This document shows positions 1 through 44,540 of a DNA stretch of 44,540 bases, piece after piece. A model generated the notes under the pieces. The model was given only the letters and a program-made list of their open reading frames with translations. It made no database searches and had not been told where the DNA came from. Position numbers and translations under genes: made by a program. Source of the DNA: Escherichia phage vB_EcoS-phiEc4; sequence record MZ576218. One strand, 5' to 3'. Positions within the stretch are counted from its first letter, which is position 1; each line of letters opens with the position of its first letter.

Positions 1-1251
1 ATGAGTATTCAGCTATCCGCACCACAGGCACTGTTCCTGAATTGCGATAACAAATACAAGGCCTATGTCGGAGGCTTCGGTAGCGGCAAGACATTTGTCG
101 GCTGTCTCGACCTGCTTACGTTCATGCTCCGGAACCCGGGTACCCGCCTGGGCTACTTCGGCCCCACCTACCCGGCTATCCGCGACATCTTCTACCCGAC
201 ATTCGAGGAAGCGGCTAACCTCCTCGGCCTCGATGTGCTGGTTAAATCTGGCGACAAAGAAGTCGTGGTCACTCGCGGTAAGACGGTGCTCGGAACTGTT
301 ATCTGCCGCTCGATGGATAACCCCGGCTCGATAGTCGGCTTCAAAATCGCGGCTGCGGTCGTGGATGAGCTGGACGTATTGAGCCGTGAGAAAGCCGAGC
401 TGGCGTGGAACAAAATCGTAGCCCGCATGCGTCTGGTTATCCCGGGGGTAATTAACCACATCTCCGTCACCACGACTCCGGAAGGGTTCAAGTTCGTTTA
501 CGCCAAGTTCAAGGAGAACCCGACGCCGAGTTACTCAATGGTGCAGGCGTCCACTCACGAGAACGCCAGATTCCTGCCGCCGGATTACATTAGCTCGCTG
601 ACTGAGACTTACCCGGCGCAACTGATTAACGCGTATCTGAACGGTGAGTTTGTCAACCTGACATCCGGAAGCGTGTATTACGCATACGACCGACGCAAGC
701 ACCGCAGCAAAGAGACAATTCAACCGGGCGACACGCTGTACATCGGGCAGGACTTCAACGTTACGAAGAACGCCAGCGCCGTGTATGTGCAGCGTAAAGA
801 TGGATGGCACGCGGTTGCAGAACTGAAGGGCCTGTTCGATACGCCGGACACCGTGCGCGTAATTACCGAGAAGTGGAAGTCACAAGGCCACCGCATCGTC
901 GTTTACCCCGACGCTAGCGGCAAGAACCGTAAGACAAACTCGGCGTCAATCTCTGATATTGCATTACTCCAGCAGGCGGGTTTCGATGTTCGCGCTAAAT
1001 CAGCCAACCCCCCGGTTAAAGACCGCGTTTTAGCCGTGAACACCGCGCTGGAAAAAGGTAAGCTGTGGGTTAATGACCACTTATGTCCTGAGATAGCCAA
1101 GACGCTGGAACAGCAGGCATACGACGATAACGGAGAGCCGGCTAAAGACGGCGTCATTGACCATATGGCTGATGCTCTCGGCTATCCTGTAGTTTATGAG
1201 ATGCCGGTGGTTAAACCAGTAATCAACATCCCGGTGACTTTCGCACTTTAA
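1..1251 (+). CDS. terL: terminase large subunit
   Basis: 416 aa; Walker A GGFGSGKT near N-terminus; lies immediately after the terS fragment at the window end (circular permutation) and before portal. Confidence 0.85.
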   Translation: MSIQLSAPQALFLNCDNKYKAYVGGFGSGKTFVGCLDLLTFMLRNPGTRLGYFGPTYPAIRDIFYPTFEEAANLLGLDVLVKSGDKEVVVTRGKTVLGTVICRSMDNPGSIVGFKIAAAVVDELDVLSREKAELAWNKIVARMRLVIPGVINHISVTTTPEGFKFVYAKFKENPTPSYSMVQASTHENARFLPPDYISSLTETYPAQLINAYLNGEFVNLTSGSVYYAYDRRKHRSKETIQPGDTLYIGQDFNVTKNASAVYVQRKDGWHAVAELKGLFDTPDTVRVITEKWKSQGHRIVVYPDASGKNRKTNSASISDIALLQQAGFDVRAKSANPPVKDRVLAVNTALEKGKLWVNDHLCPEIAKTLEQQAYDDNGEPAKDGVIDHMADALGYPVVYEMPVVKPVINIPVTFAL

Positions 1252-1263
1252 GAGGATTATTAA

Positions 1264-2745
1264 ATGTTAACTATGAACGGTCAGAATCAGGGTGTTAAGA
1301 CAAAACACCGGGAATGGCTGCATCACTTCGATAAATGGCAGAAGGTACGCCACGCGCTGGAAGGCGACCTTATTCGCTATCTGCGCAACGTCGGGAAGAA
1401 CGAACCTGACCCGACCTACGCAGCCCAGCGCCAGGAAGAATACGAGAACGGTGCTATCTGTTACAACTTCACTAAACGTACCCTGGCGGGGATGACGGGG
1501 TCAGTGATGCGCAAAGACCCTGAGCAGATTATCCCGCCTGAACTTGAGTACCTGTTGCACAACGCTGACGGTTCGGGTGTAGGGCTGTGGCAGCACGCGC
1601 AGGATACGTTAATGGAGATTGACTCGATAGGACGCGGTGGGTTGCTGGTGGATGCCCCGGAAACAGCCGCAGCAACGGCGGCAGAGCAGAACGCGGGATT
1701 ATTAAACCCGGTAATCGCATTCTATACCGCGGAGAACATTATCAACTGGAGACTCACCCGCATCGGTTCAGTGAACCGCGTGACGATGGTTGTATTGCGT
1801 GAGGCATGGGAATACTCGGAACCAGGCGCTGAGTTTGAAACAAAATTCGGCGAGCAATACCGCGTCCTTGACCTGATTGACGGTCGCTACCGCCAGCGCA
1901 TCTACCGCTTCGATGCCGAAGGTGGCGCACAGGATGAAGTAATCGAAATCTTCCCGGAACTCGGCGAACAGTTGCGCGGTAAAATCCCGTTCACGTTCAT
2001 TGGCGCAAGCAACAACGACGCCACTATAGACGATGCGCCTTTACTGCCGTTAGCTGAGCTAAATATAGGACACTTCAGAAATTCGGCCGATGTGGAAGAG
2101 GCCAGCTTTATAGTAGGTCAACCGACACTGTTCATTGCCCCCGGCGAGAACATGAGCATGGAGCAGTGGAAAGAAGCCAACCCACACGGCATACGCATGG
2201 GGTCGCGTTCAGGCCACAACATCGGCTCCGGCGGAAATGCGTTTCTGGTTCAGGCGGCGGAAACTAACCTCGCCAAACAGAATATGCTGGATAAAGAGAA
2301 TCAGGCCATCCAGATTGGCGCGCAGCTTATCACCCCGACGCAGCAAATCACCGCGGAATCGGCCCGCCTGCAACGCGGCGCCGACACGTCAGTCATGGCA
2401 ACAATAGCACGTAATGTAAGCATGGCGTATACCGATGCGTTGCGCTGGGTTGCGGGTATGCTTGGGCTTAGTGAAGATACTGAGATTGAGTTCAAGCTGA
2501 ATATGGAATTCTTCCTGCAACCTATGACAGCTCAGGACCGCGCTCAGTGGATGGCGGATATTAACGCTGGCCTGCTACCCGCCACCGCTTACTATGCTGC
2601 GTTGCGCAAGGCAGGTGTGACTGACTGGACAGATGAGGACATTCAGAACGCTATTGAAGACGCACCTCTGCCGTTGGGTTCTGTTGCTCAGGTAGCGGGA
2701 GAGATTCCGCAGTCGGCGCAGCAACAGGACACCACTCAGCAGTAA
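1264..2745 (+). CDS. portal protein
   Basis: 493 aa ORF directly after terL, size and position typical of portal; acidic C-terminus. Confidence 0.75.
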   Translation: MLTMNGQNQGVKTKHREWLHHFDKWQKVRHALEGDLIRYLRNVGKNEPDPTYAAQRQEEYENGAICYNFTKRTLAGMTGSVMRKDPEQIIPPELEYLLHNADGSGVGLWQHAQDTLMEIDSIGRGGLLVDAPETAAATAAEQNAGLLNPVIAFYTAENIINWRLTRIGSVNRVTMVVLREAWEYSEPGAEFETKFGEQYRVLDLIDGRYRQRIYRFDAEGGAQDEVIEIFPELGEQLRGKIPFTFIGASNNDATIDDAPLLPLAELNIGHFRNSADVEEASFIVGQPTLFIAPGENMSMEQWKEANPHGIRMGSRSGHNIGSGGNAFLVQAAETNLAKQNMLDKENQAIQIGAQLITPTQQITAESARLQRGADTSVMATIARNVSMAYTDALRWVAGMLGLSEDTEIEFKLNMEFFLQPMTAQDRAQWMADINAGLLPATAYYAALRKAGVTDWTDEDIQNAIEDAPLPLGSVAQVAGEIPQSAQQQDTTQQ

Positions 2746-2755
2746 GTTCACCTAT

Positions 2756-2778
2756 AGCCCCGAAAGGGGCTTTCTTAT
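2756..2778 (+). terminator. hairpin AGCCCC-GAAA-GGGGCT followed by TTCTTAT
   Basis: stem-loop read directly after portal stop; weak U-tract, may be a partial terminator or stability element. Confidence 0.4.
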
Positions 2779-2781
2779 AGT

Positions 2782-3858
2782 ATGCTATTAACTTTAGCGC
2801 CACAGGGTTTATCTATGAGCTTACTTACATCCCTAATCAGCCATCAGATATGGCTGCAACGCACCGCATCCGGTGAGGTGAAAGACCTCACGCCGTTCAT
2901 TCAGGAGATAAGGGATGAAATCAAACGGCAGGTGCTGTTATTCGGTGACGACGGTCGCAGCACTGCGCGACTGAATAAACTGTTACGCGACCTGGAAGAA
3001 GCACTAACCGGTATTACGGGTGACTGGCAAACAAAGCTAACAGACGACCTTAAGGAACTGGCGGCGTACGAGGCTGAGTGGAACGTAAAGACACTGACCG
3101 CCAACGTAGACGCGGAATTTGTTACGCCTACCGCTGAGCAGGTATGGGCCGCTGCCGAGTTTCAACCATTATCATTGAGCGACAAGCCCGTTGATTTCAC
3201 CAAGCTGATGTCTGGATGGGGCGAAACGGAAGTAGCACGTCTTGTAACTGGAGTTAAGATGGGCTTTGTGCAAGGTCAAACCACACGGCAGATTGTTAAG
3301 AATGTTGTTGGCGCTGGTGGACTAGCCGACATCTCAGAACGTAACGCGGCTACGGTAATCCGCACCGCGCTGTCCCACGTATCCAACGAGGCCCGTAACG
3401 AGACGTACCGCCAGAACGACAACATCATCGAGAAGTACGAGTGGGTGTCAACGCTTGACAGCCGCACCAGTACGATTTGCAGGGTCAGAGACGGGATGAC
3501 GTGGGAAATTGGTAAGGGGCCGATGCCCCCAGCCCATCCGAACTGCCGGTCGTGCACGGCTCCGGTAATCAGTTCCGAGTTCGACTTCCTCGATAAAGGC
3601 GCAAAACGCGCGGCTAAAGGCGCGGAAGGTGGCACTCAGGTAAGCGCAGACACCACTTACTACGAGTTCCTTAAACAACAACCGGCGTGGTTTCAGGACC
3701 AGGCGCTCGGCCCGGTGCGAGGTAAGATTTTCCGTAACAGCGGTATATCGCCGGAAGAGTTTCGCGTAATATCTGTAGATGGTTTCGGGAATCCGCTCAC
3801 GCTTAAGCAGATGGCGGAACTCGATAAACGTGTTGCTGATTATCTGAAAGGGGAATAA
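2782..3858 (+). CDS. head morphogenesis protein (Mu F / SPP1 gp7-like minor head protein)
   Basis: 358 aa following portal; C-terminal Cys/His-rich region typical of the F-like family. Confidence 0.6.
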   Translation: MLLTLAPQGLSMSLLTSLISHQIWLQRTASGEVKDLTPFIQEIRDEIKRQVLLFGDDGRSTARLNKLLRDLEEALTGITGDWQTKLTDDLKELAAYEAEWNVKTLTANVDAEFVTPTAEQVWAAAEFQPLSLSDKPVDFTKLMSGWGETEVARLVTGVKMGFVQGQTTRQIVKNVVGAGGLADISERNAATVIRTALSHVSNEARNETYRQNDNIIEKYEWVSTLDSRTSTICRVRDGMTWEIGKGPMPPAHPNCRSCTAPVISSEFDFLDKGAKRAAKGAEGGTQVSADTTYYEFLKQQPAWFQDQALGPVRGKIFRNSGISPEEFRVISVDGFGNPLTLKQMAELDKRVADYLKGE

Positions 3859-4319
3859 TGATGGGCTTTTTCAAAGTAACTGACGTACCGTCTCGTCGCG
3901 TAGTCCAGTACGCCCGCGTGTCTGGCTCTGGCGAGAACGTGGTATTTATTGGGGGCGAAAGTGTACTCGGTACACCGGTAGATGATATGCCGTTTGCAGA
4001 TAAAACCGGTATTGCGTTGCCCGCCGCCGGTATGCTTTATGAAATTCCGTATCTGGCGGACGCTGGCGACGTGTATTTCTCTGCGCAACCCGCCGATACA
4101 GAACTGACAGACGGCAGCGCAGCTATCACTGTCGAAGTTAAGGCAGGTAAAGCGCCATATGCTCTGACCTGGTACAAAGACGGTAAGGAAGTGGTCAACG
4201 CCCCTGAAGAGGCTCTGTCTCTGACGGTTAATGCGGTCGGCGAATATTTCGTTAAAGTTACTGATGCCGATGGTGTAGAGGCGGTGAGTAAAGCGGCGAA
4301 GGTTACTAAGCCAGAATGA
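3858..4319 (+). CDS. Ig-like domain protein (possible capsid-associated)
   Basis: 153 aa; C-terminal segment ALTWYKDGKEV...GEYFVKVTDADG resembles an Ig-like fold; RBS AAAGGGG upstream. Confidence 0.45.
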   Translation: MMGFFKVTDVPSRRVVQYARVSGSGENVVFIGGESVLGTPVDDMPFADKTGIALPAAGMLYEIPYLADAGDVYFSAQPADTELTDGSAAITVEVKAGKAPYALTWYKDGKEVVNAPEEALSLTVNAVGEYFVKVTDADGVEAVSKAAKVTKPE

Positions 4320-4340
4320 TAAAAAGCCGGAATGATAAAA

Positions 4341-4368
4341 AGCCCCGCTATGGGGCTTTATTTTTATA
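4341..4368. terminator. bidirectional rho-independent terminator
   Basis: AGCCCC-GCTAT-GGGGCT hairpin flanked by A-run upstream and TTTATTTTTAT downstream; sits between convergent genes 3858..4319(+) and 4432..4776(-). Confidence 0.7.
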
Positions 4369-4431
4369 TGAACATCGCGGTGATAGCCGCAGCCGATACC
4401 CTCAAAACAAAATAAAACATCACACTATTTG

Positions 4432-4776
4432 TCATTTGCATTTCTCGTCGTATGTTTGTTGTAACTGCGACAGACGATTACCGGCTGTCATCTCGTCCAT
4501 AGAAGGCCCGGCGCCCGTGTCCATAAAGAACAGCGGAACAATCAGGAATGCGCCTGTAACACCGAGTACAACGTTAGTACCTATTTGCTTATTAACACGG
4601 TGCGTAGCGTTGGCTTGAGCTTGTTTTGTCGCGGCGATTCTCGATAGTAACTGATTACATGTTGCCGTTGTATCCCCCGCCTGATAAACCTGTAAAGCTG
4701 GGTCTGGCAACGACCTTACGCAACCACTCAAACAAACGGCTACAACACCTGCTACTGCTAATTTAATATATTTCAT
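4432..4776 (-). CDS. lipoprotein with C-terminal hydrophobic segment (superinfection-exclusion candidate)
   Basis: 114 aa; signal peptide with lipobox LSGC (MKYIKLAVAGVVAVCLSGC); own promoter upstream; antisense to structural genes. Confidence 0.6.
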   Translation of the reverse strand: MKYIKLAVAGVVAVCLSGCVRSLPDPALQVYQAGDTTATCNQLLSRIAATKQAQANATHRVNKQIGTNVVLGVTGAFLIVPLFFMDTGAGPSMDEMTAGNRLSQLQQTYDEKCK

Positions 4777-4874
4777 AGTTCACCATTACCTGTATCAATG
4801 TCACCGATACCACTACAAGCCCAAATAAACATCGCCACATCAACTGCAATTACTACTGAAATAACGACTAACAT
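4773..4874 (-). CDS. 33-aa hydrophobic micro-protein (MLVVISVVIAVDVAMFIWACSGIGDIDTGNGEL)
   Basis: not in ORF track (<60 aa); strong RBS GAGGAGG 5 nt upstream of ATG; stop overlaps start of lipoprotein gene (ATGA coupling). Confidence 0.35.
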   Translation of the reverse strand: MLVVISVVIAVDVAMFIWACSGIGDIDTGNGEL

Positions 4875-4901
4875 GACGGCCTCCTCGGTTCGATAGAATG
4901 A

Positions 4902-4930
4902 ATAGTACCCTATTATATTGGGGTGTGCAA
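4902..4930 (-). promoter_or_regulatory. sigma70-like promoter P_A copy 1 (TTGCAC-17-TACTAT) with AATAG-N4-CTATT palindrome
   Basis: reverse complement reads TTGCACACCCCAATATAATAGGGTACTAT; 29-bp block recurs at 14137..14165, 37896..37924, 39119..39147. Confidence 0.6.
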
Positions 4931-4982
4931 ACTATTTATTTACGTATTCCAGTTATTCCACCGAATTGTAAATGTTGGAATA

Positions 4983-4998
4983 AACTATTCGAATAGTT
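4983..4998. repeat. 16-bp perfect palindrome AACTATTCGAATAGTT overlapping -35 of P_C1
   Basis: self-complementary as read; half-sites CTATT/AATAG are those of the promoter palindrome family but in opposite arrangement. Confidence 0.5.
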
Positions 4999-5025
4999 GA
5001 CTTTTCACTAAAAATATGATAAGCT
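4997..5025 (+). promoter_or_regulatory. promoter P_C copy 1 (TTGACT-17-TGaTAAGCT, extended -10)
   Basis: same -35, 17-bp spacing and TGn-TAAGCT as 37587..37615. Confidence 0.55.
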
Positions 5026-5031
5026 CCACCT

Positions 5032-5234
5032 GAGCTTGTGAAGTATGAACAAGCGACCGCGGCGCGGGCAGGTAACGGAGCGGGACGTAAGTCCTGAGTG
5101 TAGTTACGCTGACGCGTTCGGAAGGGCCATACTCTATTGCTTGTGTAAAAAGTAACAGGTTTACTTAGATTACGCCGTTTCTATGTTTAAATGATAAGGA
5201 CTAGCGCCCTGCTTTAAGGCAGGGCTTTACTTAT
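5032..5234 (+). ncRNA. promoter-proximal structured RNA element, copy 1 (candidate antitermination leader or sRNA)
   Basis: ~105-nt core homologous to 37621..37725 with compensatory changes in two helices; ends at terminator-like hairpin 5206..5234. Confidence 0.5.
5206..5234 (+). terminator. hairpin GCCCTGC-TTTAAG-GCAGGGC followed by TTTACTTAT
   Basis: 7-bp GC-rich stem and U-rich tail, 15 nt upstream of Rz start. Confidence 0.5.
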
Positions 5235-5249
5235 CGAGAAAGGGGAAAC

Positions 5250-5636
5250 ATGAATCTTAAAGCAACCGTCGTAGCAGGAGCATGTTTCATCATCCTGGCT
5301 TACACACACGGCATTTATCAGTACCGCAGCGGCTGGCACGAAGGCCGCGCTAATCTCGTTTCGCAGCAACAGCAGAAAGCACAGGCCGAGTTAGCGAAGA
5401 AAACACAACGGCAGCAGCAGGATGAATCAAAGGCCGCCGCCGCTGACAACGAAGGCAAGACGAAATCAGAGGTGATCACCCGTGAAGTCGTTAAGTACAT
5501 TAAAACTCCTGGTCGCAGCGTGTGCACTTTCGACCCTGAGCGCGTGCAGCTCAAGTCCCGCGCCGTCGCAAACGCCAATTCCATCCCCGGATACGACGAT
5601 GATGCAGCCGCCGTGCAAGCTGGCACCGCCGAGTAG
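5250..5636 (+). CDS. i-spanin (Rz-like)
   Basis: 128 aa; N-terminal TM segment, Gln/Lys-rich charged periplasmic region; contains +1-frame lipoprotein ORF. Confidence 0.6.
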   Translation: MNLKATVVAGACFIILAYTHGIYQYRSGWHEGRANLVSQQQQKAQAELAKKTQRQQQDESKAAAADNEGKTKSEVITREVVKYIKTPGRSVCTFDPERVQLKSRAVANANSIPGYDDDAAAVQAGTAE

Positions 5637-5745
5637 CGACGCTGACGAGGATTTAGCTATCGACGTTCAGAACGCTGAATGCGTACGGCAGCTGCGGCTG
5701 AAAGTGTTCATGTTGCAGGATTACGTGAGGAATATTCTGGAATAG
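5482..5745 (+). CDS. o-spanin (Rz1-like lipoprotein), overlapped architecture
   Basis: 87 aa in +1 frame relative to Rz; signal peptide with lipobox LSAC; Pro-rich mature region. Confidence 0.6.
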   Translation: MKSLSTLKLLVAACALSTLSACSSSPAPSQTPIPSPDTTMMQPPCKLAPPSSDADEDLAIDVQNAECVRQLRLKVFMLQDYVRNILE

Positions 5746-5827
5746 TTGCCTTGCATGTTGGAATAATTTATTCTTGACATGTAAATCCGGGTGGCCCGGG
5801 TTCCAACGTCCAGGGGACATACTGACT

Positions 5828-6532
5828 ATGAATCGTTTTTTACGTTATCCGTTCCAGGAAGAAGCTGGGGCAGAAGATAAAGCTGGTGGCGGTGACGCGC
5901 CGAAAATGTTCACCGCTGAAGAAGTTCAGGCGCTGATTGAGAAAGAAGTTGCCGGGCTTAAGGCTAATCAGGAAGCATTGTTGGCGGAGAAGAAAGAAGC
6001 CGCTCGCAAAGCAAAAGAGGCCGAAGAAGAACGGCAGCGCGCGCACCAGGAGGCGTTAAAAGCCGCTGGTAAGATGGATGAGTTCGAAAAGACGATTCGT
6101 AGCCAGTATGACCCGGTGTTAGCCGAGAAAGACGGTCGCATCTCCAGAATGGCAGAGCGTATCCTCGGCAGCGAACGTAAAGCGGTGCTAGGCTCTTTCG
6201 CGGGTGACTTTATTACCCCAGAAGCAGTGGACATTCTTGCGCCGTTCGTTAAGACTGAGTTCGAAGGCGATGATGTGGTTACTAAGTTTGTTGGTGCAGA
6301 CGGTAACGTAATCACGACTGACCCGGAACAGTTCCGCAAATACTTGCGAGAACACAAAGCGTTTTCACATTTGATTAAAGCAAATGCAGCTTCCGGCGGC
6401 GGGGCTTCCGGTAGCAAAGGCGGCGGGGCCGCACCAGCGTTTAAAGACATGAGTGAAGCGGAGCGTATCGCTCTGTACGAATCGAACCCTGCCGAATTTG
6501 AACGGCAACTTAAAGCCCTGAGGAAAAAATAA
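5828..6532 (+). CDS. scaffolding protein
   Basis: track ORF 5774..6532, first ATG at 5828; coiled-coil-like charged sequence (EAL/KEA repeats), immediately upstream of major capsid gene. Confidence 0.6.
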   Translation: MNRFLRYPFQEEAGAEDKAGGGDAPKMFTAEEVQALIEKEVAGLKANQEALLAEKKEAARKAKEAEEERQRAHQEALKAAGKMDEFEKTIRSQYDPVLAEKDGRISRMAERILGSERKAVLGSFAGDFITPEAVDILAPFVKTEFEGDDVVTKFVGADGNVITTDPEQFRKYLREHKAFSHLIKANAASGGGASGSKGGGAAPAFKDMSEAERIALYESNPAEFERQLKALRKK

Positions 6533-7581
6533 TGGCAATTACTACTATCGGCGACATCGTAACTGGTAAAGAATCGGTAATCCTGTCCTACATGACAGAG
6601 GACCCGGTAGAGAAAACCGCGTTCTTCCAGTCCGGTATCCTTACCTCGACTCCGTATGCCGCCGCTATCGCAAACGGCCCGTCCAACAAAGCGGTCCTGC
6701 CGTACTGGAAAGCTATTGATACCTCTATCGAGCCGAACTACTCGAACGACGTATATCAGGACGTCGCCACCCCGCGTAACGTGCAAACCGGTGAGATGGA
6801 TGTTCGCGTAGCTTACCTGAACGAAGGTTTTGGTCAGGCTGACCTGACGGTAGAACTGACCAGCCAGAATCCGCTGCAATCCGTGGCTTCCCGTCTGGAT
6901 AACTTCTGGCAGCGTCAGGCACAACGCCGTCTTATTGCTACCGCGCTCGGTCTGTACAATGATAACGTAGCGGCTACCGATGCGTACCACGAGCAGAACG
7001 ACATGGTTATTGACGTGTCCGCTACTCTGGGCTTCGACTCCGGCGCGTTCATCGATGCTACCCAGACTATGGGCGATGCGCTGATGGGTAACGGTGGTGA
7101 AGTGCTTGGCGCTATCGCGATGCACAGCTTCGTTTATGCGCAGGCGCGTAAGCAGCAGCTTATCGACTTCATTCGCGACGCTGACAACAACACCATGTTC
7201 GCCACCTACCAGGGCTATCGTGTGATTGTTGACGACAGCATGACCGTAGTCGGAACTGGCAACAGCCGTAAGTTCATCTCCATCATCTTCGGCAACGGTG
7301 CTATCGGTTACGGTGAAGGTTCTCCGTCCAACCCGCTGGAATACGAGCGCGAAGCGTCCCGCGGCAACGGCGGCGGCGTTGAAACCCTGTGGACCCGTAA
7401 GACCTGGTTACTACATCCGTTTGGTTACAGCTTCACCAGTGCAGTAATCACTGGCAACGGCACCGAGACTACCCCGCGCTCTGCTTCCTGGCAGGACCTG
7501 GCGAACGCCTCCAACTGGAACCGTGTGGTTGACCGCAAGCACGTACCGATTGCCTTCCTGGTAACTGGTGTCGGTGCTTAA
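6532..7581 (+). CDS. major capsid protein
   Basis: 349 aa after scaffold; followed by strong terminator; position and size typical of HK97-fold capsid protein. Confidence 0.8.
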   Translation: MAITTIGDIVTGKESVILSYMTEDPVEKTAFFQSGILTSTPYAAAIANGPSNKAVLPYWKAIDTSIEPNYSNDVYQDVATPRNVQTGEMDVRVAYLNEGFGQADLTVELTSQNPLQSVASRLDNFWQRQAQRRLIATALGLYNDNVAATDAYHEQNDMVIDVSATLGFDSGAFIDATQTMGDALMGNGGEVLGAIAMHSFVYAQARKQQLIDFIRDADNNTMFATYQGYRVIVDDSMTVVGTGNSRKFISIIFGNGAIGYGEGSPSNPLEYEREASRGNGGGVETLWTRKTWLLHPFGYSFTSAVITGNGTETTPRSASWQDLANASNWNRVVDRKHVPIAFLVTGVGA

Positions 7582-7597
7582 GGTTAAGCTATAATCG

Positions 7598-7625
7598 AGA
7601 GGGACTTCGGTCCCTCTTTTCATTT
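7598..7625 (+). terminator. rho-independent terminator after capsid gene
   Basis: 8-bp stem AGAGGGAC/GTCCCTCT with TTCG tetraloop followed by TTTCATTT. Confidence 0.75.
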
Positions 7626-7642
7626 ACTAAGAGGATTCCTAA

Positions 7643-7984
7643 ATGGTAGACGTATTGAAGCGGCGTATCACCGGCGTCTCCGCTGACGCCCCGGGCGCTA
7701 AGATTGACATGGCGACTATTTCTCCTGCGTCTTTCTCTTCCGCGCTGGCGGCTACTACCGCAGTGACCACAGGTGAAACTATGACGCTGACCGTAACGGT
7801 AGCCGGTGGTCTGGAGCCATATTCTTACCAGTGGTATAAGAATAACAACGCCATCGCCGGGGCTACCGCAGCTACCTATGCTAAAGCATCGACCACTGCC
7901 GCCGACTCCGGTACGTATAAAGTGGTTGTTCACGATGCGTATGGTAATATTATCTCCAGCAGCACTGTAGCAACTGTGTCTTAA
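7643..7984 (+). CDS. Ig-like domain protein (candidate head decoration)
   Basis: 113 aa; YSYQWYKNNNAI...GTYKVVVHDAYG Ig-like signature; located right after capsid gene. Confidence 0.5.
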   Translation: MVDVLKRRITGVSADAPGAKIDMATISPASFSSALAATTAVTTGETMTLTVTVAGGLEPYSYQWYKNNNAIAGATAATYAKASTTAADSGTYKVVVHDAYGNIISSSTVATVS

Positions 7985-8020
7985 TACAGCGGCCCTTCGG
8001 GGCCGTAATAAGGAAAGGTC

Positions 8021-8200
8021 ATGGCAGATAATTATGTAATCCGCGAAAAGTACACCCACGTTGATATTGTAGACGGTCAGGTGATGCCTGTTCGCGGTGT
8101 GGTAGAAGCGGATGAACTGGTTGCGACTCAACCGGACAACGAAGAAGCGCACAACAACGGCGGTGGTGCTAAGCGTCGTCGCCGTAAATCAGAGGAATAA
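8021..8200 (+). CDS. 59-aa protein with basic C-terminus (GAKRRRRKSEE)
   Basis: not in ORF track; RBS AGGAAAGG 3 nt upstream of ATG; fills gap between decoration and adaptor genes. Confidence 0.4.
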   Translation: MADNYVIREKYTHVDIVDGQVMPVRGVVEADELVATQPDNEEAHNNGGGAKRRRRKSEE

Positions 8201-8203
8201 TTT

Positions 8204-8716
8204 ATGCCGCTAATCGTGGAAGACGGGTCGATAGTACCTAACGCCGACAGTTACATTAGTCTGGCTGACGCCCGCGCGTTAGCGGCTAATTACGGTCTTG
8301 AGTTACCCTCAGACGATACTGCCGCAGAGGTGGCACTGCGCAACGGCGCTACTTATGTCGGGCTTGCAGAACCGCAGATGTGCGGCCGCCGTGTGTCCGC
8401 CGAGCAGTCCCTGGCGTACCCACGTACGGGAACAACACTAAACGGCTTCACCGTAGCTGATAATGTTATCCCACCGCAGTTAATCCGGGCGCAGGTAATC
8501 GCCGCTGTTACGTATGGAGCGGGCACTGATGTTCGGGCTAACTCCGATGGACGTTCCGTGCAGACCGAGCGTGTAGAGGGTGCGGTAACAGTTACCTACT
8601 TCAACAACGGCAACAGCGGGGCCACAACCGCGATTACCGCCGCTGACGACGCCTTACGCCCGTTACTGTGTGGTGGTCTTAACAACGGCTTCTCATTTAA
8701 TGTGTACCGGGGTTAA
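8204..8716 (+). CDS. head-tail adaptor / connector protein
   Basis: 170 aa, first gene of neck block after capsid; assignment by position. Confidence 0.45.
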   Translation: MPLIVEDGSIVPNADSYISLADARALAANYGLELPSDDTAAEVALRNGATYVGLAEPQMCGRRVSAEQSLAYPRTGTTLNGFTVADNVIPPQLIRAQVIAAVTYGAGTDVRANSDGRSVQTERVEGAVTVTYFNNGNSGATTAITAADDALRPLLCGGLNNGFSFNVYRG

Positions 8717-8718
8717 AA

Positions 8719-9333
8719 ATGGCGAAGACTAAATCAGAGATGTTTACTCTTATCGGCGCAAACCTCCCCGATAACACTACCGGGCTTATTACCCCAGCAG
8801 CGTTGCGCGAGGTAATGACACAGATGGCTGACTCACCTATTTACGCCACTCCAGGTGTTAAAGAGGTTGAAGTTCTCCGTGCCGCGTCTACGGTAACCCA
8901 AGCGCCTACCGCGGTAGATACGGCATTGCAGTTAACTTTCGGTGCAGCTCAGGGTAGTGCATCCGACCCGGTAATGATTAATGCTGCGGGGCTGGTTACA
9001 TTCAACACCGCCGGTAACTACGCCGTTCGCATCAAGTTACAGGCAGGCCGCACAGGTGCCAGCGGAACGTCAATCCTGCTATCACGTATTTTAGTAAACG
9101 GCGCTCAGTACGGCTCACCCGCCGCCACGAAACTGGTAAGCGCGGACACCACAATCCCGATTGAATCTCGCGTTGTTATTAACCCAACAGCAGGCCAGAC
9201 TTTTGCCGTTCAGATTATGCGGGATAGCGCCGGAAGCAACTTCGGCGGCGTATACCCGCAAGCGGCTACCGTAACCGCATGGGGTACAGCACCATCCGCG
9301 CTACTGGTTATCTCGAGACTGGAGGCCGCCTGA
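8719..9333 (+). CDS. structural protein of head-tail joining region
   Basis: 204 aa, Ala/Thr/Gly-rich; position between adaptor and head-closure genes. Confidence 0.4.
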   Translation: MAKTKSEMFTLIGANLPDNTTGLITPAALREVMTQMADSPIYATPGVKEVEVLRAASTVTQAPTAVDTALQLTFGAAQGSASDPVMINAAGLVTFNTAGNYAVRIKLQAGRTGASGTSILLSRILVNGAQYGSPAATKLVSADTTIPIESRVVINPTAGQTFAVQIMRDSAGSNFGGVYPQAATVTAWGTAPSALLVISRLEAA

Positions 9334-9692
9334 TGAGCACAGCTTTCAGTAAACGTATGCAAGGCGTAGGTACACGCCTGTTAACCAAATTCGGTAGCAC
9401 GGTATCTCTGATTCGCGCTGGCTCGAAAGTGTGGGATGAAGTTCTCGGTGAGTACGTCTGGTCTGCGGATGAAGTGTTGCCGTTGAAGGCCGTTCCGGTT
9501 CCTGTTAATGCGGGTCTGGTGAACGGTACGACGATTCAGGCTGGTGACATGATTGTTAAAGCCGATTACAGCGTCGTTCCTAAGATGGAAGACAAAGTGC
9601 AATTCGGCGGCGAGCAATGGTCCGTCGTAGCCATTGAGAAGAAGGTGGTTAACGATGATGTTGTGTCCTACTTTATTCAGGTGAGAAAATGA
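9333..9692 (+). CDS. head closure / neck protein
   Basis: track ORF 9279..9692; likely start ATG 9333 with GGAGG RBS and ATGA overlap with previous stop. Confidence 0.45.
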   Translation: MSTAFSKRMQGVGTRLLTKFGSTVSLIRAGSKVWDEVLGEYVWSADEVLPLKAVPVPVNAGLVNGTTIQAGDMIVKADYSVVPKMEDKVQFGGEQWSVVAIEKKVVNDDVVSYFIQVRK

Positions 9693-10084
9693 GTTTCGCG
9701 CTGGACGTCTCTAAGTTCGTGGAAAAGGCGAAGAAGAACCCTGAGAAGGTGATGCGTCAGGTGTCTATCAAGCTGTTTTCCGCTATCATAAAGGCGAGTC
9801 CGGTAGATACAGGCCGCTTTCGTATGAACTGGATGGCGTCTGGCGGCACTCCCGCCTCGGGGATTACGGATGGTACGGATAAATCAGGAAACACAGCAAC
9901 CGGAAACGCTACAAGTTTCGTACTGAAAGCCGCCGACTGGCACGAGTTTACACTGACAAATAACCTGCCGTATGCGCAACGGCTGGAGTATGGCTGGTCG
10001 CAACAGGCCCCCGCCGGGATGGTCAGGACTAATGTGTCTCGCTTCCAGCAACTCATTAACGAAGAAACCAACAAGGTGAAATGA
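9689..10084 (+). CDS. tail completion protein (HK97 gp10-like)
   Basis: 131 aa with VDTGRFRMNW motif characteristic of HK97 gp10 family. Confidence 0.6.
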   Translation: MSFALDVSKFVEKAKKNPEKVMRQVSIKLFSAIIKASPVDTGRFRMNWMASGGTPASGITDGTDKSGNTATGNATSFVLKAADWHEFTLTNNLPYAQRLEYGWSQQAPAGMVRTNVSRFQQLINEETNKVK

Positions 10085-10497
10085 TGGGCTACTTTGAGGA
10101 CTTAACAAAAGCGTTCGATGTGCCACTGGTAGCCTTCGGAACAGCAAACGGCATAAAGGTAGCGCTTGAAAACATCGACGCGCCGACGTCAACAGATACG
10201 CCGTATCTGGCAAGTTACATGTTGCTGGCGGATACCGAGCAGGCTGACTTATTCTTCACGGAACAACGCGCCGGTGTCTATCAGATAGACATTAACTACG
10301 CATCGGTGAAAGGTAGCGCGCCAATCAATAAAATGGCAGACTTACTTAACACGGCGTTTAAAGCAGGTAAGTCATTTTCACGTAACGACATCTGCGCCGA
10401 GGTTCAATCGGTAAGCCTGGGGCCGCTGATTGTAGAAAACGGATGGGCCAAAAGACCATTGTCAATTAACTTTATTGCATTCACCAAGAGGCTGTGA
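10081..10497 (+). CDS. tail terminator protein
   Basis: 138 aa immediately upstream of major tail protein gene; position-based. Confidence 0.45.
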   Translation: MMGYFEDLTKAFDVPLVAFGTANGIKVALENIDAPTSTDTPYLASYMLLADTEQADLFFTEQRAGVYQIDINYASVKGSAPINKMADLLNTAFKAGKSFSRNDICAEVQSVSLGPLIVENGWAKRPLSINFIAFTKRL

Positions 10498-11666
10498 ATA
10501 TGGCTACAACTCCTTTTAAGGGCGCGAATACCGCGCAATTCTATGTGGCGGAAGTGACCCCGGGCGTAACACCGGCTAACCCGGTATGGTCGCCGTTGCG
10601 CAACACGGGCGGCGTTCCTGCCATTACCCGCGACACGCTGACCTCCAACGAACTTGACGGCAGCCGAGAAACCACATCCATCCGCACCGGTAACAAGCAG
10701 GTTAGCGGAGAATACGCTATTGAGCTTAGCTCTAAAAGTCAGGACGACTGGTTAGCCGGGGCTTTAGGCTCTACGTGGCAATCCGGCGTTTCCCTGTCAG
10801 GACTATCGATTACCGTCGCACCCGCGGGCAAGACGTTCACACGCGCTACCGGCAGTTTTATCACTGACGGAGTTGGGGTAGGCGACCTGATTGCGTTTAC
10901 CGATTTAACAGGCGATAACGCAAAACCATTTATTGTTACTGCAGTAACGGCTACGGTTGTTACTGGTGCGGGCATCCAACACACCCTGACCACCGAGACA
11001 AAAACTAGTAAGGCTAAAACTGGCGACACGTTGGAAACCGGTAACACGTGTAAGACGTTCTCTATCCTTACCTGGTACAAAGGCCAGTGCGGCGGTACTG
11101 ACGCGTACACGTTAACCAAAGGCGTGGAAGTTTCTGGTTTTACCATCGAACAGGCTGTTAACGCGATGGTAACTGGCAGCTTCCCATTCATCGGTCGCAG
11201 TCAGGAGATTCTCACTACGCCGCCGACCGGTTCCAACTTCTCATCTGTTACTTTTGGTGATGAGCCGTTCTCTTCGGTTGACGTTTCCGTGTTCGATGGC
11301 TCTACGCCGTTGCGTTGTGATAGCCTTACCATCACCAACGACAACAGCGCGTCCGCGCAGTTCGAACTCGGCAACTCTAACGTTGCGTTTGTGGAACGTA
11401 GCCGCGCAGCTAACACCTTCTCCATCTCCGGTAAGCTGTATGACATGGCTATGATTCAGAAGTTTATCAACGAGCAGCAGGTAGAGATTAACTCTATTCT
11501 GGCAGGGGTAAACGGGGCTATGTCTTTCAGTTTGAAACGTGCAGAGCTTACGGCGGTTACACCAGAGATTGGCGGACCCGAGTCAATCACTCAGTCCATT
11601 GAGGGGCAGGCCACCGGCAACCAGTACCAGTCGTCTATCGTAATTCAACGTATCACCTACGCATAA
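10494..11666 (+). CDS. major tail protein
   Basis: 390 aa, Thr/Gly/Ser-rich beta-type sequence; followed by strong terminator; upstream of chaperone and tape measure genes. Confidence 0.7.
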   Translation: MNMATTPFKGANTAQFYVAEVTPGVTPANPVWSPLRNTGGVPAITRDTLTSNELDGSRETTSIRTGNKQVSGEYAIELSSKSQDDWLAGALGSTWQSGVSLSGLSITVAPAGKTFTRATGSFITDGVGVGDLIAFTDLTGDNAKPFIVTAVTATVVTGAGIQHTLTTETKTSKAKTGDTLETGNTCKTFSILTWYKGQCGGTDAYTLTKGVEVSGFTIEQAVNAMVTGSFPFIGRSQEILTTPPTGSNFSSVTFGDEPFSSVDVSVFDGSTPLRCDSLTITNDNSASAQFELGNSNVAFVERSRAANTFSISGKLYDMAMIQKFINEQQVEINSILAGVNGAMSFSLKRAELTAVTPEIGGPESITQSIEGQATGNQYQSSIVIQRITYA

Positions 11667-11671
11667 AACTA

Positions 11672-11697
11672 AGGCCCCTTTCGGGGCCTTTTTCTTA
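11672..11697. terminator. bidirectional rho-independent terminator
   Basis: AGGCCCC-TTTC-GGGGCCT followed by TTTTTCTT; between convergent major tail gene (+) and kinase gene (-). Confidence 0.75.
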
Positions 11698-12249
11698 CAA
11701 ACCTAATTTTAAAGCAATGTCTATAACGTTCGATTTAACGTCACCCGGTATGATGTAGGTGTCGTAATCTTTTACACCACTAACATCATACAGATAGCCA
11801 CGGCTATCGCCGATGAACGTATAGCCGTCACGATGGAGGCGAACGATTTGCACGTCATGCCCTGCGGCGACGATAGGGGCAACTTCACTGGCGAATCCAC
11901 CGTCGGACACTACAAAAACTTCGTCGCCGTCAGGCAAGTTTTCAGCAAGATACTTACCGAAATAATCATCGCCGAATACCGGTTTAATGAATTGCTCAGA
12001 AATGGCAATCATTAACTGGCGGCGGGACAACCCATTAAGAAAACCCTCGGGTTTTTCTTTCCGCGCCCGGTCGTCGTAGCCGTCGAGAAATTCGTGGTAA
12101 GCATCCTGGCCTAACGCTGCCAAAGCAATATTGAACATTGGATTCTTGAAACTGGTAGTTCCTTTCGCAAAGCCCATTTCTACCAGCGCCATAGCAAGCG
12201 TGTCTTTCCCGCAACCCGCAGGGCCATTAAGAATAATTACCTTAGCCAT
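11695..12249 (-). CDS. P-loop kinase, deoxynucleoside monophosphate kinase-like
   Basis: 184 aa; Walker A GPAGCGKDT; LSRRQLMIAISEQ segment resembles T4 gp1 dNMP kinase; start overlaps upstream stop (TAATG). Confidence 0.55.
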   Translation of the reverse strand: MAKVIILNGPAGCGKDTLAMALVEMGFAKGTTSFKNPMFNIALAALGQDAYHEFLDGYDDRARKEKPEGFLNGLSRRQLMIAISEQFIKPVFGDDYFGKYLAENLPDGDEVFVVSDGGFASEVAPIVAAGHDVQIVRLHRDGYTFIGDSRGYLYDVSGVKDYDTYIIPGDVKSNVIDIALKLGL

Positions 12250-12737
12250 TATTTATCGCTCCCGTGTGGTTTTAAGTGTGTAGAGTTCCCGTTACAGTCG
12301 TATTCGGTAACTGCGTGTGCGGTTATGCCGAGGTCACGGAAATGCTTTATTACCGCTGGAGAGTCGTCGAACGCACACAAGATTCTTTCCAGTCCGAAAG
12401 CACGCAACACCTCTTCTTTAATTACGATGTCTTTTCTGTTGTCGTGTTTGCTGCGCATGATTAGCGTGTCAAACCTAACGTTATTCTCTCGTAACCATTC
12501 GCGAGTCTCCTCCTCAGCGTCATCACTTCGCCCGGTAAGGATAATTATAGTAAGTCCGGAATGCCACAGTACGCTACACAAATGGATATTGTCGTATATC
12601 GGAGCGTCATCTTTGCAGGCCATGTTAAATGGCTTCCACGCCCACGTTTCTCCGTAGTTATCTTTTGGTAACAGGTGTAAGCGATGGGTACCGTCGGCCA
12701 ATGTCCCGTCTAAATCGAAAATTACAATATCTTTCAT
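12249..12737 (-). CDS. HAD-family phosphatase, T4 polynucleotide kinase 3'-phosphatase domain-like
   Basis: 162 aa; HAD motif I FDLDGTL, motif II LTGR, DNRKD..KEE and AFDDS segments closely parallel the T4 Pnk phosphatase domain. Confidence 0.7.
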   Translation of the reverse strand: MKDIVIFDLDGTLADGTHRLHLLPKDNYGETWAWKPFNMACKDDAPIYDNIHLCSVLWHSGLTIIILTGRSDDAEEETREWLRENNVRFDTLIMRSKHDNRKDIVIKEEVLRAFGLERILCAFDDSPAVIKHFRDLGITAHAVTEYDCNGNSTHLKPHGSDK

Positions 12738-13864
12738 CCCAGCATCTCCGGTGAAATAGTTAAACGTGCGACCTCGCCATATTCGGCGCTATAAGTAATT
12801 ACATTTGCACTGCGGCCCGACATCCATCCGCCGCGAGAGGCGTAGGCGTCTTTAGCCGCTAAGGTGCGGTGTTGCTCAACAATCATGTTACGGCTTTCTA
12901 CAATCTTCTGGTGGTGCAGATGGCCTACGTGGGCGTAGCTGTAAACACTCTCGCCGAACGCTTTACGGAACTTGGCAATCATAACCGGTTCGATAGCGTC
13001 GAATCGTGCTTTATGCCCGTGATGGAAGAACAGCGTCGTTTTGCCGTGTTGCACCATCTTGTAAACATCCGGCGACGTATCGACGAATACACGAGGCTCG
13101 TTGTCGTACAGTGTGCTGAACATCTCCGCCAGCCAAATCATCCCGGATTCGTCGTGGTTCCCCTGAACTATAAGCAAGCGAACAGTTTTATGCTTAACCA
13201 GAGCCATATCAACAACACGGCGGACCATGCGAATCATGTAGCGGACAAGTTTCTGGTAACGCGTGTCGGCGTCAAGGACATGACCACTCGCCGGTGTAAC
13301 GGCGTCAAGACTATCGAAGTGAGCTAAGTCGCCAAGAAGATTAATAACCCCCGTACCTGCATCCGGTGCTTTCTGAAACGCAGCATCAAACCAACGAGAG
13401 AATAAGTCCTCCGCGATTTTCATATCCCAGTCGTCGCCGCTCTCGTCAGCCCAGGCTAACATACCGAGATGGAAATCAGATACCGTGTAAAGATTGAGTA
13501 GTTTATCGTCACGTTTGGCTCGTGCCGGTTTAACAGGCGCAACGGGCGTAATCTCTGACTTCATGCCCTCTATTACGGCTTTCATCAATTCAACCTGACG
13601 TTCGGCATCAGCGTCGGTCTTAACCCATTGCAACTTAGTGTTGCCGAACTCGTCCACCAGGGACGACGTTCCTTTAATCTTGTAACCGTCTGGTACAAGG
13701 TGACTAACGTCGCGCCCGTGGCCTACGCCTTTCTTAGCCAGCTTCGCTTTACGGATTCGGATAACGCGGTCTGAGATTCCGTATTTACGGGCGATATCGA
13801 TATTCTTCATCCCGGCGTTCAATTCTTCCTGTAATTGCTCGTCGGTTATTTTCTTCTGGGCCAT
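12734..13864 (-). CDS. HTH domain fused to calcineurin-like metallophosphoesterase (SbcD/Mre11-like motifs)
   Basis: track ORF 12734..13969; likely start ATG 13864 with RBS GAGGAAG; motifs SDFHLG, GDLAHFD, GNHDE, HHGH, GHLHH; N-terminal basic HTH-like segment. Confidence 0.65.
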   Translation of the reverse strand: MAQKKITDEQLQEELNAGMKNIDIARKYGISDRVIRIRKAKLAKKGVGHGRDVSHLVPDGYKIKGTSSLVDEFGNTKLQWVKTDADAERQVELMKAVIEGMKSEITPVAPVKPARAKRDDKLLNLYTVSDFHLGMLAWADESGDDWDMKIAEDLFSRWFDAAFQKAPDAGTGVINLLGDLAHFDSLDAVTPASGHVLDADTRYQKLVRYMIRMVRRVVDMALVKHKTVRLLIVQGNHDESGMIWLAEMFSTLYDNEPRVFVDTSPDVYKMVQHGKTTLFFHHGHKARFDAIEPVMIAKFRKAFGESVYSYAHVGHLHHQKIVESRNMIVEQHRTLAAKDAYASRGGWMSGRSANVITYSAEYGEVARLTISPEMLG

Positions 13865-13902
13865 GCTTACTTCCTCGTGTTTAGGATTTGTCTTATAGTA
13901 GC

Positions 13903-14094
13903 CTACTTCTCTTTCACGTTCGAGTTGCAAGCCCAGATTAAAATGAATACCCACGGCAACAGAATCCACCCGAGAAATAAGTTAGCCATGAATATCGCCA
14001 GCTTTGCTTTATGGTTACGCATATGTGCCACCAAAAACGGGATAAAATAAACGGCTACAAAAATAATTAAGAAGAACATAGTGATACCGGTCAT
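13903..14094 (-). CDS. superinfection immunity (Imm-like) small membrane protein
   Basis: track ORF 13903..14121; likely start ATG 14094 with RBS AGGAG; pattern IPFLVAHMRNH...NLFLGWILLPW...LIWA resembles the small superinfection-immunity family as recalled. Confidence 0.6.
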   Translation of the reverse strand: MTGITMFFLIIFVAVYFIPFLVAHMRNHKAKLAIFMANLFLGWILLPWVFILIWACNSNVKEK

Positions 14095-14136
14095 AACATA
14101 ACTCCTGATTTGAGATAACATCGTTGGTGTAAGTGA

Positions 14137-14165
14137 ATAGTACGCTATTATATTGGGGGGTGCAA
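14137..14165 (-). promoter_or_regulatory. promoter P_A copy 2 (TTGCAC-17-TACTAT) with AATAG-TACG-CTATT palindrome
   Basis: near-identical to 4902..4930; drives the minus-strand Imm/phosphoesterase/phosphatase/kinase operon. Confidence 0.6.
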
Positions 14166-14272
14166 GTAGTGTGCTAGAATAATTTTGCGCCTAGTGTCGC
14201 ACACGAAAAGCGGGTGGTTCCCGTCTGGCGCATTTCCTTTAACCAGTAACCTCTTAACCAAAGGATTAAAGA

Positions 14273-14689
14273 ATGAAACTTTCTGATTTTTATTACGAAG
14301 CGGAAGCCGAAAAGGGCGCACGTATGCCGATACCGCTAAAAGACGGTACTGATTCCGGGGAATGGCTTAATGTTGTTTCTCCTGAGGCGGACGTTGCCGT
14401 TAAGGCTATGCGCGCGTTCACCCTTGCATACCGGGCAGTATTAGGGAAATTAAAACCGCTTCGTGATAAGTGCGAAGAGATGAAAGATTTCTCTGAATAC
14501 AACCTGAAGATGGAAGACGCGGCGACGGACCTTAACCGTCAGTTAGCGATTGAATTGGTTAACGGGTGGAGCCTTGACGACGAATTCAATAAAGAGAATC
14601 TGAACACACTCCTGACGCAATATAAACGACTCGCGGAACTTGTTGTTGTGTTTCATAACGAACAACTGCACCAGCTACAGGAAAAGTAG
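14273..14689 (+). CDS. tail assembly chaperone (G-like)
   Basis: 138 aa immediately upstream of tape measure gene; followed by -1 frame ORF lacking its own RBS. Confidence 0.55.
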   Translation: MKLSDFYYEAEAEKGARMPIPLKDGTDSGEWLNVVSPEADVAVKAMRAFTLAYRAVLGKLKPLRDKCEEMKDFSEYNLKMEDAATDLNRQLAIELVNGWSLDDEFNKENLNTLLTQYKRLAELVVVFHNEQLHQLQEK

Positions 14690-14694
14690 ACGCG

Positions 14695-15054
14695 TTGCTC
14701 CAGTTCGCCCGTTGGAACTTCATAACCCGCCACAAACGGCGGGAATTTGACAGTATCGCCGATGGGCATAAAGCCGCGCTAATTGCTATGGGGGTTATGC
14801 AAGACGCGCCGGATGCAACGCAGGCCGCTGGGCCGGAATGCCCCCCTGAGCTACTAACCACATTTGAGAAGTACAGGGAAATTAAATTCACCCGCCGAGT
14901 GGACGACGACGGCATCAAGATGTACCCGCGCGAGCAATTACGATGGTCAGATTTAGTGGCGTACAGCACCGTTTCAGGCCAGAATATAGGGATGTTCGAA
15001 TCCGACATCATCATGAGCTTAGACGCTATTTTCGAGGGTAGAAACGATGGCTGA
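14695..15054 (+). CDS. tail assembly chaperone T-domain, probably expressed as G-T fusion by -1 frameshift
   Basis: -1 frame relative to 14273..14689; frame open from 14659; near-slippery GGAAAAG at 14680..14686; no ATG or SD at its 5' end. Confidence 0.45.
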   Translation: MLQFARWNFITRHKRREFDSIADGHKAALIAMGVMQDAPDATQAAGPECPPELLTTFEKYREIKFTRRVDDDGIKMYPREQLRWSDLVAYSTVSGQNIGMFESDIIMSLDAIFEGRNDG

Positions 15055-17386
15055 TGTAGCTAGTTTAGTAGTAAAAGTAACAGAGCAAGGCGCGAAAGCC
15101 ACATCAGACCGTCTTGACAACCTTTCAAAGTCCGCAAAAGTAGCGGGGGCCGCCGTAGCAGGCCTTGCTTCTATCGTAGCGGCTACCGCGTATAAAGCTG
15201 CCCAAGAACTGGTTGACTCACAGCGGCAACTGGACAAGATGTCCGCCAGTTTGAAGACCTTAACAGGAAGTACCCAAGGTGCTAAACAGGCGCTAAGTAT
15301 CCTGCAAGATTTTGCCCGCGATACCCCATACGGACTGGAGCAGGCGGTGGAAGGCTTCCGTAAGCTGGTGGCCCTTGGCCTTACCCCATCCGAGGAGGCG
15401 TTGCGGTCCTACGGCAATACCGCATCGGCTATGGGCAAGGACCTTAATCAGATGATTGAGGCGGTAGCCGACGCCAGTACGTTTGAGTTCGAACGCCTAA
15501 AAGAATTCGGCATCAAAGCCAAGCAGAACAAAAACGACGTAGAGTTTACATTCCAGGGGACAACAACCGTAGTTAAGAAAAGCGCTGCCGATATTGAGCA
15601 GTATTTACTTAATATTGGTAACGTAAATTTTGCCGGTGCCATGGCGGACCAGGCCAACACCCTTAATGGCGCTATCGCGAGCGCCAGTGACTCATGGTCG
15701 CAGCTAAAAATGACGCTTGCCACCAGTCTTGATGTTGGCGCACTTGCGGAACCTATCAGGTATATCGATGACTTGATCCAGGAATTAAACGCGTCTGTTG
15801 CTTCCGGTGAATTAGCCGCTGAAATGCAGATGTGGGGCGACATAGCGTCGGAAGTAGGAAGCGCTATCGAGATGTCATTCGACGCTGCGTTTGGCTTTGT
15901 TGGTGATGCCATCAACGGGCTTAATGAACTGTGGGATTTCAGCAGCAAGAGTATTACCGATAGCGGAGAACAAACGGCCACCACCATCGCTGAATCCGCC
16001 GCCGATGCTCTTGACTTCATCGCGGAAGAGTTCACCGCGATGGAGAGATTCTTTGAAGATATGGTTAAAGGTGCTCAGGACGCTGGCCGTCTTGTACGCG
16101 CCGCTTTTACCCCCGGGGAATCAGTAGACGTAGCTAAAAATATCAACTTCCAGCTTGGCATGGCTTTGGATACCCAGCGCGATGTCGCCGACGTTACGCG
16201 TAAAAGTTTCCGCGAACAGGTAGAAGCTCAACAGGATATTGTAGCGTTAAAACGCGCGGCGTATGACATCGATAAGGAGTCCGCAAAAGCTGAGGGGTTA
16301 AACAAATTTAAGGTAACCGGAACCGGCGGCGGTTCTGACGATGACGGGTCAGCCGCAAAAGCCGCTAAGAAAGCAGCGGACGCGTTCGAGCGCCAGAAAA
16401 AGGCGGCGGAAGACTTCTACTATCAGTCAATCCATCTTAATGATGACGTATTTCAGAAAATAGAAGCTAACCAGGAAGAGCAACTGTCTAAGTTGCAGGA
16501 TTTTTATAGCAATAAGCTTCTTAGCGACCAACAGTACGAAAACGCCAAGACGCAGATTATGCTCTCTGCCGAACAGGCCCGCCAGGAAGAACTGGACAAG
16601 AAAAGGAAAGAAGCCCAGGAGAAGCAGCAGAAAGGTGATGATTTCATGGCTCAGATTATGGGCCAGAACGCCACCGAGCTTGAGCTTCTGGATATTCAGG
16701 AACAGCAGAAACTGGCGGTAGCCGATAAGTACCGGGAACAAGGTCTGATTAGCGAGAAGCAGTATCAGGCCGCGCTTAACGCCATCAACGAGCAGTACGC
16801 AACCAAGCGTGCCGACGCAACGGCAACAGCTTTCGGTAACATGGCTTCAAACATCGGGTCTGCGTTGGGCGAGGCTTCTGGTGCGTACAAGGCATTCGCT
16901 ATCGTACAGGCCACTATAGCCACGTACACCGCAGCTATCGAGGCGTACAAGTCAACGGCTGCTATCCCTGTTGTTGGCCCGTTCCTGGCCCCTGTAGCCG
17001 CTGCCGCTGCCGTCGGGGCAGGTATGGCGCAGATTTCCGCTATCAGGTCAGCACGTGAACAGGGTGGACAGTTATCCGCCGGGCAGGCTTCCACCATCGC
17101 TGAACGCGGTAAACCCGAAGTTATCATGCCCGCTGGCGCATCGCGTGTGCGCACCGCGCAGCAGATGAAAGAAATTATGGGGCAAAACGGGTCTTCTTCC
17201 GGCCCATCTAATGTTACCATTGTAAATAATACATCGAGTCAGATTGGCAACGTATCCACCGAGCAGGATGATGAAGGCCGTCTGCGTATCATCATAGAAG
17301 AGCAAGTTGCTGCATCTTTGCAGAACAGCAACAGTAAGATTAGCAAGGCCCGCAAGGCCACAAGAAACGCGCCGGGGTTTAAATAA
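15047..17386 (+). CDS. tail tape measure protein
   Basis: 779 aa, Ala/Gln/Glu-rich coiled-coil-like sequence, downstream of chaperone pair. Confidence 0.8.
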   Translation: MADVASLVVKVTEQGAKATSDRLDNLSKSAKVAGAAVAGLASIVAATAYKAAQELVDSQRQLDKMSASLKTLTGSTQGAKQALSILQDFARDTPYGLEQAVEGFRKLVALGLTPSEEALRSYGNTASAMGKDLNQMIEAVADASTFEFERLKEFGIKAKQNKNDVEFTFQGTTTVVKKSAADIEQYLLNIGNVNFAGAMADQANTLNGAIASASDSWSQLKMTLATSLDVGALAEPIRYIDDLIQELNASVASGELAAEMQMWGDIASEVGSAIEMSFDAAFGFVGDAINGLNELWDFSSKSITDSGEQTATTIAESAADALDFIAEEFTAMERFFEDMVKGAQDAGRLVRAAFTPGESVDVAKNINFQLGMALDTQRDVADVTRKSFREQVEAQQDIVALKRAAYDIDKESAKAEGLNKFKVTGTGGGSDDDGSAAKAAKKAADAFERQKKAAEDFYYQSIHLNDDVFQKIEANQEEQLSKLQDFYSNKLLSDQQYENAKTQIMLSAEQARQEELDKKRKEAQEKQQKGDDFMAQIMGQNATELELLDIQEQQKLAVADKYREQGLISEKQYQAALNAINEQYATKRADATATAFGNMASNIGSALGEASGAYKAFAIVQATIATYTAAIEAYKSTAAIPVVGPFLAPVAAAAAVGAGMAQISAIRSAREQGGQLSAGQASTIAERGKPEVIMPAGASRVRTAQQMKEIMGQNGSSSGPSNVTIVNNTSSQIGNVSTEQDDEGRLRIIIEEQVAASLQNSNSKISKARKATRNAPGFK

Positions 17387-18804
17387 TGAGCGACTTATAC
17401 TTTCCACGTAGCCTTAAGCCGGTGGTATCAAAAGGCTACTCAATGACCAGACGTAACAACGTCTGGAGTGTAGATTTAGCCGGTGGCGGGGTGCGTCAGG
17501 GCCGTGACACGTATTACGACGTGTTCCCTGTTAGCGTAACCCTGATTACATCCGCAATGGGGCGGCAGGCGTTTCTGTCGTTCCTCGAGAAAGTCGATGG
17601 TGGCGCGTCAAGTTTCTGGATGGCGCACGACTTCGGCATGGGTATTGAGGATTATCAGGTAACCATCACGTCCACTATAGCGGAGTCCACCGAAGACGGG
17701 ATTAACTGGACAATTACCTTCACGGCAACCGCCGAGAAATCGCCGTTCCAGGACCTTGAGAACCAGTGTCTGATTAACAATCTGCCAGATTTGTATGGCT
17801 GTTATGGTGATTGCCTGGGCAGTTTCCTGAAAATATACGCGAACTATGAAACGACGTTCCCGCGTATCTGGAGTGACGAAGGCCCCGCCGGTTATCCGCC
17901 GATTAACCTTCTGGCGTCCGCGCTGGATAGCCGCATTGTTTATGAGGGGCCACAGGTTTACTACATCAACCGAAATGGCAATCTTGTGCGGTCAGCCGCC
18001 AATGAATGGCCTCTTACGTTTATCGATGGGGTTGCGGTTGGGCGTGTGCCGCCAGAAGGCGGTTCTATTAACTACCAGATAGGTGGATTAGGTATTGGGT
18101 GGGTAAGTAGTTTCAACCGTATACCCCTAACATCAACAGAGGACAGTGTATACCAAGGCAACCTGGCAGGCGCAGTCACCCCAACAACAGAAAATAACAG
18201 CCATTTCTTGTATGCCAAATCGCTAGGGGATTCAGTAATAGATGTTGGGGAAACATATACTGCTACGGTAATTCTTAAGGCGAATGGTGTCCAGTTTATT
18301 CAGGTTTATTGGAACGCAGGTAGCACAGGGATTTCATCGCGCTACTCTAACTTCGACCTTATTAATAAAGCTGTATCAGGCACGGCGACATCGGCTTTCA
18401 TAACTGAAATATCCGATGGGTGGGTTCTATGCTCAACTACCACAATCGCGACGGGGGACGGTTCTTCGCTATCCTCCATATCGGTGGCAAGCATACCGTC
18501 TATGGCGTCTACCAGACTCCCGTCTTACGCATCGGATGGAGAATCTTCTTTTTCAGTTGCGTCCGCTCAGGTTGAAAAAAACCCATTCGCCACGTCACCA
18601 ATAGTAACTGACGCATCACCATCCGCACGCCAAACGGCGTCAGCAAAGGTAGTAATGAGCGGAGCCGCAAGTATTGACATCACCTATTCCGACGGCACTG
18701 TGGTAAACGTTCCGTCTGTAGATGATTACGCGACTATCCCTCAGGCCGATTCTGCGTGGGGTAGTAAATATATCACTCGTATTGATTTTAATGTGGACGG
18801 TTAA
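17386..18804 (+). CDS. distal tail / minor tail protein
   Basis: 472 aa directly after tape measure (ATGA overlap). Confidence 0.5.
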   Translation: MSDLYFPRSLKPVVSKGYSMTRRNNVWSVDLAGGGVRQGRDTYYDVFPVSVTLITSAMGRQAFLSFLEKVDGGASSFWMAHDFGMGIEDYQVTITSTIAESTEDGINWTITFTATAEKSPFQDLENQCLINNLPDLYGCYGDCLGSFLKIYANYETTFPRIWSDEGPAGYPPINLLASALDSRIVYEGPQVYYINRNGNLVRSAANEWPLTFIDGVAVGRVPPEGGSINYQIGGLGIGWVSSFNRIPLTSTEDSVYQGNLAGAVTPTTENNSHFLYAKSLGDSVIDVGETYTATVILKANGVQFIQVYWNAGSTGISSRYSNFDLINKAVSGTATSAFITEISDGWVLCSTTTIATGDGSSLSSISVASIPSMASTRLPSYASDGESSFSVASAQVEKNPFATSPIVTDASPSARQTASAKVVMSGAASIDITYSDGTVVNVPSVDDYATIPQADSAWGSKYITRIDFNVDG

Positions 18805-18807
18805 CTT

Positions 18808-19323
18808 ATGAGTCAGGAATCAGTAGAAGCAGCCTACCGCCGTAAGCTGGCCTCAAACCCCGACGGCGAGATTGACTACACGACGCTGGAGATAGTGCAT
18901 CCGCTTCTTTCGAAGCGGTATTTACTTGTGCGCGGGCTACAGGAACTTACGGCAACACTGGAGACAGGCGAAACTATCACATTCGAACCTACCCCGATGG
19001 AGGCGTCGGGGGCGGCTAACAACAGTGATATGGACCAGACGACAACATTCACTCTGCCGGATATTCTCAATCAACTGGATGATGAGATGGATAAAATCCC
19101 GATGAGTAATACCGAGTTACCGAAGTTCATATTCCGCCGTTACGTCAGCACTGACCTGTCTTACCCGGCTGACGGCCCTGTCGTGTACGAGTTACAGGCC
19201 ATTAATCAGGAGAAGGGCGAGTTCTCCGCAGATGTCGGTACACCTATGCTGAACCAACGAAGCACTGGTATACTGATGACACCTAAAGAGATACCGTTAT
19301 TACGCGGCCTGTTGACCACATGA
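18808..19323 (+). CDS. minor tail protein
   Basis: 171 aa between distal tail protein and K-like gene. Confidence 0.45.
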   Translation: MSQESVEAAYRRKLASNPDGEIDYTTLEIVHPLLSKRYLLVRGLQELTATLETGETITFEPTPMEASGAANNSDMDQTTTFTLPDILNQLDDEMDKIPMSNTELPKFIFRRYVSTDLSYPADGPVVYELQAINQEKGEFSADVGTPMLNQRSTGILMTPKEIPLLRGLLTT

Positions 19324-19685
19324 ATATTAACGACTACACGGGAATACCTTACGACTTTCGCAAACGCAATTGCTGGCATCACGTTCGCATTGTACGGGCC
19401 GATGCCGGGTTAGAAACCCCGGCGTTCGACGTTACAAGCCCAACGGCGATTAACGAAGCGTTCGACGAAGGCCATCGTGACACGAAGGGGCTTACGAAGA
19501 TTGATAAGCCTGAAAACTTCTGTGCGGTGCTTATGGGGTATCGCCGTGGCGGTCGTATCGTGTGGCACGCGGGAGTTTACTTCGACGGGATGGTGAGTCA
19601 TTGCGAGCTTGCGTCCCGTCAGGTACGACTTGACCGGCTGGCGGACCTCAGAGACACGTACACGGAGATTGAATTTTGGCGATAA
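19320..19685 (+). CDS. tail assembly protein, NlpC/P60-like (lambda K-like)
   Basis: 121 aa with Cys (NCWHH) and downstream His consistent with a Cys-His peptidase fold; position before J-like gene. Confidence 0.4.
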   Translation: MNINDYTGIPYDFRKRNCWHHVRIVRADAGLETPAFDVTSPTAINEAFDEGHRDTKGLTKIDKPENFCAVLMGYRRGGRIVWHAGVYFDGMVSHCELASRQVRLDRLADLRDTYTEIEFWR

Positions 19686-22243
19686 TCCTGCACTACACGC
19701 GAAATGCCGACGGGGCTTTCGACCGTACAAAACACGTCGGGATGCCGATGGAGTTTGTCGTTAACCGTATCCCGGACGGCGTTCCGGTACGCGTCTATCT
19801 TGGCGAGATTGGTGATGATACTGATGTTACAGACGACTTCGACGCGCTCAAAGACGAGGACGCCGTGTACCACATTATTGAGGGCGCTGGCGGCGGCATT
19901 GGCGACGCCATCGGGAGTGTATTCAGTTTCATCCTTAAGCCAATCGCCAAATTGTTCGGGCTAAACACAGCGGCTAACGCTAATTATTCCGCTACCAACA
20001 ATCAGGCTACGTCGCCTAACAACAGTCTCACCGACCGCTCAAACAAGCCACGACCTTATGAGCGTTCCTATGATATCTGCGGGACAGTGCAGACCATCCC
20101 CAATGACCTGATGCAGACATATAAGGTGTTTAATGCCTCTGGGGTACTTATTGAATATGCGTACTATGACGCCGGTCGAGGGTATCTGCATATTGAGGAA
20201 GACGGTGTAACTGAGGCAGATACCCGAATCAGCGAGATAACTGGCTCGTCGGTGGCGGTGTATTCCCCTTACACTTCGCCGAATAACACCAACGCCCCAC
20301 AATTGCATATTGGCGACCCGATAGACCAGAAATTGTACGTTACATTTAAAAACGCCGATGTCGATGGCGCTGTTCTTCCCGCCCCTAATGATATCGCTAT
20401 AGACGTGCAGGACTACACTGTCCAGCGGCAGGGAACAACCGGCGTTGTAGTAGGCGATGACGCTGGTTTCGATGAGTTTTTGGCGGTCGGGGACCTGGCA
20501 TACTTCGATAACGTATATGCGGATACAACCCCAGGGTCTTTGGGTAATGAGGTTAACCTGGACGGGAGGTACACGGTTCTTTCTGTTAGTGAAACGACCC
20601 TTATTGTGGACGTCAGTACAAATCAATCAATATGGAACCAGCTAGGGTCATCGGTGTGGTTTATAGGTGAAGAGGGTAACCATCTCATAGGTCCGGCGGA
20701 CACTTACGCGGCTTCCCTCTCTGAATGGGCGTACATCACCCGCGGTACGGTCAACCGTGTTGTAGCCAATGTCGCCGCCAGCAACGGCATGTATAAATAT
20801 AACGGCGATTATAACCGTGCCTCCGTTACGGTGGAACTGCAATACCAGATGGTGGACGAATTGAAACAGCCCGTTGGTGGCATATTCACCGTGCAAGGCA
20901 CTGTTACAGGGAGAAACACCGATTACACTGGTATTACCCTATACGGAAGCTTGCCTACCGCTTCCAGATTCCGCGCCCGTATGCGCCGTGTTTCCGATAC
21001 TGATAAAGATTTTGAGGGTACTGTTAGCGACGAGGTTACTTTCACTAATCTGTACGGGCAGTCACTGGATACAACCCCGCACTACGGCAACCGCACTACT
21101 GTACACTGCGCTCGTAAACAAACCCCACGTGCCGCCGAGGTGTCAGAACCGGAACTGCGCATGATTGCTACCGAGATGTGCTACAAATACTTAGGTAACG
21201 GCGTATTCGATACGGTAATGACACCGAACACTCAGGCCGTGCAGTCGCTAATCAGGCTGGCGCGTGACCCTGTGGTGGGTAATCTGGAACTGACAACGGC
21301 AAATATGGACAAGTTACTTGCCGTGCAGGAAGAAATTGAGTCGTATTTTGGCAGTGAATTAGCCGGGCAGTTCTGCTACACGTTCGACGACTACGACACC
21401 ACGATGCAGGACATCGTTCAGACCATCGCGGAAGCCGTTTTCTGTACTGCGTACCGTAAAGGTGCGGATATTATGCTGCGATTTGATCGTCCGGTTGCGG
21501 GGCCCGAAATGGTGTTCACCCACCGCAGCAAAACTACTGGTACAGAGAAATGGACGCGCACGTTCAACGATTCGACAACCTATGATAGCCTGTCGTTCTC
21601 ATACATCGACCCGGATACTAACGTACAGGAAACGATTTATATCCCGGAAGAACTCGGAGCAAACACCGAGGAATATGAATCGAAGGGCGTACGTAACTAT
21701 CAGCAGGCATATTGGCTGGCGTGGCGTCGCTACCAGCGCAACGCGTTAAGTAAAGTTGTCGTAGAGTTCGAAGCTACCGAAGAGGGTGCACTCGCTACAC
21801 CGGGTGGTGTAATCAGCGTGGTTAAAGGTTCACGTATCGCGCCTCAGGATGGTTATGTTGTTGCCGTTAATGGGCTTACGCTGACACTGTCGCAACCTGT
21901 TACGTTTACCCCCGGCGATGACCACTCCATCATCCTCAAGAAGCGCGATGGCTCCGTGCAGAGTATTTCTGTTATCAAAGGAAGCCACGACCGCGAGGTG
22001 ATTATGCTCTCCGCGCCGGAGGAGGCAATCTACACGGGGAATAGCGCACTAAAAACTGAGTTTTCATTCGGCAACGAAGCAAGGCATAATGCTCAGAAGA
22101 TAGTTGTTTCTTCAATCGACCCCGGCGACGACCGCACGGTCAAGATTACTGGTTACAACTATGACGACGGATTCTATAAATACGACGGCGTCGCGCAACA
22201 CGGCAGCAGCTTCTCCGACGGATTCAGCAATGGTTTTAATTAA
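19676..22243 (+). CDS. tail tip / central fiber protein (J-like host specificity protein)
   Basis: 855 aa; track start is TTG at 19676, first ATG at 19742; largest tail gene after tape measure. Confidence 0.65.
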   Translation: MAIILHYTRNADGAFDRTKHVGMPMEFVVNRIPDGVPVRVYLGEIGDDTDVTDDFDALKDEDAVYHIIEGAGGGIGDAIGSVFSFILKPIAKLFGLNTAANANYSATNNQATSPNNSLTDRSNKPRPYERSYDICGTVQTIPNDLMQTYKVFNASGVLIEYAYYDAGRGYLHIEEDGVTEADTRISEITGSSVAVYSPYTSPNNTNAPQLHIGDPIDQKLYVTFKNADVDGAVLPAPNDIAIDVQDYTVQRQGTTGVVVGDDAGFDEFLAVGDLAYFDNVYADTTPGSLGNEVNLDGRYTVLSVSETTLIVDVSTNQSIWNQLGSSVWFIGEEGNHLIGPADTYAASLSEWAYITRGTVNRVVANVAASNGMYKYNGDYNRASVTVELQYQMVDELKQPVGGIFTVQGTVTGRNTDYTGITLYGSLPTASRFRARMRRVSDTDKDFEGTVSDEVTFTNLYGQSLDTTPHYGNRTTVHCARKQTPRAAEVSEPELRMIATEMCYKYLGNGVFDTVMTPNTQAVQSLIRLARDPVVGNLELTTANMDKLLAVQEEIESYFGSELAGQFCYTFDDYDTTMQDIVQTIAEAVFCTAYRKGADIMLRFDRPVAGPEMVFTHRSKTTGTEKWTRTFNDSTTYDSLSFSYIDPDTNVQETIYIPEELGANTEEYESKGVRNYQQAYWLAWRRYQRNALSKVVVEFEATEEGALATPGGVISVVKGSRIAPQDGYVVAVNGLTLTLSQPVTFTPGDDHSIILKKRDGSVQSISVIKGSHDREVIMLSAPEEAIYTGNSALKTEFSFGNEARHNAQKIVVSSIDPGDDRTVKITGYNYDDGFYKYDGVAQHGSSFSDGFSNGFN

Positions 22244-22255
22244 AGAGGACTCTAT

Positions 22256-24241
22256 ATGTCAAGCGGATGCGGTGACGTTTTAAGCCTGGCGGATTTACAG
22301 ACCGCCAAGAAACATCAGATTTTCGAGGCCGAGGTTATCACTGGCAAATCCGGCGGTGTAGCTACGGGTGCAGACATTGATTACGCAACAAATCAGGTTA
22401 CCGGGCAGACGCAGAAGACGCTTCCTGCCGTGTTGCGCGACGCGGGTTTTTCTCCGGTGTCATGGGATTTCTCCACAGGCGGCACGTTAACCGTTAACGA
22501 CCGGGACAAGGTGGTGTATGACCCTGTTAGCGAAACATGGTACTCGTACGCAGGTACGTTACCAGTTGTTGTCCCTGCATCGTTTAATCCAGTCGGTAAC
22601 GCTAACTGGAAGCCGCAGACAGACCCAAATTTGCGTAATGATTTGGCGTCAAGTACCGCCGGTTTGGGGGCTTCACTGGTGTCTTTTTCCAACGGTAACA
22701 CCGTTGAAACATTATCTGACGCGGACGGTGCCAAGAACATAGGCAGCGGCGAAAGGAGTTTGCTTGCACGTAACAATGATATTAAGCATTCAGGAGACTT
22801 CTCTACCCTGCAAGCTGCAGTAGATGCATCGTTACCGAAAAATGACTTACTTATTTCCCCTGGTGAATATACTGAAAAAGTTACTATTGGTAGCGCACAG
22901 TTAAAAGGCGTTGGTGGGGCTGTAGTACTAAAAACACCAGCAGACTTTACAAACACTGTTCAGGTTAATTTATCGACGCCTCATTGGCAATTCCGCCATA
23001 GTGGCGGTTTTGCTATAGATGGTTCTGGTACAACCGGGGCCGTAGGTATTAGTTTTGACCCGTCAGACCAATATTCCGGACGTCATAATTTTAGTGATTT
23101 ATACATACACAACATCAACAAGGCAATTCAGAAGCCTTCCGGGAACATCGGTAATACATGGAGAAATATTGGGGTATCTACGTGTGATTGGGGGTATTAC
23201 GCGATTAGTGGCTCAGAGATGCATTGCGGGGCCGATACCCTCTACAATATCCACTTCGACGGCATCTCCACCTATGCCGTCTACCTAAACGGCACTGCCG
23301 ATAACGGCGGGATAGGCGGATGGTGGCTTAAAGACTCCATTATTGAGGCTTCCGGAGGTGGCGGGATATATTTAAAAAGCAAATCAGGTGACTGCCCTAC
23401 ATCTCCATGCGGGGTATCCAATGTATGGACGGAAGCGATTGCAACATCATCGGCTGTTCAGGTAGACGGCGTGGCGCAAAAACCGCGAGTTCTCAAGTTG
23501 GTAGACACTGCGATATTCTTTGCTGAGTATTCTTATCTCAACAACATCGAGCTATCCAACTCCAACTTAGTAACTTATGGTTGCCGTTTTGACAACGCTG
23601 ATGGTAATCAGGATATTGTAGTGGATGCACAAAGCACCATTGTAGCCCACGATGTGTATTTAAACGGCAGTTCTGGAAAGGACGTTATTGTAGAGTCTGT
23701 CGCGTCGCAATCCGCAACGGTAGCCACTACAAACTTGTCTCTGCGAGGAAATTTAACAAGGGGACGAGTGTTTAATACGCCGACGGGGAATAAGTTAAAA
23801 GCTATCACATTTGACTCAGGTAGCCATAATTTTTCTGGTAGCGGTACCGTTAACGGTTCGACTGTATCTGACGGACTTCACGCCGCTACATGTACCGAAT
23901 TTTCATTCCCTGGGTCCGGTTTATATGAAATGGTAGCGTCAAGAACGACACTTACATCCGGTAGATGGTACGTGTGGGGCGTCAACTCTCGCCTCCAATC
24001 AGGAACAGCAGATGTGAGTATAACGTCAGGTATTACTATGGGTAGCGTTTATACTAAGTCTGGTGAGTGGATTAGCACATTTGGGGTGGGTAAAGCTTCC
24101 GCTAACGGTACTGTAAGTCTGTACGTCTCTACTGCGGGAGGTTCAGGTGCTGTTATCAGATTTAGCGACTTCTTCATCGCTGAGTTTACGACGCAGGCTC
24201 AGGCTTTAGCTTTCGCTAACTCCCGAATGTCGTTGGCTTAA
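22256..24241 (+). CDS. tailspike protein (beta-helix depolymerase-like)
   Basis: 661 aa; N-terminal particle-binding-like domain; Gly/Asn/Ser/Thr-rich repetitive C-terminal region typical of right-handed beta-helix tailspikes; last gene of structural block. Confidence 0.65.
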   Translation: MSSGCGDVLSLADLQTAKKHQIFEAEVITGKSGGVATGADIDYATNQVTGQTQKTLPAVLRDAGFSPVSWDFSTGGTLTVNDRDKVVYDPVSETWYSYAGTLPVVVPASFNPVGNANWKPQTDPNLRNDLASSTAGLGASLVSFSNGNTVETLSDADGAKNIGSGERSLLARNNDIKHSGDFSTLQAAVDASLPKNDLLISPGEYTEKVTIGSAQLKGVGGAVVLKTPADFTNTVQVNLSTPHWQFRHSGGFAIDGSGTTGAVGISFDPSDQYSGRHNFSDLYIHNINKAIQKPSGNIGNTWRNIGVSTCDWGYYAISGSEMHCGADTLYNIHFDGISTYAVYLNGTADNGGIGGWWLKDSIIEASGGGGIYLKSKSGDCPTSPCGVSNVWTEAIATSSAVQVDGVAQKPRVLKLVDTAIFFAEYSYLNNIELSNSNLVTYGCRFDNADGNQDIVVDAQSTIVAHDVYLNGSSGKDVIVESVASQSATVATTNLSLRGNLTRGRVFNTPTGNKLKAITFDSGSHNFSGSGTVNGSTVSDGLHAATCTEFSFPGSGLYEMVASRTTLTSGRWYVWGVNSRLQSGTADVSITSGITMGSVYTKSGEWISTFGVGKASANGTVSLYVSTAGGSGAVIRFSDFFIAEFTTQAQALAFANSRMSLA

Positions 24242-24246
24242 AACTA

Positions 24247-24270
24247 AGGCCCCAAACGGGGCCTTTTCTC
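24247..24270. terminator. bidirectional rho-independent terminator
   Basis: AGGCCCC-AAAC-GGGGCCT followed by TTTTCTC; between convergent tailspike (+) and minus-strand genes. Confidence 0.75.
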
Positions 24271-24407
24271 TACTCTTCTGATAACTTCTCCAGCACAAAC
24301 GCCAGTTGCGCATTAGCGGCGTCTCTTTGTTGCCGTAGTCGCAGAACCTCTTCTTCGAGTTCCTTGATACGTTTTTGCAATGCCGGAATTGGGGCTATGA
24401 TGTTCAT
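24270..24407 (-). CDS. 45-aa coiled-coil protein
   Basis: not in ORF track; MNIIAPIPALQKRIKELEEEVLRLRQQRDAANAQLAFVLEKLSEE; ATGA overlap with stop of Toprim gene. Confidence 0.4.
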   Translation of the reverse strand: MNIIAPIPALQKRIKELEEEVLRLRQQRDAANAQLAFVLEKLSEE

Positions 24408-24919
24408 CTGGTAAATTTCCTCGCAAGATACGTTATTTCTTCTTCACAAAGTTCATCAAGGTCGTTAGATACAAATCCTCTGGTGAATGTTTTGCTGAAC
24501 TTTAATCCAGCTTTATCATTGTCGCCAGCGCACACCCAGTCATACGGCAAAAGTGACATTTGCTGCCGTAAGTCAGCTGGTATGTTCGACCCCAATGCGC
24601 TAACTGCATTAAACCCGCAATTCATCAAAGCAACAGCTTTAAATATGCTTTCGGTAACAAATACCACCCCGCTACTTGGCAAATACTCAAGTCCCCATAA
24701 ACACGGCCTTGTTGTTCGGGTAAAGTACCGCGCGTCTTTAGGGTTTTTACAGTTCTTTTCAGCATGCGGCTTGTAATGCTGGTATCCTCGTAGCCTGCCG
24801 TCAAAACCCCACAAGTAGAATGTAGCAACGCCAGGGGCTAAGACTACCTGGAGACGGTCTGCGTCAAAACCTCGTGACAGCAGATGCGCCTTAAGTAGAA
24901 ACTCTTCGAAATCCATCAT
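24404..24919 (-). CDS. Toprim-domain protein (DnaG-like catalytic core)
   Basis: 171 aa; conserved Glu in VTESIF and DxD in CAGDNDKAG in Toprim order. Confidence 0.55.
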   Translation of the reverse strand: MMDFEEFLLKAHLLSRGFDADRLQVVLAPGVATFYLWGFDGRLRGYQHYKPHAEKNCKNPKDARYFTRTTRPCLWGLEYLPSSGVVFVTESIFKAVALMNCGFNAVSALGSNIPADLRQQMSLLPYDWVCAGDNDKAGLKFSKTFTRGFVSNDLDELCEEEITYLARKFTR

Positions 24920-26340
24920 TTCTTACTCCTACGTTTCATATAATTAAGTAGTTCATCCTGTACAGACCTTTTCTCGTCTGTACGCGCCGCAACAACCTCG
25001 TCCAGAGTGTCTTTAGCAACGATGTGATAAAGGAACACCGGGCGCTCGTGACCCGCCTGTTTCTGGCGGACTGGGCCTATGCGCTCAACAACCTGCAAAT
25101 AGTGCTCAAGGTTCCAGCCTTGCGAGATGAACGCCAGATGATGACCCCCGTCCTGTAAATTCAAACCATGCCCGGCTGACGCAGGATGCACGCATAAAAT
25201 CTCGATTTCCCCACGGTTCCACGCTTCCATCTGCTTGTTCCCCCTAGCGCCTTTGGCGAACGCCTGTGCCTGTGGGAATCGCTTAAGGATACGCTCCAGT
25301 TCGTGTTTAAACTGATAGGCTACCAGCAACGGCGCACCCTGCAACTCCTCAACAATCGACTCGAGCGCATCCAGTTTCGTGTCGTGCACTTTCTCCCAGT
25401 CTTTGGTCGCTTCGCCGTCTGGCCCGGATACATATACAGCACCAGATGCAATCTGCAAGCACTTTGAGGTCTTCGCCGCAGCGTTAGCCGCTTCAACTTC
25501 CCCGCTCTCCAGTTCTGCGAATAACTTCTCCTCCATATCTATGTACGCCTGACGCGCTTTCTTCGGCAGGTCTATTTCCACCGGTACGATAACAGGCGCT
25601 TCACAACCAAACCACTCGGCAGGGTCTATGGTCAGGCTGATGTCTTTCATCTTCTGATGAATCTCATTATCCGCACCCGGTCGTGCATGATACTCGCGGG
25701 CCATAGCCGATTTACCTTTCTGTACCGAGTTAAACCAGCGGTCGGTGAATGCTGTGTACGAAGAGCCGAGGCGCTCGCCAGCGTCGATAAACCAGTTCTG
25801 ACCCCACAAGTCTTTGAGGCCGTTTGGTGACGGTGTGCCTGTCAGGTTGATGAAACGCTTAACCTTTCCGAACGCAACCTTGCTGAGCGCCTTTGCCCGC
25901 TTGCTACCACCCGAACGGCTGCGGAACGATTTAAGCTTCGTGCTTTCATCGGCAACGATAACCGTAAAAGGCCAGTCGTCTTTGCCGTAGTAGTCAATTA
26001 GCCACTCGATAACTTCGTAGTTAGTGCACACCACGTTAGCATCTGACTCCAGCGCTGCGATGCGGCGCTTCTCCGAACCAGTTGCATCTACGACACGCAG
26101 ACAAGGGAATTGCCATTTCTCTTGTTCAGCAGGCCACGTACCGGACGCAACACGTAACGGGGCAAGGATTAACACGCGGTCCTCTTCCGTAAGCTGCCCG
26201 TTGCGGAACAGGCGGTTGAGCACCCACATAGTGGAGGAGGTTTTACCTCCCCCCATTCCGCACCAGATATTACAGCGCGGGTGTTGCAGCATGAACGAGG
26301 TCATGAGCTTCTGGTACTCGCGTCTTTGAAACTTACTCAT
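24916..26340 (-). CDS. SNF2-family helicase
   Basis: 474 aa; Walker A GMGGGKT, DExx box DESTK, motif III LTGTPSPN. Confidence 0.75.
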   Translation of the reverse strand: MSKFQRREYQKLMTSFMLQHPRCNIWCGMGGGKTSSTMWVLNRLFRNGQLTEEDRVLILAPLRVASGTWPAEQEKWQFPCLRVVDATGSEKRRIAALESDANVVCTNYEVIEWLIDYYGKDDWPFTVIVADESTKLKSFRSRSGGSKRAKALSKVAFGKVKRFINLTGTPSPNGLKDLWGQNWFIDAGERLGSSYTAFTDRWFNSVQKGKSAMAREYHARPGADNEIHQKMKDISLTIDPAEWFGCEAPVIVPVEIDLPKKARQAYIDMEEKLFAELESGEVEAANAAAKTSKCLQIASGAVYVSGPDGEATKDWEKVHDTKLDALESIVEELQGAPLLVAYQFKHELERILKRFPQAQAFAKGARGNKQMEAWNRGEIEILCVHPASAGHGLNLQDGGHHLAFISQGWNLEHYLQVVERIGPVRQKQAGHERPVFLYHIVAKDTLDEVVAARTDEKRSVQDELLNYMKRRSKK

Positions 26341-27277
26341 TTACCGCCCCCATGAATGCCTTTATAAATTCAGCGGCTACTTGCGGGACGATGGCATTGC
26401 CGTAACCGCGCAATCGTCCCACTCTGGCGGGTATCCCATTAGCCAGCGGGAATGCGCCGGGTTCAACTGGCCGGAATTTTCCATCCCGGCAGCCGAGCCA
26501 GTCAGCATCTGACCAGAAGCCGTGATGCGAATTGGTTGCGTTATCGCCGCTGCTTGTGCCACGTCTTGAGGTCCACCCTTCCTCTGAATCTCCGATAGTG
26601 CCCCCTCTAGTGTTCTCACGTTCTTTTCCCCGTCCGCACTGCGAGGAGTAGGCCAATTCGTCAGTTTTAGCCCCTGTTCCGTTGAGTAGTCCAGCCTGTC
26701 GAATGTTCTGTCCTTCCCGTCCTTGCGGATAACAGTCTCTCCGCTCCCTTTGTAATCGTTCGCGGTCGGTGTCGGCCAATTCGTGCGCACCAAAGAAGAG
26801 TCGTTCTCTTTTGTGCGGAGCGCCGACGCTACAAGCTGGGAGTACGGCAAACCCGACGGCGTAGTCTTCTCCTTCCAGGTGAGTTTGTAAATCGCACATC
26901 CACGATTTTGCAATTGCTGGCGCAACCTGTTCCCCAAAGAGGACTGGAGGGTGGCACTCGCTGATGAGGTCAAGGAATACGGGCGCGAGGTGTCTCGGGT
27001 CGAACTGTCCGAGTTGCTTTCCTGCCGTGCTAAACGGTTGGCAAGGCGGGCTTCCCGTCCAGAGAGGCGCATCTTCCGGAACTCCCGCAAGTCTGAGCGC
27101 GAGAGGCCAGCCGCCGATACCAGCGAAAAAATGACACTGGGTGAATCCGTCGAGGTCTTCTGGCTTAACTTCAGTAATGCTTCTTTCATCTACAACTCCA
27201 AAAGGTATGTGACCCTGTTTTATTAATTCACGCAGCCACGCGGCTGCGCCTTTATCCCATTCGTTGTAATAGTTCAT
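26333..27277 (-). CDS. DNA (cytosine-5) methyltransferase
   Basis: 314 aa; motif I FAGIGG, motif IV SPPCQPFS, motif VIII KRERLFF, motif X GNAIVPQVA; atypical low-complexity variable region. Confidence 0.7.
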   Translation of the reverse strand: MNYYNEWDKGAAAWLRELIKQGHIPFGVVDERSITEVKPEDLDGFTQCHFFAGIGGWPLALRLAGVPEDAPLWTGSPPCQPFSTAGKQLGQFDPRHLAPVFLDLISECHPPVLFGEQVAPAIAKSWMCDLQTHLEGEDYAVGFAVLPACSVGAPHKRERLFFGAHELADTDRERLQRERRDCYPQGREGQNIRQAGLLNGTGAKTDELAYSSQCGRGKERENTRGGTIGDSEEGWTSRRGTSSGDNATNSHHGFWSDADWLGCRDGKFRPVEPGAFPLANGIPARVGRLRGYGNAIVPQVAAEFIKAFMGAVNE

Positions 27278-27465
27278 TTTGCCACCAGAACTAACTCTTT
27301 ACGCCCGAACGCCGTAACGTTACCGGTTACATCTTCGATAACCAGTTTACCGTTCGACTCGACGTACACCGTATCAACGGCAACAGGCCGACGGGTCTTA
27401 ACGTTGAAAATCATGTCGCCAGGTACGATGTCACGTGCTGGTTTGCGGTCATATTCGTGTTTCAT
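27274..27465 (-). CDS. hypothetical protein
   Basis: 63 aa ORF, ATGA-coupled to methyltransferase gene; preceded by P_B promoter. Confidence 0.5.
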   Translation of the reverse strand: MKHEYDRKPARDIVPGDMIFNVKTRRPVAVDTVYVESNGKLVIEDVTGNVTAFGRKELVLVAK

Positions 27466-27495
27466 TTCTCAATTACTTATATTGTTGGTGTAGGA

Positions 27496-27783
27496 CTAAC
27501 TATAATAGTTCGCTATTAGGGCGTCAACCTGTTTAAACGAACCAACGACAAAAACATTAGCACCACGCTTACGCATCCGCTCGTGCTCCCGTAACTGGTG
27601 TGGATCCGGCTTCGTGCTTTCGTCTTTCTTTATCTCGACGAACCAGATGACGCCGCCGGGGAGAATTACCAGCAGGTCAGGGGCGCCGGAACGTCCTTCG
27701 TAGGAAAGTTTACGAACGAGGCCACCAATGGCCTCGAATCGGTCTTTTGCGTATTTCTGTATTTTGCCCTCAGGCGTACTCAT
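27496..27783 (-). CDS. VRR-NUC domain nuclease
   Basis: track ORF 27496..27819; likely start ATG 27783 with RBS GAGGGG; motif GAPDLLVILPGGVIWFVEIKK. Confidence 0.7.
   Translation of the reverse strand: MSTPEGKIQKYAKDRFEAIGGLVRKLSYEGRSGAPDLLVILPGGVIWFVEIKKDESTKPDPHQLREHERMRKRGANVFVVGSFKQVDALIANYYS
27499..27527 (-). promoter_or_regulatory. promoter P_B (TTGACG-17-TATAGT) with AATAG-TTCG-CTATT palindrome in spacer
   Basis: reverse complement reads TTGACGCCCTAATAGCGAACTATTATAGT; same layout as 31259..31287 and 34170..34198. Confidence 0.55.
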
Positions 27784-27868
27784 CCACACACCCCTCACGT
27801 TTCGTATGCGCAATACCACAGCGCGGACAGATCCGGCGGTCTTCTTCGTAGAACCAGTAAATTTTCAT
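27770..27868 (-). CDS. 32-aa Cys-rich micro-protein (MKIYWFYEEDRRICPRCGIAHTKREGCVDEYA)
   Basis: not in track; ATGA overlap with upstream micro-ORF; CxxC..H..C spacing. Confidence 0.25.
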   Translation of the reverse strand: MKIYWFYEEDRRICPRCGIAHTKREGCVDEYA

Positions 27869-27996
27869 TCCAGCACCCACAGATAAATTGTTACTAACAT
27901 ACCTAATACGGCAACCATCATGCCGTATTGACCCTCGTGACAGTAGACACCGGCGGCGAATCCCGCCAGTACCGCAATAATCAGTTTACTTGGCAT
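27865..27996 (-). CDS. 43-aa hydrophobic micro-protein (MPSKLIIAVLAGFAAGVYCHEGQYGMMVAVLGMLVTIYLWVLE)
   Basis: not in track; start overlaps 3' end of polymerase gene. Confidence 0.3.
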   Translation of the reverse strand: MPSKLIIAVLAGFAAGVYCHEGQYGMMVAVLGMLVTIYLWVLE

Positions 27997-30250
27997 ATCG
28001 CTTCATCTCCGCACCTTCAGCTACAAGAGGGAACCCCTCCGCCCATTCCGGCAATTCGCACATCAACCGCTCAAGCTCTGCTACATTGTATTCCGGTGAA
28101 TCTGGTGTCTCGCAGATAATCTCATCGTGTACGTGAAGTACAATCGGGTAGCCGTTTGCTTCTACGTTCAGCAGGGCATTAGCCAGCAAATCACGGCACA
28201 ATGCCTGAGTGCAGTTTTCCACCAGTTTACCGGAGTAGGTGTACTGGAAGCCCCACTGCCTGGTTAACTGATTTTCACCCTGATACTTGATGCGCACGTT
28301 AGTAGAAACTTTTCCGTCTTCGTCTGTCTCTTTTGACACGCTCAACCCGACGCCCGGGTATGACATAACGCGACCTGACGGCAACGTCATGCGCAACCAC
28401 CAACCAGCGACTTTGTTGCCGTTGTTGTCTGTTTCTACGTTGCGAGAAAACTTAACCCCGCGAGGGCCAGCGGTGAACTCTTTACCTGGATTGCGGATAG
28501 CTGCCATAGCGGCGTCTTCAATATCCCGCCAGAACGCTACTGTTTCCGGGTGGGACTCCCGCCACATACGCTTGATAGCGTCGCAGGTACGCCACACTTT
28601 CTTATCAAGAATATATGATGGTCGGTCATCTTTTTCACCGGGCCGCGGAGGTCGCTTTGCTTCCTGAATACGCGCCCATTCATAGCCGCGTGCAGTAGCG
28701 GCCCATATATGGTCCGGGAAAGTACCGTCCATTGTTTTAGCCATATCAACCAGGTTTAAGCCGAGGTTCTTAGCAAACTGAACGAAAGCACCGACACCAC
28801 CAGCATAGCCAAGTCCCAATTCACATGCTTTACCTATCTGGCGTAGGTCACTACGGCTTTCGAGAATGTAATCAGGGTCCATGCCGAACATCTTACCCGC
28901 GGTTACACAGTAAATATCCAATCCCGCACGGAAGGTATCGAGAGCGGTTTCTTCTCCCGCCAGCCATGCCAACCCGCGACCTTCAACGTTAGAGTAATCA
29001 GCTACGACAAACTTACGCCCGGCTTCCGGTATGATGCAGCTACGCACCGTCGATGCCGTTAGCTTGGCTACATCGAAACGGCGATGCGCGCGGCCTTTAA
29101 ACAACAGGTCGATTCCGTAGGACAATGGGTGTGTTACTCTCCACCAATCCTTCTCTGACATCCAGTCATAACGTACTTTCTTCTTTTTATTCTTCGGGTC
29201 GTCGTGATAGTACCCACGCGCGAGGTTCTGCGGCTGGAAGCCTTTACCTGCAAACCGTAACGTACGCTTAGCTCCACCATATTGTATGCAACCGCGACGG
29301 CGGTCGTCAGAAGAGCGGCCTAACAGCAGCGGGTTATATTTCGTGGACGCTGTTGACGCGGCCCCGAGGCGCATTTCGATAATCGTGCGGGCGTCGTCAG
29401 GTAAATCATCATCGGCCAGCAGGTCATTCAGCGTCGACTTCTGTGCGTTGTGTATGCGGTGTGCGGGGGCCAGTTCACGTAGAATAGGCAGAAAGTCCTT
29501 ACCGGTAAGCGAGCCGCCGTATTTACGTTGAGCTTCTTCCTGTAACTGTGCCTTGTGCTTCTCTACGGCTTCAATCGCGGCTTCCGCCAGTGCGACGTCA
29601 ACCTTAAATCCGCGGTCGTTGATTAACTGGTCAAGTTCCAGTACACGGTCTTCGAACTCGGAGTTACCCCAACGCGGCAGCTTATGGAAGACTTCACGCA
29701 TCGCAGTGATGTCGCTCACGGCGTACCTGATGAACATCGCCCACTCGTCAGGGTGAGTTTCTGCGGTGTAGCGGCGGATTTTGTAGTTCTTCGGCGTCGG
29801 TTTAGAGAAACGCTTAATCAGAGCCTTGCCGCGTTTATCTTTCGCGTTGTCTGCAGACACGCCCAGCACTTCGCACAGCGCATCAAGAGAACCCGGCAGC
29901 GCGTGACGGAACGCCCAAATCATAGTATCAATGGTGTTACTTACCGGAATATCAAAGCCCCAGCAGTGTTTCATGATTAGGCGATCGAAAAGTCCACCGT
30001 TGTGCCACACAATCTTGATGCGGCTGTTGGGCTTAACAAGGCGGCGCAGTGCGCGGTGCAAATCCCCCGGCATGTCGCTGCCGTCGGTGCAATCCCATAC
30101 CTGCACAGGCTCTTCGTCAAAAGCATAGGTACAGATAAGCACTTCGGTTGACGGGTGTTCAGCGTAAGCGTAGGAACCTACTTTCTTCAAATCGATGTCG
30201 CTGTAGGTTTCAAAGTCTAAGTAAAGCAATGTGTTCATAGTCTGTACCAC
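27986..30250 (-). CDS. DNA polymerase, family A with 3'-5' exonuclease domain
   Basis: 754 aa; Exo I LYLDFETYS; motif B-like RQIGKACELGLGYAGG; motif C VHDEI. Confidence 0.85.
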   Translation of the reverse strand: MVQTMNTLLYLDFETYSDIDLKKVGSYAYAEHPSTEVLICTYAFDEEPVQVWDCTDGSDMPGDLHRALRRLVKPNSRIKIVWHNGGLFDRLIMKHCWGFDIPVSNTIDTMIWAFRHALPGSLDALCEVLGVSADNAKDKRGKALIKRFSKPTPKNYKIRRYTAETHPDEWAMFIRYAVSDITAMREVFHKLPRWGNSEFEDRVLELDQLINDRGFKVDVALAEAAIEAVEKHKAQLQEEAQRKYGGSLTGKDFLPILRELAPAHRIHNAQKSTLNDLLADDDLPDDARTIIEMRLGAASTASTKYNPLLLGRSSDDRRRGCIQYGGAKRTLRFAGKGFQPQNLARGYYHDDPKNKKKKVRYDWMSEKDWWRVTHPLSYGIDLLFKGRAHRRFDVAKLTASTVRSCIIPEAGRKFVVADYSNVEGRGLAWLAGEETALDTFRAGLDIYCVTAGKMFGMDPDYILESRSDLRQIGKACELGLGYAGGVGAFVQFAKNLGLNLVDMAKTMDGTFPDHIWAATARGYEWARIQEAKRPPRPGEKDDRPSYILDKKVWRTCDAIKRMWRESHPETVAFWRDIEDAAMAAIRNPGKEFTAGPRGVKFSRNVETDNNGNKVAGWWLRMTLPSGRVMSYPGVGLSVSKETDEDGKVSTNVRIKYQGENQLTRQWGFQYTYSGKLVENCTQALCRDLLANALLNVEANGYPIVLHVHDEIICETPDSPEYNVAELERLMCELPEWAEGFPLVAEGAEMKRYAK

Positions 30251-30513
30251 GTCTGATAGTCTGCTTCTGTGAGATGGTCGTCGCGATCTTGTTTCTTGTT
30301 TTTACCGCGTTCTATGATTTCTGCCCAAGTCCGGTCTGGGTCTGTGTCTTCTATTAAATGTTTATGCTCCTCGCATGCATAGTGTTTATACCAGTCTCGT
30401 ACACCGTAAGCTGGAGGGTATTTAGTCATCCAAATTGCTCTAACTTTTTTACCTTCTGCCTTACAAAATTTGCAGTATGTGATGCGTCTGTATCTCTTAA
30501 GTTCCGCTGCCAT
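30235..30513 (-). CDS. hypothetical Cys/His-rich protein
   Basis: 92 aa with CKFCK...C..H spacing. Confidence 0.5.
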   Translation of the reverse strand: MAAELKRYRRITYCKFCKAEGKKVRAIWMTKYPPAYGVRDWYKHYACEEHKHLIEDTDPDRTWAEIIERGKNKKQDRDDHLTEADYQTWYRL

Positions 30514-30525
30514 TATTTTCGACCC

Positions 30526-30553
30526 TTAGTAAAAAGGCCCAATGAAGGGCCTT
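30526..30553 (-). terminator. hairpin AAGGCCC-TTCATT-GGGCCTT followed by TTTTTACT (minus strand)
   Basis: read on reverse complement downstream of 30573..31205. Confidence 0.5.
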
Positions 30554-30572
30554 AGTTAAACAGATTCAGATA

Positions 30573-31205
30573 TTAACCACGGCGACGACGTTCGCGGCGC
30601 GGTGCTTCATCTTCTTCGTCGTCTTCCAGGTCGTCGGTGCTCGCTACTACACTGGAGCCGCCGAAGCGTTTACCTTCGCCCATATACTTGATGCCGAGGA
30701 TGGTAGCGCACAGGTTTTTCCAATCTTTGTGCCACCATAATTCTACAGATACGTTTGCGATACATCCGCTATATACCTGCTCGCCTTCTATTTCTTTCCC
30801 GTCGATGTTGAAATCAGGCTCGGTTTGTTTTTCACCTTTAGCCGATGTCATAATCACCGGTTGGCGGTTGTTTGTAGCGCGGAAATACAGACCTTCTTCA
30901 AAATCCTCAATCGGATTATCTCGCATTGCCAGGTCACGGACGCAGCATTTGTCTGCGTGGTGGTCTACACCGTAGTTGGCCTTCATCCATTTCTCGGCAG
31001 CAGCGGCCCCGATTGCATCTGTTACAACTTCCAACGCGGTGTCGTAAAGCGCATCAATTTGAGGATGGTCAGGCTGCATAAGAACAGTAACCTGATACTT
31101 ACCCTTAATCAGTTTACCGGTTTTCTTGTCCTCAGAGTCGGCGGCACGTTCAAATACGTTAACCCAAGCAGTGTTTACTTTACGCAGATTCAGTTTAATA
31201 CCCAT
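30573..31205 (-). CDS. hypothetical protein, possible ssDNA-binding protein
   Basis: 210 aa with acidic tail DDLEDDEEDE; assignment tentative. Confidence 0.35.
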   Translation of the reverse strand: MGIKLNLRKVNTAWVNVFERAADSEDKKTGKLIKGKYQVTVLMQPDHPQIDALYDTALEVVTDAIGAAAAEKWMKANYGVDHHADKCCVRDLAMRDNPIEDFEEGLYFRATNNRQPVIMTSAKGEKQTEPDFNIDGKEIEGEQVYSGCIANVSVELWWHKDWKNLCATILGIKYMGEGKRFGGSSVVASTDDLEDDEEDEAPRRERRRRG

Positions 31206-31258
31206 CGTGATTTCTCGCTTTTAAGTTTACTCCGGGAGCTGCCCGGCCAGTGATTAGA

Positions 31259-31287
31259 ACTATAATAGCTAACTATTCATGTGTCAA
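31259..31287 (-). promoter_or_regulatory. promoter P_B (TTGACA-17-TATAGT) with AATAG-CTAA-CTATT palindrome in spacer
   Basis: reverse complement reads TTGACACATGAATAGTTAGCTATTATAGT. Confidence 0.6.
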
Positions 31288-31476
31288 ATAAAATTTTGCA
31301 ATAGGGATTATGTTCTCGAAATTAAGCATATTGGCCGGTTCGAACTCATCCTCTACAGGGTAGTATCGCATCATGGTACCGTTCAAGAACGTGAACGATT
31401 CCGAGTGTAGATACCCATCCCAGCGCCATACCATCAAAAAATCTTTATCAGTCGGCATTTCATTTACTTGAATCAT
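31273..31476 (-). CDS. hypothetical protein
   Basis: track ORF 31273..31506; likely start ATG 31476 with RBS GAGGAGGA and ATGA overlap. Confidence 0.45.
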   Translation of the reverse strand: MIQVNEMPTDKDFLMVWRWDGYLHSESFTFLNGTMMRYYPVEDEFEPANMLNFENIIPIAKFYLTHE

Positions 31477-32714
31477 TCTAAATCCTCCTCTGTAACTTGA
31501 TTCCACTCAGGACGTTTGTCATCCGCCGTTGCGACGCATGGCGCACCGGGCTTACGGGTAATGAAGTCTTTCAGTTCTTCTTCCGGTACAATTTTAACCG
31601 CTTCGGTCGGTGTCATAAGAACTACCTTTTGCAGCATAGTACCGTACTTCTCGAATACTGCATCGGTATCTTTCCACGCACGATTACCCGGGCGTCCTTC
31701 AACCAGTTTATACCCCGGCACTTTCTTACCGGAATGTAACGCAGCAGCCATAGCTTTCTCAACCTTGTCGATGTGCTGGCGCAACAACGGCAACTTCTCA
31801 TACTCAGCTACGAGTTGCTCTGGCGTAAGCTCAAGTGCAAAGTCGTCCTCCAGTTCTTCAGCCAGTACAGAGTTAACGGTTTTTGTACGCGCGGCGCATT
31901 GTTCAGAGAACCGGCACCACTGGCAACCATCTACCGACGGCTTAAAGTCTGACGCTTTCAGGTCCTTCTTGCCGCGGAAATAAGCATCAAGCGCTAACAG
32001 CGCGCGTTTCTGTGCGAACTTAGCGAACAGTTCCAGTCCTTCAACCGAGATGTCCCACTCTGTCGCACCCCCAGCGTAAGGCTGGAAGATGACCAGACGA
32101 ACGGTTGTTATGCTATAACGTCTCTTGAGTCGACGATAAACACCGAGAGCGTAAAGCATAAGCTGCTTGTTTTCTTTCGCTTCGACGCGATGCCGCCCGG
32201 TTTTCAGGTCGCCGATAATGAGCATGTGCTCGTCGGTGTTTGCCAGTTCCTGGACAGCAACGAGGTCAGCGGTTCCGAACGTCTCAACGCCTTCATACCC
32301 CGGATGCAATACCTCAGTAAGATTAACACGCATTTCCAGCTTGGCGTAAGTCGCTACGTCTATAATCGCTTTGCAGTAGTCGGTGTACTTGCGCACCTGC
32401 TCAATCATGTCCGCCGTAATCAGTACCGCGCCTTTCATCGGGCTGATTAGTGCCTTAATCTGGCCTTTGCCTTCATCCAGCACGTAAGCACCGACTTCAC
32501 GCTCTAACGGCAGCGCAGTTCCGCGAATATAAGCGTTGAGATGGACCTCAGCTATGGTGTGCATTGCCGTGCCTAATACAGCGGCTTTACCTGACGTGTT
32601 AGGGATATCTTTTTCACAGGCCAGTGATGCCGCGCAACTTAGCCACTTTTTAGCCCCTGACGGCGACAGTAAGGCATGTACATCGTTATTGCCGCCGCGT
32701 TCTTTAAGAATCAT
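31473..32714 (-). CDS. PD-(D/E)xK exonuclease, Cas4/RecB-like
   Basis: 413 aa; nuclease motifs GTADLVAV and IIGDLKTGR; C-terminal CQWCRFSEQC cysteine cluster. Confidence 0.7.
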   Translation of the reverse strand: MILKERGGNNDVHALLSPSGAKKWLSCAASLACEKDIPNTSGKAAVLGTAMHTIAEVHLNAYIRGTALPLEREVGAYVLDEGKGQIKALISPMKGAVLITADMIEQVRKYTDYCKAIIDVATYAKLEMRVNLTEVLHPGYEGVETFGTADLVAVQELANTDEHMLIIGDLKTGRHRVEAKENKQLMLYALGVYRRLKRRYSITTVRLVIFQPYAGGATEWDISVEGLELFAKFAQKRALLALDAYFRGKKDLKASDFKPSVDGCQWCRFSEQCAARTKTVNSVLAEELEDDFALELTPEQLVAEYEKLPLLRQHIDKVEKAMAAALHSGKKVPGYKLVEGRPGNRAWKDTDAVFEKYGTMLQKVVLMTPTEAVKIVPEEELKDFITRKPGAPCVATADDKRPEWNQVTEEDLE

Positions 32715-33058
32715 CGTAAACTCTCCAAATACAAGTTTAATGCCTGTAACTGTTCTTCTGTAGGAATGAAAGAATCATCGCGATGTAAGTCGCTTAACTG
32801 TTGCAACATTCCTGCGAACTGACGTCTTGCGTCAACAGCGTCCATGTGATGCTTTTCACTTTTATATATTAATGTTTTCGGGTAATCCTCAAGCCTGCCA
32901 GACGATTTATTCACGCGGAGCGCACGAGCTTCATGCACAATGTGAATGTACTTTTTGCCGTTTTGTAACACAGTAGCTACGCCGCTGCTCTTTCTGCGGT
33001 CGCCGACTGTGTAAACCTTGTCGCCACTACGCAGATTAAGCCACCATTTATCGGTCAT
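32711..33058 (-). CDS. hypothetical protein
   Basis: track ORF 32711..33073; likely start ATG 33058 (ATGA overlap). Confidence 0.45.
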   Translation of the reverse strand: MTDKWWLNLRSGDKVYTVGDRRKSSGVATVLQNGKKYIHIVHEARALRVNKSSGRLEDYPKTLIYKSEKHHMDAVDARRQFAGMLQQLSDLHRDDSFIPTEEQLQALNLYLESLR

Positions 33059-33327
33059 ACCCTGTTCTCCCACTGGTCAATTAAATGTCGTGTCTTATGG
33101 TCGCAGTGCATGGTCCACCCATACATCGACTCGAAGACATAAAAGTCAGGCTTGGCGAAAGTTGTGCGCTTAATCTGTGACACGTGACGGCCTATATCTT
33201 TAGGCCGTGGTACTTTTCCTAAGTACGCCATCTCTTCCATCTGGTGCGCACCGGACGGAGCACGCAATAGCCATAGCGCCTCTGTGTTATCCCGCCTGTC
33301 GACGGCTCGGTAGAGTTGGTAAATCAT
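33055..33327 (-). CDS. hypothetical protein
   Basis: 90 aa ORF with RBS GAGGG. Confidence 0.45.
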   Translation of the reverse strand: MIYQLYRAVDRRDNTEALWLLRAPSGAHQMEEMAYLGKVPRPKDIGRHVSQIKRTTFAKPDFYVFESMYGWTMHCDHKTRHLIDQWENRV

Positions 33328-33370
33328 AATTCCGACCCTCAGTTAAAGCGGCCCGAAGGCCGCGAGATAG

Positions 33371-33889
33371 TTATTCTTCTTCGAAATACTTGTTCTTGAT
33401 TGCTGTCAGGCGTTCCAGGTACTCAACCAGGTCTTCGTCTTTAATCGCGGCAATCTTCATCTTCTTACCTGTGAACTCTTCCAGCAGTTCATCAGAATCA
33501 TCGCACGCGGCATCGCTAGGACCTTCATTAATTGCATCGTCGATGGCCTGAATCTGGTCACGCAGAGACTTGTAATCGACTTCTTCTTTCTCTTCTTCCG
33601 GTTCTGGCGCAGGTTCCTCTACTTTAGCTTTACGCGGCTTGCGTTTTGGCTTCTCTTCCTCCGCCGGTTTAGTGTCAACTACGTCTTCACCCTCGACCGG
33701 GATTTCTTTTGTTTCTTCTTTTACAACAGTAGGCGTGATTGTTGCAGTTTCTGCGACACCACTGTCGACGTCTTTACCATATGGCGCCGTGATAGCCTTC
33801 GGCAGTTCAGTACGGCGTGCACTGTTCGCAGCAATCAGTTCATGCGCAACTACGAAACGTTCCAGTAATACTAAGAATTTCTCTAACAT
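33371..33889 (-). CDS. acidic low-complexity protein
   Basis: 172 aa, Glu/Lys/Pro-rich central region. Confidence 0.5.
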   Translation of the reverse strand: MLEKFLVLLERFVVAHELIAANSARRTELPKAITAPYGKDVDSGVAETATITPTVVKEETKEIPVEGEDVVDTKPAEEEKPKRKPRKAKVEEPAPEPEEEKEEVDYKSLRDQIQAIDDAINEGPSDAACDDSDELLEEFTGKKMKIAAIKDEDLVEYLERLTAIKNKYFEEE

Positions 33890-33913
33890 TATTTATTCTC
33901 CTGTTTATTTGGG

Positions 33914-34141
33914 TTACTCGCCGTCGCCTTCTGTAAGGCTATCGTCTATTAATTCAAATTTACCGTTTGGGTGTTGAATAGCTTCTTGCCCGCAATGGTC
34001 GCAGACAACAAGTTTATCGAACCCATCAAACTCGTCCCCGACTACGCAAGAAAGTACAAATTTATGTTTTGTGCACACTTCCTGCGATTCTCCGAAAATT
34101 GCTAGAAAACCTTTAGCTATGGCTCCCGTTATTGTGTTCAT
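33914..34141 (-). CDS. hypothetical Cys-rich protein
   Basis: 75 aa; C...C...CDHC spacing; RBS GAGGGG; preceded by P_B promoter. Confidence 0.5.
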   Translation of the reverse strand: MNTITGAIAKGFLAIFGESQEVCTKHKFVLSCVVGDEFDGFDKLVVCDHCGQEAIQHPNGKFELIDDSLTEGDGE

Positions 34142-34169
34142 ATCCGCCCCTCTCGTTTGGTATGGGCTA

Positions 34170-34198
34170 ACTATAATAGCGAACTATTCACATGTCAA
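34170..34198 (-). promoter_or_regulatory. promoter P_B (TTGACA-17-TATAGT) with AATAG-CGAA-CTATT palindrome in spacer
   Basis: reverse complement reads TTGACATGTGAATAGTTCGCTATTATAGT; divergent from the HTH gene promoter. Confidence 0.6.
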
Positions 34199-34222
34199 TG
34201 GGCTTTTCTAAAATAATTAATA

Positions 34223-34231
34223 TGGTACTAT
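34223..34231 (+). promoter_or_regulatory. extended -10 element TGgTACTAT upstream of the XRE-type HTH gene
   Basis: TGn-TACTAT about 30 nt upstream of ATG 34263; resembles the -10 half of the P_A family with degenerate palindrome AATAT-GGTA-CTATT. Confidence 0.4.
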
Positions 34232-34262
34232 TCACACATCAACTGACTAAGGAGTAATTGAC

Positions 34263-34478
34263 ATGCAACCATCCGAACTAGGCATCCGTGTAGAGCAACG
34301 CCGTAAAGAACTCGGCATCTCCCAGCGCCGTCTGGCTGTCCTGGCCGGTGTCTCCCAGGGCGCAATTAACCAGCTGGCTCTCGGTGTAACTCAGGACGTC
34401 CGCCCGGCAACGTTGTTTAAACTGGCGGAAGTGCTGGAAGTAGACGCTAAGTGGCTGGCGTTCGGTGAAGGGGCTTGA
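34263..34478 (+). CDS. XRE-family HTH transcriptional regulator (Cro/CI-like)
   Basis: 71 aa; helix-turn-helix GISQRRLAVLAGVSQGAINQL; RBS AAGGAG; divergent from replication-module promoter. Confidence 0.7.
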   Translation: MQPSELGIRVEQRRKELGISQRRLAVLAGVSQGAINQLALGVTQDVRPATLFKLAEVLEVDAKWLAFGEGA

Positions 34479-34495
34479 CGCCCCTTTCTTTTTAT
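34470..34495. terminator. bidirectional rho-independent terminator
   Basis: GGGGC-TTGAC-GCCCC followed by TTTCTTTTTATT; between convergent HTH gene (+) and 34492..34689 (-). Confidence 0.7.
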
Positions 34496-34689
34496 TGCAC
34501 CTTTATCGGGTATCTTTTGCGAAACTTACCTAACCCGCAGTACACGCTGTAAGCCTCTGTGTAACTGAACACAACATGATACCCGCGCCCATAAGGAACT
34601 ACGTTAAGAACTTCTACTACTTCGCCTCTGTGGTTGGTGTATTTATTACCTTTCAGTTCGTCGCTTACTTCTTTAAATTTACCGCTCAT
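34492..34689 (-). CDS. hypothetical protein
   Basis: 65 aa ORF ATGA-coupled to primase-helicase gene. Confidence 0.5.
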   Translation of the reverse strand: MSGKFKEVSDELKGNKYTNHRGEVVEVLNVVPYGRGYHVVFSYTEAYSVYCGLGKFRKRYPIKVQ

Positions 34690-36965
34690 TCCAAATCCTC
34701 CTCTGTCACTGTCAACATTTCATTCGGTTCGTATATTGTCTTTGGAATCTTGTTATCAGTTATTCTGGTGTTCAGCCTGTAACGACCTGGGATTATCTGA
34801 TTGTTTTCGTCAGTACCCGGAACAAGATACCCAGCCTCAACCATTTTCTTAATCTTCCCGCGTTCTATGGCTTCTTTGGAGTTAAACGCCTTTGCGTTGG
34901 GGTCAGACTGCGCGAGCTTATTCGCTGCGGATACCGTGATGCCCTCGTTGCCGTTGTAGGTCCCCTCCGCCAGTTCAAACGCCGCGAGTATCGTGGCCTC
35001 GGAACTGTTGACGGCGTTCTCTATGGTTTTACGTACATTTTGTTTACCTTCGTTAGTTAACCCTTCTTCCCTCTCTTTCTCCTCGTCGGTCTTGAATGGC
35101 TCGAAGCCCCACGGCATCAATACAAGCGCCTTGTGCGGCTCAGGCAGGTCGAGGTTTACTATTGTGCCGTATTCCTCTGTGCTACCGAGGAACTCAACCG
35201 CGCGGTACTCTTTCGGCGGCGGTGCTTCACGGAACTGTACAGACTCCAGTACCATGCCAACCGTCTTCTGTTGAGGACCGTGCTTAAATTTAGAGTGGTA
35301 TACGTTTATCTGACGGTCGGTAGCGCGTTCGATTGTCAGTTCCACGTCGACACCCGCATACAATGCTCCACTGCCGCGGGCTTTCTTTCCGCCCTTCGGA
35401 GTATGGTGAACGACACCGACAGCGGCTTTAGTTGCATCGCGCACTTCTTTCAGGATGGCGATAACTTTACCCATACCGATTGCCGTTGATGAACTGTTCT
35501 CGTCGAACTTATCAATCGTCAGGGCCAGCGTCTGGTTAAGGGTGTCGAAGGCAACCATGCCAATAGGTTCATCCCCTGCGGTTTCGCGCATCCTGCGGAT
35601 TAGAGCTGGAATTTTTTTATCACCATGCGTAGCGAGTATTTCGCCCATATCGATGACATGTACATAATCTTTACCTTCCTCGCCATATTTAGCCGCGAGT
35701 GCATCAATACGTGTTCGTGTAGCTGCACCACCCTCGCCGTCAATATAGAAATGGTGGCAACGTTGGGTGTCAGCCCCCGCAAACCGGTACCCGGCGGCGC
35801 TCAGGTACATCATCCCCAGCGTATAGAATGATTTGTACGTGCCGGATTCCCCGACAATATCCCAGATACAATCCGACGGCATGTACCCCTCAACGACGAA
35901 ATCAGCCTTTACCGGTTCTGGTAACTCGTCCTCTTCTTCAAGGTCTTCCAGGTCGTCGAGGCTGCATGAGACAGATTCACGCGCCCCCCAACCGATGGCC
36001 TCTGCGACTTCACTGAACGGCAGCCCGGTCGCATCGCACGCGTACTTCCACACCTCTTTCGGTGACAGGCCTTCTGTCGCCGTAATGTCTGTGTCGTGAA
36101 TCATGGTTACGTTTGGCGCTTCATACCCCTCGCGCGGGAAGCACAGCAGGAAGTCGTCCGGGCGCGGTGTCGGGTCGCTGTAGTTTTCGGCATGTTCCGG
36201 TGTGGCTGGCATCTTAAGGCCGCGCGGCGTCATGACGCCGCCGTACTCAAACGCCAGTGCTTCAAACGCGTCTGTAAACGCGGTGCGCAGTTCTTCCGGT
36301 ATCTGGTAATCCGATGCGCTGCTAACGTCAACGGCTGGGATGCCTTCCAGTAACTCGTTCGGGTCGATCAGGTCGTTGCGGCGCGACCAGATAACGGTAG
36401 CGCCGACCGGCGGCAGGTACATCGGCTGCGACAGAGTGAACCCGCTGCGGTCAGCGCCCATGCCTTCGAAGAAGTGCTCCAGCAAGCCATGACGAACACG
36501 GATGATGTCGCCGCCTTCAACCGGGCGGCTCAGCGGCATGACGACGCGAAAGCGCGGTGACTCATCGGTATGTGATGCCGTGGTGTAGAGACACATCGCC
36601 CGGCGGCTGCGATTAACCAGGCGCACCGCTTCCTGGTACTCTTCCGGTGTTGCACTGTCGAAGTCCAGATACGCCAGCGACGATTTGCTCACAGACGCGT
36701 CACAGCGATAGAAGAAGCCTTTACGCGCTTGCTTAAAGTCACCGGTTTCCGGGTCTTTTACAGTGCTGTGCGCAGAGTCGCACGCGGCAGTAATATAGCC
36801 TGGCGCTGTCTTCGGGTTGATCCCGTCACGAACAGCATCGAGCGGCTGGATTAACTCTTTCAGGTCATCCAGTGTTGCCGTGTGTGTGGTTCTGACGTTT
36901 ATATCCTTTTTCTCTGCCCGCGCGTTGCGACGTGACCACGAGTAGGATAAAATTACATCGGACAT
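34686..36965 (-). CDS. DNA primase-helicase (N-terminal primase-like region, C-terminal P-loop helicase)
   Basis: 759 aa; Walker A GESGTYKS in C-terminal half; large N-terminal domain. Confidence 0.65.
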   Translation of the reverse strand: MSDVILSYSWSRRNARAEKKDINVRTTHTATLDDLKELIQPLDAVRDGINPKTAPGYITAACDSAHSTVKDPETGDFKQARKGFFYRCDASVSKSSLAYLDFDSATPEEYQEAVRLVNRSRRAMCLYTTASHTDESPRFRVVMPLSRPVEGGDIIRVRHGLLEHFFEGMGADRSGFTLSQPMYLPPVGATVIWSRRNDLIDPNELLEGIPAVDVSSASDYQIPEELRTAFTDAFEALAFEYGGVMTPRGLKMPATPEHAENYSDPTPRPDDFLLCFPREGYEAPNVTMIHDTDITATEGLSPKEVWKYACDATGLPFSEVAEAIGWGARESVSCSLDDLEDLEEEDELPEPVKADFVVEGYMPSDCIWDIVGESGTYKSFYTLGMMYLSAAGYRFAGADTQRCHHFYIDGEGGAATRTRIDALAAKYGEEGKDYVHVIDMGEILATHGDKKIPALIRRMRETAGDEPIGMVAFDTLNQTLALTIDKFDENSSSTAIGMGKVIAILKEVRDATKAAVGVVHHTPKGGKKARGSGALYAGVDVELTIERATDRQINVYHSKFKHGPQQKTVGMVLESVQFREAPPPKEYRAVEFLGSTEEYGTIVNLDLPEPHKALVLMPWGFEPFKTDEEKEREEGLTNEGKQNVRKTIENAVNSSEATILAAFELAEGTYNGNEGITVSAANKLAQSDPNAKAFNSKEAIERGKIKKMVEAGYLVPGTDENNQIIPGRYRLNTRITDNKIPKTIYEPNEMLTVTEEDLE

Positions 36966-37023
36966 GTTGTATTTCCTTCAGCAAATAATTTGGCCTCGGC
37001 GTTCACCGCGTCGGGGCTTTCTT

Positions 37024-37314
37024 TTATCTTTTAGCCAGACATTCCATCAAATGTGCGTACTTACGATAATAATCTGCGACAATCTCATCACCGAAATACT
37101 GATAAACGTAGGATAGGTGGTCGGAGACATCGATGGAAGCCGACATTGTGCTGAGTCTTCTTAGACTAATCGACTGCAATTCTTCTGTAACGCAAAACGG
37201 CAAATATGAGTCCAGTTTACAGGAAACGTTAAAACACAACGCATACTCACCTTGCACTAAATAGACCATATAAGCACTGTCATTTTCTTTATCGTGGAAA
37301 ATTACACCTTTCAT
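37024..37314 (-). CDS. hypothetical protein
   Basis: 96 aa; ATGA overlap with upstream HTH gene. Confidence 0.45.
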   Translation of the reverse strand: MKGVIFHDKENDSAYMVYLVQGEYALCFNVSCKLDSYLPFCVTEELQSISLRRLSTMSASIDVSDHLSYVYQYFGDEIVADYYRKYAHLMECLAKR

Positions 37315-37481
37315 TTCACGTTCTCCTTAATCCACGCTTCAACTTTATTACGGTCAAATGTTCCTGGTAAACGGCGCCCCATTACTTTAACGCTGCAATC
37401 AGGAAACTTTCCACTCTTAATCCAGTTATTGATTGTCTGGCGGGTGACGCCGATTAATTCTGCAACTTCATTGATAGTCAT
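37311..37481 (-). CDS. AlpA/excisionase-type HTH DNA-binding protein
   Basis: track ORF 37311..37571; likely start ATG 37481 with RBS AGGAGA; motif TINEVAELIGVTRQTINNWIK. Confidence 0.55.
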   Translation of the reverse strand: MTINEVAELIGVTRQTINNWIKSGKFPDCSVKVMGRRLPGTFDRNKVEAWIKENVK

Positions 37482-37510
37482 CTCGCGCTCTCCTGTGTAA
37501 TATGTATCGA

Positions 37511-37539
37511 AGTATAAGGCGGTAACTTTGTAAAAGCAA
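37511..37539 (-). promoter_or_regulatory. sigma70-like promoter (TTGCTT-17-TATACT) for minus-strand operon
   Basis: read on reverse complement; TSS about 23 nt upstream of ATG 37481. Confidence 0.5.
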
Positions 37540-37586
37540 CCAAAACACCACGCAAAGTTACTAAAATACAAAAGATGCTACTGGTA

Positions 37587-37615
37587 TTGACTTTTACTTG
37601 AAAATATGCTAAGCT
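37587..37615 (+). promoter_or_regulatory. promoter P_C copy 2 (TTGACT-17-TGcTAAGCT, extended -10)
   Basis: same architecture as 4997..5025. Confidence 0.55.
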
Positions 37616-37620
37616 TCACT

Positions 37621-37858
37621 GAGCTTGTGAGATATCGCAAGCGACCGCGGAGCGGCAGGGAACGCAACGCGTGCCATTAGGCACTTGAGTGTAGTTCCGC
37701 TGACGCTTTCGGAAGGGTCAAAGTCTATTGTTAATCCCGCCTAAATATCCAAGTCACGGATAATTAAAAGTTTCTATAGTTGCCGTGAGCAAGGTAGAGA
37801 GTACTTCACTCCGCTGGGGTGGGCTAACGCCCACCCACTGCGTTGCGTACTCTTTTAA
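37621..37858 (+). ncRNA. promoter-proximal structured RNA element, copy 2
   Basis: core 37621..37725 homologous to 5032..5135 with compensatory substitutions; 3' region has GC-rich hairpin GGGTGGGC-TAAC-GCCCACCC nested in AGAGTAC/GTACTCT helix followed by TTTT. Confidence 0.5.
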
Positions 37859-37895
37859 GAAACGAAAGAATCACAGCGGCAACGTAACTATTCTC

Positions 37896-37924
37896 TTGCA
37901 CACCCCAACATAATAGGATACTAT
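37896..37924 (+). promoter_or_regulatory. promoter P_A copy 3 (TTGCAC-17-TACTAT) with AATAG-GATA-CTATT palindrome
   Basis: TTGCACACCCCAACATAATAGGATACTAT; followed by leader GAGACAGAGGAG and gene 37959. Confidence 0.6.
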
Positions 37925-37958
37925 TCACTTATCGAAACGAGACAGAGGAGTGAGGGTT

Positions 37959-38150
37959 ATGTTTAAGAAGGGTCAGTTGGTTAAAACTAAACGCGGAGGG
38001 CAATATGTATTAGTGTTGCAGGACGAGAGCGAGTATGACGAGGATAATCTGGTTGACGTATGGGGTCTGGTAAGAAAGAAAACTGGGTTCGCCTCACGCG
38101 ATAATTTAGAACTCATCGGCAACAATTTTAAATTCAAAGGGGTGAAGTGA
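37959..38150 (+). CDS. hypothetical early protein
   Basis: track ORF 37950..38150; ATG 37959 with RBS GAGGAGTGAGGG. Confidence 0.5.
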   Translation: MFKKGQLVKTKRGGQYVLVLQDESEYDEDNLVDVWGLVRKKTGFASRDNLELIGNNFKFKGVK

Positions 38151-38365
38151 TGGAAGAATTAATTTGTATTGAATCCCGCCAGGATGTGCAGGATTGGTTT
38201 GTGAAAGGTAACAAATATTCGTCAGGAGTATATTACGACGGCCGTCGATACGTTTTAGATGAAGACGGTGATGAATGGGATTTAGAGGACACTGTGGGCG
38301 AGACTTTAACCGTTAGTTTTCTTCAATGTTGTTTCCGCATCATTCACAACGGCATCGAATCATGA
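38150..38365 (+). CDS. hypothetical early protein
   Basis: track ORF 38147..38365; ATG 38150 overlaps previous stop. Confidence 0.5.
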   Translation: MEELICIESRQDVQDWFVKGNKYSSGVYYDGRRYVLDEDGDEWDLEDTVGETLTVSFLQCCFRIIHNGIES

Positions 38366-38447
38366 GGCTCGTGCCGACGACTCTGAGGGAGGTTGCCGTG
38401 GATAATATTTTAATTGTCAGCGCTGTTTATGTGGGGTGGAGGTTGAT

Positions 38448-38642
38448 ATGAGTCCATATAATGAATTCCGCTTACGCCGTCTTGTTGGTGGGCTGCGCGC
38501 CGCCGAGTTTGGCGTTGAATGTTGGGAAAAGGCGAAGTACACCCCATGGAAGTCGTGGAATTTGGCCCACGCTAAGGCGGTAGCGCAGTACCGGGAGTAC
38601 AAGTTAAATAGTTTCCTAAAGCACCACGGAGTAGAGCTATGA
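38448..38642 (+). CDS. hypothetical early protein
   Basis: track ORF 38436..38642; ATG 38448 with RBS GGAGG. Confidence 0.5.
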   Translation: MSPYNEFRLRRLVGGLRAAEFGVECWEKAKYTPWKSWNLAHAKAVAQYREYKLNSFLKHHGVEL

Positions 38643-38782
38643 GAGAAGCATTCGAACGGTGGGCCGTCGTCGAGGGTCTGCCGGTTAACAAGGGTTCAAA
38701 GAAAGAGTACCTGAACGTTAAGACGCGTCTTGCGTGGCGGGCGTGGAAAGCTGGTGTGCAGTATGTGATGAATACGAGGTGA
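38639..38782 (+). CDS. 47-aa hypothetical protein
   Basis: not in track; ATGA overlap with previous gene. Confidence 0.4.
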   Translation: MREAFERWAVVEGLPVNKGSKKEYLNVKTRLAWRAWKAGVQYVMNTR

Positions 38783-38785
38783 TTT

Positions 38786-38971
38786 ATGGGTGAGTGGATT
38801 AAGTGTAGTGAGCGGATGCCGGAGCCTTATGAATACGTTCTTGTAACTGATTGTTTTGTTGGCTGTGAGGTTATGCGTGTTAATTCGGATGGCTACTGGG
38901 GACCAGCGAAGAGTTTATACCACGGCGATATCTCCCACTGGATGCCCTTACCTGAGCCACCGGAGGTGTGA
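38786..38971 (+). CDS. hypothetical early protein
   Basis: 61 aa; RBS GAGGTG upstream. Confidence 0.5.
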   Translation: MGEWIKCSERMPEPYEYVLVTDCFVGCEVMRVNSDGYWGPAKSLYHGDISHWMPLPEPPEV

Positions 38972-39004
38972 TGTTCAATAGTTTGGGATTTTACTGAGTG
39001 ACTT

Positions 39005-39040
39005 ACGCTGCTACACAGCAGCGTATCATTTTTCTCATTT
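39005..39040 (+). terminator. rho-independent terminator
   Basis: ACGCTGCT-ACAC-AGCAGCGT 8-bp stem followed by ATCATTTTTCTCATTTTTG. Confidence 0.65.
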
Positions 39041-39118
39041 TTGTTCTATTTCACCAAACGCAACAATCGAAGCGACTATTGCAGGAGATGCAACAATACA
39101 AACACCAATAAAATTTAC

Positions 39119-39147
39119 TTGCACACTAAGATAGAATAGGCTACTAT
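39119..39147 (+). promoter_or_regulatory. promoter P_A copy 4 (TTGCAC-17-TACTAT) with AATAG-GCTA-CTATT palindrome
   Basis: TTGCACACTAAGATAGAATAGGCTACTAT; followed by leader GAGAGACAGAGG as in copy 3. Confidence 0.6.
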
Positions 39148-39178
39148 TCATTTACACAAACTAGAGGAGAGACAGAGG

Positions 39179-39307
39179 ATGAAAGATTATAGCGAAGTGA
39201 CTTTAGGCGAGTTGCAGGACGAGTATGAAGATATGCTCTACCCGTTCATCTGCGACGGAGATTACAACGGCGTCTATAACGGAGTGAGTGAAGAATATGA
39301 ATACTAA
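39179..39307 (+). CDS. 42-aa acidic micro-protein
   Basis: not in track; first ATG after P_A4 leader; SD spacing suboptimal. Confidence 0.3.
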   Translation: MKDYSEVTLGELQDEYEDMLYPFICDGDYNGVYNGVSEEYEY

Positions 39308-39485
39308 AAACGAGCATTTGATTAAAGTTACCCCGGTATGGTCGGCGTGGGTTATCGCCCCCGACGGAAAGCACGTACCGAAATTTGTGTTCACTGATGA
39401 GAAAGTTGCGCGTGAGTGGCTTCGTGCAGGCAAGAAAGGTGAACGCGGCGTCATGAAGGTTGGGTTAGTAGGAGACGTAGTATGA
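39297..39485 (+). CDS. hypothetical early protein
   Basis: track ORF 39288..39485; ATG 39297 with RBS GGAGTGAG. Confidence 0.45.
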   Translation: MNTKNEHLIKVTPVWSAWVIAPDGKHVPKFVFTDEKVAREWLRAGKKGERGVMKVGLVGDVV

Positions 39486-39922
39486 GTAACAAAAACGAAG
39501 TATTCGAGTACCTGATTGACCAGCTACGGCAGCAGGTAAATAACAACCGGTGCGAAGACCTGGCGCATGAGGTGCAGTCACTTAAGAATCAGTTACGCGA
39601 TGCGTCGGCGCAGATTAAGGAGTTGCAGAGTGAGTTACAGCATCAGATTGACCTGGCGGCGGGTGTGTATAGATGGTCTACCGCACATTTCGACGAGAAA
39701 GGTAAAGTCTTCAAGGTCGAGCGTGGGATTAAGACTGAGCAATCTGGTTGCCGTAAAGAAGATACTCATAGCCAAGGAACCGGAGTATCCGGGCGAGTTC
39801 GGGAAGGCGGTGTTAGGGTGACAGGATGTCAGTCGGAGTGCAGTCATTTATGGCATTACACCGACGACCACTTAGTACATTGCGTTTTGTGTGGGTTAAA
39901 AAGGAGCGACGAAGCGCTATGA
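39482..39922 (+). CDS. hypothetical protein with coiled-coil N-terminus and Cys-rich C-terminus
   Basis: 146 aa; ATGA coupling; CQSEC and CVLCG motifs. Confidence 0.5.
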   Translation: MSNKNEVFEYLIDQLRQQVNNNRCEDLAHEVQSLKNQLRDASAQIKELQSELQHQIDLAAGVYRWSTAHFDEKGKVFKVERGIKTEQSGCRKEDTHSQGTGVSGRVREGGVRVTGCQSECSHLWHYTDDHLVHCVLCGLKRSDEAL

Positions 39923-40122
39923 CCAGCATCTTATTTATCTGGGTACTATCCGCCGGCCATATGCAACTGGCGGCAACAGAAACGTTTTACTCAATGGAGG
40001 CGTGCCAGTCAGCGGCACGCGCCGCAGAGAACGCGCACTTCCTGTTTCAGGGGGACAAGCCCATCGATTCAGAGGTACGCGCTATCTGCTCACCTAAGCG
40101 ACTTGGTAAACAGGAGAAATAA
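39919..40122 (+). CDS. small protein with N-terminal hydrophobic segment
   Basis: track ORF 39826..40122; ATG 39919 overlapping previous stop; MTSILFIWVLSAGHMQLAA. Confidence 0.45.
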   Translation: MTSILFIWVLSAGHMQLAATETFYSMEACQSAARAAENAHFLFQGDKPIDSEVRAICSPKRLGKQEK

Positions 40123-40123
40123 C

Positions 40124-40318
40124 ATGGTACAGAGATACGAGTTAGAGTTGTTTCATCAGAAAGGTGGCTCGGTAAACCCGTGCGATGATGGTGGATACAT
40201 AGAGTACGAAGATTACGCGAAACTCGAAGCCGAGTTACAGAAATACAAGGACCAGTTTCCTGATTACGTTGAGTGCGCGAACTGTGGGTCAGTTACACAT
40301 GTGGAGGGGGTGGAGTGA
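40124..40318 (+). CDS. hypothetical small protein (paralog A)
   Basis: track ORF 40103..40318; ATG 40124 with RBS AGGAGA; MVQRYE...YEDYAKLE. Confidence 0.45.
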   Translation: MVQRYELELFHQKGGSVNPCDDGGYIEYEDYAKLEAELQKYKDQFPDYVECANCGSVTHVEGVE

Positions 40319-40497
40319 TGGCGCAGAGATATGAAAACGACCATGGCGATATGTTTCAGGTCGCCGAGGGTAATTGGGTTCGCTACGAAGATTACGCGGA
40401 ACTGGAGCGCAAACTGCGTAACTTCGCCGACCAGGTATTGTACGCACCTTGTTCGAAAGTTACCGAAGAAACGGCCCGCGAGATTCTGGACCTATGA
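40318..40497 (+). CDS. hypothetical small protein (paralog B)
   Basis: track ORF 40273..40497; ATG 40318; MAQRYE...YEDYAELE similar to upstream neighbour. Confidence 0.45.
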   Translation: MAQRYENDHGDMFQVAEGNWVRYEDYAELERKLRNFADQVLYAPCSKVTEETAREILDL

Positions 40498-40787
40498 GCC
40501 TTGCAACTGACATCCTGAAACGGAGCGGCCTTGCGCCGCTGTCGCCGAGAGCGAACACACGAATATACAAGCGTCGCCGTAACGTGCTGTACCCAGAGAT
40601 TCAGGACAGACGTAAAGCTATCCGCGCCTGTGGATTCCAGAACGGGAAGGCTGTGAATCTCGGTGAGTTTAAAACGCAGGAGCGCGCTGCAATCGCTAAT
40701 CGGTTATTTAATTACTGGAAATCGCTGGGATACGATGATATTCCGACGAAACCACAGAGACGACAATACATCTGGCGTCATAAATAA
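40494..40787 (+). CDS. hypothetical basic protein
   Basis: track ORF 40449..40787; ATG 40494 with ATGA overlap. Confidence 0.45.
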   Translation: MSLATDILKRSGLAPLSPRANTRIYKRRRNVLYPEIQDRRKAIRACGFQNGKAVNLGEFKTQERAAIANRLFNYWKSLGYDDIPTKPQRRQYIWRHK

Positions 40788-40817
40788 ACCGTTATTAAGA
40801 TAATTCCTAACCGTGCT

Positions 40818-40857
40818 ATCCTCCAGTTACTGCATACTTAATACGCACCTGGAGGAT
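40818..40857 (+). promoter_or_regulatory. RBS-sequestering hairpin upstream of holin gene
   Basis: perfect 9-bp inverted repeat ATCCTCCAG...CTGGAGGAT; 3' arm contains SD GGAGGA of TTG-initiated holin ORF. Confidence 0.45.
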
Positions 40858-40862
40858 TCATC

Positions 40863-41171
40863 TTGGATAAATTTACTGAAACAGTGACAGGCTGGCTTCT
40901 CGCTGCCGCGCTAGCCGGAGGGGTAATCGGACTACGACAACATAAGTCTGTTATTTCTGGCCCCATCGACGGATTCTGCTTTATCGCAACCGGCTTCACT
41001 TGCGCTGTATTCGGCGCGCCTCTTGCCGCTCAATGGTTCGGTATTACCGGAGAGCGCGAGATAGCTGGCCTCGGATTCATCATCGCAATTCTCTGGATGC
41101 CCATCTATTCCCGTCTCTCCGGTATCGTCTCTGGAGAATACATCGCTCGTCGAGGAGGCACAGATGAATGA
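40863..41171 (+). CDS. holin (three predicted TM segments)
   Basis: 102 aa, TTG start; hydrophobic segments and charged C-terminus; immediately upstream of endolysin. Confidence 0.6.
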   Translation: MDKFTETVTGWLLAAALAGGVIGLRQHKSVISGPIDGFCFIATGFTCAVFGAPLAAQWFGITGEREIAGLGFIIAILWMPIYSRLSGIVSGEYIARRGGTDE

Positions 41172-41436
41172 GTTATTCTGGTTCGGCGGTATGCTGGCAA
41201 TCGGAGGCACATCGCTGTTTAATGTATATCACCCCAGCGTGGATGACGGATTATTTGGCCGGGTGCTCTATATCCTGACTGCCATCGTCTGTGCTGCCGG
41301 ATGTATCCACCTGTTACAGGGCAGCATGTCACCAACGCTGCCTGAGACGTTAATCACATTAGTTGCGCTGCGTCAGATTCGCCAGGTGTGGCTGTCATAC
41401 GGAGGACATAAGCGTGTCTCGAAATATTTCAGATAA
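41164..41436 (+). CDS. second lysis membrane protein (holin or antiholin-like)
   Basis: 90 aa with two hydrophobic segments between holin and endolysin. Confidence 0.45.
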   Translation: MNELFWFGGMLAIGGTSLFNVYHPSVDDGLFGRVLYILTAIVCAAGCIHLLQGSMSPTLPETLITLVALRQIRQVWLSYGGHKRVSKYFR

Positions 41437-41899
41437 TGGATTGCATTTTACCGCCGCGTTCGAGGGATTCCGAGGAACTGCGTATCGCGCTACACCGAAT
41501 GAGAAGTACCTGACTATTGGGTATGGAAGCTATGGCCCGCATGTTAAGGCGGGGCAGACCATCACTCCAGGACAAGGCCTCCTGTTACTTAATCGCGATA
41601 TGGCTAAAGCCGTAGCTGCGGTTGATGCGGCAGCGCACCATTCACTGACACAGGCACAGTTCGACGCTGTGTGTGACCTGGTCTACAACGCAGGCGCTGG
41701 CGTGATTGCCGCTACCACGGGCACAGGTAAGGCGCTGCGTTCTGGTGACATCGAGACGCTGCGGGCTAAGCTGACACTGTTCATCAACCAGAACGGCAGA
41801 CCACTACTCGGCCTGCGTCGCCGTACAGCAGGTCGTCTGGCGCTGTTTGACGGTAAACCGTGGCAAGAGGCGGAGGCAATTGGGAGGGCTGTTAGATGA
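41414..41899 (+). CDS. endolysin, phage lysozyme (GH24-like)
   Basis: track ORF 41363..41899; likely GTG start 41414 with RBS GGAGG; motif FEGFRGTAY...TIGYG typical of T4-type lysozymes. Confidence 0.8.
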   Translation: MSRNISDNGLHFTAAFEGFRGTAYRATPNEKYLTIGYGSYGPHVKAGQTITPGQGLLLLNRDMAKAVAAVDAAAHHSLTQAQFDAVCDLVYNAGAGVIAATTGTGKALRSGDIETLRAKLTLFINQNGRPLLGLRRRTAGRLALFDGKPWQEAEAIGRAVR

Positions 41900-41960
41900 T
41901 GGAAGAAAACTGGGACGTATAGTAAACTTACTCCCACGCTGCTTGTGCTTGCACCACCCG

Positions 41961-41991
41961 AAACCCGGACCGCGAATCCGGGTTTTATTTT
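41961..41991 (+). terminator. rho-independent terminator after lysis cassette
   Basis: perfect 9-bp stem AAACCCGGA/TCCGGGTTT, loop CCGCGAA, followed by TATTTTA. Confidence 0.75.
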
Positions 41992-41996
41992 ACCAA

Positions 41997-42025
41997 TTGA
42001 CACCTAAGACTAATCCGACGATACT
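41997..42025 (+). promoter_or_regulatory. sigma70-like promoter (TTGACA-17-GATACT)
   Basis: consensus -35 with 17-bp spacer; lies between two terminators. Confidence 0.5.
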
Positions 42026-42031
42026 TAAATC

Positions 42032-42096
42032 ACCTCCTGTTCCATCCCTCTGCTCTCCAGTTTTATCCCGGCCCTGACCCAGCCGGGATTTTTTTA
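42032..42096 (+). ncRNA. candidate ~65-nt small RNA with CCUCC anti-SD-like motif
   Basis: bounded by promoter 41997..42025 and terminator 42065..42096; no ORF. Confidence 0.35.
42065..42096 (+). terminator. rho-independent terminator
   Basis: ATCCCGGC-CCTGACCCA-GCCGGGAT followed by TTTTTTTATC. Confidence 0.7.
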
Positions 42097-42117
42097 TCTA
42101 TTTCCGATAATGACTAG

Positions 42118-42146
42118 TTGACTATTACCACCGACCCTATTATATT
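42118..42146 (+). promoter_or_regulatory. sigma70-like promoter (TTGACT-17-TATATT)
   Basis: read directly; about 35 nt upstream of ATG 42181. Confidence 0.55.
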
Positions 42147-42180
42147 TACTCCATCGACAACGAGAACGGAGTAGAGAGAA

Positions 42181-42330
42181 ATGAAAATCACAGATATCGA
42201 TGCATTCGAAGACGCACAACTGATGGCACGCATCGCCGTCAATAACCTGAGTGGTAATATCCCGGCGGATGCGTTCTGGGCCGCCGCGATGCAGACACTG
42301 AAAGCCGCTTATGCAGGAGAGAAGAAATGA
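42181..42330 (+). CDS. 49-aa hypothetical protein
   Basis: not in track; RBS GGAGTAGAG; ATGA overlap with next ORF. Confidence 0.45.
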   Translation: MKITDIDAFEDAQLMARIAVNNLSGNIPADAFWAAAMQTLKAAYAGEKK

Positions 42331-42485
42331 GTGAACAAGGTCAAGTAAGCCAACCGTTACGAGTAGGCCGTAAAGTCAGTCACACCCCGTTCCCGACACG
42401 TGAAGAACTGATGAAACGTAACAGTTTCCCGGGGCCGGACAAGAACAAGTATCTCAATCGCATGTGGGGAGAGCGTAAAGAATGA
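42327..42485 (+). CDS. 52-aa hypothetical protein
   Basis: not in track; translationally coupled on both sides. Confidence 0.45.
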   Translation: MSEQGQVSQPLRVGRKVSHTPFPTREELMKRNSFPGPDKNKYLNRMWGERKE

Positions 42486-42871
42486 CTGACCGCGAATATG
42501 AAAAGATGATGGTTGAGGCCGTTAACAGCGGCGTAGACATCGGACACGTGATGCGCGTCCTGAATACTAAAATCGCGGTAGCCGAGCAAATGGTCGAGTC
42601 GCTTTACGAGACGCGCCGTATTCTGGTGCTTGAGTCGGAGAAACAGACGTTAGGAGGGCAACTGTCGATTAACGGTGAGTTTCAGCTGGAGGCGTTCCGT
42701 ATACTCCTCGGCGTTATGAAGCAGGAACCCAGCGCATACGCAGGAGTGTTCCTTGACGAGGAAGGTTCGCAGACACTAAGTTACTACGCTACCGAAGAAG
42801 AATTAGCGTTCGACGGCCCCGCGGTATCTATCCCGCTGTTCGATAACTGGATGGTGTACGACTATGACTAA
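42482..42871 (+). CDS. hypothetical protein
   Basis: 129 aa track ORF, ATGA coupling. Confidence 0.5.
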   Translation: MTDREYEKMMVEAVNSGVDIGHVMRVLNTKIAVAEQMVESLYETRRILVLESEKQTLGGQLSINGEFQLEAFRILLGVMKQEPSAYAGVFLDEEGSQTLSYYATEEELAFDGPAVSIPLFDNWMVYDYD

Positions 42872-43049
42872 AGCGCCTGAACCAGTAGTTATCGATGGCG
42901 TCCTGTGGAAGCCATACTCGGTTTACCACATCGACGCCGACGGGAAGAAGTTTAGCTTCTACATTTTTGCAATTAGCCGTGAGCACGCCGCTTGTGTGGT
43001 TGACGATATTCGAGAAACGGCGTGGCTTGGTGATGAGATAGCGGGGTGA
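42864..43049 (+). CDS. hypothetical protein
   Basis: 61 aa track ORF overlapping previous gene by 8 nt. Confidence 0.5.
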   Translation: MTKAPEPVVIDGVLWKPYSVYHIDADGKKFSFYIFAISREHAACVVDDIRETAWLGDEIAG

Positions 43050-43053
43050 GAGT

Positions 43054-43143
43054 ATGAGTCTCGAGGTGGTTATCGGTCTGGTGGGTCTTAGTTACTTCAT
43101 TGGGCTGTTGGTTGGGCTGTTGGTTGGGTTTCTGTGGGGGTAA
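43054..43143 (+). CDS. 29-aa hydrophobic peptide (MSLEVVIGLVGLSYFIGLLVGLLVGFLWG)
   Basis: not in track; RBS GGGGTGAG; contains tandem 12-nt repeat GGGCTGTTGGTT x2. Confidence 0.35.
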   Translation: MSLEVVIGLVGLSYFIGLLVGLLVGFLWG

Positions 43144-43149
43144 ATACTA

Positions 43150-43320
43150 ATGTTCAGTGACATTAACGCGGCAATCGAAGAAGCAATCTGGCGTCGCTAC
43201 AACGGCGAGCAACAACGGCATTTCTGCCTGGTGCAACGCGGTAACATGATTGCCGTAGTGCAGGACCGCGATAACAAATATCCGAATGCGATGTGGACAA
43301 CGAGGAATTTTTTAGGATGA
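43150..43320 (+). CDS. 56-aa hypothetical protein
   Basis: not in track; ATG 6 nt after previous stop. Confidence 0.4.
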   Translation: MFSDINAAIEEAIWRRYNGEQQRHFCLVQRGNMIAVVQDRDNKYPNAMWTTRNFLG

Positions 43321-43553
43321 TTACCAGCATTCCGAACCTGATTAAAGAATTCGGCACGATGGCCGAGACATGCCGGCAAACCGGCATCAACGAAATGACG
43401 ATTGCGAAGTACAGCAAAGACGTTGATTGCGAGCGCCACGTAATTTATAACAATCGTCTGATGACACATGTTAAGACAAGCCCGGTGTTATTCACGCGCC
43501 GAGGTATCACTAAAACTGAGCAACGCATTGCTAAAGAGGAGAGTGGAGAATGA
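43317..43553 (+). CDS. small HTH-like DNA-binding protein
   Basis: track ORF 43293..43553; ATG 43317 (ATGA overlap) or 43293; segment AETCRQTGINEMTIAKYSK looks helix-turn-helix. Confidence 0.45.
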   Translation: MITSIPNLIKEFGTMAETCRQTGINEMTIAKYSKDVDCERHVIYNNRLMTHVKTSPVLFTRRGITKTEQRIAKEESGE

Positions 43554-43822
43554 TTGAATATGATAACTACCACATAAACCGGTGTGAGGCACTTGAATTT
43601 TTGTCCAGAAACTTCCACGATTTCCCAGAACACATGCCTAATGTACGCGAAGTTGCGGAGGGTATTTCCGAGAACATATTCAAAGGCTGGCGATTCGTCG
43701 TTATTGATTCTGGTGAGTTGGTTTTCGCTGATTGCCTTTCACCATGTATTCGTAAAATAGACCTTGAGGAATTTAATGCAACTTTTAGTCTTTCCGAATG
43801 CCTGGGTTATAGCGGTAGCTAA
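43550..43822 (+). CDS. hypothetical protein
   Basis: 90 aa track ORF, ATGA coupling. Confidence 0.5.
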   Translation: MIEYDNYHINRCEALEFLSRNFHDFPEHMPNVREVAEGISENIFKGWRFVVIDSGELVFADCLSPCIRKIDLEEFNATFSLSECLGYSGS

Positions 43823-43880
43823 CGACCATTACGGCGGCGACGGTAAACGAGCGCCACGCCACGGCCTATATAACTGATAC

Positions 43881-43906
43881 AAGCCCTCTACGGAGGGCTT
43901 TTCTGT
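43881..43906 (+). terminator. rho-independent terminator
   Basis: perfect 8-bp stem AAGCCCTC/GAGGGCTT with TACG loop followed by TTCTGT. Confidence 0.65.
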
Positions 43907-43998
43907 ACATCCCGCCCAATCCCCTTATATAATCCCTTTAGACGCGTAGGGCGCGTCTGGTGCGCTCTGATGGTCAGACGCATATGCAAGGGGATTCT

Positions 43999-44540
43999 AT
44001 GAAGCTGAAACTTAAGCAGCCATCGCCAGAGGTGGTACAAGCTGCACATGAAGAAGCTGTTAGCGCAAACCGTCGCCGTAAACGACCGCGCGGTAAACAG
44101 AGCCTTTATCAATCATCACGTAACTCCGCCGCACTGTGGGACCCGGACTATTGCGACGCGTTAATCGAGTTCTTTGACCGCACGTCGTGGGAGCTTGTGC
44201 CAACGTCTAAGGGTGATGAACGCCCACTGATTCAGGATAAGCCGCCGTCACTGGCCCGCTTCGCCTTACACATCGGCGTCACTATCCCTATTATTAAGCT
44301 TTGGCTGCGTGAGATTCCCGCATTTGCAGAAGCCTGGGAGACAGCACAGGCGCTGGAAGAGGCATACTTCACTGAGACAGGGGCTGCGGGCATCTCGGCT
44401 ACGTTTGCCGCGGCTAAACTGGGCCTCAGCAAAGAGAAACCGGTTGCATCCACCGAAGAACCAGCACCGACTGAGATTGTTTTCAGTGTTGCGGAGCCTG
44501 TAGGTAAAATCGTAACAACGAACATGGGTGAGGTAGAGGA
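43999..44540 (+). CDS. terS: terminase small subunit (3' end runs off window)
   Basis: ORF open from ATG 43999 to window end (no stop, hence absent from track); basic N-terminus with RRRKRPRGK; sits immediately upstream of terL in the circular map. Confidence 0.6.
   Translation, partial: MKLKLKQPSPEVVQAAHEEAVSANRRRKRPRGKQSLYQSSRNSAALWDPDYCDALIEFFDRTSWELVPTSKGDERPLIQDKPPSLARFALHIGVTIPIIKLWLREIPAFAEAWETAQALEEAYFTETGAAGISATFAAAKLGLSKEKPVASTEEPAPTEIVFSVAEPVGKIVTTNMGEVE

Follow-up and report, generated by a model that had tools for sequence, protein, structure and literature searches.

The genome of phage phiEc4, a Kagunavirus (Guernseyvirinae), carries an optional, moron-like accessory unit. A promoter and a terminator of its own enclose three minus-strand genes, which encode a 33-aa micro-protein, a lipoprotein of 114 aa and a second micro-protein of 25 aa. 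The window analysed here is the whole 44,540-nt phiEc4 sequence (MZ576218). The lipoprotein belongs to PHROG 13472, and its homologues hold exclusion-type positions in other mobile elements. Based on these positions, we suggest, with a probability of roughly 0.45, that the unit is an early-expressed accessory envelope module in which the lipoprotein and micro-proteins exclude incoming DNA by a route other than receptor masking.

Anatomy and distribution of the cassette

The cassette lies between a Hoc-like head decoration gene and the Rz/Rz1 spanin genes (Table 1). Of 181 related phage records, 10 carry it and 171 lack it; elsewhere the same slot holds other cargo or nothing (Bas75, K1H). Its GC content is 44%, compared with 51% for the whole window. 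The long tail-region ORFs of phiEc4 are found at ~15-24 kb, and the cassette does not adjoin tail or ejection genes; an Rfam search of 4200..5400 gave no match. This transcription unit would have been exchanged horizontally, its Kagunavirus slot between the Hoc-like gene and the spanins being variable.

Table 1. Positions of the cassette features, the repeated promoter-like motif and the neighbouring spanin genes in phiEc4 (MZ576218).
Feature	Position	Strand	Remarks
Promoter-like motif, TTGCAC(-35)-17 nt-TACTAT(-10), 29 nt	4902..4930	-	predicted transcript start ~4895
Second motif copy	14137..14165	-	ahead of T4 Imm-family gene and phosphatase/kinase operon
Third motif copy	37896..37924	+	heads block of small acidic ORFs, presumed early
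Shine-Dalgarno GAGGAGG	4880..4886	-	5 nt upstream of 33-aa ATG
33-aa membrane micro-protein MLVVISVVIAVDVAMFIWACSGIGDIDTGNGEL	4773..4874	-	from ORF list
114-aa lipoprotein precursor	4432..4776	-	phrog_13472, E=2.5e-44, residues 3-114
Signal peptide with lipobox L-S-G-C, Cys19	4720..4776 (lipobox codons 4720..4731)	-	sequence reading
Hydrophobic segment N68-VVLGVTGAFLIVPLFFM-D86	4519..4575	-	tip of predicted helical hairpin
25-aa hydrophobic micro-protein MQMTNSVMFYFVLRVSAAAITAMFI	4364..4441	-	third gene, missing from the original prediction
Bidirectional intrinsic terminator	4339..4359	both	common to cassette and convergent Hoc-like gene
Rz/Rz1 spanin pair	5250..5745	+	phrog_2536 and phrog_5672 matches

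The motif ahead of the cassette is present in three copies in the phiEc4 genome, where none is expected by chance, and is conserved ahead of genes across 77 Guernseyvirinae records. It is kept ahead of the cassette slot in K1H, L022 (a metagenomic relative) and fBC-Eco01, and the fBC-Eco01 annotation lists it as a PHIRE 'phage promoter'. It matches the sigma-70 consensus at only 7 of 12 positions, and a generic promoter scan made no call there. We treat the motif as a putative promoter. The Imm-family gene behind the second copy matches PF14373 (E=1.8e-13), and early timing of the cassette would be indicated by this promoter sharing only; a literature search for Guernseyvirinae transcription data gave nothing relevant. 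At the opposite end of the unit, a terminator is called on either strand, its stem (AAAGCCCC/GGGGCUUU) forms in the fold with T-runs on both strands, and the fBC-Eco01 record annotates a terminator on both strands.

The 33-aa protein consists of one hydrophobic helix and a conserved acidic tail, contains no K/R, and has no PHROG, Pfam or PADLOC match. All 10 phage records carrying its ORF have it intact (pS 0.158, pN 0.044). In K1H, a diverged copy of the same length (18 of 33 aa identical) stands between the same promoter and terminator without the lipoprotein; relative to this copy, in-frame pS is 0.62 and pN 0.28, with out-of-frame values about equal. L022 has kept the lipoprotein and the 25-aa ORF and lacks the 33-aa ORF. 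Because it stands alone in K1H and is absent from L022, the 33-aa ORF is, by its distribution, an independent gene of the slot, separate from the lipoprotein. We rejected Cys20 of this ORF as a possible second lipobox, because the protein lacks a basic n-region and the Cys is not kept in K1H.

The 25-aa ORF has a second ATG, at 4435, that forms an ATGA overlap with the lipoprotein stop. All 10 lipoprotein-carrying phage records contain this ORF, as does L022 (pS 0.89 and pN 0.16 against the latter), and both it and the lipoprotein are absent from K1H. Since the two are co-present in L022 and co-absent in K1H, the 25-aa ORF is, on this comparative evidence, the real and constant co-inherited partner of the lipoprotein. 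Residue 14 of its product is R in phiEc4 and K-02 and W in all other copies, and this mid-helix Arg for Trp may impair function of the phiEc4 protein. Deposited annotations of these phages miss or mis-strand at least two real micro-genes, namely those of 25 aa and 33 aa.

Much of the gene architecture had been anticipated. The original prediction described a self-contained antisense unit with its own promoter (named P_A1) and terminator, and two minus-strand ORFs, for a lipoprotein and a 33-aa micro-protein, joined by an ATGA overlap, with a strong Shine-Dalgarno sequence ahead of the micro-ORF. We find the repeated, Guernseyvirinae-conserved motif at the P_A1 site, the stem-loop, both ORFs, the 114-aa start and 33-aa stop overlapping as ATGA, and GAGGAGG at the expected spacing; intact copies and an in-frame selection signal support the 33-aa ORF as real. 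The terminator, placed at 4341..4368, exists, with its stem-loop at 4339..4359. The claim that the 33-aa ORF and the lipoprotein form a coupled pair does not hold in detail, as each occurs without the other in K1H and L022.

The lipoprotein family and its predicted structure

In its N-terminus, MKYIKLAVAGVVAVCLSGC, the 114-aa product combines a basic n-region with a hydrophobic core and the lipobox LSGC; the segments MKYIK-LAVAGVVAVC-LSGC follow the Sec/SPII pattern of basic n-region, h-region and lipobox [LVI][ASTVI][GAS]C. The product is a credible lipoprotein with Cys19 as its putative lipidation site, and the clear lipobox of the original prediction can be read directly in the sequence. 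Cys19 is kept in 120 of 121 family members. Of 168 family sequences, 132 have a lipobox, and several of the remainder are N-terminally truncated. The +2 residue is Val in phiEc4 and A, G or V across the family (D in only 1 of 132); therefore, the phiEc4 lipoprotein lacks an Asp inner-membrane retention signal. Compared with the L022 homologue (82% identical; pS 0.59, pN 0.12), the lipoprotein is, judged from these substitution patterns, under purifying selection.

A profile search places 1,467 cluster representatives in PHROG 13472, 69 of them at E<=1e-30, and the family has no Pfam model. Hallmark columns shared by 90% or more of 121 sequences (the lipobox Cys, YQxGD, Cys40...Cys113, N-(17-18 hydrophobic)-D and Arg101) are all present in the phiEc4 protein. 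Cys40 and Cys113 covary: 115 of the 121 sequences have the pair and 3 have neither residue (Fisher p=1.4e-4). N68, G75, P81 and D86 are nearly invariant across the same set, and the hydrophobic segment is fixed at 17-18 residues. No characterised relatives were found in Pfam, NCBIfam, PADLOC, PDB sequences or BFVD, and Foldseek against viral models returned nothing at E<=0.001. A Pfam scan of ten longer family members gave no informative fused domain, and C-terminal SHOCT domains are occasional elsewhere in the family.

Using the 121-sequence alignment, AF2 modelled the lipoprotein at pLDDT 87.5, with helices at residues 40-78 and 90-112; a 21-sequence alignment had given a poor model (pLDDT 59) and was replaced. 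The second hydrophobic peak of the protein (Kyte-Doolittle, residues ~69-85) corresponds to the tip joining helix 1 to helix 2 and is a candidate for re-entrant insertion into a membrane. The hydrophobic stretch that the original prediction noted as C-terminal is therefore present and internal. Alternatively, these 17 residues could form a stop-transfer helix, in which case the C-terminus would be cytoplasmic.

Positions of relatives and known exclusion systems

Homologues of the lipoprotein occur at recurrent sites in several classes of element. In P22-like prophages (P0007 and P0004) the gene directly follows ejection-protein gene 16, before mnt/arc/ant/tailspike, with its own promoter and terminator. 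P22 sieA occupies the same spot, between genes 16 and 9, and is present in only 22 of 66 P22-like phages (PMC10883804). Another homologue (P0009) directly follows TraH-TraG_N of an F-type T4SS, beside defence genes; exclusion genes typically abut the VirB6/TraG homologue (PMC11493245). Others follow MobC-relaxase-ProQ on small mobilizable plasmids (P0006), adjoin an integrase (P0011), or are flanked by a helicase/WYL pair on one side and a type I R-M system on the other (P0008). Defence islands are among these settings. Lytic Aeromonas podophages (Autographiviridae) carry homologues in their early regions, and in phage CF7 the gene is followed directly by that of a small two-TM protein. The Citrobacter prophage homologue had no copy in E. 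coli complete genomes. As a separate observation, the sole 'plasmid' match is a phage genome.

More distant members differ in setting. Across 55 chromosomal loci there was no conserved neighbour, and among 202 neighbour ORFs, called with a crude ORF caller of our own, no family recurred in more than three. Because these distant copies lie mostly among housekeeping genes, the family may originally have had a general role in the envelope.

The nearest positional parallel is P22 SieA. In the same prophage interval, sieA and the lipoprotein homologues are both optional cargo with their own signals and, by analogy, the phiEc4 lipoprotein may likewise block DNA delivery and not adsorption. However, SieA is a 164-aa inner-membrane protein rather than a lipoprotein, sieA is on the strand opposite gene 16, and hhalign against our family alignment gives a probability of 0.3%; phiEc4 is also a lytic siphovirus whose cassette sits apart from tail and ejection genes. 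Nor is SieA homologous to the neighbouring 149-aa protein of the Citrobacter prophage. Conjugative exclusion lipoproteins (F TraT, RP4 TrbK, pKM101 Eex and IncC Sfx) are encoded beside DNA-transfer machinery, as are the homologues after TraH-TraG_N and after the relaxase module, but the TraT, MbeD/MobD and TrbK Pfam families match none of 121 members (E<=0.01). Sfx (vcrx085) was ruled out as a relative on account of its size, being a 286-aa lipoprotein (PMC11493245). In phiEc4 itself, the Imm-family gene stands under the same promoter motif as the lipoprotein, which suggests, by analogy with T4 Imm and Sp, that a factor in the inner membrane and one in the periplasm or further out are expressed together as a pair, although the lipoprotein is unrelated to Sp.

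Together, these positions strengthen the case for superinfection exclusion or envelope modification, since homologues hold exclusion-type sites in other mobile elements, and we consider this the most plausible function class. In the mechanism we propose, a phage promoter would drive three short, translationally linked genes (33, 114 and 25 aa). The lipoprotein would be exported, lipidated at Cys19 and folded as a periplasmic helical hairpin with its base stapled by a Cys40-Cys113 disulfide, while its 17-residue hydrophobic tip would dip into a membrane leaflet and the 25-aa protein would serve as its membrane partner. Thus placed, the lipoprotein could interfere with the envelope channel for the DNA of a second phage or, elsewhere, of a conjugation system, and in phiEc4 it may complement the inner-membrane Imm-family protein.

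Alternative explanations and implications

Receptor masking, in which a lipoprotein such as T5 Llp or T1/phi80 Cor inactivates an outer-membrane receptor and spares progeny from loss on debris, would also place this protein in the envelope. FhuA is the target of both Llp and Cor, and in T5 the llp gene adjoins that of the receptor-binding protein. The phiEc4 product resembles them as a small outer-membrane-type lipoprotein of a lytic phage, with a conserved Cys pair, expression outside the late operon and a presumed anti-superinfection role. The analogy with Llp and Cor drawn in the original prediction is not one of kinship, as across Pfam, PHROG, PDB sequences and BFVD the protein matches phrog_13472 only; the Cor family (phrog_1119) reaches E=0.31 over residues 1-36, which are signal peptide, and other known exclusion families gave no match. 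The long hairpin with a membrane-type tip and the spread of the family through non-phage elements are further differences. Relatives occur in P22-like phages, a T4SS and mobilizable plasmids, which have unrelated entry routes, so one protein receptor could not explain this spread. Additionally, Kagunaviruses are reported to depend on O-antigen or capsule, recognising surface glycans by tailspikes and having no known outer-membrane protein receptor (PMC11990801). Because entry is reported to be glycan-dependent, and the cassette is also away from the tail-fibre and other receptor-binding genes, we consider masking quite unlikely. Thus, of the receptor-blocking or envelope-modifying unit originally predicted, the exclusion or envelope class gains support from the relatives' positions and the promoter shared with the Imm-family gene, and the receptor-masking part is disfavoured by glycan entry.

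An envelope stabiliser or lysis-timing factor, reinforcing the outer membrane as a SlyB/YfgH-like hairpin against premature lysis, lysis-from-without or envelope stress, would suit a lipoprotein with a hydrophobic hairpin, Gly-rich tips in Aeromonas phage versions (for example, NVGAGALGLFTLGLGWMAID), a location next to spanin genes and distant relatives standing alone among chromosomal housekeeping genes. Membrane-stabilising outer-membrane lipoproteins with transmembrane glycine zippers are documented, and SlyB/YfgH, which combine an N-terminal lipid anchor with a short hydrophobic hairpin able to sit in the leaflet, provide a precedent for the Lol pathway handling such proteins (bioRxiv 10.64898/2025.12.22.696046). 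Yet Pfam glycine-zipper families match 0 of 121 family members, with no detectable homology to SlyB/YfgH, and the phiEc4 protein lacks a beta-rich periplasmic domain, its hairpin arms being long amphipathic helices that a Cys pair would staple. The closest relatives are at mobile-element and defence positions, not in stress regulons, and most Kagunaviruses do without the cassette, so that we regard stabilisation as unlikely. The cargo positions of relatives in prophages, plasmids, an ICE and an integrase island, and the independent promoter and terminator of prophage copies, would be expected of a conversion lipoprotein that benefits the host, as orphan immunity against an envelope-acting toxin or as Bor/TraT-like serum resistance, and that is incidental in a lytic phage. 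Such a gene has little time to pay off in lytic phages, but purifying selection acts in strictly lytic lineages, and homologues also occupy early regions of Aeromonas podophages; no toxin partner was seen in the neighbourhoods examined and the protein resembles neither the Bor nor the TraT family, leaving host benefit with a low probability. An additional spanin-like or antiholin-like lysis component would fit three membrane-directed products adjoining Rz/Rz1, and is very improbable: the cassette is on the opposite strand under a promoter other than that of the spanins, phiEc4 already has a complete Rz/Rz1 pair, and the lipoprotein gene, unlike those of Rz1-type o-spanins, is neither in nor overlapping Rz. 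The 114-aa protein matches no spanin profile or lysis PHROG, the 171 of 181 related records without the cassette still lyse their hosts, and homologues reside in prophage immI regions and plasmids.

Exclusion of incoming DNA therefore remains our preferred reading. It is possible, if doubtful, that PHROG 13472 is a general DNA-entry exclusion device of lytic and temperate phages, conjugative elements and mobilizable plasmids, in which the tip of the stapled hairpin obstructs ejection proteins, the tape measure or VirB6/TraG, with a one-helix micro-protein as an aid in phages. If the exclusion reading fails, the unit would be an ordinary accessory membrane cassette.

Exclusion genes decide phage co-infection and plasmid entry and, to our knowledge, only a handful of exclusion families are known. 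Here, a compact mature lipoprotein of 95 residues recurs at exclusion positions of three mobile-element classes. If our reading is correct, it would represent a simple and easily assayed exclusion factor, and its family, with ~1,470 representatives and no Pfam model, would be a new candidate exclusion family. As Kagunaviruses find use against uropathogenic and K1 E. coli, such exclusion would also have a bearing on phage cocktail design.

Organization of the cassette and its slot

The cassette lies antisense between head genes and the Rz/Rz1 spanin pair, with scaffold and major capsid genes next (see table). Its region is 99.8% identical in Escherichia phage vB_Eco_K-02 and 96-97% identical in several other Kagunavirus phages (Guernseyvirinae). 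Both minus-strand ORFs of the original prediction are present, overlapping as ATGA and preceded by a strong Shine-Dalgarno sequence (GAGGAGG, 5 nt ahead of the first ATG), and the bidirectional terminator was likewise recovered. Additionally, a hydrophobic 25-aa ORF directly follows the lipoprotein gene, its second ATG overlapping the lipoprotein stop as ATGA and its end lying 5 nt ahead of the terminator stem. Compared with metagenomic contig L022, its frame shows more synonymous than nonsynonymous differences (pS 0.89, pN 0.16), the same pattern as for the lipoprotein (82% identical; pS 0.59, pN 0.12).

Features of the cassette, its flanks and motif-bearing sites in the window
Feature	Position	Strand	Remarks
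Head morphogenesis gene	2782..3858		Mu-F/SPP1-gp7-type; flank
Hoc-like head decoration gene	3858..4319		flank
Terminator stem-loop	4339..4359	both	called in each orientation
25-aa ORF	4364..4441	minus	MQMTNSVMFYFVLRVSAAAITAMFI
Lipoprotein ORF, 114 aa	4432..4776	minus	
33-aa ORF	4773..4874	minus	MLVVISVVIAVDVAMFIWACSGIGDIDTGNGEL
Promoter motif, cassette copy	4902..4930		TTGCAC-17 nt-TACTAT
Rz/Rz1 spanin pair	5250..5636 and 5482..5745		flank
T4 Imm-family 'superinfection immunity' protein, 72 aa	13903..14121	minus	PF14373, E=1.8e-13
Promoter motif, second copy	14137..14165	minus	ahead of Imm-family gene
Promoter motif, third copy	37896..37924	plus	ahead of small acidic ORFs

Codon 14 of the 25-aa ORF (4400..4402), midway along the hydrophobic helix, is Arg (AGG) in the window and K-02 and Trp (TGG) in L022 and each of the eight remaining phage records; the Arg may be a damaging polymorphism. 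The deposited K-02 annotation (L002 2517..3197) omits the minus-strand lipoprotein and places several plus-strand 'hypothetical proteins' across the region (window 4316..4618 and other short ORFs). They seem to have been called on the wrong strand, because substitution patterns back the minus-strand frames.

The original prediction had treated the lipoprotein and the 33-aa micro-protein as a coupled pair, a reading that comparison of related slots contradicts. L022 carries the same promoter with a short leader in place of the 33-aa ORF. In K1H the slot holds only the promoter, a strong Shine-Dalgarno sequence, a diverged 33-aa ORF (MMVAISFVLLVNLGLFVWAVSGVEDADSGNGEL; 18/33 residues alike, pS 0.62 versus pN 0.28) and the terminator, and its junction sequence (ATGAAAAATAAGGCCCC) fits a fusion between the first lipoprotein codons and the tail of the 25-aa ORF. 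Thus, the slot reads promoter, optional 33-aa gene, optional lipoprotein plus 25-aa gene, terminator. The two units are gained and lost independently, and the real partner of the lipoprotein is the overlooked 25-aa ORF. Bas70-76-type Kagunaviruses instead carry an unrelated, acidic, cytoplasmic-looking 67-aa ORF (phrog_27256, function unknown; in phage Bas75, L003 2773..2976, minus strand), which marks the slot as a site for cargo in general. The lipoprotein cassette occurs in only 10 of 181 related records, and its GC content is 44% (window, 51%; neighbouring genes, 52-56%); rarity, differing slot contents and low GC are marks of an accessory, exchanged unit. A 99% identical lipoprotein is found in CP088689.1 (PLSDB; 44,086 bp, E. 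coli blood isolate), a 'non-mobilizable plasmid' of Kagunavirus size that is probably a phage genome, in a carrier state or as contamination, filed as a plasmid.

A shared promoter motif

The whole 29-mer promoter motif recurs twice in the window, where zero copies are expected by chance. In K1H, fBC-Eco01 and a metagenomic relative it stands ahead of the same slot, and 77 Guernseyvirinae records contain it. Conservation over all 29 nt, spacer (CCCCAAYATAATAG) included, and of a following TTCAYT suggests more than a bare sigma-70 site, and the motif may thus double as a regulator-binding site. The cassette is called early-type because it shares the motif with the Imm-family operon and with small acidic ORFs in a block of the kind usual for early genes. 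The motif matches the sigma-70 consensus weakly and is absent from the generic promoter scan list; we infer its activity and timing.

The Imm-family gene under the same motif suggests a two-layer exclusion arrangement. Its operon (11695..14165, minus strand) is likewise antisense within the structural region. Behind the Imm-family gene, this operon encodes a metallophosphoesterase-like protein of 411 aa, a HAD phosphatase of PNKP type (PF25109, E=3e-20) and a kinase-like P-loop protein, three products that could serve together in RNA repair or anti-defence. The noncoding DNA from the cassette promoter to Rz (4931..5249) is 94-99% conserved across ~180 phage records, including those with a different cassette; within it lie a conserved 36-aa ORF (5045..5155, plus strand) and a GC-rich hairpin (5206..5225) just 25 nt ahead of the Rz start, and it has no Rfam match.

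A lipoprotein family with a predicted hairpin

The 114-aa product begins with a canonical lipoprotein signal peptide (MKYIKLAVAGVVAVCLSGC), shows a further hydrophobic peak over residues 69-85 and matches PHROG 13472 (function unknown; E=2.5e-44), with no match in Pfam, NCBIfam, PADLOC or PDB. Among 1.8 billion representatives, a profile search found 1,467 relatives (714 with E<=1e-10), typically of 110-160 aa and covered by no Pfam family beyond occasional C-terminal SHOCT domains. In 121 aligned members, Cys19, Asp35, Cys40, Asn68, Gly75, Pro81, Asp86, Glu/Asp94, Arg101, Leu105 and Cys113 are at least 90% conserved, and the stretch from Asn68 to Asp86 always holds 17-18 hydrophobic residues. 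Cys40 and Cys113 co-occur (both in 115 sequences, neither in 3, one absent in 3; Fisher p=1.4e-4).

The AlphaFold model from a deep alignment (pLDDT 87.5, pTM 0.71) is a helical hairpin (helices 40-78 and 90-112) with the hydrophobic stretch at its tip and the two cysteines at its open end; fold searches returned generic hairpins only and were uninformative. Taken together, these data point to a periplasmic hairpin, stapled by a disulfide, with a tip that would dip into one membrane leaflet; they speak against a membrane-spanning helix, which would part the two cysteines. Val follows the lipidated Cys in the window, and Ala, Gly or Val does so in the family (Asp in 1 of 132). Given the Lol sorting rule established for Enterobacteria, outer-membrane targeting is predicted. 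SlyB and YfgH are precedents for outer-membrane lipoproteins bearing a hydrophobic hairpin.

Genomic positions of relatives and a possible exclusion role

Among the clusters most similar to the phage lipoprotein, P0007 (Citrobacter) and P0004 belong to P22-like prophages and sit just behind ejection-protein gene 16, ahead of mnt/arc/ant/tailspike, with their own promoter-like and terminator-like signals. In P22 this position is occupied by sieA, whose product is unrelated in sequence to the family. sieA is reported to be always between genes 16 and 9, to be present in only 22 of 66 P22-like phages, and to have escape mutations mapping to gp16 and gp20 (PMC10883804). P0007 also occurs on a small plasmid contig, and P0006 follows MobC-relaxase-ProQ on small mobilizable plasmids. 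In an F-type transfer system, P0009 (Seleniivibrio) comes after TraH and TraG_N, with defence genes of the helicase/methylase or OLD type beyond it. Conjugative elements typically have an exclusion gene right beside the gene that it targets, in many cases a homologue of VirB6/TraG (PMC11493245). P0011 adjoins an integrase in an AlpA-type island, and P0008 has a helicase/WYL pair on one side and a type I restriction system on the other.

Deferribacteres members (L008 5523..10405, L010 663..5317, L017 1..12408) sit beside apparent defence cargo: SNF2 helicase, DUF4391 and methylase; helicase and OLD-type TOPRIM ATPase; and DUF4011 helicase, WYL and type I R-M with a PIN_12 gene. Also counted with the most similar relatives, a homologue in lytic Aeromonas Autographiviridae lies in the early region, upstream of primase, directly followed in phage CF7, and not in phiAS7 or LAh5, by a 66-aa two-helix membrane protein.

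From position and architecture, we suggest that the cassette is an envelope-level entry-exclusion module, with a probability of roughly 45%. The receptor masking of Llp/Cor type originally proposed is improbable, given reports that Kagunaviruses rely on glycans by way of their tailspikes (PMC11990801), and because family members occur in elements whose entry routes are unrelated. The Cor PHROG match (E=0.31) covered the signal peptide alone, and homology to Cor was rejected. A role as host-benefit cargo is about as improbable, and one as a lysis accessory is very improbable.

Across 55 more distant loci in diverse phyla no recurrent neighbour was found, and surroundings were mostly housekeeping (P0014 beside the nuo operon; P0020 at a chromosomal site where mobile-element genes are not evident). 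Thus, the family may have a general envelope role, borrowed by mobile elements. Action as an envelope stabiliser or lysis-timing factor is unlikely, if less so than masking.

Accessory phage lipoproteins that exclude rivals are already known. The entry-exclusion reading, which we infer from position and architecture, would add a separate, unnamed family, set apart by its architecture and strikingly distributed across element types.

Follow-up and report, generated by a model that had tools for sequence, protein, structure and literature searches.

The genome of Escherichia phage vB_EcoS-phiEc4 (MZ576218), analysed here as a single window of 44,540 nt, is that of a virulent, non-lambdoid Kagunavirus (Guernseyvirinae). 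It contains exactly two copies of an element composed of a promoter, a short hairpin (SL1), a long irregular hairpin (SL2) and a conserved tail (GGAAGGG..CUAUUG), all on the + strand; the promoter pattern and a 32-nt core pattern each match twice in the window, against zero matches expected from shuffles. Copy 1 lies upstream of the Rz, scaffold and major capsid genes and, in essentially every member of the Guernseyvirinae, stands at the start of the late head/lysis operon. It provides the sole recognisable promoter ahead of the Rz, scaffold, capsid, connector and tail-tube genes. Within this operon, a strong and conserved terminator (7597-7618) follows the major capsid gene; it ends only 25 nt before the next gene, leaving no room for a promoter. 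Copy 2 is found upstream of the rightward early-lysis-packaging region, adjoining a divergently oriented early gene for an HTH_17 protein. The two copies can be aligned from the -35 hexamer to about +110, in agreement with the first-pass annotation, which had reported an alignable block after the promoter; they have the 5' domain in common and differ in their 3' parts.

Copy 1 is near-universal among related phages, being present in 180 + 269 phage records (~450 related genomes) that fall into five sequence types (A-E). Promoter and RNA are both present in every type, as they are in both copies of the window, indicating that the two always travel together. The element occupies a second place in ~50 of the 180 Kagunavirus/type-A records and in none of the type-E records; copy 1 is the ancestral, universal copy, and copy 2 arose by duplication and is restricted to a minority of Kagunaviruses. 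Type-A and type-E Jerseyviruses differ only in a local block of ~900 bp and are otherwise ~95% identical, an exchange that fits a partner that is either of host origin or a conserved factor. Only one of 251 type-E records has a deletion in SL2: the deposited genome of Jerseyvirus jersey UPWr_S1 retains SL1, while the distal 46 nt of SL2 are absent. In wider searches (three IMG/VR pattern scans, one metagenome scan with a covariance-model check on the first 100 of 120 loci, and one scan of 100,044 species genomes), carriers of the element were exclusively Guernseyvirinae-like phages or phage-like contigs, the other pattern matches being chance occurrences in G+C-rich DNA.

The promoter of copy 1 (4997..5025) comprises a -35 hexamer TTGACT (4997-5002), a 17-nt spacer, a TG dinucleotide (5017-18) and a -10 hexamer TAAGCT (5020-25), with transcription predicted to start near 5032. 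That of copy 2 (37587..37615) reads TTGACT-17-TGcTAAGCT, with a predicted start near 37621-22. In type E (TAGACT-17-TGnTACGCT), both the hexamers and the distance between them are preserved; the spacer sequence is partly common to copies 1 and 2, and in type E is merely A/T-rich and not conserved. The conserved region upstream of copy 1 (4944..4996) contains TATTCC repeats (4944-4959), GGAATA (4977-4982) and the palindrome CTATTCGAATAG (4985-4996), which are possible regulator sites; type-E phages keep the same motifs within a mosaic block that is otherwise 57-65% identical. A -10-like repeat, TGAGCT, is located at about -1..+5 of copy 1 (5031..5036), overlapping the 5' arm of SL1, and at 37620-25 in copy 2. 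This repeat co-varies with the -10 hexamer, the two being TAAGCT/TGAGCT in types A-D and TACGCT/TACGCT in type E. At PalpB, a -10-like hexamer in this position serves sigma-dependent pausing (PMC9371919), and a sigma-dependent pause has been proposed for putL too (PMC9378689). By analogy with lambda PR' and PalpB, we infer that the repeat may act as a sigma70 pause site.

Structural modelling shows the first ~90-95 nt of the predicted transcript as SL1 followed by the long irregular SL2. In copy 1, SL1 (5034..5054) is formed by GCUUGU (5034-39) pairing with ACAAGC (5049-54) around a 9-nt loop. SL2 (5057..5121) is built from five helices, P2a (5057-59/5119-21), P2b (5061-66/5113-18), P2c (5069-71/5109-11), P2d (5072-76/5103-07; GUAAC with GUUAC) and P2e (5081-86/5091-96), and is capped by a GUAA loop; a conserved internal loop (GGAG 5077-80/AGUGUA 5097-5102) separates P2d from P2e. 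It is followed by a conserved single-stranded tail, AAGGGCC..CUCUAUUG (5122..5139), an A/U-rich, C-poor and weakly conserved spacer (5140..5205) and a 3' leader hairpin (5206..5234). The corresponding parts of copy 2, which scores 82.8 and 101.5 bits with two covariance models, are SL1 (37623..37642; GCUUGUGA-GAUA-UCGCAAGC), SL2 (37645..37712; P2d GGAAC/GUUCC, apical GUGCC-AUUA-GGCAC) and the tail AAGGGUCAAAGUCUAUUG (37713..37730). SL1 is variable in sequence, with an 8-bp stem and GAUA loop in type B and UACGCU-UUC-AGCGUA in the same place in type E. In all types, this 5'-terminal hairpin is no more than 2-3 nt from the predicted start.

The two-hairpin structure is real, strand-specific and under selection. 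Folding restricted to the segment between the predicted start and the 3' end of SL2 gives, in both copies, the proposed structure as that of minimum free energy. The first-pass annotation, all of whose coordinates and sequences were confirmed, had pointed to compensatory differences between the copies in two nested helices: an inner hairpin (GGAC-GUAA-GUCC at 5083-5094, GUGCC-AUUA-GGCAC at 37671-84) and an enclosing helix (P2d of copy 1, GGAAC 37659-63/GUUCC 37694-98 in copy 2). Among 38 distinct sequences from relatives, compensatory double changes occur at 15 of 29 base pairs and affect P2b (C-G/U-A/A-U), P2c, P2d and P2e, in an alignment fitted to the model's structure whose changes trace to ~5-6 lineages. 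Non-compensatory substitutions in related phages had been named as evidence against the structure; 97.4% of cells in this alignment are paired, compared with 33-38% when the partners are slid, and none of 500 shuffles reached the observed values. The earlier conclusion that the compensatory changes reflect selection on RNA structure is thus well supported across ~450 genomes and five sequence types. Two G-U pairs, both in P2b, are invariant, and folding energies are -37.7 and -43.9 kcal/mol for the + strand, compared with -25.3 and -35.1 for the reverse complement; both observations indicate that the structured molecule is RNA of the + strand. Folding z-scores of the individual sequences, at -1.6 and -2.8, are unremarkable. 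In relatives, a 36-aa open reading frame is annotated over the element; copy 2 offers it no start codon, and its frame and length shift with indels between types, so that a coding reading was rejected. The RNA family explains the spurious 'hypothetical proteins' of 36-40 aa annotated at this position.

Sequence conservation extends to nucleotides outside the helices. The junction AGCG(U)ACCGCGG is conserved. Types A, B, D and E share the internal loop GRAGC/AG(U/C)GUA, of which only the 3' side is clear in type C; they also share the tail motifs GGAAGG and UAUUG, the first of which reads GGGAGG in type C and the second UAUUA in one type-C' contig. Conservation of these non-helical nucleotides favours recognition by a macromolecule over a generic hairpin. 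An AGUAUG/CAUACU pairing between the SL1 loop and the tail forms in the type-A full-length minimum free energy structure, and was rejected as a pseudoknot because the middle of the tail varies without compensation. By eye, no fit across types was found for boxA-like readings of the tail, K-turn or sarcin-ricin readings of the internal loop, or an antiterminator pairing between tail and terminator.

The element most likely controls the elongation or handling of the late-gene transcript. One form of handling would be stabilization or processing of the 5' untranslated region, in which SL1, beginning at ~+3, would protect the late mRNA 5' end in the manner of ompA-type stabilizers, or RNase III would act at the irregular SL2 (~23 bp) and so set mRNA half-life or translation. 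In keeping with such a role, the terminal hairpin of every type begins 2-3 nt or less from the predicted start, promoter and leader behave as a portable expression cassette that has been duplicated and swapped, and UPWr_S1 keeps SL1 even though distal SL2 is absent. SL2, with its upper stem, asymmetric internal loop and lower stem, also has the shape that we take to be typical of phage T7 RNase III sites. The element resembles ompA-type stabilizers in its 5'-terminal hairpin and T7 RNase III hairpins in its long irregular stem with asymmetric internal loop, and both in its modular association with expression signals. It departs from them in the sequence conservation of its loops, junction and tail, which exceeds the needs of such elements; a generic stabilizer or RNase III substrate would not call for strictly conserved junction, internal-loop and tail sequences across types with diverged helices. 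The -10-like repeat is also left unexplained, and stabilization and processing, taken together, are considered an unlikely account.

The leader of copy 1 ends in a hairpin, GCCCUGC-UUUAAG-GCAGGGC (5206-5225) plus UUUACUUAUC, that was called by a terminator scan; the stem-loop ends 24 nt before the Rz ATG (5250), and the whole site 16 nt before it. Its stem co-varies across phages (GCCCCGC/GCGGGGC, GCCCGGC/GCCGGGC, GCCCGAC/GUCGGGC), and it forms a weak terminator-like site. In type-E genomes (269 phages), the leader hairpin lacks a U-tract and is followed by UUAGCG.. instead. The 3' hairpin of copy 2 (37812..37856; 8-bp core 37817-24/37829-36) was not called by the terminator scan at 37817-37836 and has no adjacent U-tract; its U-run lies only ~15 nt past the hairpin, so that it is not a canonical intrinsic terminator. 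The first-pass annotation had described the unit as ending at a terminator, which is only partly right: the hairpin of copy 1 is a weak, scan-called site, and the hairpins of copy 2 and of copy 1 in Jerseyvirus have no adjacent U-tract.

This architecture brings in protein-dependent control of late transcription, in which a Q- or AlpA-like factor acting at the promoter and pause, or an N-like protein acting on SL1/SL2 as nut-like sites, would impose temporal read-through of the leader hairpin into the late genes. In Kagunavirus, copy 1 has a strong promoter, a ~200-nt leader, a hairpin plus UUUACUUAU and then Rz and head genes, an arrangement that mirrors lambda PR'-6S-tR' and PalpB-tB (PMC9371919). 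The likeness to lambda PR'-qut-6S RNA-tR' (Q) and PalpB-tB (AlpA) includes a promoter of constitutive appearance, the -10-like hexamer near -1..+5, and an untranslated leader of ~200 nt with a weak terminator-like hairpin before Rz and the head genes. The partly common promoter spacer of the two copies would suit a factor of this kind, as would the early HTH_17 gene adjoining copy 2 and the many small early proteins without known function. However, sequence searches detected no Q-, N- or AlpA-like protein: no antiterminator of these types was recognised among 20 small early proteins (PHROGs), no antiterminator family was found among five proteins (Pfam), and a PDB sequence search with the HTH_17 protein gave no antiterminator match. 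The HTH_17 protein was also rejected as AlpA itself, as it matches neither AlpA (PF05930) nor P. aeruginosa AlpA. In addition, the spacer is not conserved in type E, the hairpin of type E (Jerseyvirus), without a U-tract, is not terminator-like, and the A/E swap occurred without a linked protein change. RNA secondary structure is conserved here, yet Q-type mechanisms need no RNA folding and so do not explain it. The earlier suggestion of a lambda PR'-tR'-like unit fits the layout of Kagunavirus copy 1, with no matching protein recognised in these searches, and control by such a factor is regarded as rather doubtful.

The surroundings of copy 2 bear on a possible action in trans. Copy 2 is separated from the first early gene (ATG 37959) by an independent promoter/operator belonging to a repeat family (37896..37924; TTGCAC-17-TACTAT with AATAGGATACTATT), a further copy of which (39119-39147) is located past a terminator at 39004-39025. 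Copy 2, with its own promoter, a 3' hairpin and then an independent promoter, resembles a separate small gene. The slot that it occupies holds unrelated cassettes in most family members, those of other Guernseyvirinae consisting of different promoter, structured RNA and hairpin combinations; comparison of the alternative cassettes of Bas71 and Jersey with Rfam gave nothing relevant. The element could therefore give rise to a small RNA acting in trans, either leader-derived or stand-alone, with units of ~200 nt (copy 1) and ~235 nt (copy 2) released by termination or processing and a 5' domain that would bind mRNA, RNA polymerase or an RNA-binding protein. The existence of two copies with a conserved 5' domain and variable 3' parts would be in keeping with this, and the conserved unpaired motifs could serve as seed or protein-binding sites. 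Against it, the 3' hairpins of copy 2 and type E are poor intrinsic terminators, copy 1 is the sole promoter before Rz and the head genes and so its transcript must continue, and no target complementarity was found by eye in the conserved early 5' UTR module, the only region inspected. A trans-acting RNA is held to be a possibility of low probability, and one that concerns mainly copy 2.

Copy 2 is also situated at the point of divergence by the primase and helicase genes, at the cumulative GC-skew minimum, which raises the possibility of a replication origin primed by an R-loop or primer RNA from the promoter. Replication genes are T7-like in annotated relatives, and the DNA following the element is A/T-rich. 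The skew, however, simply tracks gene orientation, copy 1, the universal one, sits among the structural genes and not at a skew switch, copy 2 is absent from most genomes, and no iterons were seen in the window. The R-loop primer put forward in the first-pass annotation is thus poorly supported, and an origin is the most improbable of the roles considered.

The element is an uncatalogued, covariation-supported RNA family. Rfam 15 models gave no match to it in a search of the whole window at the gathering score, and a search around copy 1 at E<=10 returned only noise. Its layout of promoter, structured conserved domain, hairpin and ribosome-binding site is the classical one of a riboswitch-like or attenuator leader, in which a sensed ligand or protein would switch a downstream terminator or ribosome-binding-site structure. 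Such a leader is nonetheless improbable, since even at E<=10 no Rfam match was obtained, the conserved domain ends ~85 nt before the hairpin with a poorly conserved spacer between them, and inspection by eye revealed no alternative pairing of tail and hairpin common to copies or types. Like EAR, LoaP leaders and conAn2, the element is a structured, covarying RNA of ~100 nt in or at the head of a long, terminator-containing operon; unlike these, it has no Rfam match, occurs in other hosts and has no associated NusG paralogue.

One of the nearest known parallels is put of phage HK022, an RNA of ~70 nt that forms two stem-loops, with a triplex in stem I, directly after an early sigma70 promoter. 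The put RNA acts in cis without protein factors, via the beta' zinc-binding domain of RNA polymerase, and suppresses pausing and termination. The element described here is likewise promoter-proximal (starting at ~+3, as putL does at +3), has two stem-loops of which the second contains bulges and internal loops, and occurs as two diverged copies with compensatory differences before two operons. In both cases transcription is by enterobacterial sigma70 RNA polymerase, with a possible sigma-dependent pause element nearby (PMC9378689). The differences are a length of about 90 nt rather than ~70 nt, a simple SL1 hairpin of 6-8 bp in which nothing points to the put triplex, the conserved tail that comes after the hairpins, the virulent and non-lambdoid nature of the phage, and the optional status of copy 2. 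Homology was rejected: putL and putR were located in HK022, whose immunity region, containing both, gave no match to models R1 and R2 at E<=1; Smith-Waterman scores against put were within the range of shuffles (p = 0.09-0.96); and a common run, GAsCGCGGCG..CAGG..AACGG, is not significant and pairs differently. The proposal of a put analogue in the first-pass annotation hence survives as an analogy of position, fold and copy number and not as a relationship by descent.

The favoured reading, to which we assign a probability of roughly 0.35, is that the nascent RNA acts in cis to change elongation or termination by RNA polymerase; the likeness to put is one of analogy only. Counted in its favour are the selected, strand-specific structure, the constant association of promoter and RNA, the conserved unpaired nucleotides, the possible pause element, the lone promoter of an operon that holds a strong terminator, and the failure of the searches to recognise a dedicated antiterminator protein. 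Host sigma70 RNA polymerase would produce the leader RNA from its own extended -10 promoter, and this RNA, folding as it emerges and acting by itself or together with a host factor or an unrecognised phage factor, would engage the polymerase that made it and alter its elongation. Loading may be aided by a sigma70-dependent pause at the -10-like hexamer of the start site. The altered polymerase would then pause less and read past the weak leader hairpin, as well as past downstream intrinsic terminators such as that after the major capsid gene; the leader would work like put of HK022 without being its homologue. Several observations count against this cis-acting role. The distal 46 nt of SL2 are absent from UPWr_S1, copy 2 is missing from most of the family, and the operon behind copy 2 is served by operator-bearing promoters of its own, both before its first gene and past the terminator at 39004. 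The hairpins of type E and copy 2, without an adjacent U-tract, imply that an immediate terminator to be overcome is not universal. The strong terminator downstream of the capsid gene is conserved, which suggests a function for termination at this site, and a fully terminator-resistant polymerase would defeat it. A published RNA-seq study of a Kagunavirus is at gene level only, providing no non-coding or start-site information (PMC12645636).

A broader possibility, judged unlikely, is that virulent non-lambdoid siphophages infecting E. coli and Salmonella possess antiterminators that modify the polymerase through RNA alone, put-like but of separate evolutionary origin. Such a second class would be loaded at a sigma70-dependent pause beside the promoter and would control late transcription of head, lysis and packaging genes. 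To our knowledge, control of RNA polymerase by RNA alone is known from essentially one phage lineage, that of HK022 put. A second, unrelated example would, if true, make the RNA-only strategy a general one and provide a compact new RNA-polymerase-binding fold. The subfamily is large and therapeutically used, including Jersey-like Salmonella phages and K1-specific coliphages, and the element marks a probable late promoter that would be useful in engineering these phages. Even if its role is in mRNA stabilization or as a small RNA, the element is an uncatalogued RNA family heading the late operon of ~450 sequenced phages.

The same phage carries a further promoter-proximal structured RNA, the int-alpA RNA motif (Rfam RF02996), which heads the tail operon at 14184-14248 and is unrelated to the element in sequence and structure.

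The window (44.5 kb) covers nearly all of a Kagunavirus genome (Guernseyvirinae), and annotated relatives supplied its gene map. Rightward genes form three blocks. The first starts at ~37.95 kb, crosses the end of the window and finishes at 4.6 kb; it holds small early genes, holins, endolysin, nin-like genes, terminase, portal and genes for head morphogenesis. The second (5.25-11.67 kb) encodes Rz/Rz1, the scaffold, the major capsid protein, connectors and the tail tube, and the third (14.27-24.24 kb) carries tail genes. Replication genes occupy a leftward block at 24.4-37.5 kb. The head and tail operons each end, at their junctions with leftward gene blocks, in a bidirectional terminator (11661-11692 and 24236-24267, respectively); the two are near-identical, with AAGGCCCC-loop-GGGGCCTT set between A- and T-runs. 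The element, comprising a promoter, a leader RNA with two hairpins (SL1 and SL2) and a conserved tail, occurs twice on the + strand. Copy 1 (predicted start near 5032; SL1 5034..5054, SL2 5057..5121) lies upstream of Rz (ATG 5250), and its region is 99.6% identical by BLAST to that of phages such as Bas71, phiEc3 and K-01. Copy 2 (SL1 37623..37642, SL2 37645..37712) precedes the first early gene (ATG 37959).

All sequences and coordinates reported for the two copies in the first-pass annotation proved correct when checked against the window. Alignment of the copies holds between the -35 hexamer and about +110, beyond which they diverge. Their promoter pattern (TTGACTTTT..AAAATATGnTAAGCT; 4997-5025 and 37587-37615) and a 32-nt core (TGAGTGTAGTTnCGCTGACGCnTTCGGAAGGG) each occur exactly twice in the window and never in shuffled sequence. 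When folding is limited to the segment between the predicted start and the 3' end of SL2, both copies adopt one architecture as their minimum free energy structure: SL1 of 6-8 bp, a 2-nt junction, then SL2, in which five helical segments (P2a-P2e) are combined with an asymmetric internal loop and an apical loop of 4 nt. Z-scores for folding of single sequences are modest (-1.6 and -2.8), and the case for the element therefore rests on comparative evidence. As the + strand folds 9-12 kcal/mol better than its complement and two G-U pairs in P2b are invariant, the structure belongs to the + strand transcript.

Homologues were gathered by BLAST, by pattern scans of IMG/VR and with a covariance model for which copy 1 and a hand-drawn structure served as input. 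This search of related phages, as the first-pass annotation had proposed, recovered five sequence types with compensatory helix changes. Type A is found as copy 1 in Kagunaviruses and in 65 Salmonella phages, type B is copy 2 of the window, types C/C' and D are copy 2 of other Kagunaviruses, and type E is copy 1 of most Jerseyviruses (269 records). Among types, the third P2b pair is C-G, U-A or A-U, P2d reads GUAAC/GUUAC, GGAAC/GUUCC or CGCG/CGCG, the apical stem takes at least six different sequences, and the SL1 stem is GCUUGU/ACAAGC in types A-D versus UACGCU/AGCGUA in type E. When 38 distinct sequences were aligned to a rebuilt covariance model, in an alignment itself fitted to the structure, standard pairs filled 97.4% of cells, versus 33-38% with the 3' partners slid by 1-3 columns; none of 500 shuffles matched the observed pairing values. 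The compensatory differences originally noticed between the two copies extend to all five types, with 15 of 29 pairs changed on both sides, and represent about five or six lineages, not dozens of events. Unpaired stretches are conserved in sequence where helices are not, namely the junction (AGCG(U)ACCGCGG), the internal loop (GRAGC / AG(U/C)GUA; only the 3' side is clear in type C) and the tail (GGAAGG-N9-UAUUG; slightly varied in type C). Such conservation suggests that a macromolecule recognises the RNA or that it adopts a tertiary fold, beyond a mere hairpin.

No Rfam 15 family was matched by the element in searches of the window and the copy-1 region. The first-pass annotation had compared it with the put RNAs of HK022, and putL and putR were first located in the HK022 genome for homology tests. 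Neither covariance model matched them, and local alignment of the element with either was no better than with shuffles; the analogy is retained, but homology is rejected. The element is well supported as an uncatalogued family of structured promoter-proximal phage leader RNA, outside put and every Rfam family. Literature searches did not find a description of it, and the sole Kagunavirus RNA-seq study is at gene level (PMC12645636) and sheds no light on it. A coding role was rejected, since the 36-aa open reading frame given in several GenBank records lacks a start codon in copy 2 and its frame and length differ among types; the 36-40-aa 'hypothetical protein' frames annotated over the element (window 5043-5153; Bas71_0007, CPT_Snoke_007, K56_007), unconserved between types or copies, are probably annotation artefacts. 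Pairing between the SL1 loop and tail as a pseudoknot was also discarded as unconserved among types, as were, by eye, a boxA reading of the tail and alternative tail/hairpin pairings.

Copy 1 lies upstream of Rz in 180 records of types A-D (BLAST) and 269 of type E. Partial loss was seen in one of 251 type-E records, Jerseyvirus jersey UPWr_S1 (MT588083.1; 38251-38315), where 46 nt of distal SL2 are missing between ACCGCG direct repeats, through natural knockout or faulty assembly. Copy 2 occurs in a minority: the second place is filled in about 50 records, and the type B of the window is found over its whole length in 19. The corresponding slot in Bas71 (4850-5130) and Jersey (27330-28160) holds unrelated cassettes of promoter, structured noncoding RNA and hairpin, without Rfam matches; the Jersey cassette is a ~830-nt noncoding stretch, the 3' part of which, with hairpin GGGCAGG..CCUGCCC, is common to 335 phage records. 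Among Jerseyviruses otherwise ~95% identical, types A and E alternate as part of a mosaic block of ~900 bp (about 5200-6090 in Kenya-K1 versus Kenya-K56; 50-70% identity) that reaches from the C-terminus of the decoration protein through the entire leader into the N-terminus of Rz. One contig carries a type-D core in copy-1 context, indicating that copies recombine. A metagenome scan (covariance-model check of the first 100 of 120 loci) and a search of bacterial genomes, one for each species, returned known types only, on phage-like or tiny contigs, and the family looks confined to the Guernseyvirinae.

The element promoter combines a good -35 hexamer with an extended -10 element, and type E keeps the hexamers and spacing (TAGACT-17-TGnTACGCT). 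A close match to the -10 hexamer is found around -1..+5 and changes together with it (TAAGCT/TGAGCT in types A-D, TACGCT/TACGCT in type E). Lambda Q and P. aeruginosa AlpA both make use of sigma70-dependent pause elements at this position (PMC9371919). By analogy, the repeat may be such an element, a reading kept tentative because the hexamer also belongs to SL1. The -10 hexamer, which recurs within a few bases (window 5020-5038 and 37610-37627; about 5770-5800 in a type-E phage), is complementary to one SL1 arm, the pattern being AAGCT-N6/7-AGCTT for types A-D and TACGCT..TACGCT..AGCGTA for type E; it may serve as a sigma70 pause element, an operator or an alternative pairing in read-through transcripts. 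The DNA just 5' of the -35 hexamer of copy 1 (4944-4996) contains direct repeats of TATTCC, GGAATA in inverted orientation and the palindrome CTATTCGAATAG. These motifs are kept in type-E phages despite diverged surrounding DNA, are absent upstream of copy 2, and may be where a regulator of the late promoter binds.

No recognisable promoter other than that of copy 1 precedes the Rz, scaffold, capsid, connector and tail-tube genes, and this operon contains a strong terminator (7597-7618) 25 nt ahead of the next gene. The unit had been described as ending in a hairpin with a U-rich tail. This holds for copy 1 of the window, where a terminator scan found a terminator-like hairpin with UUUACUUAUC at the leader 3' end, the stem co-varying across phages, but the type-E hairpin has no U-tract and none adjoins the copy-2 hairpin. 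A riboswitch-like attenuator is very unlikely. The favoured reading, given roughly one chance in three, is a cis-acting module, put-like by analogy, in which the folded nascent RNA would engage the transcribing host polymerase, alone or with a further factor, and alter pausing and termination along the late operon. It is favoured by the obligatory linkage of promoter and RNA, the conserved recognition-type nucleotides, the pause-like hexamer at the start site and the terminators in the operon. In addition, none of 20 small proteins was recognised as being of N, Q or AlpA type, which also argues against a unit dependent on such a protein, itself unlikely. The cis-acting module is weakened by the absence of distal SL2 from the deposited UPWr_S1 genome, the hairpins without U-tracts, the internal promoters of the copy-2 operon and the optional status of copy 2 in the family; moreover, a fully terminator-resistant polymerase would make the conserved post-capsid terminator pointless. 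An sRNA, either derived from the leader or standing alone, is a doubtful alternative for which copy 2 offers the best support, and a 5'-UTR stabiliser or RNase III site is a similarly tentative one. Cumulative GC skew reaches its lowest point near copy 2, yet it simply tracks gene orientation and copy 1 lies away from any switch, making an origin primer highly improbable.

The only Rfam match in the window is int-alpA (RF02996; 36.6 bits, gathering score 35.8) at 14184-14248(+), which begins at the predicted start of an extended -10 promoter (TG 14172-73, TAGAAT 14175-80), the two together covering 14172-14248, and lies just upstream of the tail operon (14273 onward). Head and tail operons therefore each follow a promoter-proximal structured RNA, as does, with copy 2, the early-lysis-packaging region of the window phage. 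The copy-2 hairpin is followed by an independent operator-bearing promoter at 37896-37924(+), with family members at 4930-4899(-), 14165-14134(-) and 39119-39147(+), the last just 3' of a strong terminator (39004-39025). The palindrome AATAG-N4-CTATT lies between or over the hexamers of two promoter families (TTGCAC-17-TACTAT and TTGACA-17-TATAGT), at these four sites and at 27499-27527, 31259-31287 and 34170-34198 (all -); they are likely to be early promoters that share an operator. One of them is divergent from the gene for a Cro-like HTH_3 protein (34263-34478). Adjoining copy 2, an early excisionase-like HTH_17 gene (37311-37491, -) has a putative leftward promoter (TTGCTT-17-TATACT) overlapped by an inverted repeat (GTAACTTTG / CAAAGTTAC; 37522-37561), a possible autoregulatory operator.

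Follow-up and report, generated by a model that had tools for sequence, protein, structure and literature searches.

The DNA analysed here, referred to as the window, comprises 44,540 nucleotides of Escherichia phage vB_EcoS-phiEc4 (MZ576218) and is a Kagunavirus genome (Guernseyvirinae siphophage). The locus of interest is preceded by the terminase, portal and head morphogenesis genes, a Hoc-like gene and two small leftward genes (4432–4880, minus strand). It consists of a 370-bp non-coding region, which is followed by the spanins (5250–5745), scaffold, major capsid and tail genes. The region matches Kagunavirus and Jerseyvirus phages of E. coli and Salmonella, and its closest match is vB_Eco_K-02, with 97.7% identity over 1.4 kb. 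For comparative analysis, 48 related loci were collected via the spanin protein and the 400 bases upstream of the spanin start were aligned; the Jerseyvirus-type clade consists of SETP3 and its relatives (loci L039–L048). A tblastn search with the capsid protein for a farther outgroup revealed an identity gap between ~88% and 45%, and a third clade was not found. The nearest outgroup, PMBT28, lacks the whole promoter-RNA-spanin cassette, and its head-morphogenesis and scaffold genes are adjacent. The literature that we found on transcription and promoters of Guernseyvirinae, Jerseyvirus and MB78 consists of genome reports in which promoters were predicted with PHIRE or PhagePromoter; data on binding, transcript mapping or expression were not among it.

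The non-coding region hosts a conserved non-coding structured RNA, C1 (5032–5232, plus strand), which ends in an intrinsic terminator (5206–5225, found by a terminator scan) just before the spanin gene (5250). C1 shows an identity of at least 93% when E. coli phages are compared with many Salmonella phages, while their spanins are only 63–74% identical, and compensatory base pairs are present in the RNA. A second copy of the RNA, C2, is found at 37587–37730. Rfam searches, carried out at gathering thresholds for the whole window and permissively for positions 4880–5260, did not assign C1 or its surroundings to any family; int-alpA at 14184 is the sole Rfam match. A small ORF in the RNA region (5045–5155), annotated in some relatives, was considered as the cause of conservation and rejected, because it is kept neither in C2 nor in the Jerseyvirus-type clade. 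Likewise discarded were two matches with a 53-nt span from an RNA-core pattern scan (L173 and L215), which are GC-rich chance matches.

Upstream of C1 lies a predicted sigma-70 promoter, P_C1 (4997–5025, plus strand), composed of the −35 hexamer TTGACT (4997–5002), which matches the consensus at 5/6 positions, a 17-nt spacer, an extended −10 TG (5017–5018) and the −10 hexamer TAAGCT (5020–5025), with +1 predicted near 5032. The initial annotation had already proposed a promoter here, and its arrangement, TTGACT-17-TG-n-TAAGCT, makes the prediction plausible, as does the fact that the same spot was annotated independently as a host promoter in phage fBC-Eco01 (PhagePromoter). P_C1 was not listed by a simple promoter scan, because TAAGCT matches TATAAT at only 3/6 positions. 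Both hexamers are nearly invariant among relatives. A paralogous promoter, P_C2 (TTGACT-17-TGcTAAGCT; 37587–37615, plus strand), is predicted to drive C2 from a start near 37622. The homology between the two copies starts exactly at the −35 hexamer (TTGACTTTTCACTAAAAATATGATAAGCT versus TTGACTTTTACTTGAAAATATGCTAAGCT), with nothing in common upstream. P_C2 is devoid of all upstream elements described below: the palindrome, the GGAATA/TATTCC words and any site of the AATAG-N4-CTATT family. Having the same core and the same kind of RNA but no palindrome, P_C2 represents a natural internal control, and since it has neither of the two putative binding elements discussed below, these elements look like add-ons to a presumably sufficient core.

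Reaching into the −35 hexamer of P_C1 is a 16-bp perfect palindrome, AACTATTCGAATAGTT (4983–4998, centre 4990/4991). As the initial annotation stated, it is exactly self-complementary (8/8 pairs) and has two bases in common with TTGACT. If +1 corresponds to the predicted position 5032, the palindrome extends from −49 to −34, with its centre at −41.5. The palindromy of 16 bp is by itself not beyond chance: a perfect palindrome of at least 16 bp is present in 153 of 300 dinucleotide shuffles of the window, and the window itself carries another one at 36224–36241. There is no second copy of the 16-mer elsewhere in the window, even with up to 3 mismatches. In IMG/VR, the exact 16-mer was found in 37 contigs. 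Six of them were read, two of which display the P_C1 context, whereas four carry the 16-mer in unrelated coding sequence, apparently by chance and in about the number expected from a rough estimate; the remaining contigs were assigned to the same phage group by names coinciding with loci fetched earlier. A similar scan with the 15-mer TATTCCAGTTATTCC retrieved mostly unrelated contigs, the pattern being too short, and was not used. We also considered a hairpin, cruciform or terminator role for the 16-mer and rejected it: the hairpin reaches only −2.4 kcal/mol, 10 of 200 shuffles fold as well or better, no T-run follows, and the 16-mer lies upstream of the predicted transcription start.

Conservation of the 16-mer is a different matter than its symmetry. 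Among 39 distinct Kagunavirus-type relatives, the number of variant sequences per column is 0.38 in the 16-mer, 0.17 in the −35 and 0 in the −10 hexamer, compared with 2.9 in the promoter spacer, 8.2 at 4960–4964 and 11.8 at 4936–4944. Since the 16-mer varies as little as the promoter hexamers while nearby positions vary freely, it is under constraint and not merely young sequence. All 8/8 pairs are intact in 30 of the distinct Kagunavirus-type upstream regions. On the other hand, each of the five single-base variants observed in Kagunavirus-type relatives breaks a pair and none is compensated, and P_C1 of the Jerseyvirus-type clade reads CTTTATTCAAAAAGTA at the corresponding positions, leaving 2–3 of the 8 pairs (3/8 in SETP3). 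Judged by compensatory changes and by diverged relatives, the dyad symmetry of the 16-mer has not been maintained in evolution. What is kept between both clades is TATTCC-AGT-TATTCC, TGTAAAT, GGAATA, TATTC (4986–4990) and A.A.AGT.GACTT running into the −35 hexamer. Thus, the 16-mer is not conserved as one unit; both of its halves persist as parts of other elements.

The right half belongs to a family of promoter-associated sites. The window contains 7 perfect and 4 one-mismatch copies of AATAG-N4-CTATT against 1.14 expected, a count that none of 100 shuffles reaches, so that the promoter palindrome family proposed in the initial annotation is real. The PHIRE motif tgAATAGTa-ccTATTat-T, published for the Kagunavirus fBC-Eco01, represents the same family (PMC9825357). 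All copies of the motif overlap the spacer, −10 or −35 of predicted promoters for early, replication and nin-like genes. Overlap with core promoter elements is the usual position of a repressor. A canonical member, AATAGTACCCTATT (4901–4914, minus strand), belongs to the divergent leftward promoter, which is 'phage promoter2' in the fBC-Eco01 annotation, and is absent from relatives without the leftward genes. The 16-mer reads CTATT-CG-AATAG, that is, it does contain the family pentamers in inverted order, as initially described, and it has the 7-mer GAATAGT in common with the family. However, with this order and a spacer of 2 it departs from the family in both orientation and spacing.

A family member in the normal, tail-to-tail orientation is nevertheless present at the same place. 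Joined to the −35 region, the right arm of the 16-mer yields AATAG-TTGA-CTTTT (4992–5005), a one-mismatch copy which covers the −35 hexamer of P_C1 and whose flanking G and TT match the family arm GAATAGTT. With a position weight matrix built from the 7 perfect copies, this site scores 16.1 bits and ranks 10 in the genome, with a clear gap to the background (at most 11.4 bits); random sequence yields 0.07 sites per genome that are as good. The same design is observed at 42113, where TTGACT is embedded in the motif (ACTAGTTGACTATT) and followed by 17 nt and TATATT. The CTTTT arm is also found in P_C2 by paralogy, and only the AATAG arm is specific to P_C1. SETP3 has the family as well (5 perfect copies), and its P_C1 carries a one-mismatch family-like site, AGTAGACTTCTATT, over the −35 hexamer in a register shifted by 3 bp; it ranks 8 with the SETP3 matrix, 0.21 such sites being expected. 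Two of the ten distinct Jerseyvirus-type sequences lack a site of this type.

The left half of the 16-mer is part of a different dyad, GAATA-AAC-TATTC (D2; 4978–4990), whose right arm is the left arm of the palindrome. There are only two perfect GAATA-N3-TATTC copies per genome, at orthologous places: 4978 and 5761 in the window, 5723 and 6480 in SETP3. In every C1 promoter that carries the dyad, in both clades, it is located at offset −19 from the −35 hexamer. The dyads are embedded in larger arrays. Clusters of at least three GGAATA/TATTCC words within 60 bp occur only twice per genome, in the window and in SETP3 alike, and we refer to them as O1 and O2. O1, the upstream control region of P_C1 (4945–4990), includes a distal TATTCC-AGT-TATTCC (4945–4959, plus strand), which is identical between the clades at 15/15 positions, and GGAATA (4977–4982); between these words lies a TGTAAAT block (4967–4973, plus strand), which is identical in both clades while its flanking bases differ. 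O2 (5729–5773, plus strand) is located 780 bp downstream of the dyad at 4978–4990 and comprises GGAATA at 5729, GGAATA at 5739 and GGAATA-ATT-TATTC at 5760–5773 (dyad 5761–5773). The cluster covers the stop codon of the o-spanin gene as well as the spacer that precedes the scaffold gene, and there is no promoter at O2. In both clusters the dyad has two extra words 21–32 bp upstream of it. Only 2 of 46 distinct sequences, drawn from both clades, show any change in the dyad or in the three GGAATA words of O2, and this constancy extends to synonymous positions within the last six spanin codons, whereas the stretches between and after the words and the dyad diverge. A 19-bp near-repeat (ATGTTGGAATAA.yTATTC) flanks the promoter-RNA-spanin cassette in direct orientation. 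Some flexibility is evident in the divergent relative L028, which has GAATA-N4-TATTC and a two-mismatch family site; the altered spacing and the mismatches suggest that the elements tolerate change.

Two small HTH proteins encoded by the phage are candidate DNA-binding proteins. The first one is a 71-aa XRE/Cro-type HTH protein (34263–34478, plus strand; Pfam HTH_3, E = 2.3e−12; PHROG transcriptional regulator/repressor families). Two strong family sites (34175 and 34219) are located immediately upstream of its gene, and from this neighbourhood and by analogy with Cro/CI the XRE protein is the most likely binder of AATAG-N4-CTATT sites. The second one is a 56-aa HTH_17 protein (excisionase/AlpA/PrtN-like; Pfam E = 2.9e−10) encoded at 37311–37490 on the minus strand, coordinates that include 9 bases upstream of the ATG (37481–37479). 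A search for its homologues returned close relatives only, labelled PrtN by their sources. Apart from HTH_3 and HTH_17, the Pfam scan of 30 small proteins produced one sub-threshold NinH-like match, encoded at 43293–43553, and no ribbon-helix-helix protein, Q-like protein or sigma factor was detected among them. By eye, identity to the SETP3 counterparts is ~50% for the XRE protein and ~80% for the HTH_17 protein (SETP3 gp46), values that are compatible with the invariant words without being evidence for a link. No integrase or CI-like repressor was identified in the phage, which is virulent.

The palindrome is conserved, specific to P_C1 and touches the −35 hexamer, which makes a regulatory protein-binding role plausible, and a regulatory site of some kind at P_C1 is likely. 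As to its architecture, we tentatively favour, while giving it somewhat less than an even chance, a reading in which P_C1 has an upstream control region of ~55 bp whose promoter-proximal end is formed by the 16-mer, and in which the 16-mer marks the seam of two abutting protein-binding elements. This explanation is the most economical, since the GAATA word and the AATAG word both occur within GAATAG/CTATTC. The right arm, GAATAGTT, and the −35 hexamer would jointly give AATAG-TTGA-CTtTT (4992–5005), a slightly weakened family operator in normal orientation. A Cro-like XRE protein bound there would sit on the −35 hexamer and block its recognition by sigma region 4, and the occlusion would turn down the transcript that begins with the structured RNA C1. 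The left arm, CTATTC, being the right arm of GAATA-N3-TATTC, would bind, together with the upstream words and O2, a second factor that modulates the promoter. We infer the binding proteins and the sign of regulation from the arrangement of the sites: going by position, repression of P_C1 by the Cro-like protein is probable by analogy, although such a design would not be obvious should P_C1 serve as the late promoter of the spanin, scaffold and capsid genes. The seam would also leave the symmetry of AAC (4983–4985) with GTT (4996–4998), positions that are conserved as well, as a ~1-in-64 coincidence, unless a 16-bp site is truly selected for in the Kagunavirus-type clade.

Alternatively, the palindrome could be a stand-alone operator, with a dimer of a phage (HTH_17, NinH-like) or host factor bound to ACTATTC/GAATAGT half-sites at −41.5 as a repressor or a class II-type activator, the site having been lost or replaced in the Jerseyvirus-type clade. 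We regard this as a serious rival, albeit an unlikely one. It would account for the full set of 8/8 pairs, for the hexamer-like conservation of all 16 positions in the 39 distinct relatives, for the centre at −41.5 relative to the predicted +1 and for the absence of the palindrome from P_C2. In addition, small PrtN/AlpA-related HTH_17 proteins are known positive regulators of lysis and late genes (PMC7969949). Against such an operator speaks the decay of symmetry to 3/8 pairs in the Jerseyvirus-type clade despite retention of the rest of the control region, as well as the lack of compensation among the variants. The 16-mer further has no second genome copy at up to 3 mismatches, and a perfect palindrome of this length arises by chance in about half of the shuffled windows. 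Finally, an activator seems unnecessary, given the strong −35 hexamer (5/6), the extended −10 and the fact that P_C2 lacks any upstream element despite sharing this core.

A reading without any dedicated regulator, in which AT-rich UP-like or curved DNA upstream of the −35 hexamer is contacted by the alpha subunits of RNA polymerase or by a nucleoid protein of the host and the palindromy is incidental, appears improbable. The stretch from −59 to −38 of P_C1 is indeed ~73% A+T by our own count, in the Jerseyvirus-type clade an A-tract (CAAAAAGTA) beside the −35 hexamer takes the place of the right arm, and P_C2 carries A-rich tracts at the equivalent position. The consensus of UP elements is of the type AAAWWTWTTTT...AAA, with A/T tracts at −40 to −60. 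The region does not conform to it and reads TTGGAATAAACTATTCGAATAG: its conserved positions include G and C within words (GGAATA, TATTCC, TTCG), whereas the bases between the words vary freely, and these words are found again at O2, which has no promoter. A generic UP element would be expected to show neither of these features.

In the model put forward in the initial annotation, the family regulator binds the head-to-head CTATT-CG-AATAG in an alternative mode and represses P_C1. The premises of this model hold, as the 16-mer and the family have the same pentamers and the 7-mer GAATAGT, and the 16-mer overlaps the −35 hexamer. The model itself does not stand up well and we consider it very improbable: a normally oriented family-type site already exists at 4992–5005, the left arm is part of a different dyad, SETP3 and its clade keep the family and not the head-to-head palindrome, and the variants are never compensatory. 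Moreover, on general grounds, inverted half-sites with a shorter spacing (7 versus 9 bp, centre to centre) are structurally unattractive for a symmetric HTH dimer and, if the dimer is rigid, incompatible with it. A last and far-fetched explanation sees no transcriptional role for O1, O2 and the left half of the palindrome and interprets them as remnants of the insertion of the cassette into the head operon, or as sites used for it, in which case they would be direct repeats on either side of a mobile module. It draws on the directly oriented 19-bp near-repeat and on the adjacency of the head-morphogenesis and scaffold genes in PMBT28, but is countered by the near invariance of the words across two clades with diverged flanks, synonymous codon positions included, which points to ongoing function, by the lack of an encoded recombinase and by the right arm, which it leaves unexplained.

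The composite control region that we favour can be compared with several known systems. A close parallel to the family site is provided by operators of Cro/CI-type (XRE-family) regulators, such as lambda OR/OL and those of 434 and P22. In these systems, as here, short dyads at several promoters overlap the −35, spacer or −10; the sites in the window also cluster next to a small HTH_3 gene and are graded in strength, the P_C1 site being weaker than the canonical ones. Unlike in the classical cases, the putative operators belong to a virulent phage in which neither an integrase nor a CI-like repressor was identified, they are distributed over nine or more promoters instead of one switch region, and the 16-mer itself has its half-sites in the opposite orientation. 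The PHIRE motif of fBC-Eco01 represents the family to which the site belongs, and the right arm of the 16-mer is identical to the GAATAGT arm of the motif (PMC9825357); the P_C1 site differs in having one mismatch and in covering a −35 of host type. For Golestan, a similar number of PHIRE promoters was reported (PMC7203180). The published reports give seven motif copies, attribute them to a phage RNA polymerase and do not list the P_C1 site (PMC9825357, PMC7203180). A phage RNA polymerase gene was not found in the annotations of the relatives examined.

Class II activator sites, such as those of CRP and FNR, would resemble the palindrome in having a dyad centred at −41.5 that overlaps the −35 hexamer, provided that +1 is indeed at the predicted position 5032. 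They differ in promoter context, since here the −35 is near-consensus (TTGACT, 5/6), the −10 is extended and the paralogous core P_C2 has no such site. To our knowledge, the 16-mer bears no resemblance to the CRP (TGTGA-N6-TCACA) or FNR (TTGAT-N4-ATCAA) sites, and we know of no convincing fit to the consensus of CRP, FNR, ArgR, RcsAB, CpxR, ArcA, TyrR, DnaA, Fur or LacI-family regulators. The overall layout, with a constitutive-looking strong promoter, a short structured transcript, an intrinsic terminator and lysis/late genes, is reminiscent of the lambda Q binding element (QBE) and the Pseudomonas aeruginosa AlpA binding element (ABE), and a small AlpA/excisionase-like HTH protein is encoded here as well. 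Both ABE and lambda QBE lie between −35 and −10 and are not palindromic (PMC7969949). The palindrome described here is instead at −49 to −34, upstream of and overlapping the −35 hexamer. As for the word arrays, O1 and O2 are similar to the pyocin P-box recognised by PrtN, P2 Cox boxes and omega heptads in that they consist of 5–6-bp words, both direct and inverted, which are roughly helically spaced upstream of a lysis/structural promoter. The word sequence itself is, as far as we know, unrelated to the P-box/PrtN, Cox box and omega heptad consensus sites, none of which matches.

More unusual than the palindrome are two neighbouring features. One is the structured RNA, which is duplicated, very highly conserved and placed behind strong promoters; the other is the pair of GGAATA-word arrays on either side of the RNA-spanin cassette. 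Together with RNA C1, its paralog C2 and the terminator that precedes the spanin and head genes, the O1/O2 arrays may constitute a hitherto undescribed module for the control of late genes in Guernseyvirinae. In one version of this idea, which we offer as a speculation with a low probability of being correct, a cis-acting RNA would make RNA polymerase terminator-resistant, like the HK022 put RNAs, and would be gated at the promoter by the HTH_17 protein bound to the word array, with the Cro-like protein opposing it from the adjoining family site and the 16-mer as the point of competition.

As a discovery the finding is modest, because promoter-overlapping operators are textbook biology. If the composite reading is correct, it would provide the first concrete, testable transcription-control map for Kagunavirus and Jerseyvirus, phages that are commonly isolated for use in therapy and biocontrol. 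A single operator family, probably recognised by a Cro-like protein, would act at about ten promoters, and the AATAG-N4-CTATT motif would no longer be attributed to a phage RNA polymerase, as it has been in print. The analysis also singles out the bases at which the two elements could be told apart by mutation. A second word motif would be confined to the two ends of the RNA-spanin cassette, with one promoter having both motifs and its paralog neither.

The unit formed by P_C1, the predicted sigma-70 promoter whose −35 is overlapped by the 16-bp palindrome at 4983–4998, and the structured RNA C1 that follows it occurs a second time in the genome. Comparison with 4997–5232 identified a paralogous copy of promoter plus structured RNA, C2, on the plus strand at 37587–37860; the two are 79% identical across ~145 nt and the changes in their hairpins are compensatory. 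C2 is followed by a hairpin and then by early genes. Many relatives also carry two copies of the promoter–RNA unit per genome, and in SETP3 the C2 locus is occupied by a different non-coding region. No Rfam family matched either C1 or C2. The layout, namely a strong promoter, a structured RNA, a terminator and an operon, present twice per genome, is reminiscent of HK022 putL/putR or to lambda PR′/6S RNA. In some relatives a 36-codon ORF within C1 (5045–5155, plus strand) is annotated as a hypothetical protein (Bas75_0007, fBCEco01_09). Because this ORF is conserved neither in C2 nor in the Jerseyvirus-type clade, it is probably not a gene.

Sites of the promoter motif AATAG-N4-CTATT are located at 4901, 14136, 27504, 31264, 34175, 34219, 37912, 39135 and 42113, and also at 2776, and three geometries could be distinguished among them. 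The site lies in the spacer of TTGACA-17-TATAGT promoters at 27504, 31264 and 34175 (all on the minus strand), overlaps the −10 of TTGCAC-17-TACTAT promoters at 4901 and 14136 (minus) and at 37912 and 39135 (plus), and is placed over the −35 at 42113 and in P_C1. This motif has been ascribed in print to a phage RNA polymerase; that assignment looks wrong, as the annotations of the relatives examined include no gene for such an enzyme. The family promoter at 14136 adjoins a match to the Rfam int-alpA RNA (14184–14248, plus strand; 36.6 bits against a gathering score of 35.8), situated within the 5′ leader of the tail-assembly-chaperone operon. Besides the 16-mer at 4983–4998, the window has one more long perfect palindrome, the 18-bp GCGGCGTCATGACGCCGC at 36224–36241, which falls within the helicase–primase coding region.

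O2, the second cluster of GGAATA words (5729–5773), comprises three such words and the dyad GAATA-ATT-TATTC, and spans the stop codon of the o-spanin gene as well as the spacer that precedes the scaffold gene. Both clades preserve the words and the dyad almost without change, even at synonymous codon positions. No convincing promoter was found at O2, as the TTGACA at 5774 lacks a −10 and is not kept in the Jerseyvirus-type clade. Elsewhere, GGAATAATTTATGC (8194–8207) shares 13 of its 14 positions with the O2 dyad region; this stretch supplies the head–tail adaptor gene with its ribosome-binding site and start codon, and the likeness is probably a coincidence. Just upstream of the scaffold gene lies a conserved hairpin, CCGGG-TGG-CCCGG (5787–5799, extended 5784–5802), with no T-run after it, the outer stem of which covaries between the clades (AATCCGGG...CCCGGATT versus ACACCGGG...CCCGGTGT).

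Capsid similarity places Salmonella phage PMBT28 (45% identity) as the nearest outgroup, and at 3011–3089 in that phage the genes for head morphogenesis and scaffold are direct neighbours. Judged from this gene order, the promoter–RNA–spanin cassette, including O2 and its counterpart O1, is a Guernseyvirinae-specific insertion.

Follow-up and report, generated by a model that had tools for sequence, protein, structure and literature searches.

The stretch of DNA analysed here (the window, 44,540 nt) is the complete, circularly permuted genome of Escherichia phage vB_EcoS-phiEc4 (MZ576218), a Kagunavirus, with the circle opened inside the terS/terL overlap. Just ahead of its head scaffolding gene lie two overlapping genes that very probably encode the two-component spanin of this phage, a member of the overlapped Jersey family whose expression we model as controlled by an attenuating leader (Table 1). 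The surrounding DNA is closely shared with relatives: phage phiEc3 is 99.4% identical across 4900-5900, and Kagunavirus records match the spanin region at 95-99% DNA identity. The order of promoter, structured RNA, hairpin and spanin genes is kept in 46/46 related loci, these being the related loci with enough upstream sequence.

Table 1. Features of the spanin locus and of the lysis genes elsewhere in the window (terminator d-scores are approximate)
Feature	Position	Strand	Basis
Bidirectional terminator closing the upstream head operon	4339..4359	both	Terminator scan; d-score 19, core stem and T-run
Accessory ORFs flanking the spanin pair upstream	4432..4874	reverse	
Predicted sigma-70-type promoter of the RNA/spanin unit	4997..5025	+	-35 TTGACT 4997-5002, spacer 17 nt, -10 TAAGCT 5020-5025
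Structured RNA core, copy 1 (5′ part of the ~200-nt leader)	5025..5144	+	Covariance model, 139 bits
GC-rich hairpin, terminator-like but marginal	5206..5234	+	Stem 5206-5225, then TTTACTTAT; terminator scan
i-spanin gene	5250..5636	+	ATG start, 128 aa; PHROG 2536 'Rz-like spanin', E=1e-56
o-spanin gene	5482..5745	+	GTG start, 87 aa; PHROG 1267, E=3e-20 over residues 9-86
Promoter-like site before the scaffold gene	5746..5774	+	TTGCCT 5746-5751, 17 nt, TATTCT 5769-5774
Head scaffolding gene, first gene after the spanins	5828..6532	+	PHROG 206, E=4e-54
Holin	40863..41171	+	PHROG match
Second holin or antiholin	41164..41436	+	PHROG match
Endolysin, soluble lysozyme-type	~41414..41899	+	PHROG match

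The i-spanin gene is preceded by the Shine-Dalgarno sequence AAGGGG at 5240-5245, and its product is predicted to cross the membrane once, near the N-terminus, and to place most of its length in the periplasm. The strongest hydrophobic 19-mer (residues 5-23) has a Kyte-Doolittle value of 1.59, which is borderline for a membrane span; an 11-residue hydrophobic core reaches 2.86, and only Lys4 lies before the helix. The periplasmic part is rich in Gln and Ala and charged at 30/104 residues. AlphaFold models of both spanins were built from single sequences, with no alignment as input, and their overall confidence is low (mean pLDDT 61-62); the i-spanin model is a continuous helix over residues 3-64 (pLDDT 74-88), with a C-terminal third of low confidence, and the secondary structure published for the Jersey family (Kongari 2018) agrees with a charged helical periplasmic domain. 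Cys92 is invariant in 40/40 distinct sequences, and in the single-coding part of the gene variation by codon position (0.107/0.083/0.233) has a third-position bias.

The o-spanin gene begins 232 nt past the i-spanin start, which places it in the +1 frame. The two genes share 155 nt (5482-5636), and the o-spanin runs on for 109 nt past the i-spanin stop, an arrangement of the 'overlapped' class. Its Shine-Dalgarno sequence, AGAGGTGATCA (5468..5478, + strand), ends 3 nt before the GTG, with the GAGG core 8 nt upstream. The N-terminus, MKSLSTLK-LLVAACALSTLSA-C22-S, contains the lipobox L-S-A-C22 followed by Ser at +2; among relatives the lipobox reads LSAC, LASC, LTSC, LSGC or LNGC, and the +2 residue is Ser, Gln, Asn or Arg and never Asp. 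The mature protein would be 66 residues long, with 9 prolines, all in its first 30 residues. In the AlphaFold model, helices at residues 4-21 and 54-86 are joined by a disordered linker (22-53), and Cys45 and Cys67 are invariant in 40/40 distinct sequences. A preliminary description made from the letters of the window had proposed an Rz/Rz1-type spanin pair at this position, and PHROG matches, architecture and conservation all agree with it. Its Rz-like ORF with N-terminal transmembrane segment and charged periplasmic domain is borne out by the hydropathy peak and the charge count, every feature given for the Rz1-like ORF (+1 frame, lipobox LSAC, proline richness) can be read from the sequence, and the coordinates on both sides confirm that the pair sits between the accessory genes and the scaffold gene.

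Kongari et al. 2018 (BMC Bioinformatics 19:326) grouped Jersey, SETP3, K1G, K1H and K1ind1-3 in one overlapped family, with an overlap of 155 bp and constant o-spanin Cys45/Cys67. The phiEc4 pair has the same 155-nt overlap, an 87-aa o-spanin with both of these cysteines and a 128-aa i-spanin with anchor and helices; it shows no difference of substance from that family, and we regard it as a new isolate-level variant. The signal peptide ends in LSA-C in this phage and in LAS-C in many Jersey-family relatives. The K1ind3 (GU196281) o-spanin is 89.7% identical over all 87 residues, and K1G (GU196277) is 95.4% identical at the DNA level in the region upstream of the spanins. Pfam and NCBIfam scans of both proteins returned sub-threshold matches only (DUF2514, E=0.009; P2 Rz1/LysC, E=0.07), and because these spanin models are not significant, the pair was assigned to its family through PHROG matches, close homologues and the classification of Kongari et al. 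Neither the pair, which occurs in all phages of the Kagunavirus/Jerseyvirus group, nor its separation from the remaining lysis genes is new to the literature: unlinked spanins have been reported for Kagunavirus Schulenberg, and the layout is standard for the subfamily (PMC6763661).

The putative promoter of the RNA/spanin unit has an extended -10 TG at 5017-5018 and would start transcription near 5032. A consensus scan did not list it because its -10 matches at 3/6 positions only; its geometry is nevertheless kept in a second copy of the RNA element and in 46/46 related loci, where the Jersey-type relatives read T(A/T)GACT-17-TGtTACGCT. The RNA is 95-99% identical in ~165/186 phage records, whereas the neighboring spanin protein keeps 63-74% identity in Jersey-type loci, so that the RNA is the better conserved of the two; the stems of its core carry compensatory changes (e.g., C:G to U:A in 10/20 sequences). 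Copy 2, at 37587-37730, is 79% identical to copy 1. In Kagunavirus it stands, with its promoter and with a hairpin behind it, at the head of the early/lysis/packaging gene block; an early promoter of its own comes after it, and Jerseyvirus 'dunkel' lacks this copy. Rfam scans at gathering and permissive thresholds gave no match at the element, and a search for a host origin found no match in 5,426 E. coli genomes. Of the first 100 IMG/VR loci with the loose pattern ACCGCGG-N40-70-TTCGGAAGG, 22 are real by the covariance model, all on Guernseyvirinae contigs, and the rest are chance. Targets of the conserved single-stranded AGAUUACGCCGU were sought within the phage genome, with no convincing site. 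A long-range pairing proposed by RNAalifold, between the 5′ end of the RNA and the post-hairpin region near the spanin ribosome-binding site, was not adopted because its support comes from one difference between clades and local hairpins compete with it.

The hairpin that follows the RNA is present in 46/46 loci and has compensatory changes at two stem positions. Its folding energy is -14.6 kcal/mol here, within a range of -14.6 to -15.8 kcal/mol, and its d-score, an approximate value, is ~5 here, against 14 for the form common in Kagunavirus and -3 for the Jersey type. The tail is UUUACUUAU in this phage versus UUAGCGUAU in Jersey-type relatives, so that the U-tract is weak and not conserved; the Jersey-type hairpin (TTAGCGTAT) has almost no U-tract and a negative terminator score. 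The Schulenberg authors report running TransTermHP, and their record has no terminator annotated at this hairpin. The i-spanin ATG lies 24 nt past the stem, or 15 nt past the T-rich tail, the latter being the count by which the 15 nt of the preliminary description is correct, and there is no room for a promoter between hairpin and ATG.

These elements suggest how the pair may be expressed. The terminator at 4339..4359, which is annotated on both strands in Schulenberg, is predicted to insulate the spanin unit from transcription of the genes from terL through the Hoc-like gene. The spanins would then be the first coding unit of a transcript from the promoter at 4997-5025, which would pass the conserved structured leader of ~200 nt and then the GC-rich hairpin with its weak U-tract. 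Probably only a fraction of the polymerases is halted there, and as a result of this partial stop the spanins would be made at a modest level. Behind the o-spanin gene, the second putative promoter, whose hexamers and spacing are invariant in 19/19 distinct intergenic sequences while the spacer bases vary, would start transcripts near 5781 and raise the output of the scaffold and capsid genes, many more copies of their proteins being required. It is overlapped by a palindrome, GAATA-ATT-TATTC (5761-5773), that also occurs at 4978-4990; a third GAATA-N3-TATTC site, at 8195, was set aside as just ribosome-binding-site context. The preliminary description had made the spanins, and perhaps late structural gene expression from a promoter called P_C1, dependent on readthrough of the hairpin. 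For the spanins readthrough is plausible, given the lack of promoter room and the stronger terminator upstream. The structural genes need not depend on it, because a conserved putative promoter lies directly before the scaffold gene. The transcription model, including both promoters and the 3′ end of the RNA, is entirely predicted; the phage K1B4 transcriptome paper never mentions spanin, holin or scaffold genes and contains no expression data for the locus.

A different reading of the same layout is that the hairpin is an efficient terminator and the ~200-nt RNA a stand-alone or cis regulatory RNA, so that the spanins, and perhaps the whole late operon, need active antitermination. By analogy with known phages, the nascent RNA could make polymerase termination-resistant (HK022 put-like), or a phage factor could act at the promoter-proximal region (lambda Q-like). 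In lambda, Q acts at the PR'-6S RNA-tR' region, which also precedes S, R, Rz and Rz1. The put RNAs of HK022, a pair named putL and putR, make RNA polymerase termination-resistant. The parallels are functional analogies only: as in lambda, a constitutive-looking promoter, a ~200-nt non-coding transcript and a terminator-like hairpin stand before lysis/structural genes, and as in HK022 the genome carries the element twice, in each case shortly after a promoter. Such a reading would suit an RNA that outdoes its neighboring gene in conservation, keeps its stems by compensatory change, lies always directly upstream of the spanins in Guernseyvirinae (46/46 loci) and leaves no space for another promoter before the i-spanin ATG. 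It is harder to reconcile with a hairpin whose U-tract is weak and not conserved, whose score is negative in the Jersey type and for which the Schulenberg record lists no terminator despite the TransTermHP run. The second copy at the head of the Kagunavirus early/lysis/packaging block would fit an operon-head device, yet that copy has its own early promoter and is absent from 'dunkel', which argues against a universal one. No Q-like or other antiterminator protein is known here, and the element has no sequence or Rfam relationship to the lambda and HK022 systems or likeness to any Rfam family. We therefore consider obligatory antitermination unlikely and prefer partial readthrough of a marginal hairpin.

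The coding side of the locus has its own competing gene model. In most GenBank records, those of phiEc3 and Bas75 and the curated one of Schulenberg among them, the o-spanin is annotated from an internal ATG as a protein of 47-48 aa, and PHROG 5672, a 47-residue profile of this short form, matches with E=4e-30. If the true product did start at ATG 5599 or 5602, it would not be a lipoprotein, nor would it qualify as a classical o-spanin. We judge this extremely improbable, since the +1 frame is open in 48/48 related loci, including the 40 codons upstream of the internal start, and these codons always specify positive charge at the N-terminus, then hydrophobic residues and, at residue 22 or 23, a Cys (at the lipobox position in 40/40 distinct colinear sequences). 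The start position itself is occupied by GTG in 40/42 colinear loci and by ATG in 2/42, with GAGGTGAT ahead of it and a GAGGTGAT / GAGGTAAT / GGAGGCTAT motif kept upstream in related loci. The Cys45/Cys67 numbering and 155-bp overlap of Kongari et al. likewise fit the 87-aa form, and a soluble cytoplasmic 47-mer could not get to the periplasm. Public records systematically give the o-spanin as a protein of 47-48 aa without signal peptide and lipobox, or miss it altogether, and the 87-aa GTG-start model of the preliminary description is in fact better than most GenBank annotations.

Judged by its conservation, the pair at 5250..5745 is not a chance pair of ORFs; both reading frames are kept across 48 related loci. 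The part coding for the o-spanin only (5637-5745, 109 nt) is the best-conserved segment (93% amino-acid identity), and its diversity by codon position (0.085/0.033/0.244) is concentrated at third positions. In a whole-genome scan, the o-spanin was the only lipoprotein ORF overlapping a membrane-protein gene, and no further spanin candidate was found in this genome. A 114-aa reverse-strand lipoprotein (4432..4776) was considered as a unimolecular spanin and rejected: its hydrophobic segment is internal, its periplasmic part has only ~46 residues, the promoter that drives it is an early one on the opposite strand, and close relatives lack it. That the two ORFs are not lysis genes at all, the first encoding a 128-aa membrane protein for, e.g., head assembly or superinfection exclusion and the +1 ORF being kept only by overlap constraint, is barely credible: the pair does lie among head genes in both Guernseyvirinae and Dhillonvirus, it has no Pfam/NCBIfam match and we found no report in the literature of an experimental test for any Jersey-family spanin, but overlap does not account for the conservation and third-position variation of the 109 nt outside the i-spanin gene, a membrane-anchored protein overlapped in +1 by a lipoprotein is the defining spanin signature, and in a genome with holins, a soluble endolysin and no other spanin candidate the outer-membrane step would otherwise be missing. 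The assignment of spanin function to this pair draws on gene architecture and on analogy with lambda.

The holin, second holin-like and endolysin genes match PHROGs 2359, 2508 and 7/33703, and the phiEc3 and Schulenberg annotations agree. The distance of ~35 kb from this cassette to the spanins, as first described, is right in window coordinates, but it reflects the point at which the circle was opened. The genome is circular and packaged by the headful, and measured the short way round the spanin pair follows the endolysin on the same strand after 7.9 kb, so that to call it far from the lysis cassette is overstated. Separation of this kind has precedents. The spanins of T7 (gp18.5/18.7) and T4 (PseT.3/PseT.2) are encoded among packaging or other late genes, away from the endolysin, and linkage to the holin-endolysin cassette is unnecessary for their function. 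They are unrelated in sequence to the phiEc4 pair, which differs in lying between head decoration/accessory genes and the scaffold gene with its own promoter and leader. Nearer are the Dhillonvirus spanins (TheodorHerzl, SSL-2009a, HK578), the second subfamily of the Jersey family: the C-terminal part of the o-spanin is homologous (~48-50% identity), and the genes are again in the head-gene cluster, between head-morphogenesis and scaffold genes. There, however, the head-morphogenesis gene runs into the beginning of the i-spanin gene, and a separate promoter, structured RNA and hairpin are absent.

With lambda Rz/Rz1 the pair shares an inner-membrane subunit with a periplasmic helix and a small proline-rich +1-frame outer-membrane lipoprotein. 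Periplasmic cysteines are available in both systems for disulfide-linked dimers (availability only, as read from sequence), and within the shared DNA the stretches under constraint for one protein are not those constrained for the other. In contrast to lambda, the genes are overlapped rather than fully embedded and do not lie beside holin and endolysin, the o-spanin has a long C-terminal helix, and there is no detectable sequence similarity. The sequence features indicate that the N-terminal helix tethers the i-spanin to the inner membrane, with the long helical domain reaching into the periplasm, and that the o-spanin is made from GTG 5482 in the +1 frame. On the lambda paradigm, the o-spanin would mature by cleavage at lipobox Cys22; because the Ser at +2 does not signal retention, it would go on to the outer membrane, and its conserved C-terminal helix would bind the i-spanin. 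The complex would bridge the periplasm and be kept inactive by the cell wall until holin and endolysin have destroyed the wall, at which point it would fuse or disrupt the outer membrane. Because activity would be gated by the wall and not by the timing of synthesis, spanin genes need not sit in the lysis cassette.

As a spanin finding, the locus matters little, the family and the unlinked position being in the literature already. A practical point is that the truncated o-spanin annotation has been carried into PHROG 5672, and lysis genes picked from such annotations for therapeutic phages of Kagunavirus or Jerseyvirus would give a non-functional construct. The position of the spanins behind a strongly conserved structured RNA and a marginal terminator makes the locus convenient for testing the role of the RNA. 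We speculate, with low confidence, that the ~200-nt leader and its hairpin are a regulatory device and not a passive 5′ UTR, either a cis RNA (put-like or a factor-dependent attenuator) or an abundant small RNA whose leak sets spanin dosage. If true, this would add to the known phage RNAs a class that Rfam lacks, with two copies in Kagunavirus and a distribution essentially confined to Guernseyvirinae, and the spanin pair would be its first downstream target.

By every sequence-level hallmark, the overlapping ORFs of the spanin region encode a two-component spanin, an inner-membrane subunit (i-spanin) and a lipoprotein subunit (o-spanin), and belong to a family already described. The N-terminal hydrophobic stretch of the i-spanin is followed by a periplasmic part with 30 charged residues out of 104. 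The o-spanin, whose GTG is preceded by a near-perfect Shine-Dalgarno sequence (AGAGGTGATCA), has a basic N-terminus and a hydrophobic stretch leading to the lipobox L-S-A-C22, with Ser at +2, and all nine of its prolines fall within the first 30 mature residues. Single-sequence AlphaFold models, of low overall confidence, predict the secondary structure expected of each subunit: one long helix in the i-spanin (residues 3-64), and in the o-spanin a signal helix (4-21) joined by a disordered linker to a helix predicted with confidence (54-86). PHROGs places both proteins in 'Rz-like spanin' families (E=1e-56 for the i-spanin, 3e-20 for the o-spanin), Pfam and NCBIfam returned a significant model for neither, and a genome-wide scan found no other lipoprotein ORF overlapping a membrane-protein gene. 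The pair agrees in every respect with the 'Jersey' family of overlapped spanins (27 members, including K1G, K1H and K1ind1-3), which is defined by a 155-bp overlap, an o-spanin with two helices and constant cysteines at positions 45 and 67 (Kongari et al. 2018; PMC6139136), and its o-spanin is 89.7% identical to that of K1ind3 over the full length. The preliminary description was right to call these genes spanins, and all of its coordinates are correct; the gene pair was already known, its identity being settled by the literature.

Positions of the lysis genes and of the elements upstream of the spanins (window coordinates unless a related locus, L-number, is named)
Feature	Position	Strand	Details
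Promoter, extended -10	4997-5025		TTGACT-17-TGaTAAGCT
Hairpin	5206-5225		tail TTTACTTAT; found by terminator scan
i-spanin ORF	5250..5636	+	ATG, 128 aa; top hydrophobic stretch residues 5-23
o-spanin ORF	5482..5745	+	GTG, offset 232 nt (+1 frame); 87 aa
Shortened o-spanin annotation	5599-5745; L002 5280-5423; L001 5839-5982; L171 6882-7028		
Two holin-like genes and lysozyme-type endolysin	40863..41899		

Comparison with 48 related loci from IMG/VR shows both ORFs to be genuine genes. In every one of the 48 loci the +1 frame is uninterrupted and encodes a signal-peptide-like N-terminus, and a cysteine occupies o-spanin position 22 or 23 in all 40 distinct colinear sequences. Because GTG, or ATG in several Jerseyvirus-type loci, is kept at the same codon, the o-spanin start site is fixed; three cysteines, Cys45 and Cys67 of the o-spanin and Cys92 of the i-spanin, never vary. 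At the first, second and third codon positions the i-only part has nucleotide diversities of 0.107/0.083/0.233 and the o-only part 0.085/0.033/0.244, a pattern that marks both spanins as being under purifying selection. Within the 155-nt overlap, changes fall on the i-frame third position, which is the o-frame second position: here constraint acts on the i-spanin, and substitutions are accommodated by the signal peptide and linker of the o-spanin. The same principle of constraint in shared DNA has been reported for lambda Rz/Rz1 (PMC5295617). Public records for phiEc3, Bas75 and the curated Schulenberg genome annotate the o-spanin from an internal ATG as a protein of 47-48 aa (starting MMQPPCK or MQPPCK) that lacks both the signal peptide and the lipobox. 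PHROG 5672, 47 residues long, is a profile of this shortened form, and the 'dunkel' record leaves the gene unannotated. It is very unlikely that this GenBank-style form is the true o-spanin, and likewise very unlikely that the pair has a non-lysis role: the signal peptide and lipobox are conserved, and purifying selection acts strongly on the o-only segment.

The 250 nt 5′ to the spanin start are kept in all 46 loci that reach far enough, and carry a promoter, a structured RNA and a hairpin. The spanin ATG lies 24 nt past the hairpin stem and 15 nt past its T-rich tail, the latter being the distance first reported. Compensatory changes occur in both the core stem and the hairpin, whose stem variants GCCCTGC, GCCCCGC, GCCCGGC and GCCCGAC each have a matching complement. 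A covariance model of the RNA core, built from 20 sequences, finds two matches in the window (5025-5144 and 37614-37735), two in Schulenberg and, in the Jerseyvirus 'dunkel', just the copy next to the spanins. The module, with its own promoter, occurs twice in the genome (4997-5234 and 37587-37860), and the first 143 nt of one copy match the other at 79% identity, the differences including compensatory changes. Most of 186 Guernseyvirinae phage records carry it at 95-99% identity, and a loose pattern gave 22 real matches among 100 IMG/VR loci, all 22 on Guernseyvirinae contigs; no match was found in E. coli genomes, and no Rfam family matched the module. It also precedes the spanins of one IMG/VR relative (L038 2501-3089) with a shorter i-spanin (118 aa) and an o-spanin that has an unrelated signal peptide and the lipobox ITG-C. 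The two genes of that relative overlap little, and the pair resembles the 'separated' variant that Kongari et al. discuss for FSL SP-031. A 36-aa ORF wholly within the structured RNA (5045..5155, +), a 'hypothetical protein' in Bas75 and Schulenberg, is probably a spurious gene call, since it has no counterpart in the second copy or in Jersey-type relatives. Elsewhere in the genome, a match to the Rfam int-alpA RNA (14184-14248, +; 36.6 bits versus a gathering score of 35.8) lies directly 3′ to a promoter-like TTGGGG-16-TGcTAGAAT (element span 14153-14248) and just 5′ to the tail-assembly operon (ATG 14274), a second promoter and structured leader heading a late operon.

The spanin hairpin is strong, with a weak and unconserved U-tract. 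By an approximate d'Aubenton-Carafa-type score it reaches about +5 in the window, +14 in the common Kagunavirus form and -3 in the Jersey type, and the terminator closing the upstream head operon (4339-4359) scores +19. Schulenberg's authors reported a TransTermHP run (PMC6763661), and their record marks the head-operon terminator but has no such feature at the spanin hairpin. Between the o-spanin and scaffold genes, an 82-nt spacer holds a promoter-like TTGCCT-17-TATTCT (5746-5774), whose hexamers and spacing are invariant in Kagunavirus and Jerseyvirus while its spacer bases vary. The most likely reading of the sequence is that spanin transcripts start at the 4997-5025 promoter, run along the structured leader and pass a leaky hairpin, that readthrough would give modest spanin levels, and that the 5746-5774 promoter would then raise transcription of the scaffold and capsid genes. 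The proposed dependence on readthrough is reasonable for the spanins, in a weak form only, and probably does not extend to the full set of late structural genes, given this conserved second promoter. The hairpin might instead be an efficient terminator, with the RNA, or a factor at its promoter, mediating antitermination like HK022 put or lambda Q at PR′; the weak, unconserved U-tract and the lack of copy 2 in a Jerseyvirus make this improbable.

The palindrome GAATA-N3-TATTC, which may be a regulator-binding site, has two perfect copies, one just 5′ to the -35 of the RNA promoter (4978-4990) and one over the -10 of the scaffold promoter (5761-5773); its half-sites are kept in both genera, while the first site varies in its central bases. 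A 31-nt repeat with the features of a good sigma-70 promoter (TTGCAC-17-TACTAT) is found at four places (4900-4930, -; 14135-14165, -; 37896-37926, +; 39119-39149, +), and its leftward copy at 4900-4930 would drive the reverse-strand accessory genes beside the spanin unit. Their slot (4432-4874, -), between a Hoc-like gene and the RNA module, holds a 33-aa membrane peptide and a 114-aa lipoprotein (PHROG 13472, no assigned function; lipobox LSG-C19), with an internal hydrophobic segment, that may be a superinfection-exclusion gene; in relatives the slot holds a sliding-clamp-like gene (Schulenberg), a methyltransferase ('dunkel') or a small ORF (phiEc3).

The spanin region (4900-5900) is 99.4% identical to that of Escherichia phage vB_EcoS-phiEc3, whose record agrees with the window in gene order throughout, and matched 330 phage records, almost all of them for Escherichia and Salmonella phages in the Guernseyvirinae (Kagunavirus and Jerseyvirus). 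The window starts with the large terminase gene, and its end falls within the small terminase gene. Because joining end to start restores an ATGA stop/start overlap, one that the Schulenberg record has internally, the window is a whole circular assembly opened at an arbitrary point. Headful packaging, reported for the Kagunavirus Schulenberg (PMC6763661), implies circularly permuted genomes. Along the same strand, by way of terS/terL, 7,890 nt separate the endolysin stop from the spanin start; the roughly 35 kb once given as the distance to the holin-endolysin cassette is correct in window coordinates but runs the long way round the circle, and is a linearisation artefact. In 'dunkel', linearised differently, the lysozyme ends at 3635 and the spanins start at 12792. 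For Schulenberg, spanins lying apart from the holin and endolysin genes had already been published (PMC6763661). Unlinked spanins are also found in T7 and T4, and they pose no functional problem, since in the lambda paradigm the intact cell wall, not the timing of synthesis, keeps spanin complexes inactive. By analogy, the two subunits would be located in the membranes, form a complex across the periplasm and disrupt the outer membrane once the wall is degraded.

In the Dhillonvirus TheodorHerzl (locus L172 4203-4644), homologous spanins lie directly 3′ to a head-morphogenesis gene, with overlapping start and stop, and are followed by a reverse-strand accessory gene and then the scaffold gene, with no RNA module. 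This arrangement suggests that the location in the head-gene cluster is ancestral, predating the Guernseyvirinae, and that the promoter, RNA and hairpin were gained within them. The spanin finding itself is of low interest, and the adjacent RNA module is the part that deserves a study of its own.

Follow-up and report, generated by a model that had tools for sequence, protein, structure and literature searches.

A probable sigma-70 promoter and a conserved 5' RNA hairpin ahead of the scaffold and capsid genes of Kagunavirus and related phages

Scaffold-capsid locus and its promoter-like site

The DNA analyzed here (the window) is a stretch of 44,540 nucleotides from Escherichia phage vB_EcoS-phiEc4 (MZ576218), a Kagunavirus (Guernseyvirinae) and tailed phage of E. 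coli. Its positions 4700-6600 share 98-99.5% identity with Kagunavirus phages of E. coli. In this region, two spanin genes are followed by the genes of a head scaffolding protein and of the major head (capsid) protein (Table 1). A terminator is annotated after the capsid gene in the phages fBC-Eco01 and Shemara, at a place matching the terminator-like hairpin of the window, and this site is likely to be the end of a two-gene scaffold-capsid unit. A terminator scan reported no terminator between the o-spanin and scaffold genes.

The gene preceding the scaffold gene is not the same in all relatives. In Cornellvirus-like loci (L046 and Shemara) and in Dhillonvirus SSL-2009a it lies on the opposite strand, and in L046 a separate divergent promoter precedes this gene. 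In these phages a promoter for the scaffold gene is therefore needed within the stretch that corresponds to the gap. A minus-strand open reading frame of 55 aa (5653-5820) was also considered as a coding sequence and was ruled out, since one-base insertions and deletions between lineages indicate that it is under no coding constraint.

Table 1. Features of the spanin, scaffold and capsid region, with positions in the window
Feature	Position	Strand	Remarks
Site-1 hexamer array	4945..4991		TATTCC at 4945 and 4954; palindrome GGAATA-AAC-TATTC at 4977-4990; first motif copy at 4972-4990
Site-1 promoter-like site (P_C1 of the preliminary description)	4997..5025	+	TTGACT 4997-5002, 17 nt, TGa-TAAGCT 5020-5025
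i-spanin gene	5250-5636		
Direct GGAATA hexamers	5729..5745	+	two copies (5729, 5739), 10 bp apart, within the last o-spanin codons and stop, just 5' of the -35
o-spanin gene	end 5745		stop TAG 5743-5745
Spanin-scaffold gap	o-spanin stop (5745) to scaffold ATG (5828)		82 bp
Candidate -35, TTGCCT	5746..5751	+	TTG invariant in 20 sequences (T22, T23, G24)
Second motif copy	5755..5773		palindrome GGAATA-ATT-TATTC at 5760-5773; covers the 3' spacer half and the larger part of the -10
Candidate -10, TATTCT	5769..5774	+	17 nt after the -35; T, A, T and final T invariant (T45, A46, T47, T50)
TTGACA	5774..5779	+	overlaps the last -10 base and the stretch before the predicted start
RNA hairpin HP1	5784..5802	+	dyad plus three more pairs; 8-bp stem, loop UGG, about -11 kcal/mol
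Small hairpin HP2 (GUCC-AGG-GGAC)	5808..5818	+	4 bp; Shine-Dalgarno AGGGGA in the loop and 3' arm
Head scaffolding protein gene	5828..6532	+	PHROG 206, E 3.6e-54
Major head (capsid) protein gene	6532..7581	+	PHROG 247, E 1.3e-117
Terminator-like hairpin with T-rich tail	7597..7628	+	directly 3' of the capsid gene

For the comparison of upstream regions, sequences 5' of the scaffold gene were taken from 58 viral contigs, from several phages in GenBank and from the matches of a pattern scan, which gave an alignment of 20 distinct sequences. On the 5' side of the hairpin, the only bases invariant in all 20 are the TTG at 5746-5748, the T-A-T..T at 5769-5771 and 5774, and T5775. Between the two elements, the spacer is freely variable in its 5' half (TGCATGT, TAGTAAG, TCTCCTG, TCTGATG). 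Identity between the window and the other lineages is just 41-54% at four-fold synonymous positions in the scaffold gene, which is near saturation, and the conservation of the promoter elements thus reflects selection.

Promoter-like sites were scored with a simple sigma-70 matrix, whose base frequencies were approximated from published promoter compilations. With this matrix, the TTGCCT-17-TATTCT position was the best-scoring site within 90 nt 5' of the hairpin in all ten lineages tested, and in the window the pair ranked 37th among 445,120 combinations of position and spacer, counted over both strands. The site matches 8 of the 12 consensus positions and was missed by a stock promoter scanner, because the scanner requires nine. 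The spacer is 17 nt long in nine lineages and 16 nt in Dhillonvirus; the distance from the end of the -10 to the CGGG core of the hairpin is 12-14 nt (17 nt in Dhillonvirus).

The two hexamers read TTGCCT and TATTCT in Kagunavirus, Jerseyvirus and Cornellvirus-like phages, TTGCAT and TATTCT in loci L049 and L056, TTGCAA and TATTCT in L071, TTGCAT and TATATT in L057, and TTGTTA and TATATT in L054. Serratia phage Tsm2 has TTGCCC and TATATT with a 17-nt spacer, and Dhillonvirus has TTGCGA-16-TGaTAATAT. The distantly related Shewanella phage 3/49 carries TTGCTT-17-TATAAT immediately 5' of its scaffold gene, in this case without such a hairpin. The conserved form of the site is TTGCnn-17-TAT(T/A)(C/T)T. 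A preliminary description of this DNA had suggested a promoter in front of the scaffold and capsid genes, and a conserved promoter-like site is indeed present in the gap; its position differs, lying 28 bp upstream of the TTGACA hexamer on which that suggestion was built.

From this pattern we infer that the spanin-scaffold gap very probably holds the scaffold-capsid promoter. Its start is predicted at about 5781 (range 5779-5783), with G5781 lying 7 nt after the -10. The literature searched contains no mapped transcription start for any Guernseyvirinae phage, and the sole Kagunavirus RNA-seq paper reports time classes only (PMC12645636). For fBC-Eco01, no promoter was predicted in the spanin-scaffold gap (PMC9825357), and none is given there in the genome annotation.

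RNA hairpins of the scaffold leader

All sampled lineages of Guernseyvirinae, and Dhillonvirus as well, carry HP1 in front of the scaffold gene, as a single copy per genome that is always tied to this gene. In an alignment of 21 distinct sequences, standard pairs account for 95.4% of cells; sliding the pairing partners by 1-3 columns lowers this value to 21-56%. The hairpin has a covariation score of 0.278 against at most 0.051 in the slid controls, and this score was reached by none of 500 shuffles; a second alignment confirmed the covariation. The three lower pairs occur as AU/CG/GC/GU/UG, AU/GC/UA/UG and CG/GC/AU, respectively, and one pair within Dhillonvirus forms a series from A-U through G·U to G-C. 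Because a G·U pair is an A·C mismatch on the other strand, the structure belongs to the plus-strand RNA. In the preliminary description the dyad had been placed where a -10 hexamer would be expected. Covariation and G·U pairs identify it instead as a transcribed RNA hairpin, so that the start should lie upstream of 5784 and not at 5805-5815, as had been proposed.

The stability of HP1 ranges from -9.6 to -13.6 kcal/mol in eight lineages. As the 72-nt leader does not fold with better energy than shuffled sequences (z +0.9), the support for HP1 comes from covariation and not from energy. In Guernseyvirinae, 9-11 nt separate the end of the -10 from the base of the stem, so a start 7 nt after the -10, as predicted, would leave 2-4 unpaired nucleotides ahead of HP1. 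The top four pairs and the GG of the loop (CGGG-NGG-CCCG) are unchanged, with no G-C to C-G flips, in at least ten lineages including Dhillonvirus, with a scaffold protein of only 30% identity. This invariance suggests that something may read the sequence of HP1 too, beyond its acting as a passive cap.

In none of the lineages is the stem followed by a U tract (UUCCAACG in the window; also GUCCUAAAG and CUACUAACG), and the terminator scan was silent at this place, which means that HP1 is not an intrinsic terminator. A search of positions 4850-5900 with Rfam covariance models at E values up to 10 gave no relevant match, and a literature search found no mention of HP1 or of the hexamer sequences described below. 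The sole match in the window above an Rfam gathering score was int-alpA at 14184-14248.

Further downstream, HP2 shows one compensatory change, from U-A to A-U in the L054 lineage. The minimum-energy fold of the wider region also contains a long-range pairing of 5749-5763 with 5801-5815, which would hide the ribosome-binding site in read-through RNA. This pairing was rejected: just 64.5% of cells pair, and its covariation was matched by 130 of 500 shuffles.

A motif shared by two promoter-like sites

The sequence ATGTTGGAATAANNNATTC is present in two exact copies (4972-4990 and 5755-5773), with no other site of three or fewer mismatches in the window, and the gapped word ATGTTGGAATAA-N3-ATTC likewise has exactly two occurrences, at 4972 and 5755. 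The preliminary description had noted this repeat together with a TTGAC at both sites, and the observation holds, its start for the second copy (5753) being 2 nt early. The TTGAC sequences begin at 4997 and 5774, 6 nt farther from the motif at the first site. This 6-bp difference argues against a common activator geometry. The shared motif itself may be a site for a regulator.

By itself, finding two exact matches to a 16-base gapped word is only weakly surprising (at least two matches in 2 of 100 shuffles). Both copies are kept in relatives with near-saturated four-fold synonymous sites (41-54% identical), and the window has just two clusters of at least three GGAATA/TATTCC hexamers, located at 4945-4977 and 5729-5760. 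The features were judged real on the basis of these two conserved copies, the restriction of the hexamer clusters to these sites, and the covariation of the dyad. The shared motif contains the palindrome GGAATA-N3-TATTC, and a four-hexamer array is found at each of the two sites.

At site 1, the hexamers and their spacing are constant in Kagunavirus, Jerseyvirus and Cornellvirus-like loci, with varying flanks and central triplet (AAC, CTT, AAT), and the first motif copy directly precedes the -35 of the site-1 promoter. This promoter-like site is followed by a non-coding leader of about 200 nt and then by the spanin genes. It ranks 11th of 445,120 in the sigma-70-like scoring of the window, has the conserved form T(T/A/G)GACT-17-TGnTA(A/C)(G/C)CT, and was predicted as a host promoter in fBC-Eco01. 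The first motif copy was also considered as the -10 of another promoter and was rejected, its last base being G, A or C depending on the lineage and no TTG being present 17 nt upstream.

At the scaffold promoter, GAATAGTTGCCTT (5740-5752) matches GAATAGTTGACTT (4991-5003) of site 1, and AGGAATAG is retained in Cornellvirus-like loci, where the spanin gene is absent at the scaffold-upstream position. A similar hexamer array is present in locus L071. Among the loci examined, a palindrome at the scaffold promoter mostly goes with another copy upstream, and the lineages without this palindrome carry none. The -10 is mostly the weaker TATTCT in lineages with the palindrome and mostly TATATT or TAATAT in those without it, suggesting that the -10 is shared with a palindrome half-site. 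The pattern fits a protein-binding array, and the GGAATA-N3-TATTC palindrome is probably the binding site of a regulator. At the scaffold promoter, such a regulator could act either as a repressor, given the overlap with the -10, or as an activator, given the hexamers at about -36 to -52.

Co-occurrence of the AlpA-like and XRE-type genes with the motif did not pick out a hexamer-binding protein. The AlpA-like gene (37311-37571), whose product is represented in 442 phage records, is absent from Tsm2, which has no motif, and also from Cornellvirus Shemara, which keeps it; its presence does not track the hexamers, and it was rejected as the hexamer-binding factor. The XRE-type gene is present in all genomes compared, and its protein is more plausibly the partner of AATAG-N4-CTATT palindromes. 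Among the host-factor consensus sequences considered (ARG box, Fis, RcsB box, CpxR and DnaA), none fits the spacing of GGAATA-N3-TATTC. The sole fit to an RcsB-like core is GGAATATTCT (5729-5738), which lies in a coding stretch and is not kept in Cornellvirus-like loci.

Control of the scaffold-capsid operon

We propose that a compact operon of the scaffold and capsid genes, ending in a terminator, is controlled from this gap through a sigma-70 promoter, a 5' hairpin, a ribosome-binding-site hairpin and regulation by way of the hexamers, and assign this reading a probability of about 0.55. Host sigma-70 RNA polymerase would recognize TTGCCT and TATTCT across the 17-nt spacer and start near 5781. 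The transcript would begin with 2-4 unpaired bases and the 8-bp GC-rich stem of HP1, HP2 would present the ribosome-binding site, and the scaffold and capsid genes would follow up to the terminator at 7597-7628. By analogy with the ompA 5' stem-loop, HP1 would most likely shield a heavily used late mRNA from 5'-end-dependent decay. Such protection would suit the scaffold and capsid genes, as these are needed in hundreds of copies per virion. A putative regulator bound to the four-hexamer arrays would tune or time both promoters, with the palindrome overlapping the spacer and -10 of the scaffold promoter.

The scaffold and capsid mRNA might also arise with no promoter in the gap, by read-through from the promoter at 4997-5025, with the hairpin serving as a processing or stability element in the longer transcript. 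The missing terminator between the o-spanin and scaffold genes would allow this supply in Kagunavirus and Jerseyvirus, HP1 would form in read-through RNA too, and the promoter match is just 8 of 12. Nevertheless, the TTG and TAT..T bases never change and stay 17 nt apart although synonymous sites are saturated, a promoter at precisely that place is required in lineages whose upstream gene is divergent, and the long-range pairing that could have acted on read-through RNA shows no covariation; we consider this origin of the mRNA improbable. Still poorer prospects attach to the model of the preliminary description, in which an activator-dependent late promoter uses TTGACA as its -35, has the dyad in place of a -10 and directs a start at 5805-5815. 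As described, TTGACA is a perfect -35 hexamer without a -10, with the GC-rich dyad CCGGGTGGCCCGGG at 5787-5800 instead; TTGAC is preceded by the shared motif at both sites; and TGACA is kept in four lineages (Kagunavirus, Cornellvirus-like, L049/L056 and L071). However, nothing like a -10 hexamer lies 15-19 nt downstream, the sequence at 17 nt being CGGGTT, and the best TTGACA-based site ranks only 2085th of 445,120 in the approximate sigma-70 scoring. The hexamer is not conserved in relatives: it is replaced by TTGTTA in Jerseyvirus and by TTTAGC, TTTTTA or TTCGTA in other lineages (the changed ones being, besides Jerseyvirus, L054, L057, Tsm2 and Dhillonvirus), and the remaining architecture stays in place. 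The unequal distance between motif and TTGAC and the covariation of the dyad as a transcribed RNA helix with G·U pairs also speak against it, and we know of no class of activator-dependent sigma-70 promoters that lacks a -10. A promoter of the MerR type, with a dyad-holding spacer of 19-20 bp, was considered for the same hexamer and rejected, as no TAnnnT lies 19-22 nt after TTGACA. An activator-dependent promoter at TTGACA is accordingly very unlikely.

Other readings concern the hairpin itself. HP1 could be mainly a sequence-specific RNA operator, either for translational self-repression by free scaffold protein or for a factor acting on RNA polymerase or the ribosome, which would be compatible with the proposed promoter. 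The fixed top four pairs and loop GG in at least ten lineages including Dhillonvirus, next to three lower pairs that flip freely, would fit such a role, as would the single copy always found with the scaffold gene. On the other hand, GC-rich stem tops may be kept for stability alone, no candidate binding protein was found, HP1 matches no Rfam family, and the precedent of P22 autoregulation is not homologous; an operator as the main function of HP1 thus seems rather unlikely. In a broader and more speculative proposal, both elements would be specific recognition sites: the top of HP1 could be an RNA operator (for translational feedback by scaffold or capsid, or for a polymerase factor), and the hexamer arrays could be operators of an undescribed regulator that couples lysis-gene and head-gene expression. 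This proposal, too, seems rather unlikely. Finally, a GC-rich 8-bp stem with a strongly conserved core directly 3' of the spanin genes could be taken for an intrinsic terminator or attenuator ending the spanin transcripts, or for a palindromic operator acting at the DNA level. The stem is without a U tract in all lineages and was not reported by the terminator scan, and in lineages with a divergent upstream gene it would have no transcript to end. A DNA palindrome would contain the G·U wobbles as A·C mismatches, and the dyad has covarying outer pairs and an asymmetric loop. Both roles of the dyad are therefore very unlikely.

Phages of Kagunavirus and Jerseyvirus are isolated widely for therapeutic and biocontrol use, and their likely scaffold-capsid promoter and leader are now precisely placed. 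The predicted start near 5781 can be tested directly, and the appealing, though misleading, TTGACA is corrected. The cassette of promoter, hairpin and ribosome-binding site, which is conserved in at least two phage groups, could serve engineered phages as a compact part for driving strong late expression. The top of the hairpin and the GGAATA arrays provide defined targets for finding regulators in a group in which most small genes are without an assigned function. The promoter itself is of the ordinary sigma-70 type, and the added novelty is modest, consisting of the cross-genus hairpin and the hexamer arrays.

Like ordinary sigma-70 promoters of phages without their own RNA polymerase, the scaffold promoter has TTGnnn, 17 nt and TAnnnT, conserves precisely those consensus positions that matter most, and lies directly ahead of an operon with an intrinsic terminator at its end. 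In contrast to them, its hexamers are imperfect (TTGCCT and TATTCT), a palindrome lies over the spacer and -10, and its start is a predicted one. The 5' UTR hairpin of E. coli ompA is reportedly an mRNA stabilizer, and its stabilizing effect depends on structure, not on sequence. HP1 resembles it in that, in a highly expressed mRNA starting where predicted, it would lie a few unpaired nucleotides from the 5' end, with the ribosome-binding site after it. It differs in that two phage groups have kept the stem top and the loop GG without change, and a stabilizing effect would be ascribed to it by analogy.

In phage P22, the scaffolding protein is said to regulate its own synthesis. A scaffold gene that is possibly under post-transcriptional control would be a similarity with the present locus and would provide a role for an RNA element in the leader. 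The two systems have no sequence relationship, and RNA binding by the scaffold protein studied here is hypothetical. Activator-dependent late promoters of phages, such as those served by Ogr-Delta of P2/P4, C/Mor of Mu, Q of lambda and gp55/gp33 of T4, keep a -10-like element in the absence of a good -35. The scaffold promoter shares with them its location ahead of late structural genes and the repeated upstream hexamers as potential regulator sites. The TTGACA candidate shows the reverse arrangement, with a good -35 and no -10, and no cognate activator was found for it.

The Kagunavirus fBC-Eco01 carries a repeated phage promoter, tgAATAGTa-ccTATTat-T (PMC9825357). Eight copies of this type of motif are present in the window, all of them within promoter-like sites, and positions 5740-5761 resemble a decayed copy. 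The sites described here share GAATAG/CTATT half-sites with the fBC-Eco01 repeat; compared with its AATAG-N4-CTATT palindromes, the GGAATA-N3-TATTC palindrome of the scaffold promoter is 3 bp shorter.

Repeated palindromes in promoter-like sites and the proposed scaffold promoter

The palindrome AATAG-N4-CTATT occurs eight times in the window, and every copy is embedded in a promoter-like site. The minus-strand copies have the arrangement TTGACA-17-TATAGT; on the plus strand, the -35 hexamers at 4901 and 14136 are poor. These sites correspond to the 'phage promoter' motif described for the Kagunavirus fBC-Eco01 (PMC9825357). Two copies adjoin a gene for an XRE-type helix-turn-helix protein (34263-34478), whose product is a plausible candidate for the binder of these palindromes.

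The segment GAATAGTTGCCTTGCATGTTGG (5740-5761), which includes the -35 hexamer of the proposed scaffold promoter, matches GAATAGTACCCTATTATATTGG (4900-4921) at 73% identity. The repeated promoter motif seems to survive here in decayed form, now providing the -35 of the scaffold promoter. When translated from a GTG at 5482, the o-spanin ORF (5482-5745, plus strand) encodes a lipoprotein-type signal (…LSTLSAC…). In several relatives only its last 47 codons are annotated, a version that would be without the lipobox.

The sequence GGAATAATTTATGC (8194-8207) differs by one mismatch from the GGAATA-N3-TATTC palindrome of the scaffold promoter and overlaps the ribosome-binding site and ATG (8204) of the head-tail adaptor gene. 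This site is also found in Bas75 and Jerseyvirus, and its likeness to the scaffold-promoter palindrome may be a coincidence. In the Cornellvirus-like loci L046 (2400-2455) and L049, the scaffold promoter is flanked by an inverted repeat, in which TTGACAGTGT after the -10 mirrors ACAGTGTCAA, the -35 of a divergent promoter ~46 bp upstream.

Candidate and known RNA elements

Both copies of a candidate non-coding RNA have a common TTGACT-17-TGnTAAGCT promoter (4997-5025 and 37587-37615). The copies are ~85% identical over the initial ~115 nt, a stretch which includes the shared sequence CGCTGACGCnTTCGGAAGGG. Copy A ends at a terminator hairpin (5206-5225) immediately ahead of the spanin genes. 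In Jerseyvirus and Cornellvirus, diverged versions of the RNA likewise sit 5' of the spanin genes. The two-copy RNA had no Rfam match, and a 36-aa ORF is annotated within it in relatives.

The sole Rfam match in the window above the gathering score was int-alpA RNA (14184-14248, plus strand, 36.6 bits). The 14136 promoter copy is a short way upstream of it, and the gene for the tail assembly chaperone is a short way downstream; the phage is virulent and lacks an integrase.

Repeated elements in the window
Feature	Position	Strand
Candidate non-coding RNA, copy A	5026-5230	+
Candidate non-coding RNA, second copy	37613-37850	+
AATAG-N4-CTATT palindrome copies	4901, 14136, 27504, 31264, 34175, 34219, 37912, 39135	

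Scaffold-gene leader in Dhillonvirus

In Escherichia phage SSL-2009a (Dhillonvirus; L083, 1684-1767), a proposed promoter, a CGGG-UGG-CCCG hairpin and a ribosome-binding site precede the scaffold gene, and the gene upstream is divergent. The scaffold proteins of SSL-2009a and the window are only 30% identical. The order of promoter, hairpin and ribosome-binding site is the same in both, and they belong to different siphophage genera.

Follow-up and report, generated by a model that had tools for sequence, protein, structure and literature searches.

A helix-turn-helix-linked metallophosphoesterase of Escherichia phage vB_EcoS-phiEc4, a member of the widespread phrog_704 family, as a possible Rad50-independent DNA end-processing enzyme

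The genome of Escherichia phage vB_EcoS-phiEc4 (sequence record MZ576218), a Kagunavirus, harbors a gene that a sequence-only reading described as the fusion of a helix-turn-helix (HTH)-like domain to an SbcD/Mre11-type metallophosphoesterase (MPE) having no SbcC/Rad50 partner. This raises the question of whether the encoded protein, referred to as HTH-MPE, actually belongs to the SbcD/Mre11 type, and of which role it might play on its own. The window analysed, i.e., the whole stretch of 44,540 nucleotides, covers nearly all of the ~45 kb phage genome, and contains the gene at the following position:

12734..13864, minus strand: ORF of HTH-MPE, 376 amino acids plus stop codon, phrog_704 member (ORF list, phrog_704 match)

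The ORF was rightly regarded as a real gene: it starts with an ATG at 13864, with an AGGAA Shine-Dalgarno sequence 7 nt upstream, and its product matches the phrog_704 profile over the full length (E = 6e-168, residues 3-375 versus profile positions 1-389 of 390). An alternative GTG start, which would extend the ORF to 13969 and make it overlap with the upstream Imm gene, is unlikely. A 100% identical protein is encoded by annotated genes of phages vB_EcoS-phiEc3 and vB_Eco_K-01, under the GenBank labels "calcineurin-like phosphoesterase" or "DNA repair exonuclease", and phrog_704 homologues occur in 2038 of 50,697 phage records. The novelty implied by the sequence-only reading was overstated, since the same protein had already been deposited and annotated and the family is present in about 4% of the sequenced phages; the description is correct, but it concerns a gene that had been catalogued before, does not amount to a discovery, and is of modest novelty.

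The catalytic portion of the protein is organized as follows:

12737..13510, minus strand: binuclear MPE catalytic domain, residues 119-376, ending at the MPE core
13463..13480, minus strand: MPE motif I, SDFHLG, residues 129-134 (D130, H132)
13313..13333, minus strand: MPE motif II, GDLAHFD, residues 178-184 (D179; H182 aligns with the His of Mre11 GDLLH)
13148..13162, minus strand: MPE motif III, GNHDE, residues 235-239 (N236, catalytic H237)
13013..13024, minus strand: MPE motif IV, HHGH, residues 281-284 (H282)
12911..12925, minus strand: MPE motif V, GHLHH, residues 314-318 (H315, H317)
12827..12865, minus strand: family-specific C-terminal signature TLAAKDAYASRGG (conservation, alignments, hhalign)

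All five motifs were found in the order originally claimed, and, when the entire window was translated in six frames, a loose MPE motif pattern matched this ORF alone. In the alignment of 94 homologues (31-50% identity), D130, H132, G178, D179, N236, H237, H282, G314, and H317 are invariant, and H182, D184, D238, G283, and H315 are conserved in at least 90% of the sequences; in other words, conservation across the family (invariance or at least 90%) extends to the seven metal ligands, to the catalytic His of GNH, and to the His of motif II that is reminiscent of Mre11. Such conservation reflects selection on the motifs and not a chance pattern. The AF2 model (pLDDT 93.4) exhibits the beta-sandwich fold of MPEs. 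The Pfam gathering scores of PF00149 (Metallophos) and PF12850 (Metallophos_2, the best Pfam match) were missed (18.8 vs. 21.5 bits and 21.7 vs. 27 bits, respectively); the family is divergent, so that its membership in the MPE superfamily rests on motifs and fold.

Every MPE contains these five motifs, which are not diagnostic of SbcD. When the family profile was searched against all PDB sequences, the sole MPE matches were Mre11 and the Pseudomonas putida "nuclease MPE"; the likeness to the latter, which belongs to the Lhr-MPE operon, is much weaker than that to PolD DP1 or Mre11, and, unlike HTH-MPE, it is devoid of an HTH and paired with an Lhr helicase. The hhalign comparison of the family profile with T4 gp47 gave 78% over 186 columns, from motif I to past motif V, and paired the TLAAKDAYASRGG signature (H-x-T-L-A-A-x-D-A-Y-A-x-R-G-G in the phrog_704 consensus) with WTLTAGDENDPRG of gp47. 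The corresponding values were 19.5% for T5 A1, 2.8% for E. coli SbcD, which could not be aligned to the profile, 0.7% for lambda phosphatase, and 0.2% for LpxH. HTH-MPE shares with Mre11, SbcD, and T4 gp47 the full set of ligands and the catalytic His of GNHD, and the His of Thermotoga maritima Mre11 GDLLH aligns with that of its motif II; unlike them, it has an additional N-terminal HTH and lacks a capping region, Rad50-binding helices, and a Rad50/SbcC gene. Concerning the capping domain, no Pfam match to SbcD_C or Mre11_DNA_bind was obtained, the protein stopping at residue 376 with the last MPE-core strands. Also, no curated NCBIfam SbcD/Mre11 model was matched, the NCBIfam scan giving a weak FixJ HTH alone. 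HTH-MPE is not a true SbcD/Mre11, and the attribution to this type is only partly supported: the MPE domain is intact and nuclease-like, but the capping domain, the Rad50-binding helices, and a match to curated models are missing.

In Campylobacter phage F357, a phrog_704 member coexists with the canonical gp46/gp47 pair, and therefore the HTH-MPE family is a separate lineage. The possibility that it represents the gp47 orthologue of T4-like Campylobacter phages was discarded, since F357 possesses separate gp46 and gp47 (BLASTP 1.6e-40 and 2e-27 to T4, respectively). As to the missing partner, the original claim was borne out: no SbcC/Rad50-like protein was found among the window ORFs or in the annotated near-identical genomes, nor is a Rad50/SbcC gene adjacent to phrog_704 members at the loci examined in other phages. 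The large non-structural ORFs of the window encode a primase-helicase (AAA_25), an SNF2 helicase, PolA, a DUF2800/PD-(D/E)XK nuclease, an Enc34-type SSB, a C5 methylase, and the terminase, and the remaining large ones encode virion proteins, according to the annotation of near-identical GenBank records.

The region preceding the catalytic domain can be divided into three parts:

13730..13843, minus strand: tri-helical HTH of the LuxR/GerE / sigma-70 region 4 type, residues 8-45
13685..13729, minus strand: flexible, low-confidence linker, residues 46-60, ending in a conserved VPDG (pLDDT 54-71; alignments)
13553..13684, minus strand: connector, formed by a beta-hairpin (residues 61-85) and a long helix (residues 87-104) (AF2, conservation)

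The first 60 residues, embedding IDIARKYGISDRVIRIRKAKL (residues 22-42), are basic (pI 9.9 vs. 6.15 for the catalytic domain), and three helices (8-16, 21-28, and 32-44) are confidently modelled by AF2. The tri-helical fold and the sequence pattern are common to LuxR/GerE and sigma-70 region 4 proteins, with a similarity recognizable at the family level; the proposal that this segment is HTH-like is borne out by sequence pattern and model. The protein's own Pfam HTH score (17.8) is below the gathering threshold (23.5); Sigma70_r4_2 is strongly matched by the N-termini of phrog_704 homologues. According to HMM scoring, the HTH module is retained in 130 of the 142 full-length cluster representatives; since 33 of these representatives had served to build the HMM, the count is in part circular. 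Differently from GerE, the fourth (dimerisation) helix is missing, and the HTH is joined to an enzyme rather than to a receiver or ligand-binding domain. In most phrog_704 homologues, the linker reads G-x-x-P-E-H-D-M-T-H-x-V-P-D-G. The connector hairpin (pLDDT 93-94) contains the nearly invariant G74 and W80, and the connector is kept in a Campylobacter phage homologue without the HTH, which can be aligned from residue 65. The idea that an HTH gene near the genome end might encode the small terminase subunit was rejected, since the reference genome has its own TerS.

It can be proposed, with roughly even chances, that HTH-MPE is a Rad50-independent, HTH-tethered nucleic-acid phosphodiesterase for DNA end processing, lying in the structural neighbourhood of Mre11, SbcD, and PolD DP1. 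According to this proposal, the HTH would hold the enzyme on duplex DNA, replacing the DNA clamping that Rad50 and the capping domain provide for Mre11, and the Mn2+/Mg2+-dependent active site might trim or nick DNA ends, flaps, or single-stranded regions, thus performing an accessory DNA end processing in phage recombination, replication, or repair. Against a tether stands the fact that sigma region 4/LuxR HTHs normally mediate sequence-specific transcription control and not substrate tethering. PolD DP1, a small subunit and archaeal 3'-5' proofreading exonuclease, differs from HTH-MPE, as do the eukaryotic B-subunits, in several respects: the sequence identity is only 12%; an OB-fold precedes the phosphodiesterase domain, whereas residues 61-104 of HTH-MPE form one hairpin and one helix; HTH-MPE has no DP2-type partner; and the phage polymerase belongs to family A.

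The genomic context of the family gene in different phage backbones, where it sits among recombination and repair genes, would support an end-processing role. In lambdoid viral contigs, the nin region contains it immediately before Q, in the company of NinB, NinG, a RecA-dependent nuclease, and a FEN-like exonuclease; in the T1-like phage tunus, it is preceded by genes for a helicase, VRR-NUC, and Dam; in F357, it adjoins a DNA ligase and a Holliday-junction resolvase. However, the position of the gene varies, often adjoining lysis genes or Q, and guilt by association is therefore weak. An N4-like roseophage carries the family gene beside thymidylate synthase and dCMP deaminase.

The location next to Q bears on two other readings. 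In lambda, the gene order is ninG-ninH-ninI-Q, and the lambdoid phrog_704 genes occupy the same slot as NinH and NinI, i.e., immediately upstream of Q in the contigs examined; moreover, the HTH protein NinH can be aligned to the family HTH (hhalign 88.9%, 27 columns). HTH-MPE might thus be a protein Ser/Thr/Tyr phosphatase functionally similar to NinI. However, NinI is a phosphatase of the PPP family without a specific relation to the MPE domain of HTH-MPE (hhalign 0.7% with the family profile), whose motifs are DxHxG, GDxxH, and GNHD instead of the PPP motifs GDxHG, GDxVDRG, and GNHE, and no PPP-type fold was recognized. Mutated metal ligands and membership in a Ser/Thr phosphatase clade had been indicated by the sequence-only reading as arguments against itself; in the alignment of the 94 homologues, the catalytic domain has neither mutated ligands nor PPP motifs. 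A NinI-like phosphatase is disfavoured and extremely improbable, and a NinH-NinI fusion was rejected as well: slot and HTH fit, but the MPE is unrelated to NinI, leaving a positional analogy only.

According to the second reading, the protein could be an HTH-linked hydrolase of small molecules (a cyclic nucleotide, a (p)ppGpp-like alarmone, NAD, or Ap4A), the HTH acting as a transcription factor or contacting RNA polymerase; this is very unlikely, and equally so is its possible involvement in counter-defence or in a late-gene switch. Metallophos_2 as the best Pfam match, the affinity of homologue N-termini for Sigma70_r4_2, and the frequent location of the gene just before Q or the lysis cassette are in agreement with such an activity, but nucleases are the best matches by structure and profile, the protein lacks a conserved ligand-sensing domain, and the gene coexists with Q without replacing it. 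No PADLOC model was matched, which argues against this reading and led us to discard HTH-MPE as a known anti-phage defence component.

Downstream of the gene, the minus-strand cassette continues with the following elements:

12249..12737, minus strand: PNKP-type HAD 3'-phosphatase, translationally coupled to HTH-MPE through an ATGA overlap
11695..12249, minus strand: P-loop kinase of phrog_139 (annotated as dNMP kinase), coupled through a TAATG overlap
11671..11690, bidirectional: intrinsic terminator that ends the minus-strand cassette and, on the plus strand, the major tail gene

The HAD protein matches Pfam HAD_PNKP (3.3e-20) and, in the PDB, Pnkp1 (4e-6) and T4 PNK (2e-4). The PDB search with the kinase yielded P-loop matches and nothing further, the dNMP-kinase label being a database name only. 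In a promoter scan around the cassette, sites were no more frequent than expected by chance. The order HTH-MPE, HAD-PNKP, kinase recurs in the T1-like Klebsiella phage Roth71 with ~42% identity; however, a PNKP companion is present at just 3 of 56 diverse loci, the pair with the kinase is missing in 53 of 56, and roughly half of the Kagunavirus loci that are near-identical also lack the linkage with PNKP and kinase. An obligatory MPE-HAD-kinase module was excluded on these grounds, and the PNKP-type phosphatase is a lineage-specific companion rather than a universal part of the family.

Two different roles can be envisaged for these companions. If HTH-MPE is an end-processing nuclease, the 3'-phosphatase and the kinase, co-translated with it in Kagunavirus and T1-like Weberviruses, could heal the ends that it makes. 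Alternatively, HTH-MPE itself might heal ends, working as a 2',3'-cyclic phosphodiesterase or a 3'-phosphomonoesterase, similar to the MPE domain of bacterial Pnkp, that together with PNKP and kinase repairs RNA (tRNA) or DNA ends cut by defence systems. The translational coupling in phiEc4, the conserved gene order in the Klebsiella phage, the similarity of the HAD protein to Pnkp1 and to the T4 PNK phosphatase domain, and the ligase adjoining the family gene in F357 are consistent with this alternative. It is nevertheless distinctly unlikely: the companions are missing at most family loci, the HAD protein already provides a 3'-phosphatase, no RNA ligase was found among the window ORFs or in the near-identical annotation, and the HTH suggests duplex DNA rather than tRNA. 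Pnkp-type MPEs are lambda-phosphatase-like, and lambda phosphatase has no relationship to the family closer than the superfamily level.

Returning to a nuclease acting without Rad50, the best functional precedent, by analogy, for a partner-less phage MPE acting on DNA is T5 A1. It is reported to resemble double-strand break repair nucleases and polymerase proofreading subunits, and to be both required and sufficient for the degradation of host DNA (bioRxiv 10.64898/2026.04.02.716235). Like HTH-MPE, A1 is a stand-alone phage MPE without a Rad50 partner, but it is 556 amino acids long, has another architecture, and matches phrog_1745 alone; in addition, the DNA-binding protein A2 of T5 is encoded by a separate gene, whereas HTH-MPE has a fused HTH. 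Direct homology was rejected, BLASTP being not significant and the hhalign match being limited to 20 columns at motif III.

This precedent raises the possibility that HTH-MPE is a host-chromosome DNase, i.e., the counterpart of A1 in T1-like, Jersey-like, and Kagunavirus phages, with kinase and phosphatase processing the released mononucleotides. An unmapped function of phage T1 in host DNA degradation, gene 2.5, speaks for this possibility, as do the sufficiency of A1 for host DNA loss, the phrog_139 assignment ("dNMP kinase") of the neighbouring kinase, the nucleotide-metabolism neighbours of the roseophage copy, and the restriction of the T1-like phage Bas12 by a defence system sensing m6-dAMP from chromosome degradation. 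On the other hand, no significant sequence relation to A1 exists past motif III, the dNMP-kinase name is no more than a label, and temperate lambdoid phages often carry a family member, next to Q and with a CI-type repressor on the contig; host DNA degradation is not known for such phages. On balance, the counterpart of A1 is an unlikely identity for HTH-MPE. Its more specific form, in which the protein, as a self-targeting Mre11 relative free of Rad50, is the host DNase of these three groups and the HAD protein and the kinase recycle or destroy mononucleotides, perhaps including m6-dAMP, the danger signal to which the MPE+HAD defence systems Metis and PUA-Cal-HAD respond, is very improbable.

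Whatever its activity, phrog_704 is among the more widespread phage gene families without known function. Its hosts include T1-like, Jersey-like, Dhillonvirus, N4-like, Vibrio, and Campylobacter phages, and ~4600 clusters at 50% identity were found in metagenomes. No biochemical or genetic study of any member was retrieved from the searchable literature, and the database names are conflicting ("DNA repair exonuclease", "DNA polymerase II small subunit", "oxidoreductase", "winged HTH protein"); a single biochemical test of the family would correct thousands of annotations. If HTH-MPE is a nuclease, it would show how an Mre11-like active site dispenses with Rad50 by means of an HTH borrowed from transcription factors, and it would offer an entry point into DNA end processing, or the breakdown of host DNA, in coliphages used as models or for therapy.

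The window corresponds to the almost complete genome of a Kagunavirus coliphage (Guernseyvirinae), and the region encoding HTH-MPE, in which an N-terminal helix-turn-helix (HTH) precedes a metallophosphoesterase (MPE), shares 99.9-100% identity with Escherichia phages vB_EcoS-phiEc3, vB_Eco_K-01 and vB_Eco_K-02. Across all six reading frames of the window, a loose MPE pattern has a single match, and all the motifs quoted for the protein by the sequence-only reading were found, in the order claimed. A longer, GTG-initiated version, present in one GenBank record, is unlikely since it would run into the upstream gene. The gene belongs to a minus-strand cassette whose insertion separates the major tail gene from that for the tail assembly chaperone, and which is closed by a strong bidirectional terminator. 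The cassette and the adjacent chaperone region comprise:

11671-11690, between the convergent major tail and kinase genes: terminator, a perfect 8-bp GC-rich hairpin (AAGGCCCC-TTTC-GGGGCCTT) with T-runs on both strands
11695-12249, minus strand: P-loop kinase (phrog_139)
12249-12737, minus strand: PNKP-type HAD 3'-phosphatase (Pfam HAD_PNKP 3.3e-20; PDB Pnkp1 4e-6, T4 PNK 2e-4)
12734-13864, minus strand: HTH-MPE, 376 aa, ATG with AGGAA upstream at proper spacing
13903-14121, minus strand: T4 Imm-like superinfection immunity gene, the cassette head (Pfam Imm_superinfect 1.8e-13)
14273-15054, plus strand: tail assembly chaperone ORF, 138 aa, matching only positions 1-138 of the 259-position phrog_15027, with a 119-aa ORF directly after

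The Imm-headed cassette sits inside the tail gene block in the opposite orientation. The MPE and HAD genes overlap by 4 nt (ATGA), the HAD and kinase genes by 1 nt (TAATG), and they are translationally coupled. Phosphatase and kinase are separate polypeptides and follow each other in this order, opposite to that of T4 Pnkp. The kinase ORF is intact in the window (184 aa, 100% identical to that of vB_Eco_K-02); phiEc3 and K-01 lack about 188 bp of this region and have two small annotated hypothetical ORFs there (MZ576217.1, 11692-12059), which suggests a kinase-inactivating deletion in these isolates. As for the chaperone, such a match to part of the profile, with an ORF adjoining, typically points to a programmed frameshift yielding a longer product.

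HTH-MPE aligns with phrog_704 along its whole length (E = 6e-168). When 1.84 billion cluster representatives were searched exhaustively with HMMER, 4642 homologous clusters were retrieved at E <=1e-3 (1156 at <=1e-30), mostly of 370-420 aa and with the alignment starting near the N-terminus, while tblastn disclosed homologues in 2038 out of 50,697 phage records, including Guernseyvirinae, T1-like Drexlerviridae, Dhillonvirus, Vibrio phages, N4-like roseophages and Campylobacter myoviruses. When 94 representatives (31-50% identity) were aligned, D130, H132, G178, D179, N236, H237, H282, G314 and H317 were invariant, and H182, D184, D238, G283 and H315 were conserved in at least 90% of them. These residues comprise the complete binuclear MPE ligand set and the catalytic histidine, so that HTH-MPE is predicted, on the basis of sequence conservation, to be an active enzyme. 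The refuting outcome that the sequence-only reading named for the catalytic domain, a protein Ser/Thr phosphatase clade with mutated metal ligands, is not borne out, the ligands being invariant or at least 90% conserved. A protein phosphatase is effectively excluded.

The AlphaFold2 model built on this alignment (mean pLDDT 93.4, pTM 0.81) contains the following elements:

residues 8-16, 21-28 and 32-44: three N-terminal helices
residues 45-60: poorly defined linker
residues 61-85, then 87-104: beta-hairpin, then long helix
residues 119-376: MPE core, the protein stopping where the core stops

Structural comparison gave unlabelled figures of 15.2 for T. maritima Mre11 and 15.1 for S. aureus SbcD and, in the same list, 13.7 for LpxH and MJ0936 and about 9 for PPP protein phosphatases; the modelled fold appears closest to nucleases. 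The only MPEs recovered with the family profile from all PDB sequences were T. maritima Mre11 (E about 0.1), whose GDLLH pairs with the family GDFLH, and the P. putida 'nuclease MPE' (E 0.65). Aligning this profile to single reference sequences with hhalign gave 78% over 186 columns for T4 gp47, 19.5% over 20 columns for T5 A1, 2.8% for E. coli SbcD, 0.7% for lambda NinI and 0.2% for LpxH. On these structural and profile comparisons, the catalytic domain leans towards the nucleic-acid phosphodiesterases within the superfamily; each line is weak alone, and HTH-MPE stays under the gathering thresholds of the Pfam Metallophos models.

The SbcD/Mre11-type label proposed earlier is only partly supported: the model lacks both the capping domain and the Rad50-binding helix-loop-helix, and no match was obtained with SbcD_C and Mre11_DNA_bind (Pfam) or SbcD/Mre11 (NCBIfam). 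The lack of an SbcC/Rad50 partner was confirmed, as neither the window nor the annotated reference genomes yielded such a gene, and no SMC or Rad50-like ATPase is encoded in the replication/recombination module:

24404-36965, minus strand: Toprim-like protein, SNF2 helicase, C5 cytosine methyltransferase, PolA, Enc34-type SSB, DUF2800/PD-(D/E)XK nuclease, ProQ-C-like protein, AAA_25 primase-helicase

Campylobacter phage F357 harbors clear orthologues of T4 gp46 and gp47 (BLASTP 1.6e-40 and 2e-27) and, elsewhere, a separate, HTH-less family member adjoining a DNA ligase gene:

L097 31429-34490 and L096 31583-32536: F357 gp46, gp47 and family-member loci

The two MPE genes of this T4-like phage share the annotation 'recombination endonuclease'. 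Given this coexistence and the absence of the SbcD/Mre11 features and of a Rad50 gene, the view of HTH-MPE as an SbcD deprived of its partner was rejected: the family is a separate lineage that has a role of its own, and HTH-MPE is no genuine SbcD/Mre11.

The N-terminus of HTH-MPE itself gives marginal matches (GerE E=0.0025-0.012, FixJ 0.004-1.5). The homologues settle its prediction as an HTH, as the sequence-only reading had proposed: HTH_28 or HTH_23 was detected in 18 out of 34 N-terminal segments, Sigma70_r4_2 in 14 (best 6.9e-11) and GerE in 10 (best 1.7e-9), and the three modelled helices agree. The linker (13685-13729, minus strand) carries a motif, G-[YFW]-S/A-P-E-H-D-M-T-H-x-V-P-D-G, well conserved in two further homologue alignments (A2 and the closer A3) and degenerate in the window's phage (GVGHGRDVSHLVPDG); the two His and two Asp in this motif might touch the active site or a partner.

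What recurs in family neighbourhoods, where the early and late regions meet, is DNA recombination, repair and nucleotide metabolism. In lambdoid contigs, the gene belongs to the nin region, in the company of NinB, NinG, DUF3310, dGTP diphosphohydrolase, a RecA-dependent nuclease or a FEN-like exonuclease, and is immediately upstream of antiterminator Q in eight loci. In the T1-like phage tunus, it lies between helicase, VRR-NUC and Dam genes and the holin; in an N4-like phage, its neighbours are thymidylate synthase and dCMP deaminase; a Dhillonvirus has it as the final gene of the genome, behind the lysis genes. The slot upstream of Q occupied by the family gene in lambdoid phages (8001-9137 in locus L009) hosts ninH and ninI in lambda (3041-3890 in L091), coding for an HTH protein and an MPE-fold protein phosphatase, respectively. 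The ninI and family MPE lineages are unrelated, so that the family gene could be a functional replacement of ninH/ninI.

Among diverse viral loci, 53 out of 56 lack the HAD-kinase pair, as do roughly half of the near-identical Kagunavirus loci; the pair is therefore an optional companion. It is present in some and absent from other Kagunavirus genomes that are otherwise near-identical, and turns up again behind the MPE gene of T1-like Klebsiella phages; in one of them, Roth71, the MPE-HAD-kinase order, followed by lysis genes, is retained with an MPE only about 42% identical.

The intact binuclear site, the conserved HTH, a fold nearest to that of nucleases and the absence of Rad50 underpin the proposal, to which we assign roughly an even chance, of an HTH-tethered, Rad50-free DNA end-processing enzyme for phage recombination, replication or repair. 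The HTH would anchor the enzyme on duplex DNA, a task for which Mre11 relies on its capping domain and the Rad50 clamp; ends, flaps or single strands would be worked on by the active site during these processes, and the PNKP-type phosphatase and kinase, where present, could heal the resulting termini. HTH-MPE might otherwise be an end-healing 2',3'-phosphoesterase, a hydrolase of small nucleotides linked to a regulatory HTH or, by analogy with T5 A1, a host-chromosome DNase. T5 A1, an MPE without a partner, is reported to be both required and sufficient for the breakdown of host DNA (bioRxiv 10.64898/2026.04.02.716235); however, the family is common in temperate phages, which argues against this reading. 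The calcineurin-like MPE and HAD phosphatase pair (12249-13864, minus strand) has the same domain composition as Metis and PUA-Cal-HAD, bacterial defence systems sensing m6-dAMP from degraded host DNA (bioRxiv 10.1101/2025.11.05.686725, 10.64898/2026.01.15.699771); PADLOC returned no matches, and the likeness may be a coincidence.

The exact protein is already deposited and annotated, the family is already a PHROG, and the earlier description of the sequence was correct; an HTH joined to a compact MPE, with no Rad50, represents a variation on an enzyme kind already known, not a novel one. Family names are in conflict ('DNA repair exonuclease', 'calcineurin-like phosphoesterase', 'DNA polymerase II small subunit', 'oxidoreductase', 'winged HTH protein'), and no experimental study of the family was found in the literature. 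The significance of the finding lies in the abundance of this uncharacterised family, and not in anything peculiar to the window's locus.
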